Of a stretch of DNA of 64,000 nucleotides, positions 1-64,000 are shown one piece after another. The notes beneath the pieces were generated by a model. The model was not told the origin of the DNA and made no database searches. It saw only the letters and a program-made list of their open reading frames with translations. The stretch is taken from positions 81,053-145,052 of the forward strand of contig DAINCX010000001.1 in NCBI GenBank assembly GCA_036732165.1, in the 5' to 3' direction. How positions within the stretch are numbered: the stretch's first letter is position 1; the number at the start of each line of letters is the position of its first letter. Origin of the DNA: Candidatus Dormiibacterota bacterium. GTDB lineage: Bacteria; Chloroflexota; Dormibacteria; CF-121. The position numbers and the translations under genes were made by a program.

Positions 1-1155
1 CGAGACGCCCCCGAGGGAGACGCGGACGAACTTGCGCCCGAGGGCGCGGGCGATCGACTTGCCGAGGCTGGTCTTCCCCACCCCGGGCGGCCCGATGAAG
101 CAGAGGATCGGGCCCTTCGGGGATTTGGTCAGCTGGCGAACCGCCAGAAACTCCAGGATTCGTTCCTTGATCTTTTGCAGGCCGTGGTGGTCCTCGTCGA
201 GGACCTGCTCGGCCGCACGCAGGTCGGTGACGTCGTCGCTGCGCTCATGCCAGGGCAGGCTGACCACCAGGTCCAGGTAGTTGTGCAGCACCGAGATCTC
301 CGGGGACCCGGGCGGCATCCGCTCCAGGCGGTCGATGTCCTTCAGCAGGCGGTCCTGGACCGCTTCCGCCAACTCGAGCGCCCGGACCTTCTCGCGCAGC
401 TCGTCGAGCTCGCTGAGCTCAGCCTCCTCGCCACCCAGCTCTTCCTGGATGACCCGCATCTGCTCCTTCAGGTAGAACTCCTTCTGGCGGCGATCGATCT
501 GGTGACGGACCCGTGATCGGATGCTGCGGTCCATGTCGAGGATTTCGATCTCGCGCTGCAGCACGCTGCCCAGCTTTTCCAGCCGGGCGTTCATCTGGAA
601 GGTCTCCAGCACATCCTGCTTGTCGGTGACCCCGATGTTGATGTTGGCGGCCACGATGTCCGCCAGCCGGCCGGCGTCGTCCACGCCCCGGACGGTCAGG
701 TTGACCTCCGGGGGGACCTTCTTGTCCAGCTCGACATAGCGGTCGAATAGATCGACCAGGCCGCGCATCAGGCCGCTGAGCTCCGCGGACGGCTGGAAAT
801 CCTCGTCGAGCCGGGCGACGTCGACGCGGAGGTGCGGGTCCCACTCGACGAACCGTTGGATCACGGCCCGGGACGACCCCTCGATCAGCACCTTGATGGT
901 GTTGTCCGGCAGCTTCAGCATCTGGACGACTTCGCCGAGCACCCCCACGCGGAAGAGGTCGTCCTCCTTCGGGTCTTCCGTCTCGGCCCGCCGCTGGGTG
1001 CACAGAAAGATCTGCTTGCCGTTGGCCATGGCGTCCTCGAGGGCATCGATCGACCGCTCCCTGCCCACATAGAGGGGCACGATCATGTGCGGGAAGAGGA
1101 CGACGTTCTTGAGCGGGAGGAGGGGGAGCTGCAGGGTGGCCGGACCGCCCGTCAC
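1..1155 (-). CDS. lon: ATP-dependent Lon protease, N-terminal domain and start of ATPase domain (gene continues beyond window start)
   Basis: Minus-strand translation of nt 1-1155 gives a Lon N-domain ending in the Walker A motif GPPGVGKTSLGKSIARALGRKFVRVSLGG at about nt 20-110. The likely start is GTG near 1155. It is missing from the ORF track because it is truncated at the window edge. It sits downstream of clpX as in the classical tig-clpP-clpX-lon cluster. Confidence 0.85.
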   Translation of the reverse strand, partial: MTGGPATLQLPLLPLKNVVLFPHMIVPLYVGRERSIDALEDAMANGKQIFLCTQRRAETEDPKEDDLFRVGVLGEVVQMLKLPDNTIKVLIEGSSRAVIQRFVEWDPHLRVDVARLDEDFQPSAELSGLMRGLVDLFDRYVELDKKVPPEVNLTVRGVDDAGRLADIVAANINIGVTDKQDVLETFQMNARLEKLGSVLQREIEILDMDRSIRSRVRHQIDRRQKEFYLKEQMRVIQEELGGEEAELSELDELREKVRALELAEAVQDRLLKDIDRLERMPPGSPEISVLHNYLDLVVSLPWHERSDDVTDLRAAEQVLDEDHHGLQKIKERILEFLAVRQLTKSPKGPILCFIGPPGVGKTSLGKSIARALGRKFVRVSLGGVS

Positions 1156-1183
1156 GGGCACGTCAACCGATGCCGCGCCGGGG

Positions 1184-2455
1184 TCAGGCGGTCTGCTCGG
1201 GCGCGATCTCCTCGAGCTCTTCTTCCGAGTACATCTCGGGCTCCGTGCTGAAGTTCACTGATTTTTCCGTGATGACGCATCGCTTGACCTCCGGGCGTGA
1301 CGGAACTTCGAACATGGAGTTCAGCAGGATGTCTTCAATGATGCTCTTCAGTCCGCGAGCCCCGGTGCCCCGCTGGAGTGCCTTTTTGGCGATCGCGGTC
1401 AGGGCCGGCGGCTCGAAGACCAGCTGCACATCATCCAGCGCGAAGAATTTCTGGTACTGCTTGACGAACGCGTTCTTCGGCTCGGTGAGGATCCGGATGA
1501 TGTCGGCCTCGTCGAGGTAGTCGAGCGTGACCGTGATCGGCAGCCGGCCGACGAACTCGGGGATCAGGCCGTACTTCAGCAAGTCCATCGGCTGAAGCTG
1601 CTTCAGCATTCGGGTCGTCTCCTTGGTCCGGTTCGCGTGGACCTCTGAGCCGAAGCCGATCTGCTTGTGGCCGATCCGATGCTCGATCAACCGCTCGAGG
1701 CCATCGAAGGCGCCGCCGCAGATGAAGAGGATGTTCGTCGTGTTGATCTGGATGAAGTCCTGGTGGGGGTGCTTGCGGCCGCCCTGCGGCGGCACGTTGG
1801 CAATGGTCCCCTCGAGGATCTTCAGGAGGGCCTGCTGGACACCCTCTCCGGAAACGTCGCGGGTGATGGAGGGATTGTCGGATTTGCGGGCGATCTTGTC
1901 GATCTCGTCGATATAGATGATGCCGCGCTCGGCACGGGCGATATCGAAATCGGCGGCCTGGATCAGCCGAAGGAGGATGTTCTCGACGTCTTCCCCGACG
2001 TAGCCGGCCTCGGTGAGGGAGGTCGCATCGGCGATCGAGAACGGCACATCGATGATCTTGGCCAGGGTCTGGGCCAGCAGCGTCTTGCCGCAGCCCGTCG
2101 GGCCGACCAACAGGACGTTGGACTTCTGCAACTCGACGTCGCCCGCCATCTTGCTGTGGGCGATGCGCTTGTAGTGGTTGTAGACGGCGACGGAGAGCAC
2201 GCGCTTGGCGTGGTCCTGGCCGACGACATACTGGTCGAGCGCGGAGCAGATGGTCTTCGGGTTCGGAATGAGCCCACCCTTGGTCCGCTTCTGGGAGGTG
2301 GTCTTGGTATCTTCCTCGAGCACCTCCTGACACAGGTCGATGCACTGGTCGCAGATGTAGACCCCCGGGCCGGCGACCAGCTTACGTACCTGCGACTGGT
2401 CCTTTCCGCAGAAGGAGCAACGAGTATGGCGGCGGCGATCCTCCCGTTCGTTCAT
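1184..2455 (-). CDS. clpX: ATP-dependent Clp protease ATP-binding subunit ClpX
   Basis: 423 aa. It has the N-terminal C4 zinc finger CSFCGK...CDQC and a Walker A GPTGCGKT, and it overlaps the clpP stop (2452-2455). Confidence 0.95.
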
Positions 2456-3183
2456 CGGGATGTCTTCGGGCCTTCGCGTTCGGGATCCGCTTTCGGCTCG
2501 GGCCGGATGCCGGCGCCGGCGGTGCTCAACTCGAGCCGACCGTCCTTGGCCACTGACCCGTCGGCGTCGCGGCCGGTGCTCACGATGATGTCGTCGATGA
2601 TGCCGTACTGCTTGGCCTCTTCGGCGCTCATAAAGAAGTCACGTTCGGTGTCGCGCTCGATCTTCTCGATCGGCTGTCCGGTATGCCCGGACAGGATGTC
2701 GTTGAGCGTCTTCCGGATCCGCAGGATCTCCTGCGCGTGGATCTGGATATCCGACGCCTGGCCCTGAAACCCGCCGGACGGCTGATGGATCAGGATCCGG
2801 GTGTTCGGGAGGGCGAATCGCATGCCCTTGGTCCCGCCGGCGAGCAAGACCGTCGCCATGCTGGCGGCCAAGCCCATGCAGACCGTCGAGACGCGCGGGC
2901 TGACGTAGCGCATCGTGTCGTAGATGGCCAGCCCGGCGGTCACGACGCCTCCCGGGCTGTTGATGTAGATGTTGATGTCCTTGTCGGGATCCTCGGACGC
3001 CAGGAAGAGCAATTGGGCCATCACCACGTTGGCGACCTGGTCGTCGATCGGGGTGCCGATGAAGATGATGCGGTCCTTGAGGAGCCGGGAATAGATGTCG
3101 AAGGCACGCTCGCCCCGGTTGGTCGTTTCGATGACCATGGGGATGAGGGCTTCGGGTCGACGGCTGAGCCGTTCGAAATTCAT
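2452..3183 (-). CDS. clpP: ATP-dependent Clp protease proteolytic subunit ClpP
   Basis: 243 aa. The protein shows typical ClpP sequence (GLAASMA active-site Ser region, HQPSGG). The N-terminal about 40 aa may be an over-extension, so the real start is probably internal. Confidence 0.92.
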
Positions 3184-3267
3184 GGGTGGCTCTCCTGTTC
3201 CGCCATTATAGGGTCCAAGTCTTACAATCCAGTCTTCCGCGTACTCACTTTTGAATACGACGGTTGA

Positions 3268-4665
3268 TCATCCTTCCTTCTTGCCCGCCGCGCGCCGCTG
3301 CCCCTTCGACGCCGGTTCTGCCGCGCCCTCCGGGTCTGCCGCCTCTGAGGGTGCCCCAATTGTATCGGAAGAATCTGGCGCGGCCAGGCTTCCGAGATGG
3401 TCGATGGTCTTGCGCATCAGCAGCTGGTGGCGGAAATAGGCCCGGACCGGATCCGCCGTGCGGAGATCTCGAGCGCGGCGGCTCGCCTGCTGGTCCTCGG
3501 ACAGGGCCGCGTTGAGGGCGGCGTCGATTTCGGCGTCGGGGACGGTCAGCCCGGCCTGTGCCGCCACCGTCTCCAGCGCCAGCTCGAGTCGAACCTTCTG
3601 CACCGCGGCCGGTCGCTGCTCTTCATGGAGCGCGTCGGCGCTGGTCTTGGTGTACTCGAGGTACTTGTCCATCTTCACGCCCTGCTCCTGCAGGCGCAGC
3701 TCCAGCTCGCGGAGCCGGCGATGAATCTCCTGGTCGATCAAGGCCTCCGGGACCTCGACCTCGAGCCGCTGGTCGAGCGCCGTGAGGACCTCATTTTCGA
3801 ACCGCTGTTCATCCGCCTGGGTGGCGGCCTGCTGCAGCTCGACGCGGAGCTCCTCGCGCAAGGCCGCCAGCGTCTCGCCGCGACCGACCTGCCGCGCCAG
3901 CTCGTCATCGACAGGTGGCAGCCGCCGTTCCTTGATCGACTTGACGGACAACCGGAAGATCACGTTGGATCCGGCAAGATCCTTTTTCGGGTAATCCGCC
4001 GGGAGCGTGATCGCGATCTCTCGGGTCTCCCCGATCGCCTGGCCTTCGATCCCGGCGGCAAGCCCTGGCAGCAGGCGCTCGGCGTCGACTTCCAGTTGCG
4101 CGTCGCTCTGGCTTTCGCCGACCAGGACGGCGCCCGACTGGATCAGGTGCAGGTCCACCGTCAGGAAATCCCCGGCGTGGACCGGTCGCTCCACCGCGTG
4201 GAGCTCGGCGAAGCGGGCGCGGAGCCGTTCGATCGCCTCGTCCACATCGGGATCGCCGATCTCGGTCTGGGGTCGCGGGACCCGGATGTCGGTGAAGTCC
4301 TTGAGCACAACCTCCGGCCTGACACTGACGGTGGCCGAGAATCGCATCGGCTTCCCGCGGTCGAACTCCTGGACGTCCACCTGCGGATTGTCGATCGGGT
4401 CGATGTTGGCTTCGGTGACGGCGGCGCTATAGGCGGTGGGCAACAGGATGTCGAGGGCTTCCTGGCGGAGCGCCGGCCAGCCAAGCTCGCGCTCGATCAT
4501 CGGCCGGGGCGCTTTGCCAGGCCGGAACCCCGCGATCCGCACCCGAGGCGCCAGCCGCGAGTACGCCTGGTCGATGGACTTCTTGACCTGATCCTCGGGC
4601 ACTTCCACGGTCAGGACTACCTGCGATCCCGCCTTCTTTTCGGTCTCGACCTTCACCTCTGCCAC
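3268..4665 (-). CDS. tig: Trigger factor (ribosome-associated peptidyl-prolyl isomerase) with a basic or acidic C-terminal tail
   Basis: 465 aa, starting MAEVKVETEKKAGSQVVLTVEVP, with an FKBP-type middle domain. It lies upstream of clpP-clpX. Confidence 0.9.
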   Translation of the reverse strand: MAEVKVETEKKAGSQVVLTVEVPEDQVKKSIDQAYSRLAPRVRIAGFRPGKAPRPMIERELGWPALRQEALDILLPTAYSAAVTEANIDPIDNPQVDVQEFDRGKPMRFSATVSVRPEVVLKDFTDIRVPRPQTEIGDPDVDEAIERLRARFAELHAVERPVHAGDFLTVDLHLIQSGAVLVGESQSDAQLEVDAERLLPGLAAGIEGQAIGETREIAITLPADYPKKDLAGSNVIFRLSVKSIKERRLPPVDDELARQVGRGETLAALREELRVELQQAATQADEQRFENEVLTALDQRLEVEVPEALIDQEIHRRLRELELRLQEQGVKMDKYLEYTKTSADALHEEQRPAAVQKVRLELALETVAAQAGLTVPDAEIDAALNAALSEDQQASRRARDLRTADPVRAYFRHQLLMRKTIDHLGSLAAPDSSDTIGAPSEAADPEGAAEPASKGQRRAAGKKEG

Positions 4666-4836
4666 GGGTCAATAAACTACCAGTTCACTCACGCCGCGTC
4701 GCGCGGGCGTCGTCAGTCTGCGCGCCGGCCGCGGCCTATCGGGCAACGCGGACCGGCTGCTCGACCGCGACGCCCCCGCGCCGCAGCCTGAGTGCCTCGA
4801 ACCGCAGACTGTCGGCGCCGACCCACCGCAACGGAA

Positions 4837-4918
4837 TGCGGGCGAAGGGACTCGAACCCTTATGGCTTACGCCACACGGTCCTAAGCCGTGCGCCTGTAC
4901 CAATTCGGCTACGCCCGC
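4837..4918 (-). tRNA. tRNA-Leu (anticodon UAG), long variable arm
   Basis: A cloverleaf was built by hand. The acceptor is GCGGGCG/CGCCCGC, the anticodon loop is CTTAGGA, and the T-arm is AAGGGTTCGAGTCCCTT. CCA is not encoded. Confidence 0.88.
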
Positions 4919-4939
4919 GCCGCGAGACAGAATATAGCG

Positions 4940-5812
4940 GTGCCGATCGAAATCTCCGCGCCGGTGCGCCAGGCGCTGGCAAGCCAAACCGGCGTCGTCG
5001 CCCTGGAATCGGCCGTGATCACGCACGGCCTTCCCGTGGAGGCGGCGCTCGAGGCGGTCCGACGCCAGTGGGATGCCTGCGTGACCGAAGGGACGGTGCC
5101 CGCTGTGATCGCCGTCTATCAGGGGAGGCTGCGGGTGGGCGTGTCCCTCGACGAGTGCGCGGTTCTCGCCAATCGCCCCGACGCGGTCAAGGTGTCACCG
5201 TGGAACCTGGCGTCCAGCCTGATCGCGCCCGGGTTCGGCGGGACCACGGTGGCGGCGACCATTGTCGCCGCCGCGATGGCGCGCATTCGCATCCTGAGCA
5301 CGGGCGGGATCGGCGGCGTGCACCCCGGCGACGGCCGGGACGTCTCCAGCGACCTCACCGAGCTGGGTCGCAAACCAGTCTGCGTGGTCTGCGCCGGTCC
5401 GAAGTCGACCCTGGATCGCGCCGCCACGCTCGAGCGGCTGGAGACCCTGGGCGTGCCGGTGATCGGCTGGCGGTCCGATCGCCTTGCCGGCTTTCTCGCG
5501 GAGTCCACGGATTTTCCGCTGCCCGCTCGCGTCGATTCGCACGCGCCGCTGGTGTCGGTGCTACGCGCCCACTGGGAACTCGGCGGCCAGGGCGTGGTGG
5601 TCAGTCAGCCGCTGACGGGCGCGGCCGCCATTCCGGCCGAGCTTGTCGATGTCGACGACGGCGGTGACGAGCGCGGACCGGACCGGACCCCGGCGGAGCT
5701 GGGTCGGTTGCGCCAGCGGCTGGGGTCGCGGATGGTCCGGGCCAACGTGGCGCTCCTGGAGCAGAACGCGAGGCTGGCGGCGCAGCTGGCCGCCCGCCTG
5801 GCGACGGCATGA
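4940..5812 (+). CDS. psuG: Pseudouridine-5'-phosphate glycosidase
   Basis: PsuG/IndA family motifs are present (ALESAVITHGLP, STGGIGGVH). The track ORF start at 4889 would overlap the tRNA-Leu, so the GTG at 4940 (VPIEIS...) is the proposed start. Confidence 0.78.
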   Translation: MPIEISAPVRQALASQTGVVALESAVITHGLPVEAALEAVRRQWDACVTEGTVPAVIAVYQGRLRVGVSLDECAVLANRPDAVKVSPWNLASSLIAPGFGGTTVAATIVAAAMARIRILSTGGIGGVHPGDGRDVSSDLTELGRKPVCVVCAGPKSTLDRAATLERLETLGVPVIGWRSDRLAGFLAESTDFPLPARVDSHAPLVSVLRAHWELGGQGVVVSQPLTGAAAIPAELVDVDDGGDERGPDRTPAELGRLRQRLGSRMVRANVALLEQNARLAAQLAARLATA

Positions 5813-6003
5813 CCCAGTCCCTGGAGCAGCTCCGGCGGTTGAAGAACACCATCATGGGTGCGGGCCACCGCCTGACCGTGCTGGCGCGCTCCGGCGAGCT
5901 CCCGCCGGAATCCGAGGTCGAGTTGCGAGCCCTGTCGTCCGAGCTTGCCGATGTCGTCGGCCGCCTGGAGCGTCTGCTGACCCGTCTGCGCCAGGACCGC
6001 TGA
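5809..6003 (+). CDS. Hypothetical small coiled-coil protein (64 aa)
   Basis: An ATGA overlap with the psuG stop suggests translational coupling. GC3 is high. No family was recognised. Confidence 0.3.
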   Translation: MTQSLEQLRRLKNTIMGAGHRLTVLARSGELPPESEVELRALSSELADVVGRLERLLTRLRQDR

Positions 6004-6005
6004 GG

Positions 6006-7043
6006 CTAGCCCGAGGCGCGGATCACGGCGCGAAGGCGGGCCGCGGACTCTTCCGCCAGCGTGTCATTGATGAAGACGCCGGCGCCCGACTCGGAGCCGG
6101 CCAGGTACTTCAGCTTGCCGCGGTCACGCAAGGTCGGATAGAACTCCACGTGGAGATGGGCTTGCGGGTACGCCCGGCCATTGGTCGGCTGCTGGTGCAT
6201 GACCATCATGTAGGGCATCGGCACGTCGAACAGGCGATCGTAGGCCTGCGCCACGCGCTGCATCAGATGGACCAGCGTCAGGCGCGCCGCCGGCCCGAGG
6301 TCCGGGAGCGAGGCGCGATGCGCGACCGGCATCACGTGGACTTCATATGGCCAGCGGGCGTAGGCGGGCACGTAGGCAACGACCCCACGCTCCTGTACCA
6401 GGACGCGCTCGCGATCCTCGAGCTCATCCTGGATGAGGCGGCATTGGCGGCAGCCGCTCGTCTGCCGCCTGAGCTCGGTGGCCGCGACCGGCGGGATAAA
6501 GGGGTAGCCGTAGATCTGGCCGTGCGGATGGTGGAGGGTGACGCCGACCGCTTCGCCACGGTTTTCGAAGATGTACACGTACCGGACGTCAGCTCGGTTG
6601 GCGAGAGCGCGGTACCGATCCGTCCACACGTCGACCAGGCGATCAAGGGCATCGCCGGCGAGCGTCGCGAAGGACCCATCGTGCGCGTCGGTGTAGACGA
6701 CCACCTCGCAGACGCCGCCGCCGGCGGAGGAGAGCATCGCCGGAAAACGGTTCTCGAACACGGCCGCGTCGAAGCGCGACGCCGGGATTTCCGTCGACCG
6801 ACCGGTCGCCGAGGCGTCGAGCGGACACGCGGATCGCTCCGGTAGGAAGGTGCGTGCCTGGCGGGCCGCCGCGACCAGGACCCACTCGCGGCGCAGCGGG
6901 TTCCAGCGGCGCTCGTAGGCGCCTTCGCCGATCGCCGGAGCCTGGTAGCCGGTGGGTGGCGGCTCGAACTCACCATAGAGATAGACGTGACGCCCATCCG
7001 GTTGGAGGATGTCGGTTCGAATGGGACGTGGCATGGCGGTCAA
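6006..7043 (-). CDS. galT: Galactose-1-phosphate uridylyltransferase (HIT family)
   Basis: 345 aa with the HIT motif HHPHGQIYG, and GalT-like throughout. Confidence 0.85.
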   Translation of the reverse strand: MTAMPRPIRTDILQPDGRHVYLYGEFEPPPTGYQAPAIGEGAYERRWNPLRREWVLVAAARQARTFLPERSACPLDASATGRSTEIPASRFDAAVFENRFPAMLSSAGGGVCEVVVYTDAHDGSFATLAGDALDRLVDVWTDRYRALANRADVRYVYIFENRGEAVGVTLHHPHGQIYGYPFIPPVAATELRRQTSGCRQCRLIQDELEDRERVLVQERGVVAYVPAYARWPYEVHVMPVAHRASLPDLGPAARLTLVHLMQRVAQAYDRLFDVPMPYMMVMHQQPTNGRAYPQAHLHVEFYPTLRDRGKLKYLAGSESGAGVFINDTLAEESAARLRAVIRASG

Positions 7044-7072
7044 TATTAAGCCGGGATCCCGGCTTGAAGAAA

Positions 7073-7146
7073 TGCGCCCAGGAGGATTTGAACCCCCGCA
7101 CCCGGGTCCGTAGCCCGGTGCTCTATCCAGGCTGAGCTATGGGCGC
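7073..7146 (-). tRNA. tRNA-Arg (anticodon ACG)
   Basis: Hand-folded. The acceptor is GCGCCCA/TGGGCGC, the D-arm is GCTCAGCCTGGATAGAGC, the anticodon loop is CTACGGA, and the T-loop is TTCAAAT. Confidence 0.88.
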
Positions 7147-7157
7147 GTTGCGGAACC

Positions 7158-7736
7158 CTATTGTAGGGGGAAGCTCTCGAGGCGGGTATATCGCGGCGGT
7201 CGAACGGAAAGCTCGCTGCGCATCAGGCTGATGGCATCGATCGGAAGGGCCCCAAACTGGACGTCCTGCCAGCGATGCATCCACTCGGCGAGCGATGCTC
7301 GCTCCCGGGCCCGGGGTTCGCGACGCACGCGGCCCAGCGTCAAGTGTGGCGCGTAGACCCGGTTCTCCAACTCGATGCCCGCGGATCGTAGCGCTAGCTG
7401 CATCGCACCCTGGAGCGCGATCAGCTCCGTCCGGCCCGGTCCGGCGACCCCGGCCCAGAGGACGCGCGGGCGACTCGGCGCCGGAAAGACCCCCACGCCC
7501 GATACCCGGAGCTCGAAGGCCGGGAACGGGATGATCGCCCGGCCCACGCCATCAGCGATCTGGCTCACCCTGCCGCTCTCGACCTGGCCCAGGAAATGCA
7601 GGGTCAGGTGGATGGCGTCCACCTGGCTCGGACTGACACAGGGCGCGAGCACGCGGAGCTGGCCGATCGCTTCGGCCAGCGCGGTGCGGATGGGCTCGGT
7701 GAGCGCGGCGGCGACAAACAGCCGCCAGCGTGACAT
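7158..7736 (-). CDS. thpR: RNA 2',3'-cyclic phosphodiesterase (2H family, LigT/ThpR)
   Basis: Two HxTx motifs are present (HLTLHFLG, HLTLGRV). The internal start MSRWRLFVAAAL was chosen, because the track's longer ORF (to 7826) adds a low-complexity N-terminus. Confidence 0.72.
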   Translation of the reverse strand: MSRWRLFVAAALTEPIRTALAEAIGQLRVLAPCVSPSQVDAIHLTLHFLGQVESGRVSQIADGVGRAIIPFPAFELRVSGVGVFPAPSRPRVLWAGVAGPGRTELIALQGAMQLALRSAGIELENRVYAPHLTLGRVRREPRARERASLAEWMHRWQDVQFGALPIDAISLMRSELSVRPPRYTRLESFPLQ

Positions 7737-7761
7737 GGCGGCCTTCCCGGTGTCAGGATCC

Positions 7762-8901
7762 TCAGACGACATGATGCTCGGGGCTCGACTGCCCGGTCGC
7801 GAAGCGCTCCGGGCTGAAGCTGCCAAGGTCCACCGGAGACGCGCCGGCCGTCATCCAGCGCGCCAGCCAATCGCCGATCACCGGGCCCATCATGAAGCCG
7901 TGGCCGGAGAATCCGGCAGCGACCCAAAGGCCGGGGCCCAGGGGACCGACGAGCGGTTGGGCATCGGGCGTGTTCTCGTAGAGACCGGCCCAACCGGTTT
8001 TTATCCGCGCCTCGAGCAATGGGGGCCAGCGGTGCGCGGCACGCGGCACGATACGGTCGAGCACGGACCAGTCGACCACCGCCCGGGAAGACTCGACCGG
8101 CTCGGCATCGCCCATTCCGAACAGCAGGCCATCACCCTCCGGGTGGAAGTAGAAGGAGGTGTGAAAGTCAATCGTCATCGGGCTTGTCCGACGGACGGCC
8201 GGGAAGGGCTGCGTGGTAAAGATGTGGCGCCGCGAGGGGGACACCAGCAGCGTGAACCCGGCCAGCGCGCCGACCTCCGCCGTCCAGGGCCCGGCGCAGA
8301 TCACGACCTCGTCCGCCGCGATGCGTTCATGGGCGGTTTCGACGCCATCGATCGTTCCGGCGCGACGGCTGACCGCGGTCACGGCGGCGTGTTCGAGGAT
8401 CAGCGCGCCGAGCCGCCGCGCCGCAGTCGCGTACCCCGCTGTGACCTCGTTCGGACCGGCCAGCCCGTCGCTCGGACAGAAGGTGGCGCCGCTGAGGTCG
8501 TCCGAGCGCAGCCCCGGTACCAGCTCGCCCGCCTGCCGCGGTGTCAGTTCGACGACGTCGTCAACCCCGAGGTGACGCTGGAGGCGGACGGCTTCCGCGA
8601 ACTGCGTGCGTTCCTCGGCCGTCGTCAGCAGGAACAGGTAGCCGACCCGGCGAAAGTCTGCCGAGCGGCCAACCTGGGTCTCGAACGCAGCCAGGATGCG
8701 CTTCGCCTGGATGCCGATCCGGATATTGATCTCGGTGGAAAACTGCGCCCGGACCCCGCCGGCGCAGGCCCCGGTCGACCCCTGCCCGATGGCGCCGCGA
8801 TCGAGCACGACCACCTGGCGGCCCGCCCGTGCCAGGTAGAACGCCAGGCTGCATCCCACCACCCCGGCGCCGACGATCACGACGTCCGCGCGCCGGGTCA
8901 T
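7762..8901 (-). CDS. FAD-dependent oxidoreductase (DAO / sarcosine-oxidase beta-like)
   Basis: The N-terminus has the Rossmann motif VVIVGAGVVGCSLAFYLA. The protein is 379 aa. Confidence 0.8.
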   Translation of the reverse strand: MTRRADVVIVGAGVVGCSLAFYLARAGRQVVVLDRGAIGQGSTGACAGGVRAQFSTEINIRIGIQAKRILAAFETQVGRSADFRRVGYLFLLTTAEERTQFAEAVRLQRHLGVDDVVELTPRQAGELVPGLRSDDLSGATFCPSDGLAGPNEVTAGYATAARRLGALILEHAAVTAVSRRAGTIDGVETAHERIAADEVVICAGPWTAEVGALAGFTLLVSPSRRHIFTTQPFPAVRRTSPMTIDFHTSFYFHPEGDGLLFGMGDAEPVESSRAVVDWSVLDRIVPRAAHRWPPLLEARIKTGWAGLYENTPDAQPLVGPLGPGLWVAAGFSGHGFMMGPVIGDWLARWMTAGASPVDLGSFSPERFATGQSSPEHHVV

Positions 8902-8902
8902 G

Positions 8903-9813
8903 TCAGTTTTGCCGGCCGGGCCTGGCCATCGCCATGAATTCGAAGATGAATTTCAAGGCCGCCAGGCTGGTCAGATGCCCGGTATCGAGCGGCGGGGCAA
9001 CCTCGTCGACGTCCAGGCCTGCGAGCGTGATCCCGCGGAGCTGGTACAGGAAGTCCAGCAGCTGGCGGGAGGTCAGGCCACCGGCCGACGGGATGCCGGT
9101 GCCGGGTGCGTAGGCGGGATCCAGGGAGTCGATGTCCAGGGAGATGTGGAGGGCATCCGCGCCGATCGTCGCCCGGATGCGTTCGCGCAGGTCGCGGTCG
9201 CCCAGCCGGTTGGCCTCCGCGCTGGTGATCAGGGTGATCCCCATCTTCTTGATGTACTCGACCTCCTCCCAGTCGTAGTCGCGGCATCCGAGCAACGTCA
9301 CCTTGCGCGGATCGATCTCGCCGAGCTCCAGGCCGCGACGGAGCGCGCAGCCGTTCGACCAGCGCGAGTGTCGCGAGGTGTCGTTCAGGTCCGGATGGGC
9401 GTCGATATAGAGGATGCTCAGCCGGCCGTTGTGCCGCCGTTGCTGGGCGACGAGCGTGGGACTGACCGTCGTATGGTCCCCGCCGAGCACGATGGGCAGC
9501 GTGCCCACCGGCGTTTTCTCGATTTCGGCGGCGACCGCATCGACGTTCGCCCCCATGTCGCCGTCGACCAGCGGCACGTTGCCGTCGTCCTGGATGGTGA
9601 CGTCATCGAACCGCTCGGCGCGTTCCGTGACCGGCGCCAGGACGGCCGAGAGGTGGCGGAGGTGCGAGGGGGCCGCGGCCTGCCCCGGGCGGTAGAGCGA
9701 CCCGGCCTCGATCGGCACGCCGAGAATCCGGAAGTCGGCCAGGCGCCCGGGATCGGCCGCCTTCAGGCCCCCCCAGGGCCGCAGACCGGCAGTGTTGAAC
9801 TCGGGATCAGTCA
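8903..9813 (-). CDS. Arginase-family ureohydrolase (agmatinase / guanidino-acid hydrolase-like)
   Basis: Mn-binding motifs are present (GGDHTTVSPT, HISLDIDSLDP, DAHPD). The start MTDPEF was chosen because it forms an ATGA overlap with the upstream hydrolase stop. The track's longer ORF reaches 9871. Confidence 0.8.
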
Positions 9814-10640
9814 TGGCTGCAGAAAGGCGGTGATGGCCTCGACCTGCGCGGCGATCAGTGCCGGGGTCCATCCGTGGCCGGCTGCGGGGATGACCCGGAT
9901 CTCGGCCTGCGGCATCAGGCGGCCCAGGTTCTTGATGGCGTCGACATCGACGGTTCGATCGTCGGCGGCCACCACCACCAGAGCCGGCTTGCGCCAGGAG
10001 CTGAGAAAGGCGCGGTAGTCACGACTGACGCCGTCACGCAGCCACGCCCGCGCCGCCGTCCCGTCAGCGCGACGCTGATTCTGGAAGTTCACCTGGGCGT
10101 CGTAGGGATCCACCCCTGGCCCCTCGACGAGAAAGCGTTTGTAGAGATCGGACACCAGGCGGTTACGGCGAAGCCGGTTCACACTCCAGAACACGGGCCC
10201 CGAGGTGAGGATCGCGACCTGGCGCTTGAAGGCCGGCCGCAGCGTGGCCGGGGAGTAGATCGGCGTATGGAGGACGAGCCGGCTGATGCGGTCGGCGAAA
10301 CGAGACGCATACTCCAGCGCGACCGTCGCCCCCAGGCAGATGCCACCGACGTCGTGGCTTCCCAGACCGAGGCGCTGGGCGAAGGCGTCGAGGAAGGTCG
10401 CGTGGGCCACCACCGTATGGGGCGGGTCGCCAGCCGGAGTCTCGCCACAGCCGGGGAGATCGGGGATCAAGACTCGGCGGTGCCCCGCGAACGCCGGGGC
10501 CCAGGAATGAAAATTCTCGAGCGACCCGATGAAGCCATGGCACAGGAGCAGCGGATGGCCGGATCCCTCGTCGAGGTACCGGACCTTCCGCTGCCCAACG
10601 TCGATGACGTGAATCGTGTCGGCCTGGACCGTGACGGGAC
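9811..10640 (-). CDS. Alpha/beta-fold hydrolase
   Basis: The track ORF 9811..10470 begins at an internal TTG. In-frame translation continues upstream (TVQADTIHVIDVGQRKVRYLDEGSGHPLLLCHGF...PDLPGCG), which is a typical alpha/beta-hydrolase N-terminus. No ATG, GTG or TTG was found in that extension. The true start is unresolved and lies somewhere up to the ALDH stop. Confidence 0.65.
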
Positions 10641-12145
10641 TATTCCCCCGTGTCGATCTGGGCCCGCTGGAGCCGGCCGCTGTAGTCGACGTAGATCGTC
10701 TTCCACTCCGTGAACTCGTCCAGGGCCACGGTGCCCGCCTCGCGATGGCCGTTCCCGGTATTCTTCACGCCACCGAAGGGCAGCTGAATCTCGGCGCCGA
10801 TGGTGGGCGCGTTGACGTACACGATCCCCGACTGCATCTCGTCCATCGCGTGAAAGGCCTTGCGCAGGTCGTTGGTGTAGATCGACATCGAGAGCCCGTA
10901 CTGGGTCGAGTTCGCTACGTCGAGGGCCTCCTGAAGTCCGCTCACCGGCATCACGAGCGTCGAGGGGCCGAAGATCTCCTCCTGGGCCATCCGCATCTCC
11001 TTGCGGCCGTCGGCGAAGATCGTCGGTCGGTAGAACCAGCCGTCCGTGCCCGCGAACTCGCCGCCGTGGACCAGGCGCGCATGATCCTTCTTCCCGATCT
11101 CGGTGTACTCGTGCACTTTCTTGACCGCGGCCTCGTTGATCACCGGGCCCATGTCCGTGTCGGGCAACAGGCCATCGCCGACCTTCATCTTCGCCGCGCG
11201 CTCCTGGAGCAGATCGGTGAAATCCTTCTCGACCTTCTTGTCGACGATCAATCGTGAGGCGGCCGTACAGCGCTGGCCCGCCGTTCCAAATGCGGCCCAG
11301 AGCGCCCCGTCGACCGCAAGGGGAACATCGGCATCGTCCAGGACAACGATGCAGTTCTTGCCCCCCAGCTCGAGACCAAGTCGCTTGAGGTTTCGCCCGG
11401 CGCTTTCGGCGATCTTGCGGCCGGCCTCCGTCGATCCGGTGAAGGAGATCGCCTGCACCCGGGGGTCCTTGACGAGCGGATCACCGACCTCGTTGCCGCT
11501 CCCGGTGACGAGGTTCAGCACCCCGCCGGGCAGACCGGCTTCCTCGAGGATCTCGACGAGCTTGGTGGCGATGATCGGGGTGTCCGACGCCGGCTTGAAC
11601 ACGACCGCGTTGCCGGCCATCAAGGCCGGCAAGATCTTCCAGGACGGGATCGCCATCGGGAAGTTCCATGGCGTGATGCAGGCCACCACACCCAGCGGAG
11701 CGCGGACGGTCATGCACCACTTGTTCTTCAGCTCCGAGGGCACCGTTTCGCCGTGTGGCAGGCGACCGAGCGCGGCCGCGTATTTCGCCATGTCGATGGC
11801 CTCCTGCACGTCGCCACGGGCTTCCTTGAGCACCTTGCCCATCTCCTGCGTCATCAGCCGGGCCAGCTCCTCCTTGCGCTCCTCCAGCAGCAGTCCGGCC
11901 TTCAGGACGATTTCGCCCCGGGCCGGCGCCGGCGTGCGCCGCCAGCCCGTGAACGCCTTGTGCGCCGCCTCGATTGCCGCATTGACGTCATCGGGATTCG
12001 AGGCCTGCATCACCCCCAGAACCTGGTCCTTGTGGGCCGGGTTCGAGGAGGCAAAGGTCCGTCCACTCTTCGATTCCACCCAGCGCCCGCCGATGTAGTT
12101 CTTGTAGGTTTTCGCGTCGGTTCGCTGTCCACGCTCGCTCGTCAT
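10640..12145 (-). CDS. NAD(P)-dependent aldehyde dehydrogenase
   Basis: The ALDH family protein runs from KNYIGGRWVES to the catalytic region (VTGSGNEVG, ELGGKN, CTAASR). The internal start MTSERGQ was chosen. The track's longer ORF would overlap the aminotransferase. Confidence 0.85.
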   Translation of the reverse strand: MTSERGQRTDAKTYKNYIGGRWVESKSGRTFASSNPAHKDQVLGVMQASNPDDVNAAIEAAHKAFTGWRRTPAPARGEIVLKAGLLLEERKEELARLMTQEMGKVLKEARGDVQEAIDMAKYAAALGRLPHGETVPSELKNKWCMTVRAPLGVVACITPWNFPMAIPSWKILPALMAGNAVVFKPASDTPIIATKLVEILEEAGLPGGVLNLVTGSGNEVGDPLVKDPRVQAISFTGSTEAGRKIAESAGRNLKRLGLELGGKNCIVVLDDADVPLAVDGALWAAFGTAGQRCTAASRLIVDKKVEKDFTDLLQERAAKMKVGDGLLPDTDMGPVINEAAVKKVHEYTEIGKKDHARLVHGGEFAGTDGWFYRPTIFADGRKEMRMAQEEIFGPSTLVMPVSGLQEALDVANSTQYGLSMSIYTNDLRKAFHAMDEMQSGIVYVNAPTIGAEIQLPFGGVKNTGNGHREAGTVALDEFTEWKTIYVDYSGRLQRAQIDTGE

Positions 12146-12153
12146 CGTCTGGC

Positions 12154-13470
12154 TCACGCTGCCACCTCCTGGAACGCGCCGTTCATGATGTCCCATCCTT
12201 CGTCGAGCTCCGCTTGCGAGATATTCAACGGGGGGATCAGCCGCAGGACGTTGTCGTGCGGACCGCAACTGAGCAGCACCAGGCCTGAATCGAGGCAGAC
12301 CTTTCGGATCTTGGTCATCAAATCCTTGTCGGGCGCGCCGTCTTTCTTGACCAGCTCGACGCCGATCATGAGGCCGAGGCCGCGCACGTCACCGATCGCC
12401 GGCGTGGTGGCCTGCAAGGCACGGAACCGAGCCAGCAGATCGGCGCCCTTTAAGGTGGCCTTCGCGAGGATCTGCTCCCGCTCGAAGACGTCCAGCGTCG
12501 CCACACCGGCGGCGCAGGAGACGGGATTGCCGCCGAACGTCGAGCCGTGGGCGGCGGGCTCCCATTGGTCCATGAGCCGGCTGCTGGCCACCACGGCGCT
12601 CAAGGGTAACCCCGAGGCGATGCTCTTGGCCAGGGTCATGATGTCGGGCACGACCCCGGTGTGCTCGCAGGCAAACATCTTGCCCGTCCGGCCGTACCCG
12701 CTCTGCACCTCGTCCGCGATCAGGAGGATCCCGTGGGCATCACACAGCTTCCGCAGCCGCGGCATGAACCCCGCAGGAGGCACGACGTACCCGCCCTCGC
12801 CCAGGACCGGTTCGACGATGAAGGCCGCGATATTCTTCGGCGGCACCCTGGTGTCGAGCATCTCGTCGATGTAGTCGAAGACGTACTTGAGGGTGGCCTC
12901 GTCCCCCGGTCCGGACGGGTTCCGGTAGGCGTACGGGTACGGCACGTGGTAGATCCCGGGAAGAAATGGCTCATACCGCTCCCGGTAATAGCTTTTCGAG
13001 GCGGTCAGCGAGAGGGCGCCATAGGTCCGCCCGTGAAACGCGCCCTGGAAGGCCACGATCGCCGAGCGACCGCTCACATAGCGGGCGAGCTTGATGGCCC
13101 CTTCGACCGCCTCCGCACCGCTGTTGGAGAAGAAGACCTTGTCCAGCTTGCCTGGCGCGAGCGCGGCGATGCGCTCGGCGAGGAGGATGTTCGGCTCGTG
13201 ATGGGCCACGACCGAGATGTGCACCAGCTTGTCGAGCTGCGCATGGGCGGCCTTGATGACATCGGGATGCCCGTGCCCGAGATTCGTGACCGCGATCCCC
13301 GAGGCGAAGTCGAGATACCGCTGGCCGTCGACCGTGTAGAGATAGGAGCCGCGAGCATGGTCGATGACGAGTGGCGTGTACCGGTAGAGCACCTGGGAAA
13401 GGTGGGCGCGCTCGCGCGCCAACCAATCTTCCTGGTTATCGCCTGTTGTGGGTTCCTTGACGAGTTTCAC
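12154..13470 (-). CDS. Class-III (omega) aminotransferase, GABA/putrescine-AT-like
   Basis: 438 aa. Class III PLP-enzyme hallmarks are present (FFSNSGAEAVEGAIKLAR, and DEVQSGYGRTGK with the PLP lysine). Confidence 0.85.
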   Translation of the reverse strand: MKLVKEPTTGDNQEDWLARERAHLSQVLYRYTPLVIDHARGSYLYTVDGQRYLDFASGIAVTNLGHGHPDVIKAAHAQLDKLVHISVVAHHEPNILLAERIAALAPGKLDKVFFSNSGAEAVEGAIKLARYVSGRSAIVAFQGAFHGRTYGALSLTASKSYYRERYEPFLPGIYHVPYPYAYRNPSGPGDEATLKYVFDYIDEMLDTRVPPKNIAAFIVEPVLGEGGYVVPPAGFMPRLRKLCDAHGILLIADEVQSGYGRTGKMFACEHTGVVPDIMTLAKSIASGLPLSAVVASSRLMDQWEPAAHGSTFGGNPVSCAAGVATLDVFEREQILAKATLKGADLLARFRALQATTPAIGDVRGLGLMIGVELVKKDGAPDKDLMTKIRKVCLDSGLVLLSCGPHDNVLRLIPPLNISQAELDEGWDIMNGAFQEVAA

Positions 13471-13611
13471 ATGGCCTCCTTGATCCGGCGTCCGTTCCTT
13501 CGCGATGGATCGGGTCGGGGTCGGGTGGAGGCTGTCCGTCCGTGGACGCCCACCAGGCGCAGGTGATTCCCGCGTGGTTCATGGCCGGTTAATACTAGCC
13601 GGACCCGCGAG

Positions 13612-14247
13612 TTAGCCGGCCACCCAGGGCAGCCTGGCGCCGTAACGGAGGACGAGGGGGGCCAGCTGCGAGGTGAGGATCGCCGGCCTGACCCCCAGGT
13701 AGGCCCGAAGCCAGGGATGCTGTTGCTCCAGGAGGTCGAGGGTGAGGTGCCCGGTCCCCGCATAGGCGCGATCAGCCGCCAGCTGATCCGGGCGGGCCAG
13801 CGTACTGAGGATGCTGTCCCGGCGGACCCCTGCGGCGAAGGCATCGATCTGGGCCGGGATGATGGCACGGTTCGAGCCCTGGACGAGCAGCGGCCGCACG
13901 GCCCGCTCCGCGTGCTGGGAGGTGATCAGGACCAAGGTGACCACGACCACGGCGCTGAGCAATTGCAGGCCGACCCCCAGGATCCGATCTGGCCGGCCGA
14001 GACGCGTTCCGCGCACTCGCGCGGCCAGGCGGGAGGCGGGGATGTTGATCAGGAAGGCCAGCAGGATCGTCGCCATCACGACCACCAGGTAGGGGGGCAC
14101 ATCGAGGTGCGGTAACAGGGCGTCGAGCAAGGCTTGATGAACGAGCACCATCACGGCGACCGCCGCGGCAAACGAGATCTCGGCGAACACGGGCCGCAGG
14201 AATCCCTGCGTCCATCCAATGGCGACGGCGACCAGGGCCACCACCAC
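13612..14247 (-). CDS. CvpA-family membrane protein (colicin V production protein-like)
   Basis: The C-terminal part of the long track ORF 13612..15282 reads LNGLDLILVVVALVAVAIGWTQGFLRPVF..., which matches the CvpA N-terminus pattern. The start is ambiguous: GTG codons lie at 14241-14247, or a CTG overlaps the upstream stop. The upstream 1 kb of the track ORF is an alternative-frame artefact. Confidence 0.55.
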   Translation of the reverse strand: MVVALVAVAIGWTQGFLRPVFAEISFAAAVAVMVLVHQALLDALLPHLDVPPYLVVVMATILLAFLINIPASRLAARVRGTRLGRPDRILGVGLQLLSAVVVVTLVLITSQHAERAVRPLLVQGSNRAIIPAQIDAFAAGVRRDSILSTLARPDQLAADRAYAGTGHLTLDLLEQQHPWLRAYLGVRPAILTSQLAPLVLRYGARLPWVAG

Positions 14248-14267
14248 CAGGATGAGGTCGAGCCCGT

Positions 14268-14981
14268 TCAGCGGGACGGAACCGCCTTGAGCGTGGTCGC
14301 CGGCCGCGGCGCCCGTTGTGCCGCAAGGAAGCCCGAAAACATCACGAGCACGCCGAAGGCCTGCCCCACGTAGAAGAGTTCGTAAACATGGAAGCGCGTC
14401 AACGTGGAGGCGCCGGCCACGATGAAGGCGCCCCCGGCGATCAACACGTTGGCCGCCAGCCGCGAACCTGCCGCCCCCCGCCTCCAGGCGGCGTACGCCG
14501 ACCAGAGGGCGCCACCGATCAAGACCACGCTTCCGACAATATTGAGCAACGCCGCGGTCAGCAGCGCCACCACGTTGAAGAGGCCGTGTTCCAACCGGAT
14601 GGTGTCGACGGATGGCACCTCGTGGGTCTGCAGCAGTGAGACCTGCAAGCGGGCCCCGATGATCCCGGCAAGCCCGATCCCGGCCAGGATCACGACGACA
14701 AGCAGGGCGGCTCGCCCGAATCGGGGGGCGAGGAGGAAGACCGTGCCCAACGCCAGGACACCGACCACCGTGATGCCGCCAAAGTAGTAGTAGAGGCGGT
14801 AGAGGTCCGGATTCCAGCCCCCGGCGGCGCCCAGCACCTCGGTGGACGCCGCAACTGCGTAGACCGCCAGGGCGACCGACCAGGCCGCCAGGTACGCCCG
14901 CGGCTTGCTCCGGTACTGCATCCAAAGCGTGATCGCGAAGGCGGCGCTGATCAACGCGGCGGCCAGGGGATAAAAGATCAC
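14268..14981 (-). CDS. Hypothetical polytopic membrane protein
   Basis: 237 aa with about 7 predicted hydrophobic helices. It is co-directional and coupled with the CvpA-like gene. Confidence 0.5.
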   Translation of the reverse strand: MIFYPLAAALISAAFAITLWMQYRSKPRAYLAAWSVALAVYAVAASTEVLGAAGGWNPDLYRLYYYFGGITVVGVLALGTVFLLAPRFGRAALLVVVILAGIGLAGIIGARLQVSLLQTHEVPSVDTIRLEHGLFNVVALLTAALLNIVGSVVLIGGALWSAYAAWRRGAAGSRLAANVLIAGGAFIVAGASTLTRFHVYELFYVGQAFGVLVMFSGFLAAQRAPRPATTLKAVPSR

Positions 14982-15061
14982 GCCACGTACAGTTTATCCC
15001 GCAGGCTGAGTCCCAGGAGGGCGCCCCGGGCGCGAGCGCCGGCGAGGCTGGAACCTGCTGC

Positions 15062-15091
15062 TTGACTCTATGTCCGGTATTGACGTTAAAT
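15062..15091 (+). promoter_or_regulatory. Candidate sigma70-type promoter (TTGACT-18 nt-TTAAAT) upstream of the ParA-like gene
   Basis: An AT-rich island sits in otherwise 70% GC DNA. The -35 element is TTGACT (15062-15067) and the -10-like element is TTAAAT (15086-15091). Confidence 0.3.
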
Positions 15092-15127
15092 AGCCGCAAC
15101 CACGGTACACAGGAGCCTAGCCCCCGT

Positions 15128-15937
15128 TTGAGCAGAGTCATCGCAGTTGCCAACCAGAAAGGCGGGGTTGGTAAGACGACGACCGCGGTGAATCTTGGAT
15201 GCGCACTCGCCGAGCTCGGGAAGCGCGTCCTCTGCATCGACCTCGATCCCCAGGGACACCTGACGATCAACATGGGGTTCAAGCAGCCGGATCAAATCGA
15301 GCTGACCCTGTACCACCTGCTGCTCGATCCGCAGGTCACGCTCGGTCACGTCATCAAGCACAGCAACCTGGGGGTCGACTTCATCCCCGCCAACATCGAG
15401 CTGTCCGGCGCAGAGATCCAGCTGGTGCAGGAGATGGGACGAGAGACGTTCCTCCGGGAGAAGCTGGCGCCGGGCCAGGACGAGTACGACTTCATGGTGA
15501 TCGACTGTCCGCCCTCCCTCGGCTTGCTCTGCGTCAACGCCCTGGTCGCCGCCGACGAGGTGATCATCCCGCTGCAGTGTGAGTACTTCGGGATGAAGGG
15601 GATGCAGCTCTTGCAGAACACGATCGAGCGGGTGCGTGGAAAGCTCAACCCGAAGCTGCGGATCAGTGGCATCCTGGCGACCATCCACAAATCGAGGACG
15701 CTCCATTCGCAGGAGGTGCTCGAACTGGTTCGCGAGCGCTACGGGGACATCGTTTTCGACGTCGTGATCAAAGACAGCATCCGGTTTGCGGAGACGCCCC
15801 TCGCCGGGATGTCGATCCTGCAGTACGCAGGAAGCTCCGGAGGAGCGGCTGCTTACCGGGAGCTGGCCAAGGCGGTGATCAAACGGGAACCAGCCCCCGA
15901 AGTGGAGGTAAAGCAGCCCGTTGCCACTCGTGTTTAA
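15128..15937 (+). CDS. ParA/Soj-family P-loop ATPase (orphan, no ParB adjacent)
   Basis: A deviant Walker A is present (VANQKGGVGKTTTAVNLG). The track ORF starts at TTG 15062. The TTG at 15128 (LSRVIAV) gives the usual short N-terminus. Confidence 0.85.
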   Translation: MSRVIAVANQKGGVGKTTTAVNLGCALAELGKRVLCIDLDPQGHLTINMGFKQPDQIELTLYHLLLDPQVTLGHVIKHSNLGVDFIPANIELSGAEIQLVQEMGRETFLREKLAPGQDEYDFMVIDCPPSLGLLCVNALVAADEVIIPLQCEYFGMKGMQLLQNTIERVRGKLNPKLRISGILATIHKSRTLHSQEVLELVRERYGDIVFDVVIKDSIRFAETPLAGMSILQYAGSSGGAAAYRELAKAVIKREPAPEVEVKQPVATRV

Positions 15938-16229
15938 GCGGGTCTCCCTGACGGGGTCCGCCGAGCTGTTTCGCGACACCTCACGCGCCCCCGAAATCCT
16001 GGCGGAGACCGATCCCGAGCCGGGCGCCGCGATCCATCATCTGCCGGTCATCCAGGAACCGATTCCGACCTACGGCTACAACCTCACCGAAGACCAGGTT
16101 CGCGAGCTGATCGATGCGGTGCAGAAGATCAAGTATCCGCACACCCTCAAGAACACCGCCAAGTTGAGCATGGAGGAGTTCGAGCGCCTCGAGGCGCTGC
16201 GCCAGGCCCTACTCGACGGCTTGCGCTAA
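15921..16229 (+). CDS. Hypothetical 102-aa protein co-translated with the ParA-like ATPase (candidate partner or adaptor)
   Basis: It overlaps the parA-like stop by 17 nt in the same orientation. It has no HTH and no recognisable family. The C-terminal half is predicted helical. Confidence 0.4.
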   Translation: MPLVFKRVSLTGSAELFRDTSRAPEILAETDPEPGAAIHHLPVIQEPIPTYGYNLTEDQVRELIDAVQKIKYPHTLKNTAKLSMEEFERLEALRQALLDGLR

Positions 16230-17993
16230 CTCCTCTTCGCCGCGCTGCGAGCCGGCCACATCCCAGTGGCGCGCGACCTGCTGCGCCCGGTAGAGGTTGG
16301 CATAGAGCCCGGGCACGTCGACCAGGTCGTCGTGCCGCCCCCGCTGGACGACCCGCCCACGATCGAGCACCACGATCTCACTCGCCTGGCGGATGGTGGA
16401 CAACCGATGCGCGATCACGAGCACCGTGCGGTCGACGACCAGCCTGGCCAGCGCTTGCTGGATCACATGTTCGGCTTCGGGGTCGACCGAGGACGTCGCT
16501 TCGTCCAGGATCAAGATCGGGGCGTCTCGGAGGAGGGCACGCGAAATGGAGATCCGTTGCTTCTGCCCTCCCGACAGGCGAACGCCACGTTCCCCAATGA
16601 TCGTCTGGTAGCCATGCGGCAGCTCCGTGATGAATTCGTGCGCGTAGGCGGCGCGAGCCGCCGCTTCGACCCGACCGTCGTCGGCGTCCGGGTCGCTGAT
16701 CTTGATGTTGGCTGCCACCGTGTCGTTGAACAGGAAGACGTCCTGCAACACGAGGCCGACCATCCGATGCACGTAGTCGAGCGGGAGTTCGCGCAGGTCG
16801 ACGCCGCCCAGCCGCACGGCGCCCTGCTGCGGGTCCCAGAAGCGCGCGATCAGGTTGGCCACGGTCGTCTTCCCGGCCCCGCTCGGCCCGACCAACGCCA
16901 GGACCGTCCCCGCCTTGAGCGCGAGCGACACGTCGTGCAGGACGGGCCGGCCTGGTTCGTAGGCGAAGGTCACGGCGTCCAGCCTGATGTCGTAGGCGGG
17001 GTTCTGCGGCCGCGTCGCCCGAGGCGATTCGTCAACCTCGACCGGTGCTGTCAACACCTCGAAGATGCGATCGGTCGCGGCCTGCGCGTTGCGAAGCCCT
17101 TCGAGCTGACGGTTGAGCTCGGTGATGGGCCGGTACAGGTAGGTGGTGAGAAAGATGAAGAGCACCAGGTTCGGCGGCGTGAGCTGGCCACCAACGACCA
17201 TCAGGCCCCCGACCAGGAGGACCAGGGCAACCGGGATCGCCGCCATCCACTCCACGCCGGCGAAGTACCAGGTGTGCAGCAGGTTGGCACGAATCGCGGC
17301 GCGAGCCAGGCTTTGGCTGCGCTCGTCGATATCGCGCCGAGCGTGCGCCACCGCGGCAAACGCCTTCAAGACACCGACCCCCTGGATGTGATCGATGATG
17401 ATGCCGTTCAGCCGGCCCAATTCCTCGCGGTACTGTTTGAACGCCTCATGGGCGGCTCCCCGAAACAGCCCCAGGATCAGCAGGATGACCAGAAGCGGGG
17501 CTAGGGCGGCGAGGGCCAGGCGCCAGTTGACGATCAGCATCAGGATTCCAATCAGGAAGGGGACGAGCGCGGCGCTGATCAGCTGGATGCCGGCATGCGC
17601 CGTGAAGAACTCGATGGTCTCGACATCGCCGATCACCTTGGCAGCCATGGTCCCGGACTGCTGCCGGGTGTGGAACCCCATCGACAGCCGTTGCAGCTGG
17701 TCGTAGCAACGCATGCGCAGGTCGTGGAGCACGCGGAAGGCCGCGAGATGCCCGAACCCGCCCTCGAGGTATCGAGCCACCGCCATCAAGGCCGTGGTGG
17801 CGACCATCGCCAGCCCGAGCAGGACCAGCGTGCCCGTCGAGGCGCCCGGATGACCAACGGTCACCAGGATCTGTCGAATGATCAACGCGGGGACCACGCT
17901 CAGCGCCGTGTAGAGGACCGATCCGGCGATCGCGATCGCCAGCAAGCCCCGGTGGCCTCGAGTGATCGCCAGCATCCTGGAGAGGAACATCAT
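16209..17993 (-). CDS. ABC exporter, fused permease/ATPase (MsbA/type I exporter-like)
   Basis: 594 aa. A six-helix TMD is followed by an NBD with Walker A GPSGAGKT, the signature LSGGQKQR and Walker B ILILDEATS. Confidence 0.85.
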   Translation of the reverse strand: MMFLSRMLAITRGHRGLLAIAIAGSVLYTALSVVPALIIRQILVTVGHPGASTGTLVLLGLAMVATTALMAVARYLEGGFGHLAAFRVLHDLRMRCYDQLQRLSMGFHTRQQSGTMAAKVIGDVETIEFFTAHAGIQLISAALVPFLIGILMLIVNWRLALAALAPLLVILLILGLFRGAAHEAFKQYREELGRLNGIIIDHIQGVGVLKAFAAVAHARRDIDERSQSLARAAIRANLLHTWYFAGVEWMAAIPVALVLLVGGLMVVGGQLTPPNLVLFIFLTTYLYRPITELNRQLEGLRNAQAATDRIFEVLTAPVEVDESPRATRPQNPAYDIRLDAVTFAYEPGRPVLHDVSLALKAGTVLALVGPSGAGKTTVANLIARFWDPQQGAVRLGGVDLRELPLDYVHRMVGLVLQDVFLFNDTVAANIKISDPDADDGRVEAAARAAYAHEFITELPHGYQTIIGERGVRLSGGQKQRISISRALLRDAPILILDEATSSVDPEAEHVIQQALARLVVDRTVLVIAHRLSTIRQASEIVVLDRGRVVQRGRHDDLVDVPGLYANLYRAQQVARHWDVAGSQRGEEELAQAVE

Positions 17994-18005
17994 GCGGGAG
18001 AGATT

Positions 18006-19085
18006 CTAAGAGGCCGCGTGGACCAGCTCCACCAAACGCTGCAGGTGAGCCACCGGCGTGCTCGGCAAGACGCCATGGCCGAGGTTGAAGATGTGACCGG
18101 GTTTCGAACCAGCCAGCGCGATGACCTCGCGGGCCTTCTGCTCCACCACCGCCCAGGGCGCGAGCAGGGCCGCCGGGTCGAGGTTGCCCTGGACAGCATG
18201 GTCGAAGCCGATTTCCGCCCAGGCCTTGCCCAGGTCCACCCGCCAGTCGAGACCGATGACATCGCCGCCGGCATCCCGCATGGAGGGGAGCAGGGCGGCG
18301 GTCCCGGTGCCGAAATGAATCGTCGGCGTTCCGGTGGCACGCAATCCCTCGAAGATGGTCGCGACGTACGGCTGCACCGAGCGCCGATAGTCTGCGGGGG
18401 ACAGCGCGCCCACCCAGCTGTCGAACAGCTGGACAACCTGGGCGCCCGCCTCGATCTGGGCTCGCAGGTAGGCGAGGACGAGGCGGCTCAACCGACCCAT
18501 CAGCGCATCCCAGAGCTGCGGTTCTCCCAGCATCATCGCTTTAGTCAGGAGAAAATCGCGCGAGGGTTTGCCCTCGATTAGGTAGCCGGCCAGGGTGAAG
18601 GGCGCGCCCGAAAAGCCGATGACGGCCACCCCGGGATCGAGCGACCGCCGGAGCAAGCGAATCGTTTCCAGCACGAAGGGAACCGATTCCTGCGGAGGCA
18701 GTTCGAGCAGGCCCTCGATGGCCGCGCGACTCCGGATCGGCTCGTCGATGACCGGCCCCACATCCTCGACGAGGCGGACGTCCACGCCGAGGGAGAAGGC
18801 GACGGGCAGCATGATGTCGGCGAAGAGGACCGCTCCATCGACACCGAGGCGGTGGACCGGCTGGAGCGTCACCTCCGCGCAGAGAGCCGGGTCACGGCAG
18901 ATTGTGAACAGGTCGGCGGACTCGCGGATCTTGCGGTACTCCGGGAGCGAACGGCCGGCCTGGCGCATGAACCAGACGGGGCGATGCTCAACCGACTCGA
19001 GGCGCGCGGCGCGGAGCAGCAGTGGCTCCACCGCACCGGCCACCTCGCGGTGCGCCAGCTCCAGGGATTCCCCGGCCGGGGTCAT
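18006..19085 (-). CDS. hemE: Uroporphyrinogen decarboxylase
   Basis: URO-D family signatures are present (PVWFMRQAGRSLPEYR). The true start may be the GTG near 19037. Confidence 0.88.
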   Translation of the reverse strand: MTPAGESLELAHREVAGAVEPLLLRAARLESVEHRPVWFMRQAGRSLPEYRKIRESADLFTICRDPALCAEVTLQPVHRLGVDGAVLFADIMLPVAFSLGVDVRLVEDVGPVIDEPIRSRAAIEGLLELPPQESVPFVLETIRLLRRSLDPGVAVIGFSGAPFTLAGYLIEGKPSRDFLLTKAMMLGEPQLWDALMGRLSRLVLAYLRAQIEAGAQVVQLFDSWVGALSPADYRRSVQPYVATIFEGLRATGTPTIHFGTGTAALLPSMRDAGGDVIGLDWRVDLGKAWAEIGFDHAVQGNLDPAALLAPWAVVEQKAREVIALAGSKPGHIFNLGHGVLPSTPVAHLQRLVELVHAAS

Positions 19086-19834
19086 CCGCCCGTGATCAGG
19101 CTGACCTGCTGGGCCAGGTCCGGTTGCGCCGTCACCTGGCCGAGCCCGAGGGCGAGGTCGAGGGCAGCCTGGGCCGGCATCAGCACGCAGGTGAAGATCG
19201 GGGTTTCCCGCTCCGTGTAGCGGCTGGCCTGCGACTCGCGCAGTTCCATCACGAGGTCGAGGAAGACGGCCGGCTCATCACATTCGAACGCCACCACGAA
19301 TTCCTGGTCGTCCAGGCCGAAGGAGTAGCCGGTGTTGATCTTGACCTGCGGAAACTTGTGCCCGATCCCGAAATGCTCGACCATCATGGCCTTGCGGCGT
19401 TCGTAGGGCAGCCGGTACCAGGCGCGCTTCTTCACCATCGGGTAGACGAAGAGGTATCGTCCGCCGGTTGGCTTGACTCGCGTCCGGAGCCCTTCCTGGT
19501 CGGGATGGCGATGCCGTCCGAGGTAGGGCGACGGCTTCGTCATCGCCAGAAAGGAGTGCGCCACCCGCACCCGCGGTCCCAGCCGCGTCGAGCGCCAGCG
19601 TGACTCGACCTGCTGAATCTCGTCCACCGTGTCGGCCGCGTGCCAGACGAGGAGATCGCAATCGCCCCGGAGCCCAACCGTGCTGTAGGTCAGCAGCATG
19701 CCCGCGCCGGCGCGCTCCTCGAGGAGGCCGCCGAACTCGGCGCCCGCCTCAGCCCGATCCGCCTCATCCCACGCCAGCACGGTGGGATCGACTTTCAAAA
19801 ACGTGTACTTGACGACCTGTCGCGCTTCCTGCAT
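19082..19834 (-). CDS. hemQ: Coproheme decarboxylase / hydrogen peroxide-dependent haem synthase (chlorite-dismutase family)
   Basis: CDE-family motifs are present (KYTFLKVD, FVYPMVKKRAWYRLP). It lies immediately upstream of hemE, as in the coproporphyrin-dependent pathway. Confidence 0.82.
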   Translation of the reverse strand: MQEARQVVKYTFLKVDPTVLAWDEADRAEAGAEFGGLLEERAGAGMLLTYSTVGLRGDCDLLVWHAADTVDEIQQVESRWRSTRLGPRVRVAHSFLAMTKPSPYLGRHRHPDQEGLRTRVKPTGGRYLFVYPMVKKRAWYRLPYERRKAMMVEHFGIGHKFPQVKINTGYSFGLDDQEFVVAFECDEPAVFLDLVMELRESQASRYTERETPIFTCVLMPAQAALDLALGLGQVTAQPDLAQQVSLITGG

Positions 19835-19883
19835 GGCTTCAGCGTAGCAATAGCAGGGCTTGGCTCGTCCGGCCTAATCTAGG

Positions 19884-20468
19884 TTGATGGCTCGCCTGTC
19901 GATTCAGAAGGTTCACGTCGGTGAAAAGGACACCAACTGCTACGTCGTGGCCTGCGGCGACAGCCACGAGGCCGTCGTCATCGACCCGGGGGACGACGCG
20001 CCGAAGATCGCCGGGCAACTCGCCGGGAAGACGGTCCGCTGGATTTGTTTCACCCACGCCCACCCCGGGCACACCGGCGCGAAGGAGGCGATCAAGGGGG
20101 CCACCGGAGCGGCGACCGCGATGCACCTCGCGGACGCCACCGCCAACCTGAAGTCGGCCGATCGATACCTGGCGGCCGGGGAGCAGCTGCCCTTCGGGAG
20201 CTTCGCCCTGGAGGTGATCGCCACCCCGGGGCACACGCCCGGTGGGCTCTCCTTCAAGGTCGGCAACCACCTGTTCACCGGTGACACCTTGATGGCGGGA
20301 AAAATCGGCCGGGTCGATTTGCCGGGATCGAACCCTCAACAGATGTTGTTGAGCCTGCACGGCCAGCTGCTCACGCTCCCGGACAATACGGTTGTCTACC
20401 CGGGCCATGGCGCAAATACCACGATTGGCGCCGAGCGGGTCGGGAATCCGTATCTACGGATCCGGTGA
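19884..20468 (+). CDS. MBL-fold metallo-hydrolase (glyoxalase II-like)
   Basis: 194 aa. The metal motif is THAHPGH, a variant of HxHxDH with Asp replaced by Gly. Confidence 0.78.
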   Translation: MMARLSIQKVHVGEKDTNCYVVACGDSHEAVVIDPGDDAPKIAGQLAGKTVRWICFTHAHPGHTGAKEAIKGATGAATAMHLADATANLKSADRYLAAGEQLPFGSFALEVIATPGHTPGGLSFKVGNHLFTGDTLMAGKIGRVDLPGSNPQQMLLSLHGQLLTLPDNTVVYPGHGANTTIGAERVGNPYLRIR

Positions 20469-20951
20469 TCGAGTCGCCCGCGCGATGATCGCCTCCACGA
20501 CGGCTGACTTCGCGTCCGCATAGTGCTGCACGTCGGGCCATTCGCGCTGGGCGAGCCGCCGCTTGGTCAGTTCATACCCGCGGCGGTCCGACTCGTGGGC
20601 GCGTAGCCAGTTCCTGAAGAGCAGCATTCGATCGATCTCCGGGCAACCGGACGAGAACACGTGCAGGTTGATGTCGGCGTCAGGCCCTTTCAGCATCCGG
20701 TGCTCATGCCAGGCCGGCTCTCGGATCCGCAGGACATAGCCGTGGGCCTCGAGCGCGGGGACGTAGCCGGCCTCGTCCGCCGCGTTTGCCACCACCAGGA
20801 GGACGTCGATGATGGGTTTGGCCGCCAGCCCCGGCACCGAGGTTGATCCGACGTGCTCGACGCGAACCGAACGACCCGAAAGGATGGATGCGATTCGTGC
20901 CGCCTCGAGCCGGAATAGCCGGGGCCACTCCCGGTCGTACTCGGCAAGCAC
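20454..20951 (-). CDS. GrpB-family protein (UPF0157, nucleotidyltransferase-fold)
   Basis: The GrpB pattern is present (EHVGSTSVPGLAAKPIIDVLLVV, INLHVF). Confidence 0.72.
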   Translation of the reverse strand: MLAEYDREWPRLFRLEAARIASILSGRSVRVEHVGSTSVPGLAAKPIIDVLLVVANAADEAGYVPALEAHGYVLRIREPAWHEHRMLKGPDADINLHVFSSGCPEIDRMLLFRNWLRAHESDRRGYELTKRRLAQREWPDVQHYADAKSAVVEAIIARATRSPDP

Positions 20952-21039
20952 GATGGGTCCGGCCCGGGGACGGAATTCGCCGACGTGGGCCGCGCGGATC
21001 TCCTCGTCCCTCAGGGCCTGATCGCGCTGGTCCAGCTCG

Positions 21040-22857
21040 TCAGGTGGTCTTTTTGTCGTGATAGAGCGCCTCGATTTGCGCCGCGTACTTCTCGGCGATG
21101 CGTTTGCGCTTGACCTTCATGGTGGGAGTCAGCTCGTCGCCGACGATGAAGTCGCCATCGAGGATCGCCCATTTCTTGATCTGCTCCGGATGGGAGAGGC
21201 CCTGGTTGACCTGCGCGACCGCCTCGTCGACCAGGCGCGTCGCAGCCGCGTCCTCCCGTCCGCGCTTGGCCTCCGCGACATCGGGATCGAGCGTGATCAA
21301 CGCGGCCACGAAAGGCCGGCCGTCGCCAAGGACGACCGCCTGCGCGATCCCAGGCCGTGCACGGAGGCTGTTCTCCATCGCAGCCGGGGCCACGTATTTT
21401 CCGCCCGAGGTCTTGAACAGGTCCTTCTTGCGGTCAGTGATCTTGAGGAAGCCATCCACGTCAAGCTCGCCGACATCGCCGCTGCGCAGCCAGCCGTCCG
21501 CCAGCGCCTCCTTGGTCGCCTTCTCGTCTTTGAGGTAGCCGTGGAAGACGTTGTTGCCCTTGATCAGGACCTCGCCATCGGACGCGATCCGGAGCTCCAC
21601 GCCCGGTAACGCGGGTCCGACCGTGCCGAACCGCGCCGCCCCCGGGCGGTTCAGGGTGGCCGGCGCCGTGGTTTCCGTCAGGCCATATCCCTCCAGAATC
21701 TCGATCCCGAGGCCGTAGAAAAAGCGCAGCATGTCGGGCGAGATCGGGGCCGATCCACTGACGCAGATCTTGACCTGGTCGAGGCCGATCGCCTCCCGGA
21801 TCTTGCTGAACACCAGCCGGTCCGCCAGGTTCCACTGGGCCTGCACCCAGGGCGATGGCCGGCGGCCCCGATCGTAGGCTGCGGCTCGGCGGGCCCCCAG
21901 CAGCAGGGCCCAATCGCGGATGACCCGGCGGGTTCCGGTCACCTTGTCCATCCGGCTTCGGATGCCGTCGTAGATTTTCTCCCAGAGCCGGGGGACGGAG
22001 GTGAAATAGGTGGGATGCACCTCGCGCACGAGGGTCATCACCTGGTCGACACTGGGGCAGAAATAGACCTCGCAGCCGGTACAGAGCTGGCGCAGGTGGC
22101 TGACGACGCGTTCCAGGACGTGGGCGAGCGGCAGGTAAGAGAGCGCCCGGTCGCTCGCGTCACCCGGAAGGCAGCGCATCGTCGTGTCCGCGGTCCAGGT
22201 CAGGTTTCGGTGACTCAGGATCGCCGCCTTGGGCGTGCCGGTCGTGCCCGAGGTGTAGATCAGGCTGGCCATGTCGTCCGGCTGCACCGCCTGCCAGCGG
22301 CTGGTCAGCAGGCCGGGACGGCCGCGGCCGAACTCATCGCCTCGCCGGAGCGCGTCTTCCCAGCCGATCACCCAGCCTTCGATCTCCGGGGTTTCGCCCT
22401 CGATCAGGATGACCCGTTTGAGGTCAGGAAGCTCCGGCCGCATCGAGGCGACCTGGTCGAGGAGCTTGCGCTCTTCAACGATCAATACCTTCGACTCGGA
22501 ATGCGCGAGCAGGTACTTCACTTGCTCGGGCGCCAGCGTCGGATAGACGGCGACGGTGACGGCGCCGGCATGCATGATGCCGAGGTCGGCGATCTGCCAT
22601 TGCGGACGGTTGGCCGACCACAACGCCACGCGATCCTGCGGTTGCAGGCCTTCGCCAAGCAGCGCATTGGCAAGCCGCGCCACCGCGCGCGCGTACTCCG
22701 TCCAGCTGATCCCGACCCAGCGCTGGCCGGCCTTGAAAAAGAGGGCGGGCGCTTCCGCTCGTTGTCCAGCCGTCTGTTGGAAAAGCGCGGGAACCGTTTC
22801 CGGCAGCGGTGCCGTGGGATCCCGGGCTGGCTCGTCCAACCGCGCGGCCGATTTCAT
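21040..22857 (-). CDS. Long-chain fatty-acid--CoA ligase (AMP-binding, FadD-like)
   Basis: The AMP-binding motif YTSGTTGTPK and an adenylate-forming fold are present. The internal start MKSAARL (22857) was chosen. The track's N-terminal extension to 23082 overlaps the opposite-strand DUF503 gene. Confidence 0.85.
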   Translation of the reverse strand: MKSAARLDEPARDPTAPLPETVPALFQQTAGQRAEAPALFFKAGQRWVGISWTEYARAVARLANALLGEGLQPQDRVALWSANRPQWQIADLGIMHAGAVTVAVYPTLAPEQVKYLLAHSESKVLIVEERKLLDQVASMRPELPDLKRVILIEGETPEIEGWVIGWEDALRRGDEFGRGRPGLLTSRWQAVQPDDMASLIYTSGTTGTPKAAILSHRNLTWTADTTMRCLPGDASDRALSYLPLAHVLERVVSHLRQLCTGCEVYFCPSVDQVMTLVREVHPTYFTSVPRLWEKIYDGIRSRMDKVTGTRRVIRDWALLLGARRAAAYDRGRRPSPWVQAQWNLADRLVFSKIREAIGLDQVKICVSGSAPISPDMLRFFYGLGIEILEGYGLTETTAPATLNRPGAARFGTVGPALPGVELRIASDGEVLIKGNNVFHGYLKDEKATKEALADGWLRSGDVGELDVDGFLKITDRKKDLFKTSGGKYVAPAAMENSLRARPGIAQAVVLGDGRPFVAALITLDPDVAEAKRGREDAAATRLVDEAVAQVNQGLSHPEQIKKWAILDGDFIVGDELTPTMKVKRKRIAEKYAAQIEALYHDKKTT

Positions 22858-22923
22858 GCCGCCACTATAAGAGAGTTTCGGGGTGCCATCAGGATCGGGC
22901 GCGGCATTACGTATCCTTACCTG

Positions 22924-23213
22924 GTGGTCGTGGGGACCTGCGAGCTCGACTTCCACCTTCCGGACAATCACAGCTTGAAGGGGAAGCGCCAGGTGAGCCG
23001 CTCGATCGCGCAACGCATTCGAAACCGCTTCAATGTCTCGGTCGCGGAAGTTGCCGCGCTGGACGCTGGCAGGTCCTTTCACTGGGAGTGACCTGCGCCA
23101 CGAACGATCGCCGGCACGCGAACGAGATCTTGAGCAAGGTCATCCATTTCGCCGAAGATCAAACCGATGGAGCCATATTGCAGCACAGCCGGATCGAGAT
23201 CGTGAGCACGTGA
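22924..23213 (+). pseudogene. DUF503 (YlxP-like) gene interrupted by a -1 frameshift near nt 23067
   Basis: In frame 1, nt 22924-23067 encodes MVVGTCELDFHLPDNHSLKGKRQVSRSIAQRIRNRFNVSVAEVAALDA. In frame 3, nt 23067-23213 encodes WQVLSLGVTCATNDRRHANEILSKVIHFAEDQTDGAILQHSRIEIVST. Joined, the two match DUF503/YlxP proteins end to end. One nt appears to be missing at gc(t)tgg. Confidence 0.6.
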
Positions 23214-24142
23214 CACCGGCCATTCGGACGGGCCCCGAGGCCCTCGGGACGGTCGAGGAGGGCCCGCTGGCCGCGATCCTGGCCGCCCTCGCCCGGGATG
23301 ACCCCAACGGCGTGGTCAGCGCCCTCGACGGCCAGCTCCATCACGGGCGACCGGGCAGCCCGGCGTCATTACGTCAGCAGGTGGGTGAACGACTGGCGAC
23401 CGCGCTTGCCGCCCAGACCGGCCGGATCAGCCGCTGGATCGACCTGCTGGCCTCCTCCCCCTCGCCAACCGGCAGGCAGGTCGCCTGCCTGCTGCTGGCC
23501 AGCCGCTACGAGCAAGACCCCGCCGGCGTCCTGCGCACCGCCGAGACGCTCGCGGACGACCCCCACTGGGAGGTTCGCGAGGCCGCCGGCGGGCTCCTGG
23601 GCACCCTGCTCGATCGCGACTTCGACCGCATTCGGGGCCGACTCGAGGTGGTCCGCTCCGCGCGCTCAGAGAATCTGCGCCGCGCCGTCGTCCTGGCGGC
23701 GAAATACGCGGCGCGCCGGGACAAGCCCGAGCGCGTCAACGCGCTGCTCGGCATGCTGGAGCCATTGCTCCGGGACCCCGAGCCGTATGTCCGGCGCAAC
23801 CTGGGCCCCTTCGCGATCGGGGATGCCCTCCTCCGTGTCGATCCGAAACAAACCCTGACGTGTCTTCGGGAGTGGTCGAAAGATCGAGACCCGATGGTCC
23901 GATGGAACGTCGCGATGGCATTCTCCAGCGCGATCGGATCCTTTCACTGGCCCGCCGCCAAGGCCATCCTGGAACGCCTGGCGAAAGGGCCTGAGCCCCT
24001 TGTCCGGAACGCCGTCGCCAAGGCGATGCGCCGCTGCCGGCAGCGCTACACGGACGAGGTCGAGGAAACCCGCCTGCGCTGGCTGAAGGACCGTCAGCGC
24101 GCCCCGACCGCCCAACTCGTCGGACCTCCGCGGAAACGCTAG
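23210..24142 (+). CDS. HEAT/ARM-repeat protein, DNA-alkylation-repair (AlkD/AlkC-like) family
   Basis: Repeated HEAT-like helical pairs are present (PHWEVREAAGGLLG, DPEPYVRRNLG, DRDPMVRWNVAMAF). A GTG at 23210 overlaps the DUF503 stop as GTGA. The track ORF begins earlier at 23033. Confidence 0.55.
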   Translation: MTPAIRTGPEALGTVEEGPLAAILAALARDDPNGVVSALDGQLHHGRPGSPASLRQQVGERLATALAAQTGRISRWIDLLASSPSPTGRQVACLLLASRYEQDPAGVLRTAETLADDPHWEVREAAGGLLGTLLDRDFDRIRGRLEVVRSARSENLRRAVVLAAKYAARRDKPERVNALLGMLEPLLRDPEPYVRRNLGPFAIGDALLRVDPKQTLTCLREWSKDRDPMVRWNVAMAFSSAIGSFHWPAAKAILERLAKGPEPLVRNAVAKAMRRCRQRYTDEVEETRLRWLKDRQRAPTAQLVGPPRKR

Positions 24143-24162
24143 CGGGCGACCTGGCCCGGCCG

Positions 24163-26544
24163 TTGATCGACGCCTTTCAGGCGACGCTCCCCTGGCCGCT
24201 TGATCCCTTCCAGGTCGAGGCGATCGAGAAGCTCGAAGCCCACCAGGGGGTGCTCGTCTCGGCGCCCACCAGCTCGGGCAAGACCGTGATCGCGGACTAC
24301 GCGATCTTCCGCGCCCTCACGACCGAGGCGCGGGCGATCTACACCACGCCGCTGAAGGCCCTCTCCAACCAGAAGTTTCGCGACTACACGCGCCGCCACG
24401 GCGAGGGCTACGTCGGGCTCGTGACCGGCGAGAACACCATCAACCCGGGCGCGCCGGTGGTGGTCATGACCACCGAGATCCTGCGCAACCTGATCTACGA
24501 AGAGCCGGAGCGGCTGGCGCAGGTCCGCTACGTCATCCTGGACGAGGTTCATTACATCGACGACTTCCCGCGAGGGGCGGTCTGGGAAGAGATCATCATC
24601 CAGGCGCCGGCACACATCAAGTTCATCGGCCTCTCGGCCACCATCAGCAACTACCAGGAGATCGCCGACTGGATGAGCCTGCAGCGCGGTGACGTCGCCA
24701 CCGTCAGCGTCCGCAAGCGCCCGGTCGAGCTGCGACTCTGGCTGGCCATGCGCAACGACTTCTATCCGTTGCTCGACGCGAGCGGAGGCATCCCGAGGGA
24801 GACCCGCTTGCGGGCGCAAAATGAAACCGCGACCGACGTCCGCCTGTCGCAAGTACGGCGGGCCCCCGAAAATGACCTGCTTCCGGTGGTCGAAGGGCTC
24901 CGGCGGCGAGAATTCCTTCCGGCGATCTACTTCATCTTTTCGCGCCGTGGGTGCCGCGAGGCCCTGGGCCGTTGCGCCGCGCATGGCTTGGACCTGACCA
25001 CCGACGAGGAAAAGGCCGTCATCGACCGCGTCGTCAGCCGCCGGCTCGAACAGGTTCGTGACCGCGAAGAGGCCGACCTCTATCAACGCCTGCTCGACGG
25101 CGATACGCTGCGGCGCGGGCTGGCGATGCACCACGCCGGGCTCCTCCCCTACCTCAAGGAAATCGTCGAGGACCTGTTTGCCCAGGGCCTCATCAAGGTG
25201 GTGTTCGCCACGGAAACGCTCTCGCTCGGCATCCATATGCCGGCCCGGGCGGTGGTGGTTTCATCGTTCACCAAGTTCGACGGCCAGAACTTCATGGCCC
25301 TGACCTCGGGCGAGCTGACCCAGCTCATGGGACGCGCGGGCAGGCGGGGCATCGACCCGATCGGCCACGGCATCATCCTGAAGGAGCCCGACATCGACAT
25401 CGGCACCATCTACGAGGCAGCGACCGGGCAGGAAATGACCGTCGAAAGCAAGTTCGCGCCCACCTACAACATGGCGTTGAACCTGCTCCGATACCACCGG
25501 CCCGAGGCTGTGGATCTCCTGATGGAGCGATCGTTCGGCCAGTACCAGAAGGGCCTGGCCCGCCGCGAGCTCGAGGACCGGCTCGCCAATCTGCGTCGCC
25601 GGGTCGACGACGTCGCGAGCGGCCGCTTCCAGACGGAAGGCGATCCCTGCTGCGCGCCGGAGACGTTTACCGAATTCACCCAAGCCAACGACGAAATCGC
25701 CGCGCTGCGAGTGCACATGCGGCGGCTTCGGCGCGATCACTGGCGCAAGGGTGGTGGCCGCCACCGAGGCTCCGGCCGATCGACGCGCGGCGCGGACGGA
25801 CGGACGCTCGCCCAGCTCAAGGACGAGCTCGCCCACTGGCAGGCGACGGTAGCGGCCCTGCCCTGTCGCAAATGCCCGTTCCTGAGCGAGCACCAGGCCC
25901 ATTTCAACGAGATCCGGGAGCTCCAGGCGCGGCTCAACGCCTCCAACCGGGACGCGGAGCGAAGCCAGGGTGAGTACCGGCGGCGGATGGCCGCGCTGCG
26001 CGCCATCCTGGAGGAGCTCGGCTTCCTCGCGGACTCCGTGCCGACCGACAAAGGGCTGCTCGCCTCGCGGATCTACGGCGAAAACAGCCTGATCATCACC
26101 CAGGCGATCGCGGATGGATGGCTCGAGGAGCTGACACCCGCCGAGCTGGCCGCCTCGGTGGTGATGGTGACGGCGGAGGACCGCAACCGCGACCGGCCGC
26201 AGGCACGCCGGCGGCTCCCCACCAGCGCCGTCGCCCTGGCCCAGAAACGGCTCCGGGTGATCTACTACCGTTTCTCTGCTCGGGAGCGGGATCGCGGCGA
26301 GGAGAACTTCCGGCCGCTATCGAGCGACTATGTCAACTTCGTTTACGACTGGTGTAATGGGGAGCCGCTTCCGGCCATGCAGGCGCCGCAGGGGATCGAG
26401 CTCGGGGATGCCGTCAAGGCGGTCAAGGGCCTGTACAGTGCGCTGCGCCAGATCGAGTGGGCCGTAGTCGAGAGCCCCGGGCTCCGCCGCCTGGTGATCA
26501 AGGCCCGGGAAGGTCTCGAGCGCGAATTGATCATCCGGATCTAG
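24163..26544 (+). CDS. ATP-dependent helicase, Ski2/HelY-like DEAD/DEAH-box superfamily 2
   Basis: 793 aa. It has Walker A APTSSGKT, a DEVH box (ILDEVHYIDD), motif III SATISN, and a helicase C domain. Confidence 0.85.
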   Translation: MIDAFQATLPWPLDPFQVEAIEKLEAHQGVLVSAPTSSGKTVIADYAIFRALTTEARAIYTTPLKALSNQKFRDYTRRHGEGYVGLVTGENTINPGAPVVVMTTEILRNLIYEEPERLAQVRYVILDEVHYIDDFPRGAVWEEIIIQAPAHIKFIGLSATISNYQEIADWMSLQRGDVATVSVRKRPVELRLWLAMRNDFYPLLDASGGIPRETRLRAQNETATDVRLSQVRRAPENDLLPVVEGLRRREFLPAIYFIFSRRGCREALGRCAAHGLDLTTDEEKAVIDRVVSRRLEQVRDREEADLYQRLLDGDTLRRGLAMHHAGLLPYLKEIVEDLFAQGLIKVVFATETLSLGIHMPARAVVVSSFTKFDGQNFMALTSGELTQLMGRAGRRGIDPIGHGIILKEPDIDIGTIYEAATGQEMTVESKFAPTYNMALNLLRYHRPEAVDLLMERSFGQYQKGLARRELEDRLANLRRRVDDVASGRFQTEGDPCCAPETFTEFTQANDEIAALRVHMRRLRRDHWRKGGGRHRGSGRSTRGADGRTLAQLKDELAHWQATVAALPCRKCPFLSEHQAHFNEIRELQARLNASNRDAERSQGEYRRRMAALRAILEELGFLADSVPTDKGLLASRIYGENSLIITQAIADGWLEELTPAELAASVVMVTAEDRNRDRPQARRRLPTSAVALAQKRLRVIYYRFSARERDRGEENFRPLSSDYVNFVYDWCNGEPLPAMQAPQGIELGDAVKAVKGLYSALRQIEWAVVESPGLRRLVIKAREGLERELIIRI

Positions 26545-26562
26545 CGCCCCCGCGCCCGCCGG

Positions 26563-27087
26563 TTATTCCCGGCCTTCCTCCTGGGCAAGCTTCTCGGAAA
26601 TCCGAAAGACGCGTTCCGGAAGGTCGGCCACGTCGTAGAAGCGCAGCGGCTTCTTCAGTCGCTTGGCGATGCCGACCTGCACCTTGACGCCGAGACTCAT
26701 GGTGCCGTAGACCCAGACCTCATCACAGCGGGCCAGCAAGTTGTTGATCGCTTCGCGGACCAGCTGTTTCGGGACGGTGTGGAGCAGGTAATAGTCGAAG
26801 AGCATGAAGGGGTTGATGGGAACGTAGCCCTCGTCGAGGACGACCTTGGAGACATGCATCCGCCAGTAGAAGTTGCGGTTCGACATGGCGATGTAGATCA
26901 GTTTTTTCGGATGCCGGAGGGTCTGTTCGAGCTGTTCCAGCGGGCTGGCCTCCGGCGTGGGCGCGAAGATGGAGGCCAGGATTTCGTCGGCCGATTTGCC
27001 GCCAGCGGGGATGTCCTCGGGCAGCCGCACGGGCGCGGGCGGCGCTTCCTCGGGCTCGACCGCGTCGCGTTCTGACGGTCCGCGCAT
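26563..27087 (-). CDS. Hypothetical protein, possibly nucleoside 2-deoxyribosyltransferase-like fold (DUF4406-like)
   Basis: 174 aa. The N-terminal 50 aa are low-complexity. The conserved core is KLIYIAMSNRNFYWRMHV...DEVWVYGTMSLGVKVQVGIAKRLKKPLRFY. The family assignment rests on memory only. Confidence 0.4.
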   Translation of the reverse strand: MRGPSERDAVEPEEAPPAPVRLPEDIPAGGKSADEILASIFAPTPEASPLEQLEQTLRHPKKLIYIAMSNRNFYWRMHVSKVVLDEGYVPINPFMLFDYYLLHTVPKQLVREAINNLLARCDEVWVYGTMSLGVKVQVGIAKRLKKPLRFYDVADLPERVFRISEKLAQEEGRE

Positions 27088-27098
27088 TGGTCGGAAGT

Positions 27099-27629
27099 TT
27101 ATGCGTCAGCCAACGGGGCGTCAAGGTAGGGGCGGACAATTGGCCGCAGCTTCCGCAAAGCGCGGTCGAGCAGCGCGAGGTTTGCGGCATCGTTGAGCCA
27201 TCGACTCGCGCCTGACGGATGGGGAAGCGGAACGAGGATCGGGCGGACGCGGGCACGGGGACCGACCGGCTTCCCCAACCGGTCAAAAACGGCGCCCACG
27301 AGCTCGCTCAGCGGGCGCCCGGCGAAGAAGCGCTCATGCGCGAGCCCTCCGACGAGCAGGATCACCTCCGGGTCGATCAGGCGCAGTTGCCGGTCGAGGT
27401 GCGACCGACACAGCTCGACCTCGGCGCGGCTCGGACGCCGGTCCCCTCCCCCGGTCCCTTTGCCCGGGAAGCATTTTGTGATCGACGTCATGTAGACCCG
27501 ACGGCGAATGTCCTCCTCGGAACGAAAGCCGGCCCGCATCAACCAGCGCATCAGGACCTGTCCGGAACGGCCCTGGAATGGCAGGCGACGGACCTCCTCC
27601 ACGACGCCCGGGGCCTGGCCGATCAGCAT
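27099..27629 (-). CDS. Uracil-DNA glycosylase superfamily protein (family 4/5-like)
   Basis: An N-terminal GQAPG motif, a C-terminal HPSGASR motif and an LVGG core are present. Confidence 0.75.
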   Translation of the reverse strand: MLIGQAPGVVEEVRRLPFQGRSGQVLMRWLMRAGFRSEEDIRRRVYMTSITKCFPGKGTGGGDRRPSRAEVELCRSHLDRQLRLIDPEVILLVGGLAHERFFAGRPLSELVGAVFDRLGKPVGPRARVRPILVPLPHPSGASRWLNDAANLALLDRALRKLRPIVRPYLDAPLADA

Positions 27630-27736
27630 GATCCGGTTATCGGGGAAGCCACTGAGGACGGGCGCCGCGTGGGGAAGAAATCCCGCCTCGACACAGCGGG
27701 TGCAGCCCCGGATCTGACGGTGGAGGTCGTCGAGAG

Positions 27737-28951
27737 TCAGCGGTCTCGCGTCCGCGGAGACGGAGGGTCAAGGGTTCGCGGCGAGGGAAAGTCGGTTGGG
27801 AGATCCGCCGCCTCGAGCTGGAAAAGCGACTCCGGCGCCGGCAGGCCATGTAACTGATGCAATCCCAGGTCTCTGAAGCGGACTCCGACTGGCTCATTGC
27901 CTGCGACCGCCTCTCGAACCGCGCCTGATAGGAGGATCTGGCCGCCGTGGCTGGCAAAGCAGAGGCGAGCGGCCGTGTGGACAGCCAGCCCCATGTATCC
28001 AACGTCTGTCAAAGTCGGACGGCCGGTATGTAGACCGATCCGAATGCGCACCTGCAGCCCGTCCGGCCAGGGCCGGCCGCGAACCGTGCGCTGGATGGCG
28101 AGCGCGGCTTCGAGGCCGGCGGGTGCTTGCTCGAAGACCGCGAACATCTCATCCGCGCGGGTTTCGACCTCGCGGCCGCCGGACGCGCGGATGGCGGCCC
28201 GGAGCAAGTGTCGAGCATCGGACAGGAACGCGTCGTATCGGTCGCCAAGGTGTTGCACGAGACCGGTCGAGTCCTCGATATCGGTAAAGAGAAACGTGAC
28301 GATGCCCGTCGGCAGGGTGCGCGCTTCGCTGGCCCGAGCCCGGATCTCACCGTGCATCCATTCGTTTTCAATGGCGAGGGTCACCGCGGCGGTTACCGTC
28401 CTGGCCAGGTCCGGATCCTTGAGAACAGTGCGGGCGTGCACGAGAGCGGCCATCGGCCGGCCATCGCGCTCGAGCAACGTGATGGCTCGCATCTCGCCCT
28501 CGCCGGGGAGGATCGCGGCCTGACCTCGGCGGTCCAGGTACCCCACACCAGACTCGGACCAGTACAGGACCGATAGCGTCGGGTCACCGAGCACGATCCG
28601 AAGCCGCTCCTCCATCTGGCCCGGCGTCCCGAGTCCGCCCAGCTCGATGACCGCTCTGCCCGCCGCCGCTTGCAGACTCTGCGAGCGTAGCTGGCCCGTC
28701 ATGAAGCCAACCGGCACGATGCCGTACTTCCTGGCTGCCTTGAGCAGCCGCGTTCGCGCCCGGTCTCGGGCTGGTTCATCCTCGAAGCGTGTCTGGTTGA
28801 AGCGCGCGAGCGCGTTGCGGACGTGGGGCTCGTCGTTGATCGGCAAGCGCCGGTTGCCGCCTGAATCAACGTAGGCGAACGCCCTGTCGGGGAGCTTGTC
28901 ACGAGTGTTGCTGTTGAGTTGGGTCATGGCCTCGTGTGGCCATGATCCCAA
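27737..28951 (-). CDS. Class III adenylate/guanylate cyclase with N-terminal DUF6582-like domain and a central putative sensor domain
   Basis: The C-terminal cyclase domain has FTDIEDSTGL, the metal-binding Asps, and HTGRPTLTDVGYMGLAVHTAARL. The N-terminus has DKLPDRAFAYVDSGGNRRLPINDEPHVRNALARFNQTRFEDE. Confidence 0.8.
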   Translation of the reverse strand: MGSWPHEAMTQLNSNTRDKLPDRAFAYVDSGGNRRLPINDEPHVRNALARFNQTRFEDEPARDRARTRLLKAARKYGIVPVGFMTGQLRSQSLQAAAGRAVIELGGLGTPGQMEERLRIVLGDPTLSVLYWSESGVGYLDRRGQAAILPGEGEMRAITLLERDGRPMAALVHARTVLKDPDLARTVTAAVTLAIENEWMHGEIRARASEARTLPTGIVTFLFTDIEDSTGLVQHLGDRYDAFLSDARHLLRAAIRASGGREVETRADEMFAVFEQAPAGLEAALAIQRTVRGRPWPDGLQVRIRIGLHTGRPTLTDVGYMGLAVHTAARLCFASHGGQILLSGAVREAVAGNEPVGVRFRDLGLHQLHGLPAPESLFQLEAADLPTDFPSPRTLDPPSPRTRDR

Positions 28952-28952
28952 A

Positions 28953-29429
28953 TTACCGCCGATGCTTACGAGCAGACGAGGCAGACCACCGTCGTCGCGC
29001 CCCGTTGACCAAGCCAGCGGCGAGCAGCACCATCAACAAATCCGCCAGCAGCGGCACCCAGACGGGTCCGCCCCAGGGCACGGGCAGCAGGAAATAGATG
29101 TCCTCGGTGTTGAGCGACGGCGGCCACCGGATCAGCAGCTCGAGGGCGAGGTAATACATCGCGTCCCAGATCGCAAAGGCCCAGAGGAAGGCCGCCAGGC
29201 GTTCGCGGAGGTCACGTCCGGCGAGCAGGGCAACGGTCAGCAGCATCACGAGCGTGGCCGCCTCGCGCGTCTGCTCGATGTTCCACGGAAAGCGCACCAG
29301 CAGCGACGAGGACACCCCGGCCGCGCCGCGGACGTTGCCAAGCGCGTAGCGAATGTAGTACACGACCACGCCTTCGAGGTAGCCCATCGCGACCGAATAG
29401 ATGGCGACGATCGCCGCGCGAGCCTTCAT
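28953..29429 (-). CDS. Hypothetical 4-TM membrane protein
   Basis: 158 aa and hydrophobic. Its stop abuts the cyclase start, suggesting coupling. Confidence 0.5.
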   Translation of the reverse strand: MKARAAIVAIYSVAMGYLEGVVVYYIRYALGNVRGAAGVSSSLLVRFPWNIEQTREAATLVMLLTVALLAGRDLRERLAAFLWAFAIWDAMYYLALELLIRWPPSLNTEDIYFLLPVPWGGPVWVPLLADLLMVLLAAGLVNGARRRWSASSARKHRR

Positions 29430-29589
29430 CCGACCATTCTGCGATCCTGCGCGTGCTGGATCCCGACCGACGACAAACGCCCGGTTGAGGCCGACGGTCT
29501 AACCCCGTAAAGGCAGCTTGGCGACGGCGTTCCGCAGTGTTACGAGGTCCGCGAGGTCAAGATCGAGCAGCGCCCGCGGCGGAATATAC

Positions 29590-29700
29590 ACCATCAAGGA
29601 CCTCGTCGTCGGCTCGGGGCTCAGGTTCCAGGATCGCGGGCTACACGTCCTCAAGGGCGTTCCCGACGAATGGCACCTCTATAAGGCGGCGGCAGGATAA
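29590..29700 (+). pseudogene. Remnant of a class III cyclase C-terminus (inverted relative to the intact cyclase)
   Basis: Frame 1 gives GSGLRFQDRGLHVLKGVPDEWHLYKAA. This aligns with the intact cyclase C-terminus VGVRFRDLGLHQLHGLPAPESLFQLEA. There is no upstream reading frame. Confidence 0.4.
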
Positions 29701-29720
29701 TTCCCTTGACTCCCAGCAAG

Positions 29721-29750
29721 TCGGGGCTTCGAGTCTCCCCGTCGGCTCCA
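29721..29750 (+). other. tRNA 3'-end-like fragment (T-arm plus acceptor 3' strand, ending CCA)
   Basis: The sequence GGGGCTTCGAGTCTCCCCGTCGGCTCCA contains a TTCGAGT T-loop. No matching 5' half was found, so it cannot be folded into a full tRNA. Confidence 0.3.
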
Positions 29751-29845
29751 AATTTCAATACAGAGCCGGCTTCGACGCTCCTTTGTTAATAGCTCCCTAA
29801 GCCACGTGACATAGAGCCTTCGAGTATGGCGGGCGCGCGCATAAT

Positions 29846-30649
29846 TTGGGTTCCACCGTGTCTTCCACCAGTGAGACCGCGACGCACCGTCTGGCTCTTC
29901 AAGTCGAAGATCTCCACGTCAGCTATGGTCCGAAGAGGGCAGTTGACGGCGTGTCCCTCGACATCAACGAAGGGGAGATCTTTGGCCTGCTGGGCCCGAA
30001 CGGAGCAGGGAAGACGAGCACGCTCAGCGCAATTGAGGGTCTGCTGCGGCCCGACTCTGGCTCGATCCGAATCGGCGATGTCGACGCTCGAGCTAACCCG
30101 ACCATCGCGAAAGCGCGGATGGGCGTCCAGCTGCAGTCGACGAGCTTCCAATCCGATCTCACCATCCGCGAGATCGTCAGACTCTACGGGGGACTCTACG
30201 GCGTACCGCTCACCCGAGCCGGAATCGACGAACGGCTTGCCGACGTCCACCTGGGGGAGGAAGCACCAAAGCGCTTCAGCCAGCTGTCCGGGGGACAGCA
30301 GAAACGTGTCTCATTGTTGATTGCTACGATCCACAGCCCGCCACTGGTACTCCTCGATGAACCCACGGCCGGCTTGGACCCGCAGGCTCGCCGGCAGCTG
30401 TGGGATCGGATCGAACGGCTCCGCGACATCGGCCGGAGCATCCTCCTGACGACGCATTCCATGGAAGAGGCGCAGGCTGTCTGTCACCGCGTGGCGATCA
30501 TCGACACAGGCAAGCTGCTCACGGTCGATACGCCGGCTGGGCTCATCGAAAAGCACAAGGATGACCCACGCGTGCGCAAGGTGGCCCATGGCCAGGTCAC
30601 GCTCGAGGACGTCTTCATCGGGTTAACGGGAAGTGAGCTTCGCGATTGA
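29846..30649 (+). CDS. ABC transporter ATP-binding protein
   Basis: Walker A GPNGAGKTS, the signature LSGGQQKR and Walker B LVLLDEPTAGLD are present. The start is probably the GTG at 29858. Confidence 0.85.
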   Translation: MGSTVSSTSETATHRLALQVEDLHVSYGPKRAVDGVSLDINEGEIFGLLGPNGAGKTSTLSAIEGLLRPDSGSIRIGDVDARANPTIAKARMGVQLQSTSFQSDLTIREIVRLYGGLYGVPLTRAGIDERLADVHLGEEAPKRFSQLSGGQQKRVSLLIATIHSPPLVLLDEPTAGLDPQARRQLWDRIERLRDIGRSILLTTHSMEEAQAVCHRVAIIDTGKLLTVDTPAGLIEKHKDDPRVRKVAHGQVTLEDVFIGLTGSELRD

Positions 30650-31430
30650 GATGAGCAGCCAGCCGAGCGCCCCACCCATCCACCCTCCGACGCTATCAGA
30701 GATCCTCAGAGCCCTGCTTCAGGCGGACCTCACCGTTCAGTTACGGAACGGGCGAGCCTTGGTGCTGACGTTCCTTCCGCCGCTCGCCGTCCTCTACGGC
30801 CTGTCCGCTGGCAAACGCGGCGCTCAACTCGGCGGCCCGATCGTCAACGTGGCGCTGGCTCTCACGCTCGGCATCGCGTTGATTGCCATCCTTGGCTACA
30901 CTGCGTCCGTCGCCAGGGATCGCGAGCTGGGTGTTTTCCAGCGCCTCCGGGTCACGCCGGCTCCGACCTGGACCATCATGGTCAGCCGGCTGGCCGTTCA
31001 GATCGTTTCAATGCTGGCAATGAGCGTGGTGGTCCTCGTGGCGGCCGCCGTCGTCGAGAACGTCTCTCTGGATCCGGCAGCGTACCTCCTGACCCTCCTC
31101 GCCGTGATTTTCAGTTCGGCTGTCTTCCTCGGCGTGGGACAGGCCCTGGTCGGGCTCATCAAATCGGCGGACACGGTCAACGCCGTCGGACGGCTGAGCT
31201 TTCTGCCGCTCTTCGCTCTCGGCCTGTTTGCTCATTCCGCAATCTTCGGCACCACCTTTGAGACCATCGCGCGCTGGTCACCCGGGGGGGCAGTGGCGAC
31301 GTTGCTCGCGGGCGCGATGCGGCCGGCTGCGTGGAGCGGGGACACCTGGTGGGCCCTTCTCGCGAGCGTGCTGTATGCCATCGTGTTCGCTGGGGTTGGC
31401 ATCCGCTGGTTTCGGTGGAGCACACGCTAA
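30633..31430 (+). CDS. ABC-2 type transporter permease
   Basis: 265 aa with six hydrophobic segments. It overlaps the ATPase gene, so the two are coupled. Confidence 0.7.
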   Translation: MSFAIEMSSQPSAPPIHPPTLSEILRALLQADLTVQLRNGRALVLTFLPPLAVLYGLSAGKRGAQLGGPIVNVALALTLGIALIAILGYTASVARDRELGVFQRLRVTPAPTWTIMVSRLAVQIVSMLAMSVVVLVAAAVVENVSLDPAAYLLTLLAVIFSSAVFLGVGQALVGLIKSADTVNAVGRLSFLPLFALGLFAHSAIFGTTFETIARWSPGGAVATLLAGAMRPAAWSGDTWWALLASVLYAIVFAGVGIRWFRWSTR

Positions 31431-32326
31431 GTTCGAGTTCGGGCGACGGCGCGCCGCAGCACGACCTGGAACTCGCGGTCGAACCCGGCGGGTACCTCCC
31501 CCGGCAGCGCGTCTCGCTGCCGCACCCACGCGAAGGCGTGCGCGAACGTGCCGACGCGGATCGCGAGAGTGAATGCGCTGGCGAGACCCTGGCCCCACGG
31601 CTCGAGATACGCGTCGCGCAGCCGCGCAAACCACGGGTCGGCCGGTGGCAGCTTGTTGATCTCCTCGAGGAACCGGAAGGTCACGACAAGCGACGCGAAA
31701 GGGTGCGCGATCGACGCGTCGCCCCAGTCAAGCAGGCGCAGCTGCTCGCCCTGTACGTAGAGGTTCGCCCCGTGGAGGTCGTCGTGCTGAACCGTCTCCG
31801 GGACATTGTGTGCGGCGAGCTCCTCGCAAAACTCCGCGAAGCGAGCCGCAAACCGCCGCAACCGATCGATCTCGTCGCTCTCGAGCGGCAGATCGTGCCG
31901 CAGCAGGTCCTCGTAGCGAGCCGGCAGCTTGGCGACCCGCAGGTCGGGGACGTGGTGTGCCAGGTGTTCTGGTGTGTATGCGGCCTCGCCGCGCTGGAGC
32001 TCGGCGTACAGCGGCAACGTGGCGAGCCAGGTCTCCGGCGGGTTGAGGTAATAGCCAATCGGCGCGCCGGCGTCGGCGAGAAGAAGCCACGCCCGCTCCT
32101 CATCGTGGCCAAGCACCTCGACGACGCGGTCGGGCCACCGCGCGAAGAGCCCGGCCGTGAGCCGGGGCTCGAAGGCCTGCACCGGACTACACGCCTTGAA
32201 CCAGGCAACGCCGGTTGCGAGCGGCACGCGCAGCACCGTCGCCCACGGTCGCTCGCGCGCCGTCTCGAGGGCGCCGACCGGTTGGACGTACGTGCGAATC
32301 CAGGCTTCAGCGGCAGCACGGTCCAC
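31427..32326 (-). CDS. Aminoglycoside/macrolide phosphotransferase-family kinase (APH-like)
   Basis: The Brenner motif HDDLHGANLYV and LLDWGDASIAHPF are present. The GTG start at 32326 (VDRAAAEAW) was chosen because the track's longer ORF would overlap the upstream PPOX-family gene. Confidence 0.68.
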   Translation of the reverse strand: MDRAAAEAWIRTYVQPVGALETARERPWATVLRVPLATGVAWFKACSPVQAFEPRLTAGLFARWPDRVVEVLGHDEERAWLLLADAGAPIGYYLNPPETWLATLPLYAELQRGEAAYTPEHLAHHVPDLRVAKLPARYEDLLRHDLPLESDEIDRLRRFAARFAEFCEELAAHNVPETVQHDDLHGANLYVQGEQLRLLDWGDASIAHPFASLVVTFRFLEEINKLPPADPWFARLRDAYLEPWGQGLASAFTLAIRVGTFAHAFAWVRQRDALPGEVPAGFDREFQVVLRRAVARTRT

Positions 32327-32364
32327 GCTCCTACTATGCCGCGATGCCGCTACCCCTATGGCGG

Positions 32365-32847
32365 TCAAGTTCGTTGCGCAACAATCTGCTCCACGGCGAT
32401 CGGGAGTCGCGTCTCGAAGTCGAGGAGTTTCGCCCAATCGGGCGTGATCGTGATGCGCGCCATCTGCTTGTACAGGTCGCGCACTTGAACTTCGAACGCC
32501 TGCCATTGCTCCACCGGAATGTATTTCTTAGATGCCTCGAAATACTCAGCTGGTATTCCGTCGACTATTTCGACGGAGGCTGTGCCTCGCACCAACAACA
32601 CATGGGGTGGCTGCGTGTCGGTATCCACGGTCAGCGCGACCTTCGGGTTGGTCTGCAGCGCTCGCACTTTGGGTGCATTCGAGGCGGTGCAAACAATGAA
32701 CTGACCGCCCCTCCACTGGTACCCGATGGGGATTACTCGTGGGTATCCATCCCTTCCGTTGTATGCGAGATGGGCGAGAAGGGGCGAATGGAGCAGTTCT
32801 TGTGCGAGCGGGTCGTCCAGGATATCGACGATGTCTTCTCGTCTCAC
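32365..32847 (-). CDS. Pyridoxamine 5'-phosphate oxidase-family, PPOX class F420-dependent enzyme-like
   Basis: 160 aa with a split-barrel FMN/F420-binding fold pattern. GC is about 58%, versus about 70% in the flanks, and the gene uses AGA, ATA and AAA codons that are rare elsewhere in the window. Confidence 0.72.
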   Translation of the reverse strand: MRREDIVDILDDPLAQELLHSPLLAHLAYNGRDGYPRVIPIGYQWRGGQFIVCTASNAPKVRALQTNPKVALTVDTDTQPPHVLLVRGTASVEIVDGIPAEYFEASKKYIPVEQWQAFEVQVRDLYKQMARITITPDWAKLLDFETRLPIAVEQIVAQRT

Positions 32848-32931
32848 GGCAGACCTCCTTCATGCTGAACCAAGTCGACCGCAATCAGTGCTTGTTTCTG
32901 CCTTCTAGCCAGATGCCCGGGTCTTGAACTC

Positions 32932-32980
32932 AATAAGAAATTACAGCCTGAATGGGTGGTGTCCCCAACCGTACAAGTTA
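32932..32980 (+). repeat. Imperfect direct repeat copy B (about 50 bp) sharing its core with the tRNA-Arg(CCG) 3' end
   Basis: The sequence is aataagaaattacagcctgaatgggtggtgtccccaaccgtacaagtta. It is about 81% identical over 49 bp to copy A at 41539-41588. The core GGTGGTGTCCCC matches the tRNA-Arg(CCG) 3' acceptor/CCA region. Confidence 0.6.
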
Positions 32981-33113
32981 GGCCGTCTTCCAACGCCGGG
33001 AGATATGATGCCTGTGCTCCCTAAACGATCCGTCCGGCGCGAAGCGCCTTTGCATCGAGTCTCGCTCGACCATCTCAGTCGAGCGACCGAAGTCGGTACT
33101 GGAGGTCGCCACC

Positions 33114-33467
33114 ATGTCGCAATTGCCGTCTACCGCTCCCCTGATCGTAGCCACGACCGAGCGCCCGGCCGGCTATGAGGTCAAGCAGACTCTGGGCCAA
33201 GTGTTCGGCGTCGTGGTGCGCAGCCGCGGCCTGGGTGGCAACATCATGGCGGGTCTTCGTTCACTCGGCGGTGGCGAGATCGTGGAGTACACGCGCCTTG
33301 TCGAGGACACCCGGCGCCACGCGATCGACCGCATGGTCGAGAACGCTCGGGCTATGGGCGCCAACGCGGTCGTGATGATGCGGTTCGATTCATCAGAGAT
33401 GGGCAAGACAATGACGGAGGTGGTCGCCTACGGCACCGCTGCCATCATCGACAAGAGTGCCACGTGA
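33114..33467 (+). CDS. YbjQ/UPF0145-family protein (putative heavy-metal-binding)
   Basis: 117 aa, and YbjQ-like along the full length. Confidence 0.8.
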   Translation: MSQLPSTAPLIVATTERPAGYEVKQTLGQVFGVVVRSRGLGGNIMAGLRSLGGGEIVEYTRLVEDTRRHAIDRMVENARAMGANAVVMMRFDSSEMGKTMTEVVAYGTAAIIDKSAT

Positions 33468-33673
33468 TCCCCTGGGTGCAGCTCGTCTTCCTTGTTGTCG
33501 TGATTGTCTTCGCGATCACCGGCTACTTCATCTGGGACCGCCGGTACCGCGGCGCGAGAGGAGAAAACTTCACGCCCACAAACGAGGTCTTCAAGGATCC
33601 GACGACGGGCAAGCTGACCCGCGTTTACGAGGATCCTGCGACGGGCAAGCGGCAATACAAAGACGAGCCTTAA
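33464..33673 (+). CDS. Small membrane-anchored protein (69 aa)
   Basis: An N-terminal TM helix is followed by a charged tail with repeated DPxTGK. It overlaps the ybjQ-like stop, so the two are coupled. GC is lower than the flanks. Confidence 0.4.
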   Translation: MIPWVQLVFLVVVIVFAITGYFIWDRRYRGARGENFTPTNEVFKDPTTGKLTRVYEDPATGKRQYKDEP

Positions 33674-33765
33674 TGCGCTTCCGTACCGCTGACCAAGCTT
33701 GGACGCCTAACTAGGCGGCAGCGGCCATGGTGCCGATTCGGGCGGGACTCAGTCTCCTTCGGTGG

Positions 33766-34251
33766 CTAGCTTGCCGCTGGTCGGACGACCAGGGCCATCT
33801 GGGCGTCCAGCCGCTCCGCGATCCGGTCGACGAAATCCTTGATGGTCGCCTCCGCTACCCGCGACAGGAGGGCCCGGTCCACCATTCGGCCGATCAGGCC
33901 GAGCGGCGGACGGTACCGGGCGCTGAAGGCGAGTTGGGTGCGCTCGGCACCTAAGGTGGCGAGCTCGAGGTCACCATCGAGTACGGGGAAGAGCCCGCTG
34001 GGACCGGTCGCCTGCCACGAAATCGGAATCCAGGTCCGCGCGGACGACCGAACCGGGTCTCCCAGCCCGATCGAGATCCTTTTGACGATCCGGTGGCCAT
34101 CCATCGGAAATCCCACCTCGGTCAGCAGCCACTGGCCGCGCACGTCGGCGTTCTCAGCGAGATTCGGTAACCACGATGACGGTGCCTGGAGCAATGAGCG
34201 CTCCAGGTTCGGCATCGGGTGCGCCAGCTCGACGTAGTATCGGATGAACAC
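33766..34251 (-). CDS. SRPBCC-superfamily protein (polyketide cyclase/dehydrase-like)
   Basis: 161 aa with a START/Bet v1-like pattern. Confidence 0.55.
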   Translation of the reverse strand: MFIRYYVELAHPMPNLERSLLQAPSSWLPNLAENADVRGQWLLTEVGFPMDGHRIVKRISIGLGDPVRSSARTWIPISWQATGPSGLFPVLDGDLELATLGAERTQLAFSARYRPPLGLIGRMVDRALLSRVAEATIKDFVDRIAERLDAQMALVVRPAAS

Positions 34252-34255
34252 GGTA

Positions 34256-35206
34256 TCACCGCCCTCCCTCTTCCCGGTAGTACCGGCGCCACACGAGCCG
34301 GTAGATCGGGACCAGCCGCGGGATGTCGCGCAGCCCGGGAATGAACGGCACCACCAGCAGACCGAGCGTCAGCACGCCCATCAGGATCACCACCAGCAAG
34401 TCGCCGTTGGGCGCCGTGTTGAATGGTGGGATCTGGTACCAAACCGTGTACAGCCACAACCAGGACTGCCCCGGGTACTGACCCGTCTCATTCATCATGC
34501 CCCACTGGCTGCCGCTCAGGTGTTGTTGGTCGGCCAGGCCGGCCAGGTACGAACCGTCGGCCATGAAGAGGAGCGGCTTGGTGAAATCGGTCTGATAGAA
34601 ATGTCCACTGCTGAGCAAGAGACCATCGAGGCCACCCGAGCGCGCAACGGCCAGGAGTCGGTCCATCAACACGGGGACTGCGCCGTAGTCGCCACTCGCG
34701 ACCACGACCTTTCCGTCTTGGACTTTCGCGTCGCCGAGCGCCGTCGTGTAGGCAGTCAGCCAGGTGGTCTTCTGGGCGTCGGAGGCCGCCTGGAAATCAC
34801 CCAGTGCGGTGGTCAACTGCGAATCCCCGACACTGGCGTGCTTCAGCGGGCTGATCACGAAATCGTTCGCGCTGTCGACCGGTTGCCGGACGCCCGCCCA
34901 CTTCGATGGCGCGATCGGGCCCAGCGTCTGTCCCGCATCGGTGGCGTTGTACGGCGCGCCATAGCCGGCACTTGTCGTCGAGCCGGCCAACTCGCCGGCC
35001 GCCGTGGTGGTGAAGTCAACCGGGTCAGCCTGTGCCCAGCTCTGGATGGTGACCGACGGCACGTCCGGCGATGACAGGACCGCCGCCAGCACGATTACCA
35101 GCACGAGGCAGGCCGCCATGGCAATCGCGACTTCCTTGAGCAGGTCATAGGGCACCGTCCGGATGCTCGACGCGGAGCCCTCTGACGTCGCGCCCTTCTT
35201 GAACAT
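34256..35206 (-). CDS. Cytochrome bc subunit-IV-like membrane protein with a roughly 220-aa extracytoplasmic insertion
   Basis: It has an N-terminal TM helix, a large Ser/Thr/Gly-rich domain, and a C-terminal WYQIPPF...LLVVILMGVLTLGLLVVPFIPG. The C-terminus parallels PWYFLGLQELLSRFPP...FPTFVIVLMILVPFLD of the canonical subunit IV at 58236-58826. It lies immediately downstream of the cytochrome b gene. Confidence 0.5.
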   Translation of the reverse strand: MFKKGATSEGSASSIRTVPYDLLKEVAIAMAACLVLVIVLAAVLSSPDVPSVTIQSWAQADPVDFTTTAAGELAGSTTSAGYGAPYNATDAGQTLGPIAPSKWAGVRQPVDSANDFVISPLKHASVGDSQLTTALGDFQAASDAQKTTWLTAYTTALGDAKVQDGKVVVASGDYGAVPVLMDRLLAVARSGGLDGLLLSSGHFYQTDFTKPLLFMADGSYLAGLADQQHLSGSQWGMMNETGQYPGQSWLWLYTVWYQIPPFNTAPNGDLLVVILMGVLTLGLLVVPFIPGLRDIPRLVPIYRLVWRRYYREEGGR

Positions 35207-35209
35207 TTG

Positions 35210-35872
35210 TCACACCTCCGAAGTCGAGTGCGTCGCTGGCTGGGAAGACTCGATCGGCCGGACGACGCCCTTCATGCGAACCCAGACGATGTGCAGGGCA
35301 ACCAGCACGATGATGGCGGCGGGCAGGAGCAACACGTGGATGCCGTACATTTGGCCGAAGTTGAGGACGTTGAAGAAGGCGCCCAAACCGGCAGCATTGA
35401 GCGCGTCCTTGGCGCTAACCGCGATCCATTGCGAGGCGAAGTTCTGTTGCGAGAGGTAGCCGGTGAAGGCCGCCCCGATTGAAATCGCAAAGATGATCAC
35501 CCCGATCATCCAGGTCGCTGCCCGACCGCCTCGCCAGCTGGCCATGAAGTACTGACCCCAGAGGTGCAGCACCATGAAGACGAAGAAGAGCTGGACACTC
35601 CAGAAGTGCAGGCTGTTGAAGAATCGGCCGGCCGCCGAGATGTGCCACCAATCGGGCCCGGCGATCGCCAGGATGACGCCGCTCAATACCGTCAGCACCA
35701 ACGCGGCGATGGTCACGACGCCGAAGACGTAGACCCACGAGCCCACGTAGTACGGCTGGCGGTCAGGCAGAAGGTTTTCCATCGGCAGCCTTTCTGCGAT
35801 TTCCTCGCGGGCGCGGGCCGTCCAGCTGCTGGAGCGTTCGCCCATCGGTCCGGAGGCGTTGGTTGGTCTCAT
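35210..35872 (-). CDS. Cytochrome b (b6-type N-terminal two-haem domain), orphan paralogue
   Basis: Helix-B His pair: LHFWSVQLFFVFMVLHLW. Helix-D His pair: GIHVLLLPAAIIVLVALHIVW. Four TM helices, and no PEWY C-terminal domain. Confidence 0.8.
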   Translation of the reverse strand: MRPTNASGPMGERSSSWTARAREEIAERLPMENLLPDRQPYYVGSWVYVFGVVTIAALVLTVLSGVILAIAGPDWWHISAAGRFFNSLHFWSVQLFFVFMVLHLWGQYFMASWRGGRAATWMIGVIIFAISIGAAFTGYLSQQNFASQWIAVSAKDALNAAGLGAFFNVLNFGQMYGIHVLLLPAAIIVLVALHIVWVRMKGVVRPIESSQPATHSTSEV

Positions 35873-36006
35873 GACTTCTCCTTCTCACCCGGGAGGGGGA
35901 CGAACAGGGCGATCACGAACAGCACGATCATCAGGCCGATCAGCAGTAGGTTCGGGATCGAGATGAGGATGAAGCCCCAGTGCAGGTAGCCGGCAGGTGT
36001 ATCCAT
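35869..36006 (-). CDS. Small single-TM protein (about 45 aa)
   Basis: MDTPAGYLHWGFILISIPNLLLIGLMIVLFVIALFVPLPGEKEKS, coupled to the cytochrome b start. The track extends it to 36126. Confidence 0.35.
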   Translation of the reverse strand: MDTPAGYLHWGFILISIPNLLLIGLMIVLFVIALFVPLPGEKEKS

Positions 36007-36104
36007 AGTGGTTTCTACGGTACGCACCGCTGCCGGAGGAGGACACCGACCAAGGTCCCTCCTTCGGGGGGACCTTTCAGCCGCACCTCCGAATTTGCGA
36101 CGAT

Positions 36105-36770
36105 ATGTCGGTGAGCGAGACACCACTACGGGTTGTGCTGGTTGACGACCACGAAGTTGTCCGGGATGGGATCAAGTCGTTGCTCGAACCCGAAGCCGAC
36201 ATCACGGTCGTTGGCGAAGCCGGGACCGTCAAGGAAGGAATCGCCCGGGTGGAGTGGGCTCGTCCGGACGTGGTCATCATGGACATCCGGCTCCCGGATG
36301 GGAGCGGTATCGAGGCGACCCGTGAGATTCGCGCTCGTCTGCCGAAGACGCAGGTCCTGATGCTGACGACGTTCGCCGACGACGATGCGCTATTCGCCTC
36401 AATCATGGCGGGCGCCGCCGGTTACGTCCTCAAGCAGATCAAGGGCGCAGACCTCGTGCGGGCAGTAAGGACTGTCGGATCCGGACAGAGTCTCCTCGAC
36501 CCTGCGGTCACCAAGGGCGTCCTGGACCGGCTTCGGAAGGGCAAGCACTTCCTCAAGGACGAGCGGCTCGCCCGGCTGTCGGCCCAGGAGGAGCGGATCC
36601 TGACCCTCATCTCCGAAGGCAAAACGAACGGAGAGATTGGACAGGAACTCCACCTGGCCGAAAAGACGGTCAAGAACTACGTGACGAGCATCCTCTCGAA
36701 GCTCGAGGTGGCCCGCCGGGCCGAGGCCGCCGCCTACTTCGCCCGCCGCACGACGACCCCCGGCTCGTGA
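36105..36770 (+). CDS. NarL/LuxR-family response regulator (DevR/DosR-like)
   Basis: A REC domain (VVLVDDHEVVRDG...DIRLPDGSG) is followed by a LuxR HTH (LSAQEERILTLISEGKTNGEIGQELHLAEKTVKNYVTSILSKL). Confidence 0.9.
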   Translation: MSVSETPLRVVLVDDHEVVRDGIKSLLEPEADITVVGEAGTVKEGIARVEWARPDVVIMDIRLPDGSGIEATREIRARLPKTQVLMLTTFADDDALFASIMAGAAGYVLKQIKGADLVRAVRTVGSGQSLLDPAVTKGVLDRLRKGKHFLKDERLARLSAQEERILTLISEGKTNGEIGQELHLAEKTVKNYVTSILSKLEVARRAEAAAYFARRTTTPGS

Positions 36771-36786
36771 CCCGCTTCGTTCAGGG

Positions 36787-37572
36787 TCAGGGAAGGACGA
36801 AGACGACGCCCTCCATGGCAGCGGGAAACTCCGAGCTCCCCGGTCTGGCCTGCACCCGCTTGACCTCGCTGTTCCAGGTCGCGTGCGCATCGCAGAAGTA
36901 GGGATAGATGCCGGGCTTGTCGAAGGTGTAGGACGCATTGCCGTTGGCCGGGACGACGAACTTGAACTGGACGCTAACGCCCGGATCCGTCAGGACCGTG
37001 TGGGCGTCGGCGTCAAGGTTGGTCCACGTGACCTGGGTGCCCTGCTTGACGGCGATGGCCAGCGGCTCGAACCGGTCGGCACTGGGCATCACGATCTTGG
37101 CTTTGCCGGCGGACAGGGGCCCGTTGTCTCCCGCGACCAGGATGATCCCGTACATCGATATGGGATAGGCGCTCGCCCCCCGCTTGGCCTTGATCAAACC
37201 GGTTGTCCGATCGTAATCGGAGTGCGCATCGCAGTAGTAGCCGTAGATCCCGGGCTGGCTGAACGTGTGGGTGACCGACTTGCCGGACCCCACAAGCAGC
37301 TTGAAGTCGACCTGGTCTGTCGGCATCGAAACGACCGTGTGGGCATCCGTATCATGGTTGGTGAACGTCACGGTCCCTCCTGCCGCGATCTCGACCAGGA
37401 ATGGCTCAAAGCGATCGGCCTGTGGGATCGTGACGGCGGCCGTGCTCGGCAGGCCCGCCGCGCTCCCGCTGGGATTTGACGCACCGGACCCCCCGCCGCA
37501 CGAGGCAAGGATGACGGTGGTGCCAAACATGGCCAGGGCCGCAAGGCGATGGGGTATCAACAGAATTTTCAT
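36787..37572 (-). CDS. Lipoprotein with two tandem cupredoxin-like domains (atypical Cu site)
   Basis: The lipobox is ILASCGGG. Two repeats each carry H...YYCDAHS / YFCDAHAT, but no Met lies at the usual C-x2-H-x4-M position. Confidence 0.65.
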   Translation of the reverse strand: MKILLIPHRLAALAMFGTTVILASCGGGSGASNPSGSAAGLPSTAAVTIPQADRFEPFLVEIAAGGTVTFTNHDTDAHTVVSMPTDQVDFKLLVGSGKSVTHTFSQPGIYGYYCDAHSDYDRTTGLIKAKRGASAYPISMYGIILVAGDNGPLSAGKAKIVMPSADRFEPLAIAVKQGTQVTWTNLDADAHTVLTDPGVSVQFKFVVPANGNASYTFDKPGIYPYFCDAHATWNSEVKRVQARPGSSEFPAAMEGVVFVLP

Positions 37573-37691
37573 GCGAGCGCTCCTCAGTCAGTATTGGGAG
37601 AAGTATCCGGTGATCGCTCCATTTCCCCAAGGGGCCATGGGTCCTGACCTGCGTAGGCCAAAGGTCCCGCCGCGCCCTACGCGGCCCGCCC

Positions 37692-39305
37692 CTACGGCCG
37701 CTCGGCGGTCTTGATCGGCAACACGGCGTCGTAGGAGGTTTTGGAGGTTTCCACGACTACCGTCACCATCCAGTTCCCTGCCAGCGACAGCCTTGTGCCC
37801 TCCGCGCTGTAGATCCCAGCCCCCAGGCCTCGCAGCTCGAGGACGGTTTCGCCGGTCTCCGGGCGGCTTTGGAGATCGAACAGCAGGAAGAGGCGGGCTC
37901 CGCTGAGCGGCCGGCCCGTTTTGTAGTCGCGGACCGTCACCGTGAACCGGTTCAGGCCGGCGTATCCCGGGGCGACGTCAAGGTTCACCCGGACGGCGGT
38001 GCCGTGATCGACGCCTGCCACGACGAGGTGCGGAAAATTCTGCGACGCTGCCGCTCGAACGAAGCTCGGTGGCGGCAGGGTGGTAAGAAACGCCGCGGCG
38101 ACCATGATCACCGCAGCCAGCACGAGCTCTCCTCGAGATACCCAGCGCAGCCGGGGAATGCCGGCAACAGCCATTCGCACGTAGCGCCAGCGGTTCGTCG
38201 CCGCCAGCGGCGCGATCGTGATGAACAGCGCCGTCTTGGCCAGTAGCAACCAGCCGAAGGTCGTCGTAAACAGGTTCGACCAGTTCCCGACCTCGTCGAT
38301 CCCGCGAACCAGTCCGGTCAGGATCATGGCGGCAAAGGCGAACCCGGCAACCACGGAGAAACGGCCCACGGCGCGCGCCTTGTCGATCGTCGGCAGACCG
38401 CGGATCCCGACGAGCACGGCCACCAGCCCGCCGATCCACACCGCGTAGCTCAACAGGTGCAACCAGTGGGTGGGGATCATGAGCCAGGCCAGAGGACTGG
38501 AGGCGGCGTGGCTCACGGTCGCATTGGCCAGCATGGCGATGGCGCTGAGGGCGGCACAAATTCCGAGCGCGACCCGCCGAGGGGTTCCCTGCAGTCTCCA
38601 GGCGGCGAGCACCGCCACGCCCGCCGCGACGAGAGGTACGACCACGAGTTCCATCCCATGCGCCAGCGACGTGCCAAGGAAAAAGGACCAGTCGACGCCG
38701 GCGTTCTCACGCGTCGACTCGACGACCATGAACGCCCCGATTAGGGCCAGCACGTCGCCAACACCGACCACGAGCAAGACCGCGAGAGAGAAATCCTGGA
38801 GGGCCAGCAGATCGACCCAGGCGCCGCCCAGGAGAAGCCCATAGCCGGCATCCAGACCCCATCGACCTGTGACCCCGAGCGGTGACGGCGGGGCGGCGGG
38901 TGGGGCGACGGCCAGGGGAATGGGTGGCACTGCCTGGGCGCCGACCGCGAAGGCGAACACGCCGGTGGCGACATGACCGTCAATCGCAGAGACGGTGCGC
39001 CAGCTGACCGTGTAGACCCCATCGCCAAGGGGAGGGAGCGTGATGGCGACGGTCGTCGAAGCGCCCGACACGGCTGACGCGGGCCCGCCGGCCACCTGGC
39101 GACCGGAGGTGTCGAGGATCTGGACCTGCGAGAGCTTCGGATCTGGCGCTTCGGTGAACGTGATGATGACCACGCTCGGCGCGTGCGCCAGCCTGGCTCC
39201 GTCGGGTGGGTCCGACAGGCGCACCAGGGAATGGGCCTCGGCAACGACGCTCAGCGCTAGCATGACGCCACCCGCCAGGAGTACCGCCGTTAGGAACCGC
39301 CGCAC
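37692..39305 (-). CDS. CopC/CopD-family copper resistance fusion protein (YcnJ-like) with C-terminal YtkA/FixH-like domain
   Basis: It has an N-terminal signal peptide and a CopC domain (HSLVRLSDPPDGARL...), then about 8 TM helices (CopD), then a C-terminal beta-rich domain. Confidence 0.8.
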   Translation of the reverse strand: MRRFLTAVLLAGGVMLALSVVAEAHSLVRLSDPPDGARLAHAPSVVIITFTEAPDPKLSQVQILDTSGRQVAGGPASAVSGASTTVAITLPPLGDGVYTVSWRTVSAIDGHVATGVFAFAVGAQAVPPIPLAVAPPAAPPSPLGVTGRWGLDAGYGLLLGGAWVDLLALQDFSLAVLLVVGVGDVLALIGAFMVVESTRENAGVDWSFFLGTSLAHGMELVVVPLVAAGVAVLAAWRLQGTPRRVALGICAALSAIAMLANATVSHAASSPLAWLMIPTHWLHLLSYAVWIGGLVAVLVGIRGLPTIDKARAVGRFSVVAGFAFAAMILTGLVRGIDEVGNWSNLFTTTFGWLLLAKTALFITIAPLAATNRWRYVRMAVAGIPRLRWVSRGELVLAAVIMVAAAFLTTLPPPSFVRAAASQNFPHLVVAGVDHGTAVRVNLDVAPGYAGLNRFTVTVRDYKTGRPLSGARLFLLFDLQSRPETGETVLELRGLGAGIYSAEGTRLSLAGNWMVTVVVETSKTSYDAVLPIKTAERP

Positions 39306-39582
39306 GCTGGCCGAAGCCTAGCAGGTGTAGAGACGACGCTCGTTCCCAGTTACGAGGACCTCCGCCGACGGACATCGCGCACTCAAGGACTTCATTCTCC
39401 GCCTGGGCGCAATGGTCGAAGCGGATCCCAAGATTGCCGAGCTCGACTGCAATCCGTGTTCGTGGTCAGAGAGCCGCGGCGGCCTTTGGGGGCCCGTACA
39501 TGAGGCGGACTGGAACGTTCGCCTCCTAAAATAGCCTCGGGGCCGCCCAAGAGCTAGTGACCACGGCCGGCGCCCGGAAGGG

Positions 39583-41229
39583 GTGAGTGTGATGGCCTCG
39601 ATGTCGACCTCGGGCAAGGACCGGCGTGATCAGCTCCTGGAGTCCGGGCTCGCTCTCGCCTCGGGTCTGTCGCTGCCCACCGTTCTCCAACGAATCATTG
39701 ATCTTGCTGTGGAGTTGAGTGGGGCCCGCTATGGCGCCCTTGGCGTGCTCGGTCCCGGCGGCCGGATCCGCCAGTTCATCACCGTCGGCATCAATGCCGA
39801 GGAGCGGCGCGCCATCGGTCCGCTGCCCTTGGGCCAGGGCATCCTGGGCGCGCTGATTCGTGACGCGAAGCCGCTGCGGCTGCGCCGTATCACTGACGAT
39901 CCGCGCTCGATCGGCTTCCCCGCGAATCATCCACCGATGTCGTCCTTCCTCGGCGCCCCCGTCGTGGCGCGAGGCAAGGTCTTCGGCAACATCTACCTGA
40001 CCGAGAAGCAGGGTGCGGCCGAGTTCGACGCCGAGGACGAGGCCGCCCTGGTGGTCCTCGCGACCCAGGCCGGCGTGGCCATCGAGAATATCGACCTCTA
40101 TGAGGAAGGGCGGCGGCGCGAGCGCTGGTTGGAAGCGGTCCGAGAGATTGGAACCGCCATCCTCGCTGGCCAGGAGCTCAAAGCCGTCCTCAAGGCCGTG
40201 GCCCACGACGCCCGCGAACTGGCGCGGGCAGCGACGGCGACTATCGTGGTGCCCAGCCTCGAGGAGGACAGTGAATCAGACTTGATGATTGCCATCGCCG
40301 ACGGCGCCTATGCCGATGAGTTGGACGGGCTACGGGTGCCGATGCAGGGGTCGGTGTCGGGCGACGTTATGCGCACCCGACAAACCGCTGTACTGGCCAA
40401 CGGGTCGACCGACCCCCGGACATACCAACCGATGGTCAGCCTCGGCCGCATGGGCCCGATGGTGCTGGTGCCCCTCCTCGTGCAGGGGCGCTCAATCGGC
40501 ACCCTGGCTGTCGCGAACCCAGTCGGTGGCGCAGCGTTCGAGGAGCAGGAGGTTCGACTCGTCGAGACGTTCGCGAACCAGGCCTCCGTGGCGCTCGAGT
40601 ATGCCCGAGCCCAGCGGGATCGGCAGCGCGTGGCAGTGATGGACGACCGCGAACGGATCGCGCGCGAGTTGCACGACGGCGTCATTCAATCGCTCTTCGC
40701 CGTCGGGATGGGGCTGCAGGCGGCGGCCCAACGCAGCGGCGACCGCGAGATCGAGAGCCGGATCGATTTGGCCGTCAGCGAGATCGACCGCGCCATCCGG
40801 GACCTGCGCAACTACATCTTTGGATTGCGACCCGGTCTCCTGGCGGATCGCCAGCTACGCCAAGCCCTCGATGACCTCATTGCGGACTTCGCGGAGAAGA
40901 GCGGGGTCACGATCGTCGCGGACGTCGACGAGGGACTTGCTGCCGAACTGGCGCCCCGCTCAGCAGACCTGGTGCAGCTAACCCGCGAGGCGCTCTCGAA
41001 CGTGGGCCGGCATGCCCAGGCCGCAACCTGCCGGGTCAGTCTCTTTCGCGAGGATGGCCAGGGCGTGCTGCAGATCGAGGACGACGGCCACGGCTTCGAT
41101 ACCGCAGCGCCGCACACCGGTCAGGGGACGCGCAACCTTCGAGAGCGCGTCAGCGCGATGGGGGGTCAGGTGGCGATCGAGAGCGTGATCGGTGAGGGGA
41201 CCACCATCAAAATCGCGATGCCCCTCTAA
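39583..41229 (+). CDS. Sensor histidine kinase with tandem GAF domains, HisKA_3 + HATPase_c (DevS/DosS-like)
   Basis: Two GAF domains are present (ARYGALGVL...GNIYLTEK...AIENIDLYEE, and a second copy), then the HisKA_3 H-box RERIARELHDGVIQSLFAV and the ATPase G-boxes. It is the likely partner of the RR at 36105. Confidence 0.85.
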   Translation: MSVMASMSTSGKDRRDQLLESGLALASGLSLPTVLQRIIDLAVELSGARYGALGVLGPGGRIRQFITVGINAEERRAIGPLPLGQGILGALIRDAKPLRLRRITDDPRSIGFPANHPPMSSFLGAPVVARGKVFGNIYLTEKQGAAEFDAEDEAALVVLATQAGVAIENIDLYEEGRRRERWLEAVREIGTAILAGQELKAVLKAVAHDARELARAATATIVVPSLEEDSESDLMIAIADGAYADELDGLRVPMQGSVSGDVMRTRQTAVLANGSTDPRTYQPMVSLGRMGPMVLVPLLVQGRSIGTLAVANPVGGAAFEEQEVRLVETFANQASVALEYARAQRDRQRVAVMDDRERIARELHDGVIQSLFAVGMGLQAAAQRSGDREIESRIDLAVSEIDRAIRDLRNYIFGLRPGLLADRQLRQALDDLIADFAEKSGVTIVADVDEGLAAELAPRSADLVQLTREALSNVGRHAQAATCRVSLFREDGQGVLQIEDDGHGFDTAAPHTGQGTRNLRERVSAMGGQVAIESVIGEGTTIKIAMPL

Positions 41230-41538
41230 GTGGAAAGGTCCCGAGCACTCTAGGATCTTCCGCCCTCACCGCCTCCCGCTGCCGATGACAGGATGGCGTA
41301 TGGCTCCTTCAGTTCTGGGCCTTCTACCTGGTTCTCGGGACGACGATCGCAGCCGTTGGGCTCGCGTGGTCGCGAACCAGTGCCGCTCGAAACGGCTTCG
41401 AGACCTCGAGGTGATTGTGATGCCGGCCATGGCCATTGCAACACCGCCAGCAGCGCCGCAGGCAGTATCGCCAGCTTCGCCAACCACACCGCTGACTCCA
41501 CCGGGCGCCAGATTCGTGGCCGTGGGTAATCTCAACGA

Positions 41539-41588
41539 ATTAAGAAGTAACACCCGGAATGAGTGGTGTCCCGAACCGTTCAAGTTAT
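41539..41588 (+). repeat. Imperfect direct repeat copy A (about 50 bp) sharing its core with the tRNA-Arg(CCG) 3' end
   Basis: The sequence is aattaagaagtaacacccggaatgagtggtgtcccgaaccgttcaagtta. The core GAGTGGTGTCCC is identical to tRNA-Arg(CCG) nt 43182-43193. The repeat is intergenic. Confidence 0.6.
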
Positions 41589-41730
41589 GAACTCGACCTG
41601 CCATCCGCGATGAGCGCTTAGTATTCGGCGGTCGAGCTCCAGCGGATGCTAGACGGACGGTTAGCGGACGGTTAGCGGACGCTCAGCCGACTCCCGCCTA
41701 ATGCGTCCTGTGGGTGGGCAAGCTCAGTCC

Positions 41731-42210
41731 TCAGCTCACCGCTTTCTTCACGAGCGCGCCGATCCTTGCCTCTTCGGCGGCGGTCAACTCCTTCAACGCG
41801 AAGGCGGCCGGCCACATGGCGCCTTCGTCGAGGTTCGCCTTGTCACTGAAGCCAAACGTCGCGTACCTCGTGTTGAACTTCTGCGCGCTTTGGAAGAAGC
41901 AGACGATCTTGCCGTCCTTGGCATACGCGGGCATCCCGTACCAGGTTCTCGGCGAGAGAGCTGGCGCGCTAGCTTTGATGATGGCATGGAGCCGCTGGGC
42001 AATGGCGCGATCCGGTTTCGGCATCTCGGCGATCTTCGCGAGCACGTCGCTTTCCCCGTCCGCCTTGTCCGCGGCCGCCTTCAGCTCTTGGACGCGCGCC
42101 TTCATCGCGGCTCGTTCCTCGTCCGTGAATCCCTTGCGCGTCTTGCCGATCGCAGTGGTGCTCTTGGCGGACTTCTGCGTAGCCTTCGTTCCAAGTCTCC
42201 TCTCAGCCAT
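41731..42210 (-). CDS. DUF1801 (YdhG-like) domain protein with Lys-rich N-terminal extension
   Basis: The C-terminal region [23 protein letters not shown] is typical of DUF1801. Confidence 0.55.
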
Positions 42211-42297
42211 GATGTTTCCTGACCTCCTGCGTGCGGCGCTGAGCCGTGACCCCGACGTTACGGATCGGAGCCCCGCCTCTTACTTTAGTGGGTCGCC

Positions 42298-42545
42298 GTG
42301 CCGCAGGAGGCCGAGGTCGACATCCTCGCCTTTCACGGTTTCCCGCTTGAGCACCGCCGGCAGATCTGGTCGACCAACGCCCTCGAGCGTCTCAACCGGG
42401 AAGTCGGTCCTCGTTGCGAGGTGGTCGGCATCTTTCCCCAACCGGCCCGCGGTCTTCCGCCATGTGGGCGCCGGCCTCGAGGAGCAGAACGACGAATGGG
42501 CCGTCGGCCGCCGCTATTTCCAGACAGGAGTTGATGCACAGGCTG
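42298..42545 (+). mobile_element. Remnant of an IS256-family (mutator-type) transposase: C-terminal roughly 110 aa only, with an internal frameshift
   Basis: One frame gives DILAFHGFPLEHRRQIWSTNALERLNREVGPRCEVVGIFPQ. The next frame continues SFPNRPAVFRHVGAGLEEQNDEWAVGRRYF. Together these match the IS256 transposase C-terminus. The N-terminal about 290 aa are absent. Confidence 0.75.
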
Positions 42546-43184
42546 CTGGAACCACATGTCCAGAACGGGCCGCAGCGTTAGATCCGTCGCTCTCGCATGC
42601 GAGCTTGCTTCGTCACGGCGTGCAAGCCACGGCGCCAGCCTAGAACCGCTAGACATCCCGACAGAGTGCAATGCTGGAAAGCACCTTTCGGCACGTTACA
42701 GGTACGTGACTCCCCGTGGCCCACTGGGTTATTTGGACCGACTCGGCCAGCTTCATGGATGGAGGAGCGTCGTTGAACGGGCCCTGATCCTGTTGATTGT
42801 TGCCGGAGTCGTAATTGGACTTCTCATTCTCTCAAGCGGAAATCACGCAAACGTGTTTTGCAACATCTCCGGCTCCCCGGGGCAATAAGGGGCCGCTCCG
42901 ACGTTGAAGCCGTCCGCTGACCGGCCCCATCTTCGGTGACTACGATGAGTCCGCAAATGGGCGGCGAAGACGATCCACAGAACTGGCGACTTGACGTGCG
43001 TGAAGACCATATCGAGCTTTATAACGAGCTAGCAGAGCGACCCAGACCGCCCACTGCCTCAGCGTCCGCTGACCATCTCCTAACCTTCCGTCGACGGGAA
43101 CTCTCGGCTGCGCGGGTGGGCTCTTAATAACCCTTTTCAGCAGCTTTTCGAATTCGCCCAGCCCGGTTCAAAACTTGTTTTGAG

Positions 43185-43261
43185 TGGTGTCCCCGACAGG
43201 ATTTGAACCTGTGCTCCTGGCTCCGGAGGCCAGTGCTCTATCCAGGCTGAGCTACGGGGAC
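43185..43261 (-). tRNA. tRNA-Arg (anticodon CCG), CCA encoded
   Basis: Hand-folded. The acceptor is GTCCCCG/CGGGGAC plus A plus CCA, the D-arm is GCTCAGCCTGGATAGAGC, the anticodon loop is CTCCGGA, and the T-loop is TTCAAAT. Confidence 0.88.
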
Positions 43262-43521
43262 TCGCTGATCGGACTCGATTATAGGCAGCCATCGCCAGAG
43301 GCAGTCAGCGCTTCGCGACCGACCTTACGAAATCCGTTACGGGATGTCACCCTGTCGCGTTCGATCCATTCCTAAGCTGATTTCGGATAGGGCTCCACCG
43401 GCTCGTAGCTGCCCGTCCTGGAGGTGCACCGTGCGGCGACTTTTGAACCCGTGGATCCTGCTCGCGATCGCCTCCGCCTTTGTAGCCTGCGCCGAAATCG
43501 TCTGGCCAAACCCGTAGCGAA

Positions 43522-43544
43522 GGCCCTTACGGGCCCCTTTTCAT
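43522..43544 (+). terminator. Weak intrinsic-terminator-like hairpin (GGCCC-ttac-GGGCC followed by CCTTTTCAT)
   Basis: A short 5-bp GC stem is followed by a T-run. It sits just after a 28-codon ORF (VRRLLNPWILLAIASAFVACAEIVWPNP) that looks like an orphan lipoprotein signal peptide. Confidence 0.2.
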
Positions 43545-43573
43545 GTCAATCAACAGTCGTTAGACTGTAGGCG

Positions 43574-44917
43574 GTGCTTACAAAGCGGCGTCGGGAGCGT
43601 CCTTTGCGGGACGCTCCTCCCTCCTCGCTGGGCCTGCGGATTCGGAAAGCCCGCCAGGACCTGGGGCTCAGCCTGGCGGCGGTGGCCGGGACCGACTTCA
43701 GCCGCGCGTTCCTCAACCAGATCGAGCTGGGCAGTGCCCAACCCTCCACCCACACGCTCCAGATCATCGCCCGGCGGCTGCAGCAGCCGATCGACTATTT
43801 CCTGGAAGGCCCGGAGGTCTCGGCGGCGGCCGTGGAACTGACGCTGGCGGAAGCGGAGATGCGCCTGCACCAGGGCGACCACCGCCGGGCAGAGCAGTTG
43901 ATGACCACGATCCTCCGCAACGACCTTTCCCTGGAGGTACGTACCCGCGCCCAGCTGGTGCTGGCCGGCGCGTACATCCGGCGAGGCGCCGCACCCGAGG
44001 CAATGCCCATCCTCGAGGAGGCAATCGCCGCGGCCGAGCGGGCGGAGTGGACGGCGTTGCTGGTGGAGCTGTACGACTGGCAGGGCCGGGCGTACTACGT
44101 CATGCGCCGGGCGCACGAAGCGGGCCGCTGGTTCGACCGGGCCTACGAGCTGTATCAGACCGCGGGGCTGGCGGACCCGGTGCTGAAGGCTCGGATCCTG
44201 GGGCACCGGGCCAACCTCCATTACGTGGCCGGGGAGCCCGAAGATGCGATCGCCTCCTACCAGGCCGCCATCGCCGCGGCTGAGCAGGTCCTCGACATGC
44301 CAGCGCTGGCGGGCATCTATGAAGGCCTGGCGCTCTCGTTTCAGCAGACTGGCCAGTATCCGCGAGCCCTGTCATACGCGCAGAAGAGCCTTCGGATCTT
44401 TGAAACCCTCCAGGACCTGCGCATGACCGGGCAGCTCCGGCTCAACATGGCCGAGATGCTGCTGCAGCAAGGCCGGGCCGCGGAAGCCGAGGCCGTGTTC
44501 GCCGAGGGGGCGGCGCAGTTGCGGCGTGTCGGCGATCGCCAGTTGCTGCCGCTGCTGGTGACCGGCATGGCGGAGGCGGCACTGGATCAGGACGCGCTTG
44601 CCCGTGCCACCGAGCTCATCGATGAGGCGCTCGACCTCGCCAACCAATCGACGGATCCGATCGTCGCGGTCGGAACCCACCGGGTCGCCGCGCGCGTACA
44701 TCACGCCCGCCGCCGGCACGCGACCGCCCATCGACATTTCGATCGGGCGCTCGAGGTGGCGAGCACCGTGGACAGCCCCGACCTGCGCGCCCGGGTTGCC
44801 TATGACTACGCGCGAGCGCTGGAAGAAGAGGGCGACGCCCCCCAGGCGGCGGCCCGATTCCGTGAGGCGTATGAGGCGGGACACGCTGTAAACCCGCGCA
44901 TCGCTAAAGGTAAGTAG
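43574..44917 (+). CDS. Transcriptional regulator, N-terminal XRE-type HTH plus TPR repeats
   Basis: The HTH region is LGLRIRKARQDLGLSLAAVAG...FLNQIELG. It is followed by multiple TPR-like helical repeats over 447 aa. Confidence 0.7.
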   Translation: MLTKRRRERPLRDAPPSSLGLRIRKARQDLGLSLAAVAGTDFSRAFLNQIELGSAQPSTHTLQIIARRLQQPIDYFLEGPEVSAAAVELTLAEAEMRLHQGDHRRAEQLMTTILRNDLSLEVRTRAQLVLAGAYIRRGAAPEAMPILEEAIAAAERAEWTALLVELYDWQGRAYYVMRRAHEAGRWFDRAYELYQTAGLADPVLKARILGHRANLHYVAGEPEDAIASYQAAIAAAEQVLDMPALAGIYEGLALSFQQTGQYPRALSYAQKSLRIFETLQDLRMTGQLRLNMAEMLLQQGRAAEAEAVFAEGAAQLRRVGDRQLLPLLVTGMAEAALDQDALARATELIDEALDLANQSTDPIVAVGTHRVAARVHHARRRHATAHRHFDRALEVASTVDSPDLRARVAYDYARALEEEGDAPQAAARFREAYEAGHAVNPRIAKGK

Positions 44918-44920
44918 CAC

Positions 44921-44950
44921 TTGACATCGGGAAAACATCTCCGCCATAAT
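44921..44950 (+). promoter_or_regulatory. Candidate sigma70-type promoter TTGACA-18 nt-CATAAT
   Basis: A near-consensus -35/-10 pair sits in an AT-richer intergenic stretch upstream of the XRE-family gene. Confidence 0.35.
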
Positions 44951-45077
44951 GGCGAGCACGGATGGTGGTGTCGCCCCGCGGGCGAGCCCCCCGCCACCTT
45001 CCGGCGGAGTTCGCCGCGAACATTCGTACAAGCTCGCGCAGTGCGATAGACTGAGCACAGATAGTCAAGGGGGATAC

Positions 45078-45614
45078 ATGGACGGGTACTCGCGCAAAGT
45101 CGGAGCGAGGCTGCGGAGCCTTCGCAAGCAACGTGGCTTGACGCTGCAACAGGTTGAGGTCCTGTCCAACAAACGCCTCAAAGGGTCCCTGCTGGCCGCC
45201 TACGAACGTGGCGACCGGAATATCTCCGTGACCCGGTTGGCGCAGATCGCGACGCTCTACAGCGTCCCGGTGAACCAACTCCTCCCCGAGGAGACGGACG
45301 CGATGGCCGAGCCGGCCCTCCCGCCGAAGCTGGCCATCGACCTCAACCAGCTCCAGGGTCTGCCGGAACGCCAGGGCTCGATCCTCGCCCGCCACGTGGC
45401 ACGGCTCCAGCAGCAACGCCACGATTTCAACACCGCGGTCGTGACGCTACGCGGCGACGACCTCGAGCAGCTGGCCGCGGCCTACAAGACCACGCCCGAA
45501 ATGCTGCGGCGCTCGCTGCACGAATGGGGCGTCTTCAAGCAGGGCCAGGTCCCGCCAGCAGCCCGACCTGAAGTCGAGCACGAGCGGCGTACCGACCAAC
45601 CCGAAGGCTCCTAA
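45078..45614 (+). CDS. XRE-family helix-turn-helix transcriptional regulator
   Basis: RLRSLRKQRGLTLQQVEVLSNKRLKGSLLAAYERGDRNISVTRLAQIATLYSVP. The internal ATG at 45078, with a GGGGGA Shine-Dalgarno 4 nt upstream, was chosen over the track start at 44949. Confidence 0.6.
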   Translation: MDGYSRKVGARLRSLRKQRGLTLQQVEVLSNKRLKGSLLAAYERGDRNISVTRLAQIATLYSVPVNQLLPEETDAMAEPALPPKLAIDLNQLQGLPERQGSILARHVARLQQQRHDFNTAVVTLRGDDLEQLAAAYKTTPEMLRRSLHEWGVFKQGQVPPAARPEVEHERRTDQPEGS

Positions 45615-45910
45615 AAAGGGATCTCGCCCTGGGGCGTCCCCGGCGTTGCGTCGCGGCCTGTCCGTAACTGCGCCACGCTCGCTGGATGGGGCGGCTCGTC
45701 GTCAGCGCCCGGCTCCTCCTGGACCGGGAGGCTTTCGATTCGCTGGCGTGCCTCGTCCAACTTTCGCTCGCAGAGCTGCAGGTACTCCCGGCCGCGCGCG
45801 ACCGCGGCAATCGCCTCTTCCAGGCTGAGGTTGCCTTCCTCGAGCGATCGCAAGGTGCGATCGAGCTGCGCGAGCGCCTGCTCGTAGGTGAGCTGGGGAT
45901 CCGCGGTCAC
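45611..45910 (-). CDS. xseB: Exodeoxyribonuclease VII small subunit
   Basis: LTYEQALAQLDRTLRSLEEGNLSLEEAIAAVARGREYLQLCERKLDEARQRIESL. The GTG start overlaps the xseA stop. Confidence 0.8.
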   Translation of the reverse strand: MTADPQLTYEQALAQLDRTLRSLEEGNLSLEEAIAAVARGREYLQLCERKLDEARQRIESLPVQEEPGADDEPPHPASVAQLRTGRDATPGTPQGEIPF

Positions 45911-47262
45911 GGGTGCGCCTCGTCGACGGTACAGTCCAGGCGGCCGGCGGACAGCAGCACCTTGACCCCCTGGCCGGGTGCCGTTTCGCTCGCCGCCCGG
46001 ATGATTCGCCCATCCTCGCCATCGACACAGATGCTGTACCCCCGCCCCAGCGTTTGCTCGGGGCCAAGCGCTTGGAGCCGCGCGGTCCGGTTGTCGAGCC
46101 CGCGCTGGTAATCGCGGAGCGCCCGGGCGATGGTCGCGGCCAGCCGCTCGCCGCCCTCGCGGATCTTCGTGCGGTCCGCTCCGACGCGGCGGACGGCCGT
46201 CTCCATGGCGCGGTCGAGCCGCCGATGACACTCGGTCAGCGCCCGCTCGCGGCCACGGAGCACTTCGCGGGGGTCCCGCTGGCGCAGCATCAGCCCCAGG
46301 TTGGCGAGCCGTTCGCGACGGCGGCCGGCGGTGTCCCGGGCGAGCCGTTGCAGCGACTGGCGGCGAGCGTCCAGCTGATGGCGCGGGGCGATCAACAAGC
46401 TCAGGCCCGCCCGCTGCAGTCGCTGGCCACGCTCACCCAGTTGCTGCAGCAGGTCCGCCTTCCTGGGCACCACCAGCTCGGCGGCCGCCGTCGGCGTCCT
46501 GGCTTCGCGATCGGCCACGAGGTCCGCCAGGGTGCGGTCCGAGGTGTGGCCCAGCGCCGTGATGACGGGAATCCGCATCGCCTGGATCGCCCGCACCACC
46601 GACTCCTGGTTGAACGCCATCAATTCCTCGAAGCTGCCGCCTCCGCGGGCAACGATGCAGACGTCCGCGTGGCCATCCCGATCACACTGCCGCAGCGCAG
46701 CGACCAGGCTCCGCTGCGACGCCACCCCCTGCACCAGCGCTGCGTACACCACCAGCGGGACATTCGGAAAGCGTTCCCAGATCGTTTGCTGGAGATCGTG
46801 AATGACGGCCCCGCTCGGCGACGTCACCAGGGCGATGCAGCGCGGAAGGAAGGGCAACACCCGCTTGCGTTCCGGCGCGAACACCCCCTCCGCGTCGAGC
46901 CGCCGTTTGAGCGCCTCGATCGCCTCGCGCAGTTTTCCCGCCCCGTCGTAATCGAGCCGGCTGACTACGAGGTTCACCCGGCCGGACAGGGTGTGATAGT
47001 CGACCTGCGCGGTGACCACCAGTTCCTGGCCGTTTTCCGGGAGGAAGGGCAGCCGTCGGGCGGTGCTGCTGAAGACCACGGCGCCAATGGTGGCCGACGC
47101 GTCTTTCAGGGTGAACCAGACGTGCCCGGTACGTGGGGACACGCCGCTGACCTCCCCCTTGACCACGACGCTCTGGAAGCGGGCCGCCAGCAGGTCGTGG
47201 ATGCGGCTGTTCAGCTCCACCACCGTGAGGGGCTTGATCGCATCCTCCGGCCGGACCGCCAT
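45907..47262 (-). CDS. xseA: Exodeoxyribonuclease VII large subunit
   Basis: 451 aa. An N-terminal OB fold (LTVVELNSRIHDLL...VVKGEVSG) precedes the catalytic domain. Confidence 0.9.
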   Translation of the reverse strand: MAVRPEDAIKPLTVVELNSRIHDLLAARFQSVVVKGEVSGVSPRTGHVWFTLKDASATIGAVVFSSTARRLPFLPENGQELVVTAQVDYHTLSGRVNLVVSRLDYDGAGKLREAIEALKRRLDAEGVFAPERKRVLPFLPRCIALVTSPSGAVIHDLQQTIWERFPNVPLVVYAALVQGVASQRSLVAALRQCDRDGHADVCIVARGGGSFEELMAFNQESVVRAIQAMRIPVITALGHTSDRTLADLVADREARTPTAAAELVVPRKADLLQQLGERGQRLQRAGLSLLIAPRHQLDARRQSLQRLARDTAGRRRERLANLGLMLRQRDPREVLRGRERALTECHRRLDRAMETAVRRVGADRTKIREGGERLAATIARALRDYQRGLDNRTARLQALGPEQTLGRGYSICVDGEDGRIIRAASETAPGQGVKVLLSAGRLDCTVDEAHP

Positions 47263-48659
47263 CAGGGCACCGCCTCGGCGAGATTGGCATCAGGGCGGTA
47301 GAGGGCCTGCTCGACGGCACGCCGGAGCGCCTGCAACTGGGCAGTCTCGTCGGTGAAGACGCGCACCAGCGTGGTGCGAATCGGAAGGCGCCGAAAGAGG
47401 TCGGCGACGGCGCTTCGCTCAACCGCACGGCTCACCGGGTTATAGATATTCACGGGAAACGGATCGTTGAGAGGGTTTTGCGCGCGCGGGTCCACCGACG
47501 CAAGGTCGACTTCGATGGAGACGTGCTTGAGGGAGGCAGGCAGCGCTTCGCGGATGCGCGCCACGTAATCGGCCGGCTTTGGATACATGAACGCCGCGGG
47601 CGGATTCGAGAACTCGTAATAGTCCTCGAAGATCAGCCGCCACTTGAGTTCCCGGCGCACGATCCGTGCCCACTCCAGGGACAGATCGCGCGCCCGCCCA
47701 CTGTCGTGCTGCCAGCGATCGACCGTATCGATGAGCGACCAATCGGTCAACTCCCGGTACGCCTCCAGGTGGTCGAGCGGATTCCCGGGCAGGATGCGGT
47801 CAATCGTTTCGCGGAAGATCTCCCGCATGTGCAAATCGATACGGCGCACGGTCCGGTGGTAGTAGATGTTGTTGTAGAGGTAGAGACGCGCGTTGAGAAA
47901 CATGAGGAGCGCCTGGGCCCCGTGCTGATGCAGCAGCATACCCTGCTCATCGATGAACGAGTAGTGGAGAAGCCGCTGCACATCGACCGGCCCAACCTTC
48001 ACGCCACACATGTAGGCGTCGCGAGGGACGTAATCGAGGTTGTCCGCCGTATACATGCCGTTGAGCACTGGCTTGAGCAGCCGAACCCATTTGGGCGCCG
48101 CATCACCCGGCAGGGCGGGTTCGGCGATCAGCTCGGCAATCCAGTGTGGATCGATGCGTTCGCCCGGCTCGAAGGGCCCGCTCGGCCCGGCGTCGAGCGC
48201 GGCGATAATGGGCGCCAGCTCACCTTCGATCAGCGTCCGGCCGATGACCTCATGGTCAATCGTGAAGCGATCCAGGTAGTTCTGGTCGAAGAAGTGGCCG
48301 AAGGGGCCGTGCCCGATGTCGTGCAGGAGCCCTGCCACCCGGAGCGTCTCCTCCACGCAGGAGGCGGAGGGTAGATCGGCGGCGACCAGCTTGAGGTTGG
48401 GGTAGAGCTGCCGCCCCCACTCGCCGCTCAAATGCATCGCTCCCAGCGCGTGCTGGAAGCGGGAATGCTCGCCGCCCGGGAAGACCCACCAGGCGGACTG
48501 CAACTGGTGAATCCGCCGGAGGCGTTGCAGCCAGGGATGGTCCAGCAGATCCTGTTCGGCGGCGCTGTCCCCGTGGACGTGCTTGGTGATCTTGATATAC
48601 CCATGCAGGGGATCGGCCATCAGGTTGACGGCGTCGTATTGGCGCGCGAGATCGCTCAT
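47262..48659 (-). CDS. HD-domain deoxynucleoside triphosphate triphosphohydrolase (dGTPase-like)
   Basis: The HD motif is HSRFQHALG...LLHDIGHGPFGH. The protein is 465 aa. Confidence 0.8.
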   Translation of the reverse strand: MSDLARQYDAVNLMADPLHGYIKITKHVHGDSAAEQDLLDHPWLQRLRRIHQLQSAWWVFPGGEHSRFQHALGAMHLSGEWGRQLYPNLKLVAADLPSASCVEETLRVAGLLHDIGHGPFGHFFDQNYLDRFTIDHEVIGRTLIEGELAPIIAALDAGPSGPFEPGERIDPHWIAELIAEPALPGDAAPKWVRLLKPVLNGMYTADNLDYVPRDAYMCGVKVGPVDVQRLLHYSFIDEQGMLLHQHGAQALLMFLNARLYLYNNIYYHRTVRRIDLHMREIFRETIDRILPGNPLDHLEAYRELTDWSLIDTVDRWQHDSGRARDLSLEWARIVRRELKWRLIFEDYYEFSNPPAAFMYPKPADYVARIREALPASLKHVSIEVDLASVDPRAQNPLNDPFPVNIYNPVSRAVERSAVADLFRRLPIRTTLVRVFTDETAQLQALRRAVEQALYRPDANLAEAVP

Positions 48660-48766
48660 TAGACGTGCTGATTTTATGGGGCGGGGCTACAGGAGCGTTA
48701 GCGAGTTGCGACACGCCGGTCGCCCGCCGCCGGTCAGCCTGATTCAGAATCAATACCGAGACCGGA

Positions 48767-49525
48767 ATGGTGGCCGTAACTCGCATCCTGCCGCGACGTG
48801 CCGGCCTGGCGCTGGTCGGGGCCGCCGCCCTGATGCTGGCGGGTATGCCGACGGGTGTGGCCGCCGACTCCACCTCGAGCACCAGCGCCCAGGTTGACTC
48901 CCTCTGGAACCAGCCACAAGGGGCGCGCGTCGATAGCGCCTTCTACATCGTCCAGTCCTGGTGGGATGGGTTGACGCGGGGGACGCAGCGGGACCCCCGG
49001 CAGCGCGGCCTGCAGGAGTTGGCGCAGGACAACGAGGACCTGTTGAATGCCTACACGCTGTTGCAGGAGCAGCAGGCCGATCCTGGCCCGCACCCGGTTG
49101 CCCTGATCGATCCGATGCTCTCCGGCGTCTACGGCTTCATCTCGGGCGTCCACGTGAAGGCCCCGATCGGCTCGGTGCTCGGCTGGATGAACCAGGGCCT
49201 CGTCCACCTCGAGGGCCGCGGCTCCACCGACGACATCATCAAAAGCCTGCTGCGCGACTACCAGAGGCAGCAGGCGGCGGCCGGGCGTGACCTTGCTCCC
49301 GGACCCGACGATGCGGTCTTGACCGCCAACGGAGCTCGGCAGAGCGCGATGCTGATCAAGATCGCGGACGTGGCCTCATCGAACGCGGATGACGGCGCCC
49401 TGGTCGCGAATGTCACCCCGCCCACAGCCCAGCCGGCTCCGAAGGCCACGAAGCCAGACGCAACCCATGGCAAGAGTGGCGCTTCCCACGGGAAGTCGGG
49501 CGCCCATCCGACGGCCAAGCCGTAA
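48767..49525 (+). CDS. Secreted hypothetical protein
   Basis: A signal peptide is present (LALVGAAALMLAGMPTGVAA). The C-terminus is Pro/Ala/Lys-rich. Confidence 0.5.
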   Translation: MVAVTRILPRRAGLALVGAAALMLAGMPTGVAADSTSSTSAQVDSLWNQPQGARVDSAFYIVQSWWDGLTRGTQRDPRQRGLQELAQDNEDLLNAYTLLQEQQADPGPHPVALIDPMLSGVYGFISGVHVKAPIGSVLGWMNQGLVHLEGRGSTDDIIKSLLRDYQRQQAAAGRDLAPGPDDAVLTANGARQSAMLIKIADVASSNADDGALVANVTPPTAQPAPKATKPDATHGKSGASHGKSGAHPTAKP

Positions 49526-49537
49526 CCGGGTAGGGCC

Positions 49538-49888
49538 TTAGACCTCGTCCTCGTCGTCGACGCCGTCGAGCGTCAGCATGAGCCCGTCCTGCAGGTCATA
49601 GAGGGCGTCCATCGACTCCGCAATCGTCAGGTCCTCGGGCGCTCGATTCCCGAGTGGGTGCTCCATCTCGGCCGCCAGCCGCTGAACTCGGACGGCGAGT
49701 TCGGCCGGCATCTGGGTCTCCTCGGCAATGTTGAGCATCTCGAGCTCATCCAGCAGGCGGTCGATATACCGGATTCGGTTTCGACGCGCGTAGCGCTGCT
49801 CCCGTTCCACATGCCAGCGCTCGCGCAGCGCCGAGATCTGGACCGAGGTCTCCTCGATCATGCGGCCGGTTCCGACTCTGCGAGGCAT
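49538..49888 (-). CDS. Hypothetical acidic protein (about 107-116 aa)
   Basis: This is the C-terminal part of the track ORF 49538..50572. Its upstream 230 codons are an alternative-frame artefact overlapping birA on the other strand. The sequence reads MIEETSVQISALRERWHV...DGVDDEDEV. Confidence 0.45.
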   Translation of the reverse strand: MPRRVGTGRMIEETSVQISALRERWHVEREQRYARRNRIRYIDRLLDELEMLNIAEETQMPAELAVRVQRLAAEMEHPLGNRAPEDLTIAESMDALYDLQDGLMLTLDGVDDEDEV

Positions 49889-49940
49889 GGCTTCCCGAAC
49901 GATTACTGTACGGTCAAAGATCGAATTGGTCAAGAACTCA

Positions 49941-50723
49941 ATGCCCCCCGGGGAGTCCGTCCACCCCTTCGGCCTGGACCATGTGAGCCCCCTGTTGGCG
50001 CCCGGTCCGGTCTCCTGGTTGATCCGGTATGAGCCGTCGACCGACTCCACCCAGGACCTGGCTCGAGCGGCGGCAACGGCCGGGGCGGCGGAGGGGTGGA
50101 CCGTCGTCACCGACTGGCAGCACCAGGGCCGTGGACGCCTCGGCCGGCAGTGGGTGGCGACCGCTGGGCGTGACCTGCTGTTCTCGGCGGTCCTCCGTCC
50201 GCCGGGGCCCTTGCTGAGCCTGCTTCCGCTGCTGGCGGGCCTGGCGGTCGCTGCGGGGCTGCGCGCCGAAACCGGGTTGTCCCTCGATCTGAAATGGCCC
50301 AACGACCTGCTCGCCGACCAACGAAAGCTGGCCGGGATCCTGCTCGAACGTGGGGCGGGCGGCGCCGCCGTGCTCGGCGTGGGGGTCAATGTCAACAGCG
50401 TCGCGGTGGAACTGCCGCCCGGCGCGACCTCCCTTAAGATCGTCCTGGGCCGCGACGTCGGCCGGGAACGGCTGCTCGCCGCTATCCTCGGGGCAATCGG
50501 CGATGCGCTGGCCCACGTCGAGCGCGAGGGAACCGCCTGGATCGTCCCGGCTTGGCGCGCGTCTAGCTCCATGCTGGGGCAGCGAGTCAGCTACCAGCAG
50601 GATGGGACCACCCGTGCCGCCATCGCGGAGGAGATCGAGACCGACGGGGCCCTTTTGGTCCGGCTGGATGACGGCACCCGGCAGCGGCTGTACGCCGGAG
50701 AGGTGCACACGGTGCGGTCCTAG
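49941..50723 (+). CDS. birA: Biotin--[acetyl-CoA-carboxylase] ligase (catalytic domain type, no N-terminal HTH)
   Basis: The motif GRGRLGRQW is present, along with a C-terminal SH3-like tail. The internal start MPPGESV was chosen. Confidence 0.78.
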   Translation: MPPGESVHPFGLDHVSPLLAPGPVSWLIRYEPSTDSTQDLARAAATAGAAEGWTVVTDWQHQGRGRLGRQWVATAGRDLLFSAVLRPPGPLLSLLPLLAGLAVAAGLRAETGLSLDLKWPNDLLADQRKLAGILLERGAGGAAVLGVGVNVNSVAVELPPGATSLKIVLGRDVGRERLLAAILGAIGDALAHVEREGTAWIVPAWRASSSMLGQRVSYQQDGTTRAAIAEEIETDGALLVRLDDGTRQRLYAGEVHTVRS

Positions 50724-50739
50724 CGATACCGACTGTCGG

Positions 50740-51159
50740 TCAGTCGTAGGTCTTCCCGTTGTCCTGGATGTAGCCGCCCGCATGGGTTCCTTGCGGGTCA
50801 TGGTGGGTGAAATGGATCAGGCCCCCCTGTGCGTTCCAGATGTATTCCCCGTGCACCACTACATGGTCGCCTTCCTGAAGGGGAGCCCGCGCGCCGATCG
50901 AAATGTTGTGCTCGACCTCGACCGTGATGCCTCCCGAGGCGAGCTGCAGGATGAACTGCTCATGGACGCCCGTGCCGCTGGTCCGGTCGGACAGCATGCG
51001 CACCACCGTGCCATCGGCCGTCACCTCGACGTTCGACTGGTGGTTCTGGAAATCCTGCACGATCGCCGCGTCATCGGCCGTCGGTGCCGACCCGCAGGCC
51101 GCCAGCGCCAGGGCCAGGCCGAGGCTCAGCAACCGCCTCACGTCCACGACGATACGCAA
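50740..51159 (-). CDS. DUF3465-like lipoprotein
   Basis: The lipobox is LALAACGS. Confidence 0.5.
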   Translation of the reverse strand: MRIVVDVRRLLSLGLALALAACGSAPTADDAAIVQDFQNHQSNVEVTADGTVVRMLSDRTSGTGVHEQFILQLASGGITVEVEHNISIGARAPLQEGDHVVVHGEYIWNAQGGLIHFTHHDPQGTHAGGYIQDNGKTYD

Positions 51160-51202
51160 AAGGGCGGCGCCTGAGCGCCGCCCTACTGACGCAATCCGGG
51201 AT

Positions 51203-51607
51203 TTAGCTGACTTTCACGTCTCCGACCATGCCGGAATGGATGATGCAGTGGTACTTGAAGTCGCCGGCCGCATTGAAAGTCACCACGAACTTCGAGCCCG
51301 AGCCTTGCAGGCAGGAGTCGAACGTGGTGTTGTCATCCGAGGTCACGCTGTGCTGAGCGGAGTTGTCGACCCAGTCCCATTCCACGGTGTCGCCCTTCTT
51401 GGCCGAGACCGTTGCGGGGGCGTATGCCCCGATGGTGCTCGGGTCGGCGTTGATCTTGACGGTCTGGGCCGCGGTGCCGCTTCCGGCGCCCTTCGGGGTG
51501 CAACTGCTGCCGCTGTTATCCCCGGTGCTACCGCTGCCGCTGCCGCCGCAGGCGGCGAGCAGCATCCCGCTCCCGGCCGCGACGATCGCCATCTTCCATG
51601 CGCTCAC
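51203..51607 (-). CDS. Blue-copper (cupredoxin, amicyanin/plastocyanin-like) lipoprotein
   Basis: The lipobox is LLAACGG. Type-1 Cu ligands H...YHCIIHSGM (C-x2-H-x2-M) are present. Confidence 0.8.
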   Translation of the reverse strand: MSAWKMAIVAAGSGMLLAACGGSGSGSTGDNSGSSCTPKGAGSGTAAQTVKINADPSTIGAYAPATVSAKKGDTVEWDWVDNSAQHSVTSDDNTTFDSCLQGSGSKFVVTFNAAGDFKYHCIIHSGMVGDVKVS

Positions 51608-51712
51608 GCTTGCCTCCTTGCTGGTGACGAACTGACGACCCTGAGTCTACGGGCCGATCCGCCACGGACGCCAGCCGATAAGCCGGAATCGACGCGGAAT
51701 CAGGTGCCTACC

Positions 51713-51937
51713 CTACTCGGGAAGGTCGTGGAACTCCCGCCGGGCATCTCGGACCCAGAGCACAAGCGAGCCGGCCGTGACCAGCACGCCGATGGCCAGA
51801 AGGACCAGGTTGAGCACCAGCCCGAGGAGCAGCGCCGCGATGCCGATCGCCAGCACAACCGGCCAGATGCTCGGCGGGGGAAGATGGATGGCGTCGTGCC
51901 CTTCAGGCGACTCGTGCATCGGATCGTGGGCGGCCAT
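51713..51937 (-). CDS. Small 2-TM membrane protein, candidate cytochrome oxidase subunit IV-like
   Basis: 74 aa, located in the cta cluster. The family assignment is from context only. Confidence 0.4.
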   Translation of the reverse strand: MAAHDPMHESPEGHDAIHLPPPSIWPVVLAIGIAALLLGLVLNLVLLAIGVLVTAGSLVLWVRDARREFHDLPE

Positions 51938-51938
51938 A

Positions 51939-52055
51939 TCAGACGAAGCTGTTGTAGAGCATGGCCCAGACGAAGGACAGGCCCAGCATGATCACGGCGG
52001 TGACGAACAACAGAACGCCGAGCCGGACGTTTTTCCGCGCCTCTTCCCTATGCAT
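51939..52055 (-). CDS. Small single-TM protein (38 aa), not in ORF track
   Basis: MHREEARKNVRLGVLLFVTAVIMLGLSFVWAMLYNSFV. It sits between ctaAB and the 74-aa ORF, with 1-nt spacing. Confidence 0.3.
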   Translation of the reverse strand: MHREEARKNVRLGVLLFVTAVIMLGLSFVWAMLYNSFV

Positions 52056-52066
52056 CGGCCACCTGG

Positions 52067-53863
52067 TTAGCCAAGTTTACCAACCATCCGGTCCGCCACC
52101 ATGACAGTAAACAGCAGCGCGAGGTAGGCGATCGAGTAGTCGAAGAGCGGCCGCGACCAGCGGCGACGATGATCGCGCAGGTTGAGGACCGCGAACAGGA
52201 TGAAGGCACCGCCGAGGACAGCGGCCCCGGCCAGGTAGAGGGCGCCCAGCGCCCCGGTGACGAAGAGCATCAGGGTCACGGTGACCAGCAGCAGGGTGTA
52301 CAGGAGGATCTGGCGCTTCGCCTCATCCTCACCGCGAACCACGGGGAGCATCGGGACGCCGACCCGCGCATAGTCGCGCTGGATGCGGAGCGCCAGGGCC
52401 CAGAAATGCGGCGGGGTCCACAGGAAAATGATCGCGAACAGGTAGAGGGCGGTCAGGTCGAGCGAGTGCGTCACCGCGGCCCACCCGACCAGCGGCGGCA
52501 CGGCGCCGGCGGCGCCTCCGATCACGATGTTCTGCGCCGTCGACCGCTTCAGCCAGAGCGTGTAGACGAACACGTAGAAGAGCAGGCCGCTGACGGCGAG
52601 CGTGGCCGCCAGCACGTTCACCCAGAAGGCGAGGAGCACAAAGGCGCCAACGCCAAGCGAGATGCCGAAGGCCAGGGCATGCGCTGGGGCAATCCGGCCA
52701 TCGGGGATGGGGCGCCGTCGCGTCCGGTACATCTCGCCGTCGATGTCGCGGTCGATCCAGCAATTGATGGCCCCGGCACCGGCCGCCGAGAGGGCCCCGC
52801 CGAGCAGGGTCAGGATCACGAGCCCGGTCGAGGGCCAGCCGCGGCTGGCGATCATCATCCCGCCCAGCGCGGTGATCAACAGGAGCACGATGATGCGCGG
52901 CTTGGCGAGACTGACGTAGTCGCGCACGACGTCCCGCGCCGGACGACGTGGCGACCGCGCGGCCGCGCCGCGGAGCCCGACTGGCTCGTCAACCAGCGGA
53001 AGCCGGCTGGCGAGCACGGCCAGCACGACCGTCCCCGCCCAGACGGCGGTGGCCAGCGCGAGATGAAGACCGCGGAGCGCGGCGGGGAGATGCAGCAGCA
53101 CGACAGCCGCCCCAACCGCCACCTGGAGTGCGAGGGCCGTCAAGGTCAGCGCCACCGTGGCCCGCACCGCCGGGTTGCGACGATGGCGCCGCACCACATT
53201 GATCAGCCCGGCGATGATCAGCACGCCGATCAGGGCGGCCATGCCGCGATGGAGCAGCTGGACCGCGGGGAACCGATCGAAGGCAAAGGTGAATCCGCCG
53301 CCACACAGCGGCCAGGCGTTGCAAGCCCCGCTGGCCCCGCTACCGACCACCAGGGACCCGCTGAGGATGAGGAGGTAGGTTCCCACGGCTGCGGCGCGCG
53401 CCCATCGCGCCGCCACGCGGTCAATCGATGGTTGCCCGGGCTCGGTAAAGGTCGCGGTCGCCGTGACGCAGAGCGCGCCCAGCAGAGCCATGGCGGTGGC
53501 GAGGTGCGCCAGGACGATGATGGGCGGCAACTCGAGCCGCACCGTGATGGCACCCAGCAGGACCTGCACGATGAGCAGGGCCAGCGCGATGGTGGCGGGC
53601 GCCACGATGTCCCGCCGGTGCCGCCAGGCCAGCCAGGCCACGCCGGCGGTGACGACGACGAGGGTGCTGGCCAGTGAGGCCGTGGTGCGATGCGAGTATT
53701 CGATGATCGCGTGGAGTTCGAGCGGCGGATAGGGACGCCCGTGACAGAGCGGCCAGTCCGGGCACCCCAGGCCCGAACCGGAGACGCGGACGACGCCGCC
53801 GAGCACCACCAGCGCATAGGTGACCACCGCGGTGACCACCGTCAACGCGCGAAACGCTTTCAC
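52067..53863 (-). CDS. ctaA-ctaB: Fused haem A synthase (CtaA/COX15) - protohaem IX farnesyltransferase (CtaB/COX10)
   Basis: The N-terminal half has GCPDWPLCHG and the His-rich helices of CtaA. The C-terminal half has the UbiA-family prenyltransferase motifs of CtaB (NCWIDRDID, DYARVGVPMLP). Confidence 0.85.
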   Translation of the reverse strand: MKAFRALTVVTAVVTYALVVLGGVVRVSGSGLGCPDWPLCHGRPYPPLELHAIIEYSHRTTASLASTLVVVTAGVAWLAWRHRRDIVAPATIALALLIVQVLLGAITVRLELPPIIVLAHLATAMALLGALCVTATATFTEPGQPSIDRVAARWARAAAVGTYLLILSGSLVVGSGASGACNAWPLCGGGFTFAFDRFPAVQLLHRGMAALIGVLIIAGLINVVRRHRRNPAVRATVALTLTALALQVAVGAAVVLLHLPAALRGLHLALATAVWAGTVVLAVLASRLPLVDEPVGLRGAAARSPRRPARDVVRDYVSLAKPRIIVLLLITALGGMMIASRGWPSTGLVILTLLGGALSAAGAGAINCWIDRDIDGEMYRTRRRPIPDGRIAPAHALAFGISLGVGAFVLLAFWVNVLAATLAVSGLLFYVFVYTLWLKRSTAQNIVIGGAAGAVPPLVGWAAVTHSLDLTALYLFAIIFLWTPPHFWALALRIQRDYARVGVPMLPVVRGEDEAKRQILLYTLLLVTVTLMLFVTGALGALYLAGAAVLGGAFILFAVLNLRDHRRRWSRPLFDYSIAYLALLFTVMVADRMVGKLG

Positions 53864-53875
53864 CCCCGCCCCGGG

Positions 53876-55513
53876 CTACGCGTGCTCGGCCGCCGCCGTG
53901 GCCCCGCGCCGCACATCGCGCAGCGGCCGCGCGCTGCGGACCGGCGGCACGGTGTCGAAGTTATGCGCCGGCGGCGGCGACGAGGTCGCCCACTCGAGCG
54001 TGTTTCCTTCCCACGGATCGGTCGGAGCCCGACGCCCGGCGCGGATACTGATGGCGAAATTGATCATGAAGATCAGGATCGCCGCGGCGATCATGAACGC
54101 CCCGATGGTGGCCACCAGGTTCCAGGTCGCCCAGTCGGTGCGGTTGCTCTGCCAGATCGCGATCCGGCGCGGCATCCCTTCGAGCCCGAGGAAGTGCATG
54201 GGCATGAAGGTGACGTTGAAGCCGACCAGCTGGATCCAGAACTGGAGCTTGCCCAGCGTCTCATTCAGGTAGCGGCCCGTGATCTTGGGAAACCAGTAGT
54301 AAAAGGCCGAGAATACGCCGAAGACGCTGCCCCCGAAGAGGACGTAATGGATGTGGGAAACCACCCAGTAGGTGGCATGGACCTGGTAGTCGACCGCCAG
54401 CGAGGCCATGAAGACGCCGTCGACCCCTCCCATCAGGAACATCAACACGAACCCGACCGAGAACAGCATCGCCGTGGTGTATTTGATGGACCCTCCCCAG
54501 AGGGTCGCAAGCCAGTTCAACACCTTGACCCCCGAGGGCACGCCGATCATGGCCGTCGTCGCCATGAAGAACTCCTGCAGGGCCAGCGGCATCCCGGTGG
54601 TGAACATGTGGTGCGCGAAGACCATGAAACCGAGCACGCCGATGGCCGCCATGGAAAAGGCCATCGCCCGGTAGCCAAAGATCGGTTTGCGGCTGAAGAC
54701 GGGGATCACTTCAGAGACGATCCCGAAGGCGGGCAGGATCATGATGTAGACCGCCGGGTGGGAATAGAACCAGAAGATGAACTGGTAGAGCAGCGGGTCG
54801 GAGCCGTGCTGGAAGAAGTGGGTCCCGAGCTGCCGGTCCATGAGCACCATGGCGAGCACGCCGGCCAGGAAGGGGCTGGCGAGCAGCGTCAGGGCCGCGG
54901 TGACTTCCACCGACCAGACGAAGAGGGGGAGCCGGAACCAGGTCATGCCGGGGGCCCGCATGTTGTGAATGGTCACCAGGAAGTTGATCGCCCCCATGAT
55001 CGAGGCGATGCCCAGGATATGGAGGCCGAGGATCCAGAGATCCTGGCCGACGCCGACGGCATAGGCCCGCTCGGTCAGCGGCACGTAGCCGGTCCAGCCG
55101 GCGGCCGCGGCGCCAGTCTGGGTGAGAAGCCCGCTGTACATGGTGAGCCCGCCAAGTGGGATCAGCCAGAAGGACAGGGCGTTGATCCGCGGGAACGCCA
55201 TGTCGCGGGCGCCGATCATTAGCGGCACGAAATAGTTCCCGAAGCCGGAGAAGACCGGGATGATCCAGAGGAAGATCATGGTGGTCCCGTGGAGGGTCAT
55301 GATCTGGTTGTAGAGCTTCGCGGAGAGGAAGTCGTTGTTCCCGACCGCCAGCTGGGTCCGCATCAAGAGGGCCATGATGCCGCCCACCAGGAAGAAGAAA
55401 AACGTCGTGTAGAGGTACATGATGCCGATCTTCTTGTGGTCGACGGTCGTCAGCCACTCGATCACACCGCTGGATCTCGCGGTGCTCCGGCGGGGAAGCG
55501 CGATGCTTGCCAT
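53876..55513 (-). CDS. ctaD: Cytochrome c oxidase subunit I
   Basis: HKKIGIMYL is present with twelve TM helices. An AAGGAG Shine-Dalgarno lies 6 nt before the ATG at 55513. The track extension to 55648 is low-complexity. Confidence 0.93.
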   Translation of the reverse strand: MASIALPRRSTARSSGVIEWLTTVDHKKIGIMYLYTTFFFFLVGGIMALLMRTQLAVGNNDFLSAKLYNQIMTLHGTTMIFLWIIPVFSGFGNYFVPLMIGARDMAFPRINALSFWLIPLGGLTMYSGLLTQTGAAAAGWTGYVPLTERAYAVGVGQDLWILGLHILGIASIMGAINFLVTIHNMRAPGMTWFRLPLFVWSVEVTAALTLLASPFLAGVLAMVLMDRQLGTHFFQHGSDPLLYQFIFWFYSHPAVYIMILPAFGIVSEVIPVFSRKPIFGYRAMAFSMAAIGVLGFMVFAHHMFTTGMPLALQEFFMATTAMIGVPSGVKVLNWLATLWGGSIKYTTAMLFSVGFVLMFLMGGVDGVFMASLAVDYQVHATYWVVSHIHYVLFGGSVFGVFSAFYYWFPKITGRYLNETLGKLQFWIQLVGFNVTFMPMHFLGLEGMPRRIAIWQSNRTDWATWNLVATIGAFMIAAAILIFMINFAISIRAGRRAPTDPWEGNTLEWATSSPPPAHNFDTVPPVRSARPLRDVRRGATAAAEHA

Positions 55514-55538
55514 CAGTAACTCCTTGCCCTGGTACTCG

Positions 55539-56507
55539 TCATGGGGTGACGGTGATGGTGCCCTGCATGTTGAAGGCCGTGTGGAAGGTGCAGACGTAAT
55601 GGTAGGTGCCCGGTTTGCCGAACTTGAGCTCGTACTTGTCGCCGCCATTCATCGTGTCCGAGGTCGGGACCTGCGAATTGTCGAAGGTGACGTTGTGCGC
55701 GGATGAGCCCTGGTTCACCCACTGGACGACATCCCCGACCTTGACCGTGGCACTGGTCGGGACGAACTTGAACTCGTCGGTTTCGCCAACCGTCTTCGCC
55801 GCGGCAACCCCGGTGACCTTGCTCGCCGTCGCGGGGCCGCCGCCGGGAGGCGGCGTTCCCTGGCCACTGGCCTGTTTTTGACGTTGCGCGTACCACGCCT
55901 GGTAGGCGCTCGGCGTCATCGCCTGGACCTTGACCTGCATCAGGTAGTGCCCGACGCCGCACAGCTCATTGCATTCGCCGTAATAGAAGCCGGGGTGATC
56001 GGCCTGGAGCCAGCCGTGATTCATCTGGCCGGGGATGGCGTAGATCTGTCCGCCCAGTCGGGGGGCCCAGAACGAATGCAGCACGTCGCGGCTGGTGACC
56101 TGGAGCTGGATCGGTTCCCCGGTGGGAATCACCAACGTATCCGACCTGACCCGGCTGTCCGGATAGGTGTACAGCCAGGCGAACTGCACGCCGACGACCT
56201 TGACGGTCATCGCCGGTGGCGGGCCGTTGCGGACGTAGTCCATCCGCAGTGTGGTCCGGATGAAGAGGAAGGACAGGATCACGACCGGGATCAGCGTCCA
56301 GACGATCTCGAGCCGGGTATTGCCGTGAATCTGGGCGGGCTCCCGCTCGTCCCGGCGGCGGAAGCGCAACGCGGCGTAAATCAACAGCCCACCGACGATG
56401 ATGAGGACCGCCATGGCGATCCAGAAGATACCGGTATAGATGCTGAGGATCTCGCAGGCGTTGGGGCCTGCGCAGTCGAGCGGGCTGACATCGACGGCTG
56501 GTATCAC
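55539..56507 (-). CDS. ctaC: Cytochrome c oxidase subunit II with C-terminal fused plastocyanin-like blue-copper domain
   Basis: The CuA site is H...CNELCGVGHYLM. The C-terminal 100 aa carry the type-1 Cu pattern AHNVTF...YHYVCTFHTAFNM (C-x2-H-x4-M) in place of a cytochrome c domain. Confidence 0.88.
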   Translation of the reverse strand: MIPAVDVSPLDCAGPNACEILSIYTGIFWIAMAVLIIVGGLLIYAALRFRRRDEREPAQIHGNTRLEIVWTLIPVVILSFLFIRTTLRMDYVRNGPPPAMTVKVVGVQFAWLYTYPDSRVRSDTLVIPTGEPIQLQVTSRDVLHSFWAPRLGGQIYAIPGQMNHGWLQADHPGFYYGECNELCGVGHYLMQVKVQAMTPSAYQAWYAQRQKQASGQGTPPPGGGPATASKVTGVAAAKTVGETDEFKFVPTSATVKVGDVVQWVNQGSSAHNVTFDNSQVPTSDTMNGGDKYELKFGKPGTYHYVCTFHTAFNMQGTITVTP

Positions 56508-56571
56508 GATGCCTGCAGTCTAAGGATGGCCGCGCGCCACCCGCAAGCCGGTAAGGACCCGATCTGCGCGC

Positions 56572-57006
56572 TCATCGATGGAAGAGCCACCAGCGGCCTC
56601 CAGGCTGCCGCACCCCATTGCGCTCCTGGGCAGTCGCCCGAGCATCATGCATGGCGTCGTACCAGAAGGTGAGCGCGCCAAGGAAGGTCGCGATGAAGAC
56701 CAATAAGGAAAGGATCTCGACGAAGAGCGACAGCAGGACCATCGTGCTGCCGCGGGGTTTCCACCAGGCCAGCAACTCCGCGGTAGCGCCCGGGATGTTC
56801 AGCGTCAGATAGAAAAGGCCGAGCACGCCGGCGAGGAAGATCACCGCCTTTTTGGGTTGGCGATGGTAGAGCTGACCGAGGCCGGGGACCACCGACAACC
56901 AGGTCGCGAGCCGGACGCTCGCGCGGCGTCGCGCGGCCAGGAGCGGCGTGGGGTGCGGTTGAACCATGGGCCTAGCGCTGGAACATGCGGTAGCAGTAGT
57001 AGGCAA
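56572..57006 (-). CDS. Hypothetical membrane protein
   Basis: 144 aa with several TM helices. Confidence 0.4.
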   Translation of the reverse strand: MPTTATACSSARPMVQPHPTPLLAARRRASVRLATWLSVVPGLGQLYHRQPKKAVIFLAGVLGLFYLTLNIPGATAELLAWWKPRGSTMVLLSLFVEILSLLVFIATFLGALTFWYDAMHDARATAQERNGVRQPGGRWWLFHR

Positions 57007-57235
57007 GGATGAGCAGGGTGCCCACCGCCCAGATCAGCACGAAGAAGAAGTCCCCGACTCCCGGGTCTCGGGTCAGATTGAGAAGGTAGATCAGGCCCAG
57101 CACTCAGCCGCCTGCCTTGTGCGCCTTGGTGATGTCGAGCAGATTCTCCGCGACGATCACCATGGCGGTAAAGCCGACCAGGATCGCGAAGGCGACCAGG
57201 GTTCCGATCAGATCCTTGAGCTGCTGGCGTCTCAT
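56972..57235 (-). CDS. Two tandem small single-TM ORFs (43 aa each) separated by an in-frame TGA at 57104-57106
   Basis: ORF 57104..57235 reads MRRQQLKDLIGTLVAFAILVGFTAMVIVAENLLDITKAHKAGG, and its ATG overlaps the cytochrome c stop as ATGA. The codon after the TGA is GTG in the same frame, opening VLGLIYLLNLTRDPGVGDFFFVLIWAVGTLLILAYYCYRMFQR (56972..57103). Neither ORF is in the track. Confidence 0.35.
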
Positions 57236-58260
57236 GGCAGCGTCGCGTACTGCTGCCACATCCGAATCCAGTGGACCAGCAAATCGATGTTCTGATTGAT
57301 CGGCTGCGGCAAGAGTTTTTGAAGACCCCAGGCCGGCATGATCGTCCCCTTGTGCTCCTCACCCTGATTGCCGAAGTAGATGCACCGGTGATAGTAATCG
57401 TCGTTGAAGAATCCGAGCCGGTCCTTGTCATTGAGGGGCGGCCCTTTCCCACCTTCTCCGGTCGCGCCGTGGCACTGGGCACAGCTGTTCTCGTACAACT
57501 GGGGCGCGGTGTCGTAGACGCCGAAGGGGTTCTTCACCAGGTTCGTGTGGGCACCGGCCTGGGTCGTGGCCTGGCGGTTGCCGTTGTGGCAGATGATGCA
57601 ACCCGTCTCGTCGATGCCGAGCCCCTTGTAGGCGCTGGGAATGAAGCCGGTGATCTGGGCCACGACCGGCTTATTGGTCTGGGGGTCGGTCACCACCTTG
57701 CCGTTGGTGTCGAGCACGTAGTACGGCTGGGCCTGGGGGTTCAAACAGGCCGACGCGGTCGTCGCCGCCGGCGTACCGGCAGGACCGCCCGCACTGGCGG
57801 GGCTGGCCGACGGCGAGGGTTTGGCGCTAGCCGCGACCGACGGTTTCGCGCCGGCCGACGCGGACGGCTTGGGCGAGGGACTGGCTACGGTGGTGCTCAC
57901 GACTGGGGCCGGTCGGCAGACCAGGGTGTCCTGCCCGTATTTGGCGAAGACCACGTCGTTGATGACCGAGGGGTGGTTGGGGCCAATCCGCTTGGCCGCC
58001 TCCACCGGGCCGATCTTGGCGATGTCGGGGACGTGGCAGGTGATGCACCGCTCCACGACGAACTGGCTGTTGACCTGCACCTTGGGAAAGAGCTGCTGCA
58101 CGCCGATCGGGAAATCGGCCCCGTACTGCTGCGCGTATTTCTGCTGGATCGGCAGCCACGGACGGTTGAAATCCTGATAGAAGGCGAAGGCCAGCAGGGC
58201 GAGGAACAGCGCGCTGACGACGAGAAAGGCCCGGCCTAGCACGAGGTCCCCGGGGCACAC
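57232..58260 (-). CDS. Membrane-anchored tri-haem c-type cytochrome of the bc complex
   Basis: Three CxxCH motifs are present (CITCH, CIICH, CAQCH), with a Pro/Ser/Ala-rich linker. Confidence 0.78.
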   Translation of the reverse strand: MCPGDLVLGRAFLVVSALFLALLAFAFYQDFNRPWLPIQQKYAQQYGADFPIGVQQLFPKVQVNSQFVVERCITCHVPDIAKIGPVEAAKRIGPNHPSVINDVVFAKYGQDTLVCRPAPVVSTTVASPSPKPSASAGAKPSVAASAKPSPSASPASAGGPAGTPAATTASACLNPQAQPYYVLDTNGKVVTDPQTNKPVVAQITGFIPSAYKGLGIDETGCIICHNGNRQATTQAGAHTNLVKNPFGVYDTAPQLYENSCAQCHGATGEGGKGPPLNDKDRLGFFNDDYYHRCIYFGNQGEEHKGTIMPAWGLQKLLPQPINQNIDLLVHWIRMWQQYATLP

Positions 58261-58673
58261 TGCGGATTACCGAGCACCCAGCCCCAGTCCCAGCTGAACT
58301 CGTGACCGCGGAAGAAGGTGCCGATGATCACCAGCGCGACCACGATGGTCATGTAGAGGGCAAACAGGATGATGGCCAGCTTCCGCTCGGCCGGACGCCG
58401 GCTCGGGTTCCGGTCGAGGAAGGGCACCAGGATCATCAGCACGATGACGAAGGTGGGGAACGCTACGCCGGCCATCAGCGGCGGGAACCGGGAGAGGAGT
58501 TCCTGGAGCCCGAGGAAGTACCAGGGCGCCTTCGACGGGTTGGGCGTCATGCCGGGGTTCGCCTTCCCGAGCAGCGGCGCCTGCAGGAAGATCGAGACCA
58601 GCAGGAGGAAGATCGTCATGGCCACGGCGGCGATGAATTCCTTGAAGACAAACTCGGGGAACGACACGATCAT
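58236..58673 (-). CDS. Cytochrome bc complex subunit IV (cytochrome b C-terminal domain, PetD/QcrC-N-like)
   Basis: The PWYFLGLQELL (PEWY-type) motif and three TM helices are present. The internal start MIVSFPEF was chosen. The track extension to 58826 overlaps the cytochrome b6 gene. Confidence 0.75.
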   Translation of the reverse strand: MIVSFPEFVFKEFIAAVAMTIFLLLVSIFLQAPLLGKANPGMTPNPSKAPWYFLGLQELLSRFPPLMAGVAFPTFVIVLMILVPFLDRNPSRRPAERKLAIILFALYMTIVVALVIIGTFFRGHEFSWDWGWVLGNPQCAPGTSC

Positions 58674-58786
58674 CTCGTCGTCGCTGTCGTCCCGGATCGC
58701 GACGGGGGTGTCGGCGGACCGCTGGCGACGCCGGGCCTCGGCTCGCTCCCGTGCCTCGATGCGTTCTCGCGCGTCGGTAGCCGTGG

Positions 58787-59518
58787 TCAGAGCCCTCCGC
58801 TGAACCCGTCTTTGCGGACGCGCCAAAAATGGATGACCATCAGGAGGAAGCCCGCAAGAGGCAAGCCGACCACATGCAGCACGTAAAAACGCAGCAGGGC
58901 CGCGTCACCAACGATCTTGCCACCCAGCAACAGGTAGCGCGTGTAGGGTCCGGCGATCGGCGCGTACTTGGCCATGTTGGTGCCGACCGTGACGGCCCAG
59001 ATCGAGAGCTGATCCCAGGGCAGCAGGTACCCGGTGAAGCTCAGCAGGAGGGTGATCAGCAATAAGAGGGTCCCAACGCCCCAGTTGAACTCGCGTGGCT
59101 TCTTGTAGGCGCCGGTCAGGAAGACCCGCGCCATGTGCAGCCAGACGGTGATCACCATGGCGTGCGCGGCCCACCGATGCATGTTCCGGATCAGGCCGCC
59201 AAAGGTGACCACGAACTGGAGGTCGCGCATGTCCTGGTAGGCGTGGTTGGTGCTCGGCACGTAATAGAACATCAGGTACAGCCCGGTGACCGTCAGCACA
59301 ATGAAGAGGAAGAAGGACAGGCCGCCAAGGCAGAGCGTGTACGACATCCGGATCCAGGATCGCCGCACCCTGACCGGGTGGATATGCAGGACGAAGTTGG
59401 TAAGCGCCGTCCGGGCCGCGATCTTGTCCGTCAGCGGCAACCCGTGGCGGAATACCGCGCCAACCATCTGCTCGATGACCGAATAGATCTCGTCAACGGC
59501 AGCGCGGATGACCCTCAT
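58787..59518 (-). CDS. qcrB: Cytochrome b6 (split cytochrome b, haem-binding N-terminal domain)
   Basis: His pairs lie in helices B and D ([37 protein letters not shown]). The protein is 243 aa. Confidence 0.9.
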
Positions 59519-59531
59519 GAACCCTCCCCGA

Positions 59532-60083
59532 TCAAACCTTCAGGCGGAAACTCCGAGCCACGACGATCGACCGGTCGATGAACAGCTTTCCGTCCCGGGC
59601 GACCTCCACGTGGACGCGGTCCATCGGACGCGGCGCTGGGCCGAAAAAGTTGACCGCGTCCCGATAATACCGGCTGCCGTGACAGGGACACTTGAAGCCC
59701 GGCAGCGCGTTCTGCTGCTGATTCGCCCGTAGCCCGTGGACCCCCTGCGCGATCAGATCGCTGGTGACATCGGGAAAGTACCGGGGCGTGCAGCCGAGAT
59801 GGGTGCAGATCAGGCTGATTGCGTAGAAGCCATCAGGGTCTCGGTTGATGACCACCCGCTTGTCGGTGAGCACGGTCGTGGACCCGACGGCATAGCTGCC
59901 CGGGGCGTCGGCTTTGAACGCGGCCGGATCCTCGTACAGGGCGTTCGGCTGCAGGAATCGGACACTCTGGAAGAGCGCCAGCGCCGAGGCGCCGGCGAAG
60001 GCCAGCCAGCCCGACATGGCGAAGAAGCTGCGCCGCGACATCTGGCGGCTGTCGGTCAGGAGGCGTCGGAGGCCAGCAGCCAT
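59532..60083 (-). CDS. qcrA: Rieske [2Fe-2S] iron-sulfur subunit with Tat signal
   Basis: A twin-arginine motif (RRSFFAM) and the cluster boxes CTHLGC and CPCHGS are present. Confidence 0.9.
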
Positions 60084-60267
60084 TACACGAACGGATTATG
60101 AGCGGGTGGGGTGAAGATCGTGGCGAAGACGATGGTCGAGGCCATGATCACGATGAACAGCACGGCGACGAGCAGGCACCCGAAGTCGGCCTTGATCGCC
60201 TCGATAGCGCCGCGCACGGTGACGAGAATAGCAAAGCAGCCCGGCAGGCAGACATCGGGTCTCCGCC

Positions 60268-62274
60268 CTATCCCCGGGTCAGGGGCCTCAAGCCCGCCCG
60301 GCCCTCGGTCAGGGCCTTGCGCTTGGTGACGTACTCATGGACCAGGGAGACCACCGTGGCGTGACTCCACGTGAGCGGGGAAACCGAGACCGGCGCCTTG
60401 CTATAGGGATCCAGCTGCTCCGACAGCACGCCGCTCGGCATCGCCGAGCTGGCGACCCAGTCCAGGATCTCGCGCGCGCGGGTCAGCTCGTCAGGGCTGG
60501 TGGCTCGAGCAACCAGCCATTGCGCGTACCACATGGTGCAGATGAACCAGGGGTTACCGGGGACGTTGCGGATGTCCTGGCTGACCTGGTAGTAGTAATC
60601 GTTCTCGTAGCGGGCGATGCCGCCCACCTCGGTCTTACACCAGAGTCGATCGTAGACGGCCTGCATGGTGCTGACGACCTGCGGATCGTCGGCCGGCAGC
60701 ATCCCAAAGTAGAAGAGCCCGTAGACGCTCGAGTCGATGGTCAGGTCCTTCGCGGTGGTGCCGTCCGGCCGAATGTAGATCCGGCGGATGAAGCGGTTGA
60801 GTTCGCTGTCGAACAGCCAGGTCGTGGTCGCGACCTTCATCGCCGCGGCGACCTTCCGGTACTTATCGGCCAGCGCCATCTCCCCGTACAGCTGCGCAAA
60901 GTTGCCCGCCGCCTGCAACCCCGCCCAGACCGCCCCCACCGTGAAGCTCATCACGCCTCGACGCTCTTCCCAGAGGTCGTAGCTCGGCTGCGGGAGGCCG
61001 GTGACGGGGTCGACGTATCGCGCCAGGAAGTCGCCGGCCAGGATGATGAGGCCCCGGTAGTAGGTCTTGAAGAACTCGAAGTCCCGATGGCCGTCGTAGT
61101 GCTGCCAGAGCGCATAGAGCACGATCCCGGTCTCGTCCTCCTGGATCGGGTACTGCGGCCGACCCGCGGCATCGACCCAGGGGTGCCAGCTGCTGCCCGG
61201 TTCGCCTGCCGGGGTGTACTTGTGGCGAAAGTACCCATCGGCGGTCACGATCCGGGCGCAGAGCTCGAAGAAGCGTCGCGGCACGTCGAGATAGCCCGCC
61301 TGGTCCATCGCGTAGGCCGCCATCGCGCCATCCCGCGGCCACATGTAGCTGTAGGTGTCGCGCGCGAACTTGATGATCTCCGAATCGTTCGCAGCCAGGA
61401 TCGCACCCCCGTTGTCGACCTGCGTCCGGACGATGAGCAGGCTCCGGCGGTACAGTTCCGCCACCCCGGGCGACAGGTCTGCGAACTCGCGCTCTTCCTT
61501 GTTGACCCAGGCGATCCAGTAGCACCGCGTCCGCTCCAGGAAGGCCTCCGGGGTTCGCAGTGCCACCGCATCCGCTACCGCCTGCAGGCCGATGAGGTCC
61601 TTGGCGGCGATCAGCCAGTGGTAGGCGGTGGCGGACTGCCCCGCGGGGACACGCCCCAGGTGGAGCGCCAGTGTCATGTCGACGGACCCCTGCTCGATCG
61701 GGTTGTTGCCGAGCACGCCGTCCTCCGCGTCGATCCAGGTGCCCCGCGCCCCGCCAACTTCTTTCTTTCCGCAGGCGTAGGCGTCCAGCCCGATCCGGTC
61801 CTGGACCTGGCCACAGGCGGCGAAATAACGCCGGCCCTTGTAGGCGACGAGACCCTTGACCGCCGGGTAGTACATGACGGTGTCGCCGACCTCGGTGCCG
61901 TAGATGTGCCAGTCGTAGTGAAAGAAGAGCCGGATCTCCCGCTCGGAGCCCTCGTTGCGCACCTTGACCCGGCGGATCAACAGGTCGCGCCCCAGGTCGA
62001 CGGTGTCGTTGAACGTCAGGCTGACCTGGAGGTTTGGATGGTGCAGCGTGACGTTGGTGACCAGCGTGTCAGGCTGGTAGACGAGCTGCCGGGTCCACGC
62101 CGGATCGTCCAGCCAGGAGAAGGCGCCATCGGCCCAGACCCCGAAGCGGCACTGTTCGCCGTTCGTGTGGTTCTCCTGCCCGACCCACGGATAGTAGATG
62201 TCGCGGAGCTGGTAGTGGTGATCGAAGTTGATCAGCAGGGCACCGTTGCCGATCGGCAGGTCCCGGGACATTCG
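60268..62274 (-). CDS. Glycoside hydrolase family 15 (glucoamylase/trehalase-like)
   Basis: An N-terminal beta-sandwich is followed by an (alpha/alpha)6 catalytic domain, GH15-like throughout. The internal start MSRDLPIGNG was chosen. Confidence 0.78.
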   Translation of the reverse strand, partial: RMSRDLPIGNGALLINFDHHYQLRDIYYPWVGQENHTNGEQCRFGVWADGAFSWLDDPAWTRQLVYQPDTLVTNVTLHHPNLQVSLTFNDTVDLGRDLLIRRVKVRNEGSEREIRLFFHYDWHIYGTEVGDTVMYYPAVKGLVAYKGRRYFAACGQVQDRIGLDAYACGKKEVGGARGTWIDAEDGVLGNNPIEQGSVDMTLALHLGRVPAGQSATAYHWLIAAKDLIGLQAVADAVALRTPEAFLERTRCYWIAWVNKEEREFADLSPGVAELYRRSLLIVRTQVDNGGAILAANDSEIIKFARDTYSYMWPRDGAMAAYAMDQAGYLDVPRRFFELCARIVTADGYFRHKYTPAGEPGSSWHPWVDAAGRPQYPIQEDETGIVLYALWQHYDGHRDFEFFKTYYRGLIILAGDFLARYVDPVTGLPQPSYDLWEERRGVMSFTVGAVWAGLQAAGNFAQLYGEMALADKYRKVAAAMKVATTTWLFDSELNRFIRRIYIRPDGTTAKDLTIDSSVYGLFYFGMLPADDPQVVSTMQAVYDRLWCKTEVGGIARYENDYYYQVSQDIRNVPGNPWFICTMWYAQWLVARATSPDELTRAREILDWVASSAMPSGVLSEQLDPYSKAPVSVSPLTWSHATVVSLVHEYVTKRKALTEGRAGLRPLTRG

Positions 62275-62329
62275 GAACATTATCCGTTGCGCGCGGCCCG
62301 CATCGCGGCGCCGGGCCCGCATTGGTACG

Positions 62330-62755
62330 ATGCCGGGCGTGGCCGAGGCGGAGTCGGAGCCCGATGTCCTGACCGTTCGGTCACGCCAGCGAGCGGACGC
62401 CCTGGACATCACAGGGCAGGTGCAAGGCGTCGTCGGGCGGAGCCGGATCGAGCGCGGCGTCTGCCACGTCTACGTCCCCCACACCACGGCCGGCGTCTTC
62501 ATCAACGAGAACGCCGACCCTGACGTGTTGCACGATTTCCTGACCAGCCTGGACCAGCTCGTCCCGTGGGTGAAGGCCTACCGGCACGCGGAAGGCAACG
62601 CCGCGGCGCACATCAAGGCCACCCTCATCGGAACCTCACAACAGGTCCCGGTCCGCCAGAGCAAGCTGGCCCTGGGGCGCTGGCAGGGCATCTTCTTGAT
62701 CGAATTCGACGGGCCGCGCGAGCGCCAGGTGCGCATCACGGTCGTCCCCGGCTGA
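62330..62755 (+). CDS. yjbQ: YjbQ-family protein (UPF0047; secondary thiamin-phosphate synthase-like)
   Basis: HTTAGVFINENADPDV and AHIKATLIGTS are present. The internal start MPGVAEAE was chosen. The track start at 62228 would overlap the GH15 start. Confidence 0.78.
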   Translation: MPGVAEAESEPDVLTVRSRQRADALDITGQVQGVVGRSRIERGVCHVYVPHTTAGVFINENADPDVLHDFLTSLDQLVPWVKAYRHAEGNAAAHIKATLIGTSQQVPVRQSKLALGRWQGIFLIEFDGPRERQVRITVVPG

Positions 62756-62892
62756 ACAGGAACCTGTTCCCGCTACGTTTTGGAGCCGCTCCGAGGCATC
62801 GCGACGGGCCCTTAACGGATCGTGACGACCCGTAACTCCGGACGAAATCCCGGTATATACTGGTCAGCCAGATTCTTCGCCCGGGGAGACGC

Positions 62893-63876
62893 ATGCGCAC
62901 CAGCATTAAGTCGGTCGGGACCTATGTCCCCGCCGGGATCCTGACCAACGCCGATCTCGAGAAGATTGTCGAGACCTCGGATACGTGGATCCGTGAGCGG
63001 ACGGGTATTGTCGAGCGCCATATCGCCGCCGTCGATGAGACCTCGACCGACCTGGCGATCGGCGCCGCTCTCGATGCCCTGGCGACGGCCGGTCTGCGCG
63101 CGGAGGACACCGACCTGATCGTCTGCAGCACATCCACGCCCGACACCATCTTTCCATCGGTCGCCTCGCGCGTCCAGGAGCGCCTGGGCGGCCATGGCCC
63201 CGCCTTCGACGTCCAGGCGGCCTGCACCGGCTTTCTCTACGGCCTGAGCATCGCCGATCGGTTCGTCAGCGGGGGCGAGTCCCGGCAGGCGCTCGTGATC
63301 GGGACCGAAACGCTGACCAAGATCTTGAATTTCAAGGACCGCGGGACCTGCGTCGTGTTCGGCGACGGGGCTGGCGCGGTCGTGCTGGGCCCCGGGCGGA
63401 ACGGTGCCGGGATCAAGTCCTGCCTCCTGGGATCGGACGGTACCGGGGGCGACCTGATCTATGTGGCGCCCGGGCCGGACGGCCCCGAGGGACCCGGGCG
63501 GCCCGAGATCCGGATGGACGGTCGTAAGGTCTTCCGTTTTGCGACCGAGATCCTGGCCCAGGCCACGCTCGAGGCCCTGGCCCAGGCGGACGTCCCGCTC
63601 GAGGCGGTCAAGCTGATCGTGCCCCACCAGGCGAATGCCCGCATCATCGAGGCGGCCGGAAAGAAACTGGGTGTGCCGAGCCACGTGATGGCCAACAACA
63701 TCGCGCAGTACGGCAACACCTCCACCGCCTCGATCCCGCTGGCGTTGAAAGAGGCGGTCGCGGCCGGTCGGGTGTCGGAGGGCGACCACATCGTGCTGGT
63801 CGGCTTCGGCGCCGGCCTGACCTGGGGCGCGTGCGTCATCGAGTGGGAGGGGGCGGCCGCCGGGGTGGCGGCCTAG
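62893..63876 (+). CDS. fabH: 3-oxoacyl-[ACP] synthase III
   Basis: The active-site Cys AACTGF, the His/Asn motifs and an N-terminus MRTSIKSVGTYVP are present. The protein is 327 aa. Confidence 0.9.
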   Translation: MRTSIKSVGTYVPAGILTNADLEKIVETSDTWIRERTGIVERHIAAVDETSTDLAIGAALDALATAGLRAEDTDLIVCSTSTPDTIFPSVASRVQERLGGHGPAFDVQAACTGFLYGLSIADRFVSGGESRQALVIGTETLTKILNFKDRGTCVVFGDGAGAVVLGPGRNGAGIKSCLLGSDGTGGDLIYVAPGPDGPEGPGRPEIRMDGRKVFRFATEILAQATLEALAQADVPLEAVKLIVPHQANARIIEAAGKKLGVPSHVMANNIAQYGNTSTASIPLALKEAVAAGRVSEGDHIVLVGFGAGLTWGACVIEWEGAAAGVAA

Positions 63877-64000
63877 CGGTGTTCCGGGCGAAAACTCGGT
63901 ACGTCGCGCTGCCCTCGCCTCGAGCAGGCGTGGGCGAGGAGGTCAACCGGCTCACCTGCGCCAAATGCGACACCGCGCTCGAGCCGGCTCGGTTGACGGC

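Follow-up and report, generated by a model that had tools for sequence, protein, structure and literature searches.

A probable directional array of integrase-less cassettes at the 3'-end of tRNA-Arg(CCG) in Dormibacterota

In the window, by which we mean the whole 64-kb stretch of DNA that was analysed, the region from 29.76 to 43.26 kb is, in our judgement, probably a directional array of integrase-less cassettes that were inserted serially by site-specific recombination at the 3'-end of a tRNA-Arg(CCG) gene. The cassettes were probably moved by a recombinase acting in trans.

The tRNA-Arg(CCG) gene occupies 43185-43261 on the minus strand (ARAGORN; Rfam tRNA, 67.5 bits), with its 3'-end at 43185 as given in the preliminary description, and it would represent the fixed, attB-like docking site at the proximal end of the array. 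The core GTGGTGTCCCC at this end (43184-43194, + strand) consists of the 3' strand of the acceptor, the discriminator, and CCA in reverse complement, with 1 nt added. The sequence GTGGTGTCCC has exactly three exact matches in the 64-kb window, at 32956, 41563, and 43184, all of them on the + strand; shuffled sequences gave a chance expectation of 0.2 matches, and three were reached in 0 of 100 shuffles. The preliminary description had placed a tRNA core in two intergenic copies of the same orientation. The orientation was borne out by these three matches, whereas the 15-mer then proposed is inexact, with the stretch identical between the tRNA and both intergenic copies amounting to 10 nt: compared with that 15-mer, copy A is one C short (GAGTGGTGTCCCGA) and copy B reads GGGTGGTGTCCCCAA. 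The two copies, both intergenic and co-oriented, are alike on both sides of GTGGTGTCCC, and a 31-nt consensus, GAATGNGTGGTGTCCCNAACCGTNCAAGTTA, has its sole window matches at 32950-32980 and 41557-41587, against a chance expectation of 0. The far side of the tRNA gene (XRE-TPR, BldD-like, XseB, XseA, HD) is syntenic between loci. Checks of GC and tetranucleotide deviation both marked 29761-43184 as atypical: its GC content is 0.643 versus 0.666 for the background, and its tetranucleotide distance exceeds that of every background window of the same size.

The intergenic copies belong to a unit of about 125 bp, U_E, which is composed of the core, a conserved arm, and phased 11-bp GCGGACG-type repeats, and which terminates in four or five GCGGACG repeats at 11-bp spacing. 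A consensus was derived from 87 unique full copies. U_E was found in 11 metagenome-assembled genomes labelled as Dormibacterota, a phylum of soil bacteria, or "Chloroflexi," at one locus each, as well as in at least 120 stretches of soil metagenomes; the loci were gathered by matching the element itself, and arrays at other genomic positions, or on short contigs at a distance from the tRNA, are possible. Among the 235 profile matches listed, mixed strands were apparent in 0 of 132 loci. About 45% of U_E copies are truncated. The tRNA-Arg(CCG) gene was present in 35 of the loci listed, and all 35 have it in the same orientation at the same array end; this anchoring, together with flank types common to the tRNA and element junctions, agrees with the serial integration at the tRNA 3'-end that had been proposed. 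The repeats are nevertheless not plain copies of that end, as had been supposed, given that U_E shares just 7-11 nt with the tRNA, the remainder being the element-borne arm of about 125 bp and a recurrent opposite arm, referred to here as the D-arm.

The cassette adjacent to the tRNA in the window (cassette 1; 41563-43183, 1.6 kb, GC of 0.612) contains a U_E arm, a DUF1801 gene (41731-42210, minus strand; Pfam), an IS256-family transposase remnant (42298-42534, + strand; PF00872, Transposase_mut, E = 2e-11), and, at its tRNA-proximal end, a D-arm of type F1 (43088-43183, + strand) that is the present 3' trailer of the tRNA. Both the truncated IS256 transposase and the low GC content of this inner segment (0.612 for 41563-43184 versus a background of 0.666) had been noted previously. 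The DUF1801 module has a 90% identical counterpart in locus L084, and the F1 D-arm shows 87-94% identity to sequences lying ahead of element copies in L002, L006, L007, and L009. Copy A (41563-41694, + strand) is a full-length U_E (nhmmer E = 8e-36, profile positions 2-126), with the core GTGGTGTCCCG, the conserved arm, and five phased 11-bp repeats at 41642-41692 (GCGGATG, ACGGACG, GCGGACG, GCGGACG, and GCCGACT). A repeat scan gave four overlapping matches in copy A, and the window-wide count was reached by 0 of 100 shuffles. The repeats had been described as being about 50 bp long, but the conserved stretch at copy A is far longer, spanning about 41549 to 41694, and copy B is truncated. The similarity to the left of the core that had been noticed is due to the presence there of a type F2 D-arm (..ttaagaagtaACACCCGGAATGA; 41520-41562, + strand), which forms the proximal end of the next cassette.

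That next cassette (cassette 2; 32956-41562, 8.6 kb, GC of 0.651) contains, on the basis of Pfam matches and gene calls, genes for YbjQ (33114-33467, +), two unknown proteins (33766-34251 and 34256-35206, both -), cytochrome b (35210-35872, -), a LuxR-type response regulator (36105-36770, +), a double cupredoxin (36787-37572, -), CopC-CopD (37692-39305, -), and a GAF histidine kinase (39583-41229, +). None of the 131 other array loci gave a match to the 33.0-41.5 kb region. L144 and L145 have the CopCD-cupredoxin block at 86% identity in a different context, and in L144 this block and the ABC module described below are present without any element copy. Cassette 2 is large and mosaic, which counts against the cassette-array reading. 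Its distal end is marked by copy B, a truncated U_E (32942-32993, + strand; nhmmer E = 9e-10, profile positions 2-57) that retains the core and about 25-35 nt: the core GTGGTGTCCCC at 32956-32966 is followed by AACCGTACAAGTTA, after which similarity ends. An F2-like D-arm lies beside copy B at about 32925-32955.

The variable region had been taken to end at copy B. Its leftward extent instead reaches about 29762, with PNPOx, APH-like, and ABC modules also appearing as cassettes. The PNPOx-family module (32351-32955; gene at 32365-32847, minus strand, Pfam) has a GC content of 0.562 versus 0.666 for the background, in keeping with the atypical composition previously remarked on to the left of copy B. 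A possible relic of an eroded copy, ctatggcggtcaagtt, is located at about 32340-32362, where the junction was compared with those in L022, L066, and L131. The APH-like phosphotransferase cassette (31434-32350, minus strand; Pfam APH) has precise ends, which are identical in seven full-length loci; the interval is 83-91% identical in L066, L036, L091, L022, L122, L032, and L131, and further partial matches were found in three loci cut by contig ends. Element copies flank this cassette in other loci, whereas in the window it is joined to its neighbours without copies. The outermost recognisable cassette is an ABC-transporter module (29762-31431, + strand; ATPase at 29846-30649 and ABC-2 permease at 30633-31430), for which a 79-88% identical block is present in L011, L084, L057, and L035; in L011 it sits between two truncated element copies (3287-3318 and 5010-5043).

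Among the loci listed, 138 complete cassettes belonging to 94 families were identified, with a median length of 1385 bp and with 119 being under 3 kb; most measure 0.5-3 kb and have precise ends. Members of the same family occur with different neighbours, as exemplified by family 4 with its four different right-hand neighbours. The cargo is diverse, comprising 196 Pfam families in 147 representative proteins, with no family being found in more than three, and the orientation of cassette genes is mixed. The recurrent APH cassette has only about 60-85 nt of U_E. Together with the truncated copies, this means either that the GCGGACG repeats are not essential for every move or that such cassettes travel passively with their neighbours. 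The truncation and the mixed gene orientation likewise count against the cassette-array reading.

The sequence to the left of the core falls into recurrent types, F1, F2, and F3, each of which occurs both at tRNA junctions and at U_E junctions. Among the loci listed, F1 adjoins the element in 36 copies and the tRNA in 11, the corresponding numbers being 43 and 10 for F2 and 27 and 4 for F3. The window contains the junctions F1-core-tRNA and F2-core-U_E, L012 contains F1-core-U_E and F2-core-tRNA, and L004 has F2 at both. The hexamer immediately to the left of GTCCCC goes with the D-arm type regardless of the partner (AGTGGT for F1, GGTGGT for F2, and GTTGGT for F3), whereas the sequence to the right of CCCC goes with the partner, tRNA or element. 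This confines the exchange to an interval of 6-7 bp inside (T)GTCCCC. Strand exchange within this interval, as read from the junction sequences, indicates site-specific recombination. An interval of 6-7 bp corresponds in size to the overlap region of tyrosine recombinases.

A search for a recombinase by phmmer, motif search, and a custom HMM in 754 kb of arrays from 132 loci yielded none besides L076:2-331, an integrase relic in an array-bearing contig that was called unrelated. Neither a free attP circle nor an empty attB site was found. Because no recombinase, circle, or empty site was recovered, we infer both the enzyme and the circular intermediate. The enzyme may be a tyrosine recombinase supplied in trans by a gene that is not linked to the array, and the phased GCGGACG repeats may serve as accessory binding sites. 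On the + strand, a cassette would consist of the U_E arm of about 125 bp starting from the core, the cargo, and a short D-arm (F1, F2, F3, or others). In its free circular form, D-arm, (T)GTCCCC, and U_E would adjoin in this order and make up an attP-like site of about 180-240 bp. Recombination with the same (T)GTCCCC in the tRNA acceptor stem would insert the cassette and restore the last nucleotides of the tRNA, and the D-arm would become the tRNA's new 3' trailer. Each insertion would shift older cassettes outward, the U_E-core junction remaining at the distal end of each older one. The DUF1801/IS256-remnant cassette beside the tRNA would then be the youngest in the window and the 8.6-kb copper/redox cassette the next, with the PNPOx, APH-like, and ABC modules representing older cassettes whose sites have presumably been truncated or deleted.

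The preliminary description had instead envisaged two or a few classical tRNA-integrating islands or prophages that lost their own integrases by decay, with the repeats as attR scars. Direct repeats of the tRNA 3'-end, co-orientation, and atypical composition fit this account, as do the IS256 remnant as a sign of decay, the truncation of copy B, and the integrase relic in L076. Units without an integrase are the norm over 132 loci and 754 kb, however, and independent loss from essentially every unit is implausible; the units are mostly 0.5-3 kb, recur, and have precise conserved ends on both sides; and the repeat, as a conserved module of about 125 bp, extends far beyond the 7-11 nt of tRNA. 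Homologues of the L076 integrase, moreover, adjoin SeC, Ser, Cys, and Asp tRNAs, with no U_E nearby. We consider decayed islands unlikely. Movement without a dedicated recombinase, in which U_E would act as portable homology for RecA-dependent gain, loss, and shuffling (Campbell-type circles or transformation), would account for arrays that lack a recombinase gene, and the U_E copies, being directly repeated and 80-95% identical to one another over about 125 bp, suffice for homologous loop-out or insertion. Breakpoints would then scatter along U_E, yet for F1, F2, and F3 the switch falls only inside (T)GTCCCC, and joins between D-arm and tRNA would be impossible by this route with an identity of just 7-11 nt, yet the 35 tRNA junctions show element-type D-arms. 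This explanation is accordingly quite improbable.

A functional RNA or regulatory module (a tRNA-like small RNA, terminator, or promoter) duplicated with neighbouring genes would be in line with the low-identity collinearity of U_E, in the tRNA sense, with the whole tRNA-Arg (shuffle p of about 0.01-0.03) and with the presence at the F2 junction of a hairpin (GACACC-N10-GGTGTC) that runs into a U-rich tract. No Rfam family was matched at gathering or relaxed thresholds, however, and ARAGORN detected no tRNA in the unit; of the 27 pairs predicted by RNAalifold, 0 were compensatory and the covariation term was unfavourable, and folding z-scores were ordinary (-0.5 to -1.2). A regulatory role would also leave the swapping of flanks with the tRNA unexplained, and we judge it very improbable. 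That the unit is short, intergenic, and multicopy might suggest a generic REP- or MITE-like dispersed repeat with a chance resemblance to the tRNA end, but only two copies are present in the 64-kb window, the 11 genomes have one locus each, the copies of a locus invariably share one orientation and are tied to the tRNA, and neither terminal inverted repeats nor target duplications were observed. Such a repeat is already contradicted by the present data and has next to no probability.

Species other than that of the window carry different cargo at the locus. In the window's own species, the same array was present in at least six other assemblies with 99.3-100% nucleotide identity, and no empty site was seen among them. 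Within this species, there is no evidence of ongoing array turnover at the scale of 99.3-100% identity, a further point against the cassette-array reading. The preliminary description had regarded both a fixed region without empty sites and a REP-like repeat as arguing against integration; the former was found in the same-species assemblies, whereas the repeat does not behave as a REP-like element, with one locus per genome, co-oriented copies, and an array anchored at the tRNA.

Several known systems share features with the array. The ssrA islands of Dehalococcoides also comprise tandem units downstream of a small RNA gene, with strain-specific cargo and with a direct repeat of the gene's 3'-end plus an adjacent conserved motif as boundaries (PMC3146451). 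Sixteen of these islands carry a six-gene integration module including the serine recombinase DsiB, and 15 without the module were suggested by the authors to be possible integrase-less cis-mobilizable elements (CIMEs) moved by accretion (PMC3146451). In the present arrays, by contrast, an integration module accompanies none of at least 213 copies, the units are roughly ten times smaller (median of 1.4 kb), the conserved arm measures about 125 bp with phased repeats rather than being a 15-bp motif, and the target is tRNA-Arg(CCG) instead of ssrA. In the tRNA islands of Prochlorococcus, successive integrations at specific tRNA genes displace older elements inward, leaving scattered partial tRNA repeats and degenerate remnants around plug-in cassette cargo (bioRxiv 10.1101/2020.12.28.424599). 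A tyrosine or large serine recombinase of their own, usually accompanied by a replication module, is the defining feature of tycheposons (bioRxiv 10.1101/2020.12.28.424599); no such recombinase is present here, and the tRNA-derived part of the present repeats does not exceed 7-11 nt. Classical tRNA-targeting prophages, ICEs, and AICEs with a tyrosine integrase and a lambda-type attP likewise target and rebuild a tRNA 3'-end through a short segment of identity, and the attP inferred here would, at about 200 bp and with one arm containing repeated motifs, be of similar design. These elements are many kilobases long and carry int (often with xis) beside att, whereas here att arms enclose single accessory genes with no int. 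Unlike integrons, the arrays have no IntI beside the docking site, which is a tRNA gene, their cassette genes are not co-oriented, and the site has two arms around a 6-7 bp core, in attP-like fashion, without attC-like folding (z = -0.5 to -1.2; no covariation). They nevertheless share with chromosomal integron arrays and integrase-less attC clusters a single direction, mostly one- or two-gene cassettes, very diverse cargo, a recombination site of about 60-140 bp per cassette, and growth at a fixed docking site. The Dormibacterota array, with its short and highly diverse cassettes, resembles an integron that has a tRNA gene as its docking site.

The gene for tRNA-Arg(CCG) was called by both ARAGORN and Rfam at positions 43185-43261 on the minus strand of the window. 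The 10-mer GTGGTGTCCC, referred to here as the core, was found at three positions in the window (32956, 41563 and 43184), always on the plus strand, compared with 0.2 occurrences expected from shuffled sequences. A longer consensus common to the two copies distal to the tRNA was detected only at 32950-32980 and 41557-41587, with none expected by chance. Given these core and consensus matches, the observation in the preliminary description that two co-oriented direct repeats of the tRNA 3' end accompany the gene holds. The identity between the tRNA and both copies is real but amounts to only 10 nt of exact sequence, because copy A (at 41563) lacks one C and copy B (at 32956) reads GGG...CCCCAA. 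The length of approximately 50 bp assigned to the repeats also required revision: copy A is far longer and contains a complete conserved arm to the right of the core, including five 11-bp-spaced repeats at 41642-41692, and copy B ends approximately 25-35 nt past the core.

Species-representative genomes were scanned with GTGGTGTCCCNAACCGTNCAAG, yielding 11 stretches in 11 different MAGs (seven labeled Dormibacterota, three Chloroflexi or Chloroflexota, and one "Nitrosopolaris"), with a single locus per genome. Alignment revealed that the conserved unit spans approximately 125 nt to the right of the core; the consensus of this arm, U_E, from 87 distinct full-length copies is GTGGTGTCCCCAACCGTACAAGTTATGAACTCCACCTGCCAGCCGAGATGAGCGCTTGGTATTCGGCGGTCGAGCTCCAGCGGACGCTCAGCGGACGGTCGGCGGACGCTCGGCGGACGCC, and its end contains four GCGGACG motifs with 11-bp spacing. 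A metagenome scan with a 21-mer retrieved at least 120 stretches from soil, and a profile search of the 132 collected loci (754 kb) gave 235 matches, with one to five copies per locus. In none of the 132 loci were copies present on both strands. The tRNA-Arg(CCG) gene is present in 35 loci, including the window, and in every one of these it lies beyond the last copy and points the same way with respect to the copies, so that the array invariably occupies the 3' side of the tRNA. The opposite side is syntenic across species. As in classical islands, the distal boundary carries a directly repeated tRNA 3' end in the same orientation as the gene itself, likewise in 35 of 35 loci. A dispersed repeat of the REP, BIME or MITE type was ruled out by the single locus per genome, the uniform strand of the copies and the tRNA anchoring. 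The "Nitrosopolaris" stretch (DASPYG010000054.1) is a contig of 7.5 kb that was assigned to the bin of the archaeon Candidatus Nitrosopolaris and that carries three co-oriented element copies and typical cargo (MarR, SRPBCC, cupin and PIG-L), and it is probably a misbinned Dormibacterota contig.

The sequence to the left of the core, or D-arm, falls into a small number of recurrent types, of which F1, F2 and F3 were counted. F1, which runs up to the core as ...ttcgaattcgcccagcccggttcaaaacttgttttGA, was found next to U_E 36 times and next to the tRNA 11 times; F2 (...tttatacaaataaactaataagttatgACACCCGGAATGG) was found 43 and 10 times, respectively; and F3, which consists of F1 plus a 55-nt extension ending in gagcgtttgagagg, 27 and 4 times. 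Each of these three occurs at junctions with U_E as well as at junctions with the tRNA. The junctions in the window are F1-core-tRNA and F2-core-U_E, those in locus L012 are F1-core-U_E and F2-core-tRNA, and in locus L004 F2 is present at both U_E and the tRNA. The hexamer beside GTCCCC is set by the D-arm type regardless of the partner (AGTGGT for F1, GGTGGT for F2 and GTTGGT for F3), a rule that extends to rare variants without an encoded CCA, and the partner determines the bases past CCCC, which are AACCG in the case of U_E and GACAGG in that of the tRNA. Given that the hexamer tracks the D-arm and the bases past CCCC track the partner, exchange is, as read from these junctions, confined to (T)GTCCCC, a segment of 6-7 bp in the acceptor stem. 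A pattern of this kind is the hallmark of conservative site-specific recombination. The att sites of tyrosine recombinases contain an overlap segment of 6-8 bp where exchange occurs, and a segment of this kind with partner-specific flanks was found at (T)GTCCCC. Site-specific exchange also explains the likeness between the two distal copies outside the tRNA-derived core, which had been noted correctly: its left part is a D-arm of type F2 and its right part is U_E. Some D-arms (in L108, L129, L115 and L077, flank cluster 3) harbor a nested, partial core (GGGTGGTGTCCCCAACCGTACA) that precedes a second core, and the 55-nt extension of F3 (L010:5872-5950, L133 and L040) includes a GGGGCCTCGCCCC hairpin. 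The appearance of these nested-core and F3 D-arms suggests recombination scars or stacked arms.

On the right side of the tRNA, the window encodes two regulators (XRE-TPR and BldD-like), XseB, XseA and an HD protein. Between the tRNA and copy A are a DUF1801 gene and the remnant of an IS256-family transposase (PF00872, E = 2e-11), and the interval between copies A and B encodes a GAF histidine kinase, CopC-CopD, a double cupredoxin, a LuxR-type response regulator, cytochrome b, two unknown proteins and YbjQ. The array reaches left past copy B, where a PNPOx-family gene, an APH-like gene and an ABC transporter are located. The APH-like module (31434-32350) has the same ends in seven loci and is partly present in three more that are cut by contig ends. 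Element copies flank it in those other loci, and in the window it is fused to its neighbors, with a possible eroded copy relic, ctatggcggtcaagtt (approximately 32340-32362), as the sole remainder at its junctions. The ABC module (29762-31431) recurs in L011, L084, L057 and L035, and in L011 it is bracketed by two truncated element copies. The conserved left backbone, consisting of a DUF6582 gene and its neighbors, terminates near 29.4 kb. As the preliminary description had suspected, the composition of the region is atypical: the GC content of 29761-43184 is 0.643 versus 0.666, and its tetranucleotide distance exceeds that of every background window of the same size. The deviation in GC is greatest for the PNPOx module (0.562) and for the unit between copy A and the tRNA (41563-43183; 0.612) and is mild (0.651) for the 8.6-kb copper/redox unit (32956-41562). 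In L144, a contig without an element copy or tRNA-Arg near the matching segments, the ABC-transporter module aligns with 29828-31442 at 85% identity, and the CopCD-cupredoxin block is present in inverted orientation, aligning with 36771-39345 at 86% identity. The placement of these two blocks therefore identifies the 8.6-kb unit as a mosaic. The blocks are separated by 1.7 kb in L144 (L144:6657-12533; L145:1627-4199), in a genome labeled Dormibacterota/Chloroflexi. A tRNA-like 3' fragment (..ttgactcccagcaagtcGGGGCTTCGAGTCTCCCCGTCGGCTCCA) with a T-arm-like segment and an acceptor-like end, for which ARAGORN made no call, lies precisely at the variable region's left border (29712-29752, plus strand). 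No other locus was found to contain it, the equivalent spot in L011 being occupied by a truncated element copy, and it could be a scar left by some other tRNA-targeting element.

We defined a cassette as the interval between two cores or between a core and the tRNA. The 138 cassettes so delimited range from 501 to 9927 bp (median, 1385 bp), with 119 being shorter than 3 kb, and fall into 94 sequence families in this small sample; cassettes of multi-member families have different neighbors at different loci. Among 147 representative proteins, 196 Pfam families were detected, none of them in more than three. The cargo includes MarR, GNAT, methyltransferases, MFS, the Vgb-lyase family, cupins and TetR as well as PadR, ABC transporters, glyoxalase and Gp49/HigB-like proteins, with the roles represented including copper handling, efflux, APH-like enzymes and parts of toxin-antitoxin systems. 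The orientation of genes inside cassettes is mixed. As in cis-mobilizable elements (CIMEs) and accretion arrays, the units are bounded by att-like sites and lack genes for integration or transfer. The largest unit, 9.9 kb between an element copy and the tRNA (L058:600-10400), has a GC content of approximately 0.58-0.60, few convincing ORFs and a duplicated 150-amino acid ORF at both ends; it was considered as an autonomous element and rejected, no recombinase-like ORF being found in it. Large ORFs of approximately 460 and 690-900 amino acids adjoin the arrays at L108:1247-3946, L011:5142-7999 and L069:3350-6669, and inspection by eye suggested P-loop kinase, metallophosphatase and ligase-like motifs that are reminiscent of the Pnkp/Hen1 RNA-repair pair.

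To identify integrases, all ORFs from the six reading frames of the 132 loci were searched by phmmer using XerD, lambda Int and gamma-delta resolvase as queries. Further searches used catalytic-motif patterns, an HMM derived from 120 integrase fragments and a Pfam scan of the 147 cluster representatives. No tyrosine or serine recombinase was found in the window or in the 754 kb of arrays with the exception of L076:2-331, and no replication genes were found in either. The L076 sequence is a COOH-terminal Phage_integrase fragment that lies where the contig ends, with 4.6 kb separating it from the closest element copy. Its homologs are all short fragments of 64-188 amino acids that adjoin genes for tRNA-SeC, tRNA-Ser, tRNA-Cys or tRNA-Asp or occur as frameshifted pairs, and none has U_E in its vicinity. 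Given their location beside other tRNAs, this relic was ruled out as the cognate enzyme, and we regard it as unrelated to U_E. The soil-metagenome tyrosine integrase family to which records P0001-P0120 belong is represented almost exclusively by such short ORFs, and at L138:212-1335 and L139:2550-3688 an integrase gene is split into two overlapping ORFs beside a tRNA or tRNA fragment; these short and split ORFs could represent recurrent frameshifts or pseudogenes. At L135:8669-10502 and L136:4072-7482, an 89-amino acid COOH-terminal integrase fragment lies between tRNA-SeC and a large ORF (426 or 952 amino acids, with no or a weak Pfam match), at the edge of an island with an N6_N4 methyltransferase and a ResIII helicase. 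Possible att-like counterparts of the repeats in phages, which had been raised at the outset, did not materialize: three scans of IMG/VR gave no real match to the unit, the only match (L140) being a chance one in a contig with 29% GC, and nothing was found in GenBank phages or PLSDB plasmids. An autonomous relative combining the same att sites with an integrase was not found in the array loci, IMG/VR or the phage and plasmid records.

Several other identities for U_E were considered. A structured RNA or tRNA-like gene was ruled out, given that U_E has no Rfam match at gathering or relaxed thresholds, that ARAGORN calls no tRNA in it, and that RNAalifold detected no compensatory pairs among 27 predicted. 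The absence of compensatory pairs, together with ordinary single-strand DNA folding energies on both strands (z = -0.5 to -1.2), also ruled out an attC-like single-strand hairpin. An SSV-type split integrase, in which att lies inside int, was rejected because translation of U_E, inspected by eye, gives stops or low-complexity sequence in all frames and because the integrase fragments do not abut U_E. In the tRNA sense, U_E shows a weak, low-identity collinear alignment with the whole of tRNA-Arg (p of approximately 0.01-0.03 versus shuffles), an alignment suggesting that U_E may have descended from a captured tRNA copy.

In the best-supported model, which as a whole we consider probable, a cassette would exist as a circle carrying D-arm-(T)GTCCCC-U_E, an attP-like site of approximately 180-240 bp, and this site would recombine with the same seven bases in the acceptor stem of the tRNA. 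Insertion would restore the tRNA end, provide a new trailer and shift older cassettes outward, with repeated insertion giving rise to the array and erosion truncating or deleting older sites. We place high confidence in one component, namely that integrase-less cassettes were inserted serially and site-specifically at the tRNA. The preliminary description had proposed serial insertion at the tRNA, which the anchoring in 35 of 35 loci and the flank swapping support, but its view of the units as decayed islands does not stand. Whether the agent is a tyrosine recombinase with accessory sites acting in trans is an evenly balanced matter; such an enzyme would fit an exchange interval of 6-7 bp and a long arm bearing phased repeats. 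Several findings speak against a simple form of the model. Truncation affects many copies, and only approximately 60-85 nt of U_E are present in at least one of the recurrent cassettes. The 8.6-kb unit, with its CopCD-cupredoxin relative in L144 away from any element copy, is a mosaic, and the array is identical in all same-species strains. No empty-site allele was recovered, so that the tRNA without the intervening 10 kb envisaged in the preliminary description was not seen. Three same-species contigs from other samples stop at or near the ends of the array, L013 at approximately 29857, at the left edge of the array, and L155 and L156 at 43143 and 43186, 1-40 nt from the tRNA 3' end or core; population heterogeneity at att sites may underlie these contig ends, or they may be no more than an effect of assembly.

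Dormibacterota are abundant, uncultured bacteria of soil and permafrost, and to our knowledge their means of gene exchange are essentially undescribed. In the literature searched, we found no description of such arrays in this phylum or of a link to tRNA-anchored elements. A single fixed chromosomal site here gathers highly diverse accessory genes in small, standard-ended units without a recombinase of their own. If these units moved in trans, they would constitute a cassette economy comparable to that of integrons but built on tRNA-type att sites, with consequences for how flexible genomes are assembled in soil and for the reading of integrase-less "islets" beside tRNA genes in other phyla, which are usually dismissed as decayed islands. 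More tentatively, and with less than even probability in our judgment, Dormibacterota might possess an integron-like gene-capture platform in which single-gene circles with a two-armed att site of approximately 200 bp dock at the 3' end of tRNA-Arg(CCG) and are inserted and shuffled by an unlinked, genome-encoded recombinase. Such a platform would constitute, alongside integrons, a second cassette-array system of independent evolutionary origin and would draw on a large, soil-wide cassette pool, as the 94 families among 138 cassettes suggest. The U_E profile provides a practical marker for recovery of cassette pools from metagenomes.

Integrons are characterized by intI beside attI with Pc and by attC sites that form imperfect single-strand hairpins, and their cassettes are short, mostly contain one ORF and are co-oriented. 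The arrays resemble integrons in their logic and cargo diversity, and their cassettes are similarly short, whereas their genes are not co-oriented, their sites lack attC folding, and no intI lies by the docking site, where the tRNA adjoins the XRE-TPR and BldD-like regulators and XseBA. A classical tRNA island or prophage carries an integrase beside its att site, unlike these arrays. The tRNA target is shared with tycheposons, but the tyrosine or large serine recombinase that those elements encode is absent. The closest known systems are tandem accretion arrays with integrase-less members. Among Dehalococcoides ssrA islands, 15 lack the DsiB integration module and have been suggested to be cis-mobilizable (PMC3146451), and tycheposons build tRNA-anchored islands (bioRxiv 10.1101/2020.12.28.424599). 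In contrast to both, the Dormibacterota units are never accompanied by an integrase, are single-gene-sized, and are delimited by a long, conserved, two-armed site.

Follow-up and report, generated by a model that had tools for sequence, protein, structure and literature searches.

Cytochromes b of the bc/b6f type are almost always discussed as parts of the Rieske-dependent Q cycle. Outside any Q cycle, two stacked b haems also connect the quinone pool with a reaction across the membrane in CybB (the superoxide:quinone oxidoreductase of E. coli), MsrQ and NarI, which serve here as an analogy only. Among the closer relatives of the proteins described below, a CxGG motif in helix A defines the b6f and Firmicute-type b6 proteins with haem cn, and Rieske genes are not always adjacent to their cytochrome b (PMC5600118).

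The window analyzed here, 64,000 nt of a Candidatus Dormiibacterota contig (GenBank: DAINCX010000001.1), contains the genome's own canonical Rieske/b6/subunit IV/cytochrome c set, of the APWY type, at 57232-60083 on the minus strand. It also contains a second, Rieske-less cytochrome b, which lies in an operon with a small transmembrane (TM) protein and a membrane partner bearing a large ectodomain. An earlier note on this DNA had reported both sets; all genes that it named are real, with the ORFs, positions and domains that it gave, and the operon proved to be a conserved unit.

A conserved trio around a second cytochrome b

The second cytochrome b (220 aa; 35210-35872, minus strand) is recognized by the Pfam models Cytochrom_B_N_2 (PF13631, 50.4 bits; cutoff 27) and Cytochrome_B (PF00033, 37.1 bits; cutoff 27.2) and comprises the N-terminal four-helix domain only. 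Both bis-His pairs are intact (H89-x13-H103 and H179-x14-H194), giving a dihaem protein with the b6-like spacing H-x13-H/H-x14-H, and all four histidines are invariant in 33 family members. The CxGG motif is absent from helix A, which reads Y48-V-F50-G51 with no Cys and one Gly kept, and haem cn is therefore not expected. The cd-loop, which lines the Qo site in bc1 and b6f complexes, is SQQN, as against PWDQ in the window's own b6 and PWDQ or PWGQ in canonical proteins; the two cytochromes of the window are 23% identical (E 3e-7). The best NCBIfam match is ExtP (NF040969), at 59.1 bits, below the equivalog cutoff of 290.

The first gene of the operon codes for a 45-aa protein (35869-36006, minus strand) and overlaps the cytochrome b start in an ATGA. 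Its product has one TM helix (N-out, C-in), and an alignment of 67 distinct homologues yields the consensus pa.Y.HWgfi.iS.pNl..I..M...F..Al..PFP. At least 67 loci conserve this ORF, tblastn matching it in about 68 of 84, and P0121 and L028 have it as a fusion with cytochrome b. The third gene (34256-35206, minus strand), coding for the 316-aa partner, shares its frame with cytochrome b and starts one codon past the TGA of that gene. Only 4 nt after its end begins a gene for a 161-aa protein (33766-34251, minus strand), which is also called in same-species contigs and for which neither Pfam nor the PDB contains a relative; just six other loci (L005, L039, L043, L057, L071 and L116) have a homologue of it close to the trio, up to about 4 kb away. 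It is a lineage-specific fourth operon gene of unassigned family.

By contrast with this fourth gene, the trio of 45-aa, cytochrome b and 316-aa proteins is strictly conserved in at least 592 species genomes of the Dormibacterota, Actinomycetota, Chloroflexota and Bacteroidota, throughout which its proteins are named 'hypothetical'. In 82 of 84 loci, the gene for the partner directly follows that for cytochrome b, the remaining two being cut by contig ends, which argues against a chance juxtaposition. Within 8 kb on either side of the trio in these 84 loci, we found neither a BLASTP match to the window's Rieske protein nor a conserved ORF with a CxH...CxxH pattern, and a gene for cytochrome c or a canonical subunit IV was never recovered near it. 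We also found no annotation or paper describing such a complex, in keeping with the earlier note's view of the combination as undescribed.

The 316-aa membrane partner

The partner begins with a cytoplasmic P-Y-D-L-L-K-E motif followed by TM1 (~22-44), a predicted extracytoplasmic, all-α ectodomain of ~210 aa (~47-235), a conserved loop (QWGMMNETGxYPGQxWLWLYTxWYQIPP), TM2 (~268-290) with a VPFIPG motif, and a basic amphipathic cytoplasmic tail. It thus has two TM helices (22-44 and 268-284/290) as against three (E, F and G) in subunit IV. The ectodomain returned no fold match and is confidently modeled as a novel fold; conserved Cys, His and Met residues are absent from it, and its many invariant polar residues include T68, E72, Y82, Y86, Q93, Y153, D194 and E240 (316-aa numbering).

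The earlier note had called this protein subunit IV-like. The ectodomain and TM anchor that it described are present, and a subunit IV likeness is plausible, if weak. Neither Pfam nor NCBIfam has a match for the protein, and PDB profile searches with it were empty. Specifically, Cytochrom_B_C (PF00032), which gives the window's real subunit IV 44.6 bits, matches neither the whole protein nor any of 62 C-terminal fragments at E-values up to 10, and hhalign comparisons to subunit IV (E 0.008-0.02, probability 2-5%) do not outscore comparisons to unrelated TM proteins; homology is accordingly not significant by these profile methods. A model of the cytochrome b/partner fusion is of low confidence in its cytochrome b part (pLDDT 35-50), with TM-scores of 0.24-0.29. 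The case for the likeness comes from a composition-controlled match to the PEWY/helix-F region of PetD, gene order and rare fusions. In phmmer, the TVWY of the partner aligns to the PetD PEWY, so that the PxWY position is occupied by T254-V-W256-Y257, with Y257 invariant, the W mostly kept, and P and E absent. Composition-controlled shuffling against the PetD ef/helix-F region gave z-scores of 7.6 for the window's protein and 3.2 on average, with controls near 0. Fusions of cytochrome b to the partner occur in P0123, P0121, L033, L075 and L079. Taken together, these features suggest that the 316-aa protein probably derives from helices E and F of subunit IV, with a giant insertion in the ef loop and no helix G.

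DevR/DevS-type regulators and DosR-like boxes

Divergent from the operon is a gene for a NarL-family regulator (36105-36770, plus strand; Pfam Response_reg and GerE), whose best PDB match is the full-length DevR of Mycobacterium tuberculosis (3c3w, E 7.8e-58). The kinase gene (39583-41229, plus strand) codes for a GAF-GAF-HisKA_3-HATPase_c protein, and its GAF-A domain matches DosT (2vzw, E 1.9e-40) and DevS (E 2.5e-34) and retains the His of the HPPM motif. On these matches, regulator and kinase are clear relatives of DevR and of DevS/DosT, respectively.

We scored upstream regions with the palindromic DosR box consensus GGGAC-N4-GTCCC (PMC2275270) and found such boxes 45-160 nt upstream of target start codons. 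A candidate DevR operator (36046-36082) lies between the divergent devR and operon. Its DosR-like box (36046-36059; GGGACCTTGGTCGG on the minus strand) has two mismatches and overlaps an inverted repeat, GGTCCC-N9-GGGACC (36054-36074); L005, an 86%-identical relative, retains the stem of this repeat around another spacer. Across the family, DosR-type boxes are enriched upstream of the trio (P 5e-13), and they are absent there in the loci from Bacteroidota and aquatic Actinomycetes. Hence, the DevRS-type control proposed in the earlier note gains support from kinase, regulator and boxes alike. In soil Dormibacterota and Actinomycetota, the trio appears to belong to a DevR/DosR-type regulon, with hypoxia, NO, CO or reductive stress as the probable inducing conditions.

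The copper cassette

Between devR and devS, on the opposite strand to both, lie two genes that we term the copper cassette. The first codes for a lipoprotein (36787-37572, minus strand; Pfam Copper-bind and Cupredoxin_1) with a LASC lipobox and two tandem cupredoxin domains, each with a His...Cys-x2-His pattern and with PDB matches to plastocyanin, pseudoazurin and amicyanin. Directly upstream of it, the second gene (37692-39305, minus strand) codes for a YcnJ-like membrane protein fusing CopC, CopD and YtkA domains (66.7, 55.8 and 26.2 bits with Pfam); the NCBIfam equivalog cutoffs are not reached (76 against 195 and 53 against 95). The two cupredoxin domains are the product of a recent internal duplication, the corresponding DNA repeats, spaced 339 nt apart, being 79-80% identical. 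The earlier note correctly described their Cys-x2-His sites; its further statement that the axial Met is lacking needs qualification, as this residue may be displaced rather than absent. In each domain, a Met 26-27 residues past the Cys forms part of an M-x-G-[IV]-[IV]-x-V motif; this position was read by eye, and the PDB alignments end at the His. This candidate ligand lies ~22 residues past the His, as against the type-1 Cys-x(2-4)-His-x(2-5)-Met loop.

The cassette as a whole is a 2.8-kb insertion: blastn homology to L005 stops at 36770, the end of devR, and resumes at 39591, at the start of devS, with 2 nt between these points in L005. The inserted segment (36771-39590; 2,820 bp) showed no terminal repeats. 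In none of the 84 other loci does the trio have a cupredoxin or CopCD gene within 8 kb, searches with profile HMMs included, and the cassette is confined to a narrow clade. Of 31 related metagenome loci, about 27 preserve the order copCD-then-cupredoxin, and 14 have the cassette beside DevRS paralogues, more often than it is found beside the trio. Trio and cassette lie within ~6 kb of each other in L101 (where a malic enzyme gene intervenes), L113 and L116 as well, and L109 has a p316 remnant beside the cupredoxin gene.

A pair of DosR-like boxes, 23 bp apart (37632-37668), precedes the cupredoxin start by 60-96 nt, and all 19 distinct regions upstream of cupredoxin homologues have the pair too (31 matches against 2.07 expected, P 1e-25). 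Trio and cassette are thus likely co-regulated in this clade. As judged from the sequence, the copper cassette has DevR-type boxes of its own, which makes the cluster a regulon island and not a single machine. This differs from the picture in the earlier note, which had proposed a self-contained module donating electrons to the periplasmic copper proteins; obligate electron donation from the trio to copper proteins is not supported.

Predicted function of the trio

We give about an even chance to the reading that the trio is a Rieske-independent, quinone-linked transmembrane electron conduit within a hypoxia regulon. The small TM subunit, the dihaem cytochrome b and the two-helix partner would together form a cytochrome b complex. 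As a putative subunit IV derivative, the partner would keep helix E, with its n-side P-x-D-L-L-K-E motif, and the ef/helix-F region with WY...VPF, and would have dropped helix G and gained the cofactor-less α-helical ectodomain as a cap over the former Qo site. The menaquinone pool would be joined, via a well-conserved n-side site, through haems bH and bL to a remodeled p-side site, and the complex is predicted to carry electrons through the membrane, in one direction or the other, between the pool and an extracytoplasmic substrate or partner. Since no Rieske protein, cytochrome c or further redox partner is encoded with the trio and the Qo signatures are replaced, we infer that it does not run a bifurcating Q cycle.

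Several other readings can be set against this. One would have the 316-aa protein unrelated to subunit IV, as a new bitopic enzyme or binding protein for which cytochrome b is only the membrane electron wire, in the manner of MsrQ for MsrP. The silence of the profile methods and the novel fold with its many invariant polar residues would suit it; yet the similarity to the PetD ef/helix-F region is specific and composition-controlled, topology and gene order match those of b6 plus subunit IV, and the ectodomain offers no conserved residue of the kinds that could hold a redox cofactor, leaving this reading rather unlikely. We regard as quite unlikely a copper-dependent alternative respiratory branch, in which the trio oxidizes quinol and passes electrons to the neighboring two-domain cupredoxin, itself loaded with copper by CopCD. 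An opposite-strand gene separates cassette and trio even here, the cassette is missing from a close relative and from the 8-kb neighborhood of the trio in the 84 other loci, and it keeps company more often with DevRS paralogues; such a branch would nonetheless draw on the gene adjacency in this species and the few similar loci, the p316 remnant, probable co-expression from boxes on both units, the organism's use of copper carriers (a COX2-cupredoxin fusion is encoded in the same genome) and an ectodomain that could serve for docking.

If the trio were instead a hypoxia-specific cytochrome b core that borrows the Rieske protein (59532-60083) and cytochrome c and keeps Qo-type quinol oxidation, the intact dihaem core, the retained WY of PEWY and the presence of a Rieske gene in the genome would be accounted for. 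The change from PWDQ to SQQN and from PEWY to TVWY, with Y alone invariant, the missing helix G, the 210-aa domain in the very ef loop where the Rieske head docks and the linkage of a Rieske gene to the trio in 0 of 84 loci render this quite unlikely as well. The most improbable of the alternatives is a non-catalytic membrane redox sensor or accessory reporting the state of the quinone pool to DevS/DevR. The trio is divergent from devR here, and roughly one locus in three has DevRS-type genes close to it, but most actinomycetotal, Bacteroidota and aquatic loci have no two-component genes nearby, and DevS in mycobacteria is a soluble haem sensor working without such a membrane partner.

The conduit reading can be extended to a wider claim, which we advance tentatively and with some doubt: the trio may represent an unrecognized and widespread class of respiratory complex, descended from b6/subunit IV, with a new, cofactor-less helical ectodomain and a novel quinone-linked reaction on the outer side of the membrane. 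The ectodomain would then replace the Rieske/cytochrome c head, the complex might for example vent or harvest electrons in hypoxic persistence, and the DosR-type dormancy regulons of soil Dormibacterota and Actinomycetota would count the trio among their core effectors. Whatever its reaction, the same dihaem core is conserved without a Rieske protein in at least four phyla and about a thousand sequence clusters, where it is accompanied by a new partner domain and goes unannotated. Long persistence on trace resources is a known trait of Dormibacterota and soil Actinomycetota, and a DevR/DosR-controlled quinone-linked complex, if true, would be a component of redox balance or membrane potential upkeep without oxygen. 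The boxes would likewise extend DosR-type operator logic to a candidate phylum, with the cupredoxin as a predicted target. Experiments are feasible, as cultured carriers of the trio exist (Actinocrinis puniceicyclus DSM 45618, Kitasatospora cystarginea JCM 7356 and Amycolatopsis alkalitolerans).

Comparison with known systems

The lipoprotein domains share His/Cys/His ligands and a plastocyanin-like fold with type-1 cupredoxins and differ in forming a tandem two-domain lipoprotein below the NCBIfam equivalog cutoffs, while the membrane protein beside it has its CopC, CopD and YtkA domains in common with YcnJ-type CopC-CopD fusions. The kinase architecture and the haem-type GAF-A are common to this system and mycobacterial DevS/DosT-DevR; unlike in the Mycobacterium DosR regulon, the present system belongs to another phylum and has devR and devS split by the inserted cassette. 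To our knowledge, neither the cytochrome b trio nor the cupredoxin is a member of the M. tuberculosis regulon. CybB, MsrQ and NarI belong to folds or families unrelated to the trio.

Closer to hand, the cytochrome b of the trio, like those of the cyanobacterial subfamily K, subfamily H and clade G', occurs outside Rieske/cytochrome b operons (Dibrova et al., 2017; PMC5600118), as does the b6-like ExtP. Subfamily K has lost one haem ligand (PMC5600118), as against the four invariant histidines of the trio, and none of subfamilies K and H, clade G' and ExtP has been described with this partner or small subunit. The trio resembles the split b6 plus subunit IV of b6f and of Bacillus-type menaquinol:cytochrome c reductases in its four-helix, dihaem b subunit with the same His spacing, the H-x4-R-x2-G kept at the end of helix D, and a membrane partner encoded immediately downstream, which has an N-in TM helix, a p-side loop, a TM helix with WY...VPF, and an n-side P-x4-K-E like that of the genome's own subunit IV. 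Unlike b6f, it has no Rieske protein, cytochrome c or f, CxGG or haem cn; its partner has two helices rather than three, has lost the P and E of PEWY and carries the ~210-aa ectodomain; and it possesses an extra conserved subunit of 45 aa.

Gene organization of the cytochrome b island

The minus strand of the island, in a window of about 65% G+C, carries four tightly coupled genes. The first codes for a 45-aa single-TM protein (35869–36006) and the second for a 220-aa cytochrome b (35210–35872), whose start overlaps the small-ORF stop as ATGA. The third specifies a 316-aa partner protein (34256–35206), starting in the same frame one codon after the cytochrome b TGA, and the fourth, whose start lies 4 nt beyond the 316-aa gene, a 161-aa protein (33766–34251). 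Hereinafter, the first three are termed the trio. Divergently oriented on the plus strand is the NarL-type regulator gene devR (36105–36770), and beyond it lie the minus-strand genes for a two-domain cupredoxin lipoprotein (36787–37572) and a CopC-CopD-YtkA fusion (copCD; 37692–39305), together the copper cassette, and the plus-strand devS, coding for a GAF-GAF-HisKA_3-HATPase kinase (39583–41229). As the regulator, cupredoxin, copCD, and kinase genes have Pfam support, and a canonical Rieske/b6/subunit IV/cytochrome c set occupies 57232–60083, the gene inventory proposed in the earlier note is confirmed. The canonical set adjoins a COX2-cupredoxin fusion (cytochrome oxidase subunit II with a C-terminal plastocyanin-like domain; 55539–56507, minus strand). 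Its subunit IV (58236–58826, minus strand) displays an APWY Qo motif (for the APWY clade, see Kao and Hunte, 2014; PMC4122944) and a Cys-containing C-terminal tail that is kept in homologues.

At the one-frame junction of the cytochrome b and partner genes (35204–35212), the TGA is followed by a single codon, CAA, and then the ATG; read-through of the TGA would yield a fusion resembling the natural fused homologues P0123 and P0121. For the 161-aa protein we found no Pfam or PDB relatives. Its closer homologues (41–86% identity) are no more than about 4 kb from the trio in six other loci (L005, L039, L043, L057, L071, and L116), and the adjacency of distant paralogues (29–35%) to DevRS-like paralogues in five more (L100, L103, L108, L110, and L111) suggests that it may be another regulon member. 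Just downstream of the operon are a PNPOx-like gene and a YbjQ-family gene (32365–32847, minus strand, and 33114–33467, plus strand); PNPOx-like genes are also found near the trio in seven other loci.

The trio is a conserved and autonomous Rieske-less module

A pattern scan restricted to one genome per species confirmed at least 592 trio loci, and an exhaustive search recovered 977 clusters at 50% identity. The carriers belong to Dormibacterota, Chloroflexota, and Actinomycetota (Solirubrobacterales, Acidimicrobiales, Frankiales, Actinocrinis puniceicyclus, Kitasatospora cystarginea, and Amycolatopsis alkalitolerans), with more distant versions in Bacteroidota. The partner gene immediately follows that for cytochrome b in 82 of 84 loci, and contig ends truncate the remaining two. 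The earlier note proposed to check whether the neighborhood of this paralogue is conserved; its pairing with the partner gene recurs in other genomes. No Rieske, cytochrome c, or canonical subunit IV gene was found within 8 kb of the trio in the 84 loci, and in Bacteroidota and aquatic Actinomycetes the trio stands alone amid housekeeping genes; it is therefore an autonomous unit. Three loci with Dormibacterota-like trios (L017, L019, and L021; 59–64% identity) come from contigs labelled as Micrarchaeaceae archaeon, Acidiferrales, and Actinomycetes MAGs, which are probably mis-binned or mislabelled.

The cytochrome b, which is 100% identical to a protein from Candidatus Dormibacteraeota MAGs, exceeds the Pfam gathering thresholds, scoring 50 bits versus 126–144 bits for canonical b6, and shares 23% identity with the canonical b6 of the same genome. 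Its best NCBIfam model is ExtP, with a score far under the cutoff of that model. Across 33 diverse family members the bis-His pairs H89/H103 and H179/H194 are invariant; many positions in the n-side segments and the p-side cd-loop are invariant too. The CxGG motif for binding haem cn, as defined in PMC5600118, is absent from the trio cytochrome b, and SQQN occupies the position of the canonical Qo-lining PWDQ. About 68 of the 84 loci have a recognizable small ORF, and its consensus is clear; we discarded its conserved His as a candidate cofactor ligand, since several members have another residue there.

The copper cassette is a local insertion

Searches with tblastn and profile HMMs recovered no cupredoxin or CopCD near the trio in any of 84 other loci. 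Alignment of the window with L005, an 86%-identical relative locus, revealed homology up to 36770 and again from 39591; therefore, the intervening 2,820 bp with both copper genes was inserted between devR and devS, genes that are direct neighbors in L005 and other Dormibacterota. The insertion is common to MAGs of the same species, and no terminal repeats were found at its ends.

A metagenome search with the cupredoxin established that the copper genes form a conserved two-gene cassette in their own right, with copCD followed by the cupredoxin in about 27 of 31 loci from a narrow clade. The cassette adjoins DevRS-like paralogues in 14 of these loci and is near the trio in only three; a fourth has kept a vestige of the partner gene. 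This remnant (L109, 1619–1684) encodes the 22 C-terminal residues of the 316-aa protein (90% identical) directly after the cupredoxin gene, and is the footprint of a past rearrangement between trio and cupredoxin loci. In L101, one of the three loci with both, a malic enzyme gene separates trio and cassette; we rejected a larger operon there, the intervening genes being the malic enzyme and unknowns. The two cupredoxin domains of the window protein are the product of a recent tandem duplication (36883–37371; DNA repeats 339 nt apart, 79–80% identity). In both, the Cys-x2-His is followed after about 22 residues by an MxG[IV][IV]xV strand, whose Met may serve as an axial ligand in a displaced position.

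The earlier note viewed the trio as a quinol-oxidising module donating to the adjacent copper proteins. This cannot be its general function. Within the window's own clade such donation may occur, because there the trio and the cassette are likely co-regulated.

Predicted DevR control

The DevRS-like control proposed for the island was supported, as a prediction, for the soil lineages. The first GAF domain of the kinase matches the haem-binding GAF-A domains of DosT (E 2e-40) and DevS (E 2.5e-34) with the HPPM His kept, and the best solved relative of the regulator is full-length Mycobacterium tuberculosis DevR (E 8e-58). In 67 loci we searched the 250-nt stretch preceding the small ORF for the core GGGAC-N4-GTCCC of the DosR consensus (TTSGGGACTWWAGTCCCSAA; PMC2275270), deriving expected counts from the remainder of the same loci. 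At up to one mismatch there were 15 boxes in 14 loci against 1.04 expected (P 5e-13), and at up to two mismatches 71 in 45 loci against 13.5, mostly 75–130 nt upstream of the small ORF and including loci with no nearby regulator, such as that of Actinocrinis. In the window, a two-mismatch box (36046–36059) overlaps an inverted repeat (36054–36074) in the 98-nt spacer between devR and the operon.

The copper cassette has DevR boxes of its own. Two DosR-type boxes 23 bp apart (37632–37668) precede the cupredoxin gene, and the pair recurs in all 19 distinct homologous upstream regions (L093–L123; 31 boxes against 2.07 expected, with a P value of 1e-25 that overstates independence because these loci are interrelated), including a perfect GGGACCTTAGTCCC in L123; this recurrence marks the cupredoxin as a predicted DevR target with a putative promoter inside the copCD-cupredoxin spacer. 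The sole perfect GGGAC-N4-GTCCC palindrome in the window (62917–62930; GGGACCTATGTCCC) falls in the 5′-terminal part of a FabH-like ORF (62893–63876); it may have arisen by chance or may indicate that the start codon of this ORF has been placed wrongly.

Of 85 loci, about 30 have a NarL-type regulator gene no further than 8 kb from the trio, and about 16 have a DevS-like kinase gene in that range. Recurrent neighbors include cytochrome bd, Usp, hemerythrin, acetate kinase, phosphoketolase, PNPOx-like proteins, and WS/DGAT, a set typical of hypoxia regulons. Regulon membership is lineage-specific, since no DosR-type boxes were found upstream of the trio in Bacteroidota and aquatic loci.

Ancestry of the 316-aa partner

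The partner, whose nearest relatives are also from Dormibacterota, belongs to no Pfam or NCBIfam family and is 'hypothetical' in every source. Its proposed subunit IV-like nature found mixed support. PF00032 matched neither the whole protein nor any of 62 C-terminal fragments, and hmmsearch of PDB with whole, C-terminal, and N-terminal profiles returned nothing specific. Comparison by hhalign with a subunit IV profile did give collinear matches of helix E to helix E and helix F to helix F; we do not count these as evidence, because comparable scores are ordinary among 27 unrelated TM proteins. A structure model of the cytochrome b with the partner, from an unpaired alignment, is mediocre (pLDDT 70), and fold searches with it are thus only suggestive.

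In favor of the relationship, phmmer matched only five chains in PDB, all of them b6f subunit IV, with the alignment falling at PEWY/helix F (E 0.12). In composition-preserving shuffle tests, the C-terminal region of the window protein scored z 7.6 against the PetD ef-loop/helix F; 30 family members averaged z 3.2 (p≤0.05 in 70%), and swapped-segment controls remained near zero. The N-terminal helix, compared with helix E of the genome's own subunit IV, averaged z 1.95. On visual inspection, P19-Y-D-L-L-K-E is similar to both PNDLL (PetD) and PEFVFKE (canonical subunit IV), and W256-Y257...V-P287-F to PEWY...VPF with nearly equal spacing. The genes are ordered as in petB-petD, and rare in-frame fusions of the cytochrome b and partner exist (P0123 and P0121; 3 of 82 loci). 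Long Actinomycetota ORFs had raised the prospect of such fusions being common, which a check of reading frames dismissed. We regard descent from subunit IV as likely, if unproven. If it holds, the N-terminal 'anchor' would be helix E, the ectodomain an insertion in the ef-loop, and helix G would have been lost.

Proposed function and relationship to known systems

The trio thus encodes a three-subunit dihaem cytochrome b module that is conserved, autonomous, and Rieske-less and has a novel ectodomain. We propose that, with a partner derived from subunit IV, it would retain the n-side quinone site, given the conservation of P-x-D-L-L-K-E, H-x4-R-x2-G, and N-terminal and B–C loop residues, and that the former Qo site would have been rebuilt and capped. 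Such a module might link the menaquinone pool to an extracytoplasmic reaction by electron transfer, dispensing with Q-cycle bifurcation. We found neither a description of it in full-text literature nor an annotation. None of the poorly understood Rieske-less cytochrome b subfamilies of Dibrova et al. (PMC5600118) is described with this 316-aa partner or the 45-aa subunit; these subfamilies and the split b6/subunit IV complexes are the nearest known systems.

Follow-up and report, generated by a model that had tools for sequence, protein, structure and literature searches.

The ctaC gene of the Dormibacterota window analysed here (the whole stretch of DNA, 64,000 nucleotides in length) encodes a haem-copper oxidase subunit II that continues, within the same polypeptide, into a type-1 cupredoxin, and we consider it probable that the product is an A2-type subunit II whose flexibly tethered blue-copper domain serves as the point of electron entry, feeding CuA and replacing the haem c domain of caa3 oxidases. 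The Dormibacterota fusion is itself real and conserved, and apparently undescribed, with no published account of a CtaC-cupredoxin fusion found in a literature search whose reach left out most subscription journals. We infer the copper occupancy of the domain, the direction and partners of its electron transfer, and its mobility.

The gene lies at 55539 to 56507 on the minus strand (stop codon included) and is a single continuous ORF of 322 amino acids, with a GTG start and no internal stops, assigned from the ORF, its Pfam matches and TIGR02866. In order, the protein consists of a COX2_TM region, a CuA domain, a Gly/Pro linker and a plastocyanin-like type-1 copper domain. The preliminary description had placed COX2 and a Copper-bind or cupredoxin domain on one polypeptide, and this is borne out, all Pfam matches lying above cut-off: COX2_TM (PF02790) at residues 11-81 scores 46.4 bits against a cut-off of 22.8, COX2 (PF00116) at residues 123-196 scores 78.2 against 22, Copper-bind (PF00127) at residues 238-320 scores 52.7 against 21.2 and Cupredoxin_1 at residues 246-320 scores 40.1 against 27. 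CtaC also matches the NCBIfam model for CoxB (TIGR02866, 197.3 bits, cut-off 147.7) and, with scores above the family cut-offs, the CuA ligand set, a two-helix anchor and an adjoining subunit I gene, it has what is expected of a subunit II. The model for actinobacterial aa3 CtaC (NF050117) gives 132.6 bits, below its cut-off of 250.

It would seem improbable in the extreme that the fusion is an artefact in which a frameshift, a mis-assembly or a chimeric contig brought ctaC and a separate cupredoxin gene together. Errors of this kind do occur in metagenome-assembled genomes, from one of which the window probably derives, yet no positive sign of one was found; the same architecture is present as one ORF in 120 of the 120 best database matches (clusters from JGI, ENA, NCBI and Logan) and in 9 independent genome loci whose synteny is identical, and because of this recurrence we exclude a frameshift or assembly artefact. 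Furthermore, GC3 of the ctaC frame is 0.87 throughout, and homologues share the junction and the linker. A split or frameshifted ctaC is therefore rejected on the continuity of the ORF, its recurrence in independent assemblies and its uniform GC3, and the fusion stands.

The membrane anchor of CtaC is the two-helix hairpin typical of subunit II (residues ~20-92, 56232 to 56450, minus strand), recognised by COX2_TM and predicted by AlphaFold2 (AF2) as helices at residues 15-48 and 64-94. It is followed by the CuA cupredoxin domain (residues 93-205, 55893 to 56231, minus strand), where the normal CuA site claimed from first inspection is confirmed, with all six ligands present (H144, C179, E181, C183, H187 and M190), the last five in the motif CNELCGVGHYLM at residues 179-190, which has the pattern C-x-E-x-C-x3-H-x2-M. 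Within this domain W111, in the QFAW motif of GVQFAWLYTY, is invariant in the family, and it may be the equivalent of the Trp in the QWYW motif of Paracoccus (Trp121 in Paracoccus numbering), the electron-entry residue near CuA. The Gly/Pro linker that had been described after the CuA domain is likewise evident in the sequence as a flexible Gly/Pro/Ala-rich stretch (residues 206-237, 55797 to 55892, minus strand, containing QASGQGTPPPGGGPATASKVTGVAAAKTV), which has the lowest pLDDT and the highest dN/dS of the protein and is variable in length across the family, being ~10 residues shorter in most members.

The remaining part of the protein, residues 238-322 (55542 to 55796, minus strand), is the plastocyanin-like type-1 copper domain, identified from PF00127, its ligands and a beta-sandwich in the AF2 model. 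Its assignment as a cupredoxin holds, as it matches the HMMs of both PF00127 and Cupredoxin_1 and its ligand set is complete, and so does the type-1 site of the form H...C-x2-H-x4-M that had been read from the sequence: H271 lies in AHNV, and C306, H309 and M314 lie in CTFHTAFNM at residues 306-314. All six CuA and all four type-1 ligands are invariant in 121 of 121 family members. The best PDB sequence matches of the domain are the plastocyanins 1bxu and 1pcs, and the plastocyanin equivalog TIGR02656 gives 50.4 bits against a cut-off of 87.85; by its loop and its best PDB matches the domain resembles plastocyanin but, judged from its sequence, it is not a plastocyanin orthologue.

Estimates of dN/dS are 0.09-0.13 for the transmembrane region, 0.07-0.23 for the CuA domain, 0.12-0.32 for the linker and 0.12-0.17 for the type-1 domain, all of them approximate because dS is near saturation (~1). 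With the same approximation, purifying selection on the type-1 domain is similar in strength to that on the CuA domain. AF2 was run on two constructs, full-length CtaC and the soluble residues 93-322. The cupredoxin domain was predicted with a pLDDT of 86-98 as an all-beta sandwich, as expected of the Greek-key fold of blue copper proteins, whose ligand loop includes a short helix, the linker had a pLDDT of 57-70, and the CuA and type-1 domains were not confidently docked in either run (pTM 0.50 and 0.56). A confident fold, a low-confidence linker and these pTM values fit a domain that is tethered and mobile.

The closest structural parallel is with caa3 oxidases. The best PDB match of CtaC is subunit II of the Thermus caa3 oxidase (2yev_B, E 1.4e-45, 41% identity over 191 columns), which is also the best fold match in a Foldseek search of the PDB with the CtaC model, a search that returned subunit II structures only. 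The nearest relatives without the fusion have a Cytochrom_C domain or a CxxCH motif after the CuA domain, at the position of the cupredoxin; these relatives and the match to 2yev_B uphold the earlier statement that in caa3 oxidases a fused cytochrome c occupies this place. The caa3 (A2) oxidases of Thermus thermophilus (PDB 2yev), Rhodothermus marinus and Bacillus subtilis have the same two transmembrane helices, CuA site and C-terminal fused domain, and share with the Dormibacterota enzyme an A2-type subunit I with the YSHPxV motif. Their subunit II, however, ends in a haem c domain, whereas the Dormibacterota CtaC ends in a type-1 cupredoxin and lacks CxxCH. Furthermore, subunit I of the Thermus enzyme is fused to subunit III, whilst the Dormibacterota CtaD is unfused and consists of a COX1 domain only, and no COX3 was found in the 64-kb window by tblastn with two COX3 queries. 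Since the fused domain is a type-1 cupredoxin, with no CxxCH, and neither a subunit I-III fusion nor COX3 was found, the name caa3 is not applicable.

The genes around ctaC form part of an 11-gene block that is conserved in Candidatus Dormibacterota metagenome-assembled genomes (MAGs) and runs from a Rieske gene to an amicyanin-like lipoprotein, including Rieske, b6, subunit IV, a tri-haem cytochrome c, a small membrane protein, the CtaC-cupredoxin, an A2-type CtaD, CtaA-CtaB and the lipoprotein; the order of bc, cox and cupredoxin genes is kept in 10-12 loci. Three of the MAG labels ('Chloroflexia' for L001, 'Acidoferrum' for L008 and 'Eisenbacteria' for L023) are at odds with near-identical synteny and were disregarded. 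All of these genes lie on the minus strand. The Rieske iron-sulfur subunit (59532 to 60083; PF00355, 29.6 bits) carries CTHLGC and CPCHGS, and is followed by a cytochrome b6-type subunit (58787 to 59518; PF00033, 144 bits), which among PDB entries is closest to the b6 of cyanobacteria and chloroplasts (E ~1e-44), and by a subunit IV resembling the cytochrome b C-terminal part or PetD (58236 to 58826; PF00032, 44.6 bits).

The upstream bc complex had been credited with a tri-haem cytochrome c, and this proved correct: the gene at 57232 to 58260 encodes a membrane-anchored protein of 342 amino acids with an N-terminal transmembrane helix, a first haem site (CITCH), a ~55-residue Pro/Ala/Ser linker and then the second and third haem sites (CIICH and CAQCH), in conserved synteny and with all three CxxCH motifs in 11 of 11 loci. 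Pfam recognises Cytochrom_C or Cytochrome_CBB3 in its C-terminal part, and among PDB entries it has only a weak match, to actinobacterial QcrC. Between this gene and ctaC lies that of a small membrane protein (56572 to 57006) with a weak match to DUF6677/DUF5683, below the Pfam cut-off, whose position is kept in 12 loci and which may be a putative subunit of the complex.

Downstream of ctaC, and separated from it by 25 nt with an AAGGAG Shine-Dalgarno sequence, is ctaD (53876 to 55513; PF00115, 544 bits), encoding a subunit I of 545 amino acids from the ATG at MASIALPRR. It has FWFYSHPAVY at residue 250, the helix VI motif (YSHPxV) of the A2 type, a type defined by its channel tyrosine (PMC7300363). 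Haem A synthase and haem O synthase are encoded next as a ctaA-ctaB fusion (52067 to 53863; PF02628 and PF01040), a single syntenic ORF of 598 amino acids. The amicyanin-like cupredoxin lipoprotein reported at 51203 to 51607 is also as described, a protein of 134 amino acids with a 35-bit match to Copper-bind (PF00127), the lipobox LAAC and His86 followed by CIIHSGM; both the lipobox and the C-x2-H-x2-M loop are present in 9 of 9 loci, including that of a sister lineage with an unfused CtaC. Further cupredoxins are encoded elsewhere in the window, among them a two-domain lipoprotein at 36787 to 37572. A scan for promoters and terminators in 50.4-60.4 kb gave counts equal to those expected from shuffled sequence, and Rfam gave no matches in 49-62.5 kb.

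On the basis of this gene content, electrons would pass from menaquinol through the complex of Rieske, b6 and subunit IV to the membrane-anchored tri-haem cytochrome c, and from there to the fused type-1 copper at its exposed His309 edge, either directly or by way of the operon's amicyanin-like lipoprotein. The type-1 domain, held at the outer face of the membrane by a flexible Gly/Pro linker of 14-24 residues, would then reduce CuA, probably via the conserved entry site at Trp111, and CuA would pass electrons to haem a, the haem a3-CuB centre and O2. If the type-1 site has the high potential of plastocyanin-like sites, its transfer to CuA would be slightly uphill. Every carrier on the proposed route would be anchored or fused, as would be expected of an organism with no periplasm to retain soluble carriers, Dormibacteraeota having been inferred to be monoderm (bioRxiv 10.1101/2021.08.23.457424). 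The copper-mediated relay from bc complex to oxidase that had been suggested at the outset is a reasonable reading, and nothing found here contradicts it.

The sister lineage L009 bears on whether the fused domain is the entry point. It has the same operon and a CtaC that is 68% identical but has no fused domain, and it keeps the lipoprotein cupredoxin; a chain of this type can thus do without the fused domain, and CuA evidently has another reductant there, presumably the lipoprotein cupredoxin or the tri-haem cytochrome. Where it is present, the fused domain may be an accessory rather than an obligate entry. This lends some weight to a different arrangement, which we regard as rather unlikely, whereby either of those two carriers would reduce CuA directly as the main path and the type-1 domain would be a secondary port for other extracytoplasmic donors, such as other cupredoxins or dehydrogenases, or a one-electron buffer. 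The additional cupredoxins of the window, the two-domain lipoprotein included, and the lack of any fixed docking of the domain in the AF2 predictions would also suit a secondary port. Against it, however, the ligands are invariant in every family member and the domain is under selection comparable to that on the CuA domain, it sits exactly where caa3 oxidases have their haem c domain, the main entry in those enzymes, and the operon offers no candidate for an alternative donor.

A role outside respiratory electron transport appears more doubtful still. For AcoP, a membrane-bound cupredoxin that partners the Acidithiobacillus oxidase, chaperone-like properties have been proposed alongside an electron-transfer role (PMC10804444), and a cupredoxin domain could by analogy act mainly to stabilise, protect or help metallate CuA or CuB. 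Neither a Sco nor a PCuAC gene was seen in the operon, which is a weak point in favour of such a role, as the scan covered only part of the window. The four ligands of the domain (His, Cys, His and Met) are, however, those of a canonical electron-transfer type-1 site with the loop of plastocyanin, the PCuAC motif H(M)X10MX21HXM (motif from PMC9145763) is absent, and L009, with its unfused CtaC, assembles the same oxidase without it. We therefore consider this an improbable explanation, and return to electron entry through the fused domain as the preferred reading.

Blue copper proteins are familiar partners of oxidases: plastocyanin reduces the cyanobacterial aa3 oxidase, and free cupredoxins associated with oxidases include sulfocyanin SoxE in the Sulfolobus SoxM supercomplex and auracyanin in Chloroflexus. 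More generally, type-1 copper proteins link a quinol-oxidising complex or other donor to a CuA oxidase, and their genes often lie within the operon of the oxidase (10.1101/2020.03.01.968255; PMC10804444; PMC5155288); AcoP, for example, binds the Acidithiobacillus oxidase (PMC10804444). AcoP and rusticyanin of Acidithiobacillus, SoxE, auracyanin and plastocyanin are all separate polypeptides, whereas the Dormibacterota domain is fused, and it is the lipoprotein cupredoxin at 51203-51607 that is the direct analogue of these free carriers.

A blue copper carrier that is likewise built covalently into a haem-copper oxidase subunit is found in the ba3 oxidases of haloarchaea, where halocyanin is fused to subunit IIa (PMC3128077). 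That enzyme, however, is an archaeal B-type oxidase in which halocyanin is N-terminal to the single helix of IIa, separate from the CuA-bearing subunit II, whilst the Dormibacterota enzyme is bacterial and A2-type, with its cupredoxin C-terminal to CuA in the same chain; the halocyanin model TIGR03102 gives CtaC 44.3 bits against a cut-off of 93.8. Three-domain copper nitrite reductases (NirK) also have a cognate redox partner tethered to them, which may be haem c or a type-1 cupredoxin, the two being interchangeable between lineages (PMC6400189, PMC13324648), but this is a different enzyme of a different pathway. Tethered domains can moreover have roles beyond simple electron delivery (PMC13324648).

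Dormibacterota are abundant, uncultured bacteria of soil and permafrost, for whose respiration the only summary to date is 'cytochrome c terminal oxidase' (bioRxiv 10.1101/2021.08.23.457424). Should electrons enter through the fused domain, CtaC would represent a third form of A-type subunit II, with blue copper, beside the plain aa3 form and the caa3 form with haem c. Annotating oxidases by gene name would in that case conceal a difference in donor chemistry, which bears on respiratory demand for copper as against iron in oligotrophic soils. A soluble fragment with CuA and type-1 copper would also provide a natural, genetically encoded system in which to measure intramolecular transfer from type-1 copper to CuA.

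The fusion is not unique to the window; members of a large Dormibacterota family have it as a rule, and it is also found in Chloroflexota, with hundreds of copies of the CtaC-cupredoxin fusion in databases. The Chloroflexota COX2-cupredoxin fusions (P0196, P0215, P0306, P0307 and P0340, from Dehalococcoidia and Limnocylindrales MAGs) have the same overall architecture and sit in complete cox operons (COX1, COX3, CtaG and CtaAB) with extra free cupredoxin genes. Their fused cupredoxin is however of another type (PHDF...C-x-VHP-x2-M, C-x2-H-x3-M) and only ~25% identical to that of Dormibacterota, and they are nested among different plain-COX2 relatives, so that an independent fusion is probable. 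Sequence comparison of these short domains thus suggests at least two independent COX2-cupredoxin fusions, and a single origin of all of them is disfavoured by the ~25% identity, the different loops and the different nearest relatives.

Among the few candidates compared, the closest free relative of the Dormibacterota fused domain is P0183 (53% identical), whose gene follows CtaB, CoxIV and CtaG in L031, and that of the Chloroflexota type is a cupredoxin from the cox cluster of L028, which is 44-47% identical to the P0215 domains. As two unrelated types of fused cupredoxin are each nearest to a free cupredoxin of a cox cluster, these apparently convergent fusions would constitute genomic 'Rosetta-stone' evidence in support of an entry role, and point to operon-encoded cupredoxins as physiological donors of oxidases. 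We propose, more tentatively and as a possibility that we do not favour, that in Dormibacteria complexes III and IV are linked by carriers that are all tethered and in part copper-based, that the fusion of a cox-cluster cupredoxin to COX2 has arisen convergently at least twice in the Chloroflexota/Dormibacterota supergroup, and that haem c and type-1 copper are interchangeable plug-ins of A-type oxidases. In such a link the di-haem head of the tri-haem cytochrome would move on its flexible arm of ~55 residues, the blue-copper domain of the oxidase, on a flexible arm of its own, would be a swinging shuttle to CuA, and the lipoprotein cupredoxin would be a third tethered carrier.

The origin of the Dormibacterota fused domain in a recent duplication of the neighbouring lipoprotein gene is rejected, as the two are 31% identical and differ in loop lengths, and P0183 is closer. 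One of the Chloroflexota proteins, P0215, has two cupredoxin domains in tandem.

The gene ctaC (55539..56507, - strand) is one unbroken reading frame of 322 codons with a GC3 of 0.87, as in the genuine genes of the window (66% G+C). Pfam places COX2_TM (residues 11-81), COX2 (123-196), Cupredoxin_1 and Copper-bind PF00127 (238-320; 52.7 bits at a threshold of 21.2) on this single polypeptide, which also lies above the cut-off of TIGR02866, the NCBIfam CoxB equivalog (197 against 147.7 bits). The CuA site is normal, with the loop CNELCGVGHYLM at residues 179-190 and His144 upstream, and is followed by an interdomain stretch rich in Gly, Pro and Ala (...GQGTPPPGGGPATASKVTGVAAAKTV...) and a C-terminal domain with a complete type-1 site, His271 (AHNV) and Cys306-x2-His309-x4-Met314. 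The preliminary description, which had read these same three parts from the sequence, is correct in all particulars. The short extracytoplasmic N-terminal tail ahead of TM1 carries an almost invariant PLDCAGPNAC (residues 10-18; window 56454-56480, -), whose cysteines C12 and C18 possibly form a disulfide or bind metal; in longer homologues a signal-peptide-like extension precedes this motif.

A search of 5.8 billion protein clusters for relatives of CtaC gave 1133 matches, and the best 120 of these (61-91% identity, those with names being Candidatus Dormibacteraeota MAGs) all have the identical four Pfam domains; when they are aligned with CtaC the six CuA and four type-1 ligands are invariant (121/121). 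Among genomes sampled at one per GTDB species, the fusion is present at nine loci, the closest being Candidatus Dormibacter and Dormibacterota MAGs (84-89% identity), and eight also have the full gene order of the window cluster, the contig of the ninth (L005) ending after ctaAB. The taxonomic survey suggested in the preliminary description therefore finds the same architecture repeatedly, and a frameshift into a separate frame, also raised there, is answered by the recurrence of the single ORF in all these matches and loci. When the window is compared codon by codon with the nine loci, dN/dS lies at 0.12-0.17 in the cupredoxin domain and at 0.07-0.23 in the CuA domain; these values are approximate because dS is ~1, and the linker is the fastest-evolving part. 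The fusion is neither a one-off nor an artefact, to which we would give only the slimmest of chances. Three loci labelled 'uncultured Chloroflexia', 'Candidatus Acidoferrum sp.' and 'Candidatus Eisenbacteria' (L001, L008 and L023) have near-identical synteny and CtaC 64-89% identical, and look like mislabelled or mis-binned MAG contigs of the Dormibacterota lineage.

By both sequence (E 1.4e-45) and fold the best solved relative of CtaC is 2yev_B, the caa3 subunit II of Thermus thermophilus, and the two halves of the protein are not matched together by any PDB chain. In a representative library of 1.84 billion sequences the entire Dormibacterota fusion family forms one 50% cluster (P0048), the next-closest full-length subunits II (P0228, P0192, P0212, P0139, P0133) have Cytochrom_C after the CuA domain, and loci from Anaerolineae, Acidimicrobiia, Gemmatimonadales and Chloroflexota have CxxCH at the cupredoxin position; the cupredoxin of CtaC therefore occupies the electron-entry position of haem c. 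Whereas caa3 oxidases have a haem c domain after CuA, CtaC has a type-1 cupredoxin there; lacking the defining haem c, it falls outside the caa3 type but very probably functions like a caa3 subunit II.

The surrounding cluster, all on the - strand, runs from genes for a Rieske protein (59532-60083), a b6-type cytochrome (58787-59518; best PDB matches cyanobacterial b6, E ~1e-44), subunit IV (58236-58826), a membrane-anchored tri-haem cytochrome c (57232-58260; CITCH, a linker, CIICH, CAQCH) and a small membrane protein (56572-57006) through CtaC-cupredoxin to CtaD (53876-55513; 545 aa, A2-type by YSHPAV in its FWFYSHPAVY motif), a CtaA-CtaB fusion (52067-53863), a cupredoxin lipoprotein (51203-51607; lipobox LAAC, amicyanin-type loop CIIHSGM) and a DUF3465 lipoprotein (50740-51159). 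This order, including an upstream GH15 gene, is kept in L001-L004 and L006-L010, and to the contig ends of L005 and L012. Both the tri-haem cytochrome of the upstream bc complex and the separate amicyanin-like lipoprotein had been noted beforehand and hold up well, with the three CxxCH motifs kept in 11/11 loci and the lipobox and copper loop in 9/9. There is no subunit III gene in the oxidase operon, and tblastn with two COX3 queries found none in the 64-kb window, in contrast to the distant Chloroflexota fusion operons L028 and L029, where COX3 is present.

Several features of this cluster are observations in their own right. The tri-haem cytochrome is not close to any solved structure (actinobacterial QcrC matches at E 2e-3), and its residues ~115-170 form a ~55-residue Pro/Ala/Ser low-complexity linker from the haem-1 domain to the di-haem C-terminal module, which suggests a long flexible arm. 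Residue 63 of the b6-type cytochrome is the Cys of a CLGG motif, at the position where haem ci is covalently bound in b6f and Firmicute b6c complexes, which is suggestive of a b6c-type complex carrying an additional haem. The small membrane protein (sub-threshold matches to DUF6677/DUF5683) always lies between the cytochrome c gene and ctaC in the window and L001-L012, and could be an additional subunit of the oxidase or of a supercomplex. The GH15 glycoside hydrolase gene (60268-62412, -) is immediately upstream of Rieske, syntenic in L001-L010 and L012 (11 loci), and a biotin-protein-ligase-like ORF (49860-50723, +; GRGRLGRQW) borders the other end.

We consider it fairly likely that the fused domain is a tethered blue-copper electron-entry module. 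Electrons would exit the b6-type complex via its tri-haem cytochrome and be handed to the fused type-1 Cu, with or without the lipoprotein cupredoxin as an intermediate; from there they would move on to CuA, haem a and the a3-CuB site. Every carrier in this proposed chain is fused or membrane-anchored, which is consistent with the inference that Dormibacteraeota are monoderm (bioRxiv 10.1101/2021.08.23.457424). AlphaFold2 models from a 116-sequence alignment are highly confident for the cupredoxin domain (pLDDT 86-95 full-length, 88-98 in a soluble construct), moderately so for the CuA domain and of low confidence for the linker (57-70). The pTM is 0.50 (full-length) and 0.56 (soluble construct), with no reliable docking between domains; the model therefore favours two folded domains on a flexible tether.

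The same operon occurs in the sister lineage L009 (label 'Chloroflexi bacterium CF_121'), whose CtaC is 68% identical across the shared part and ends ~25 residues past the CuA loop; as ctaD starts 14 nt further on, there is no space for a cupredoxin domain. A contig-truncated locus labelled Limnocylindria (L012) closely resembles it. The lipoprotein cupredoxin is retained in L009 (62% identity, ligands intact), and therefore such a chain can run without the fusion, the anchored free cupredoxin and/or the tri-haem cytochrome having to reduce CuA there. The fused domain might accordingly be only a side entry or electron buffer where it occurs, which we regard as rather unlikely beside the tethered entry module.

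As to where the domain came from, a recent local duplication of the neighbouring lipoprotein cupredoxin can be set aside, because the two are only 31% identical and the copper loop of the fused domain is longer. A closer free relative (53%) is P0183, a lipoprotein whose two plastocyanin-like domains stand in tandem and which shares the Gly-rich lead-in. Its gene closes a cox cluster (L031), following those for CtaB, a CoxIV-like protein and CtaG; the same kind of biotin-protein-ligase-like gene borders that cluster. Other COX2-cupredoxin fusions occur in Chloroflexota (Dehalococcoidia MAGs P0306 and P0307, Limnocylindrales P0340, P0196 and P0215), within cox operons that are complete and include COX3 and CtaG, but their cupredoxin is of another type, PHDF...C-x-VHP-x2-M, ~25% identical to the Dormibacterota domain (P0215 and P0340 compared). 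P0215 (L029 8001-9500) has two such domains in tandem, 82% identical mutually and 44-47% identical to their nearest free relative among the few compared, a cupredoxin encoded in the L028 operon. Both fusion families are nested among plain-COX2 relatives, and these sequence relationships are most easily accounted for if a cox-cluster-type cupredoxin was joined to subunit II on at least two independent occasions; by the Rosetta-stone argument such cupredoxins would be functional partners of CuA. The operon of P0215 also encodes a 399-aa protein (L029 12240-13439) with a faint Cyt_c_ox_IV match and a C-terminal cupredoxin (CTVHPNM). The representative library also holds many long proteins of 600-2900 aa (P0123, P0124, P0125, P0127, P0132, P0169) in which 6-10 plastocyanin-like domains follow one another, each with 33-38% identity to the fused domain; these proteins may be multi-copper 'wires', and P0123 has several TM segments at its N-terminus and an anchor at its C-terminus.

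That blue copper proteins can donate electrons to CuA oxidases is well established, so the fusion is no categorical surprise, and its architecture is already visible in databases, as some family members are auto-annotated 'cytochrome c oxidase subunit II/plastocyanin'. A full-text literature search, in which subscription journals are thinly covered, yielded no account of a CuA subunit with a type-1 cupredoxin fused to it. The nearest published arrangements include halocyanin fused to subunit IIa in haloarchaeal ba3 oxidases (PMC3128077), a proposed III-to-IV transfer via cupredoxin in acidophilic archaea (PMC5155288) and the tethered cupredoxin or cytochrome domains of three-domain nitrite reductases (PMC6400189, PMC13324648). 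Another is found in Acidithiobacillus, where a cup/AcoP gene adjoins COX2 (10.1101/2020.03.01.968255; PMC10804444); an AcoP-like protective or assembly role for the fused domain seems to us improbable. The tethered entry module is mechanistically plausible, and the fusion itself is genuine, experimentally tractable and widespread across a phylum that is important and uncultured.

Finally, the window contains a second copper/redox cluster (34256-39305, -). It encodes a CopC-CopD-YtkA fusion protein (37692-39305, -), a 220-aa cytochrome b N-terminal-like protein (35210-35872, -), a 316-aa protein with no Pfam match (34256-35206, -) and a 261-aa lipoprotein with two cupredoxin domains (36787-37572, -), which has a weak sub-threshold match to the PQQ-associated MSMEG_3727 family (0 matched stretches) and an unusually long copper loop, H...C-D-A-H-...~22 residues...-M.
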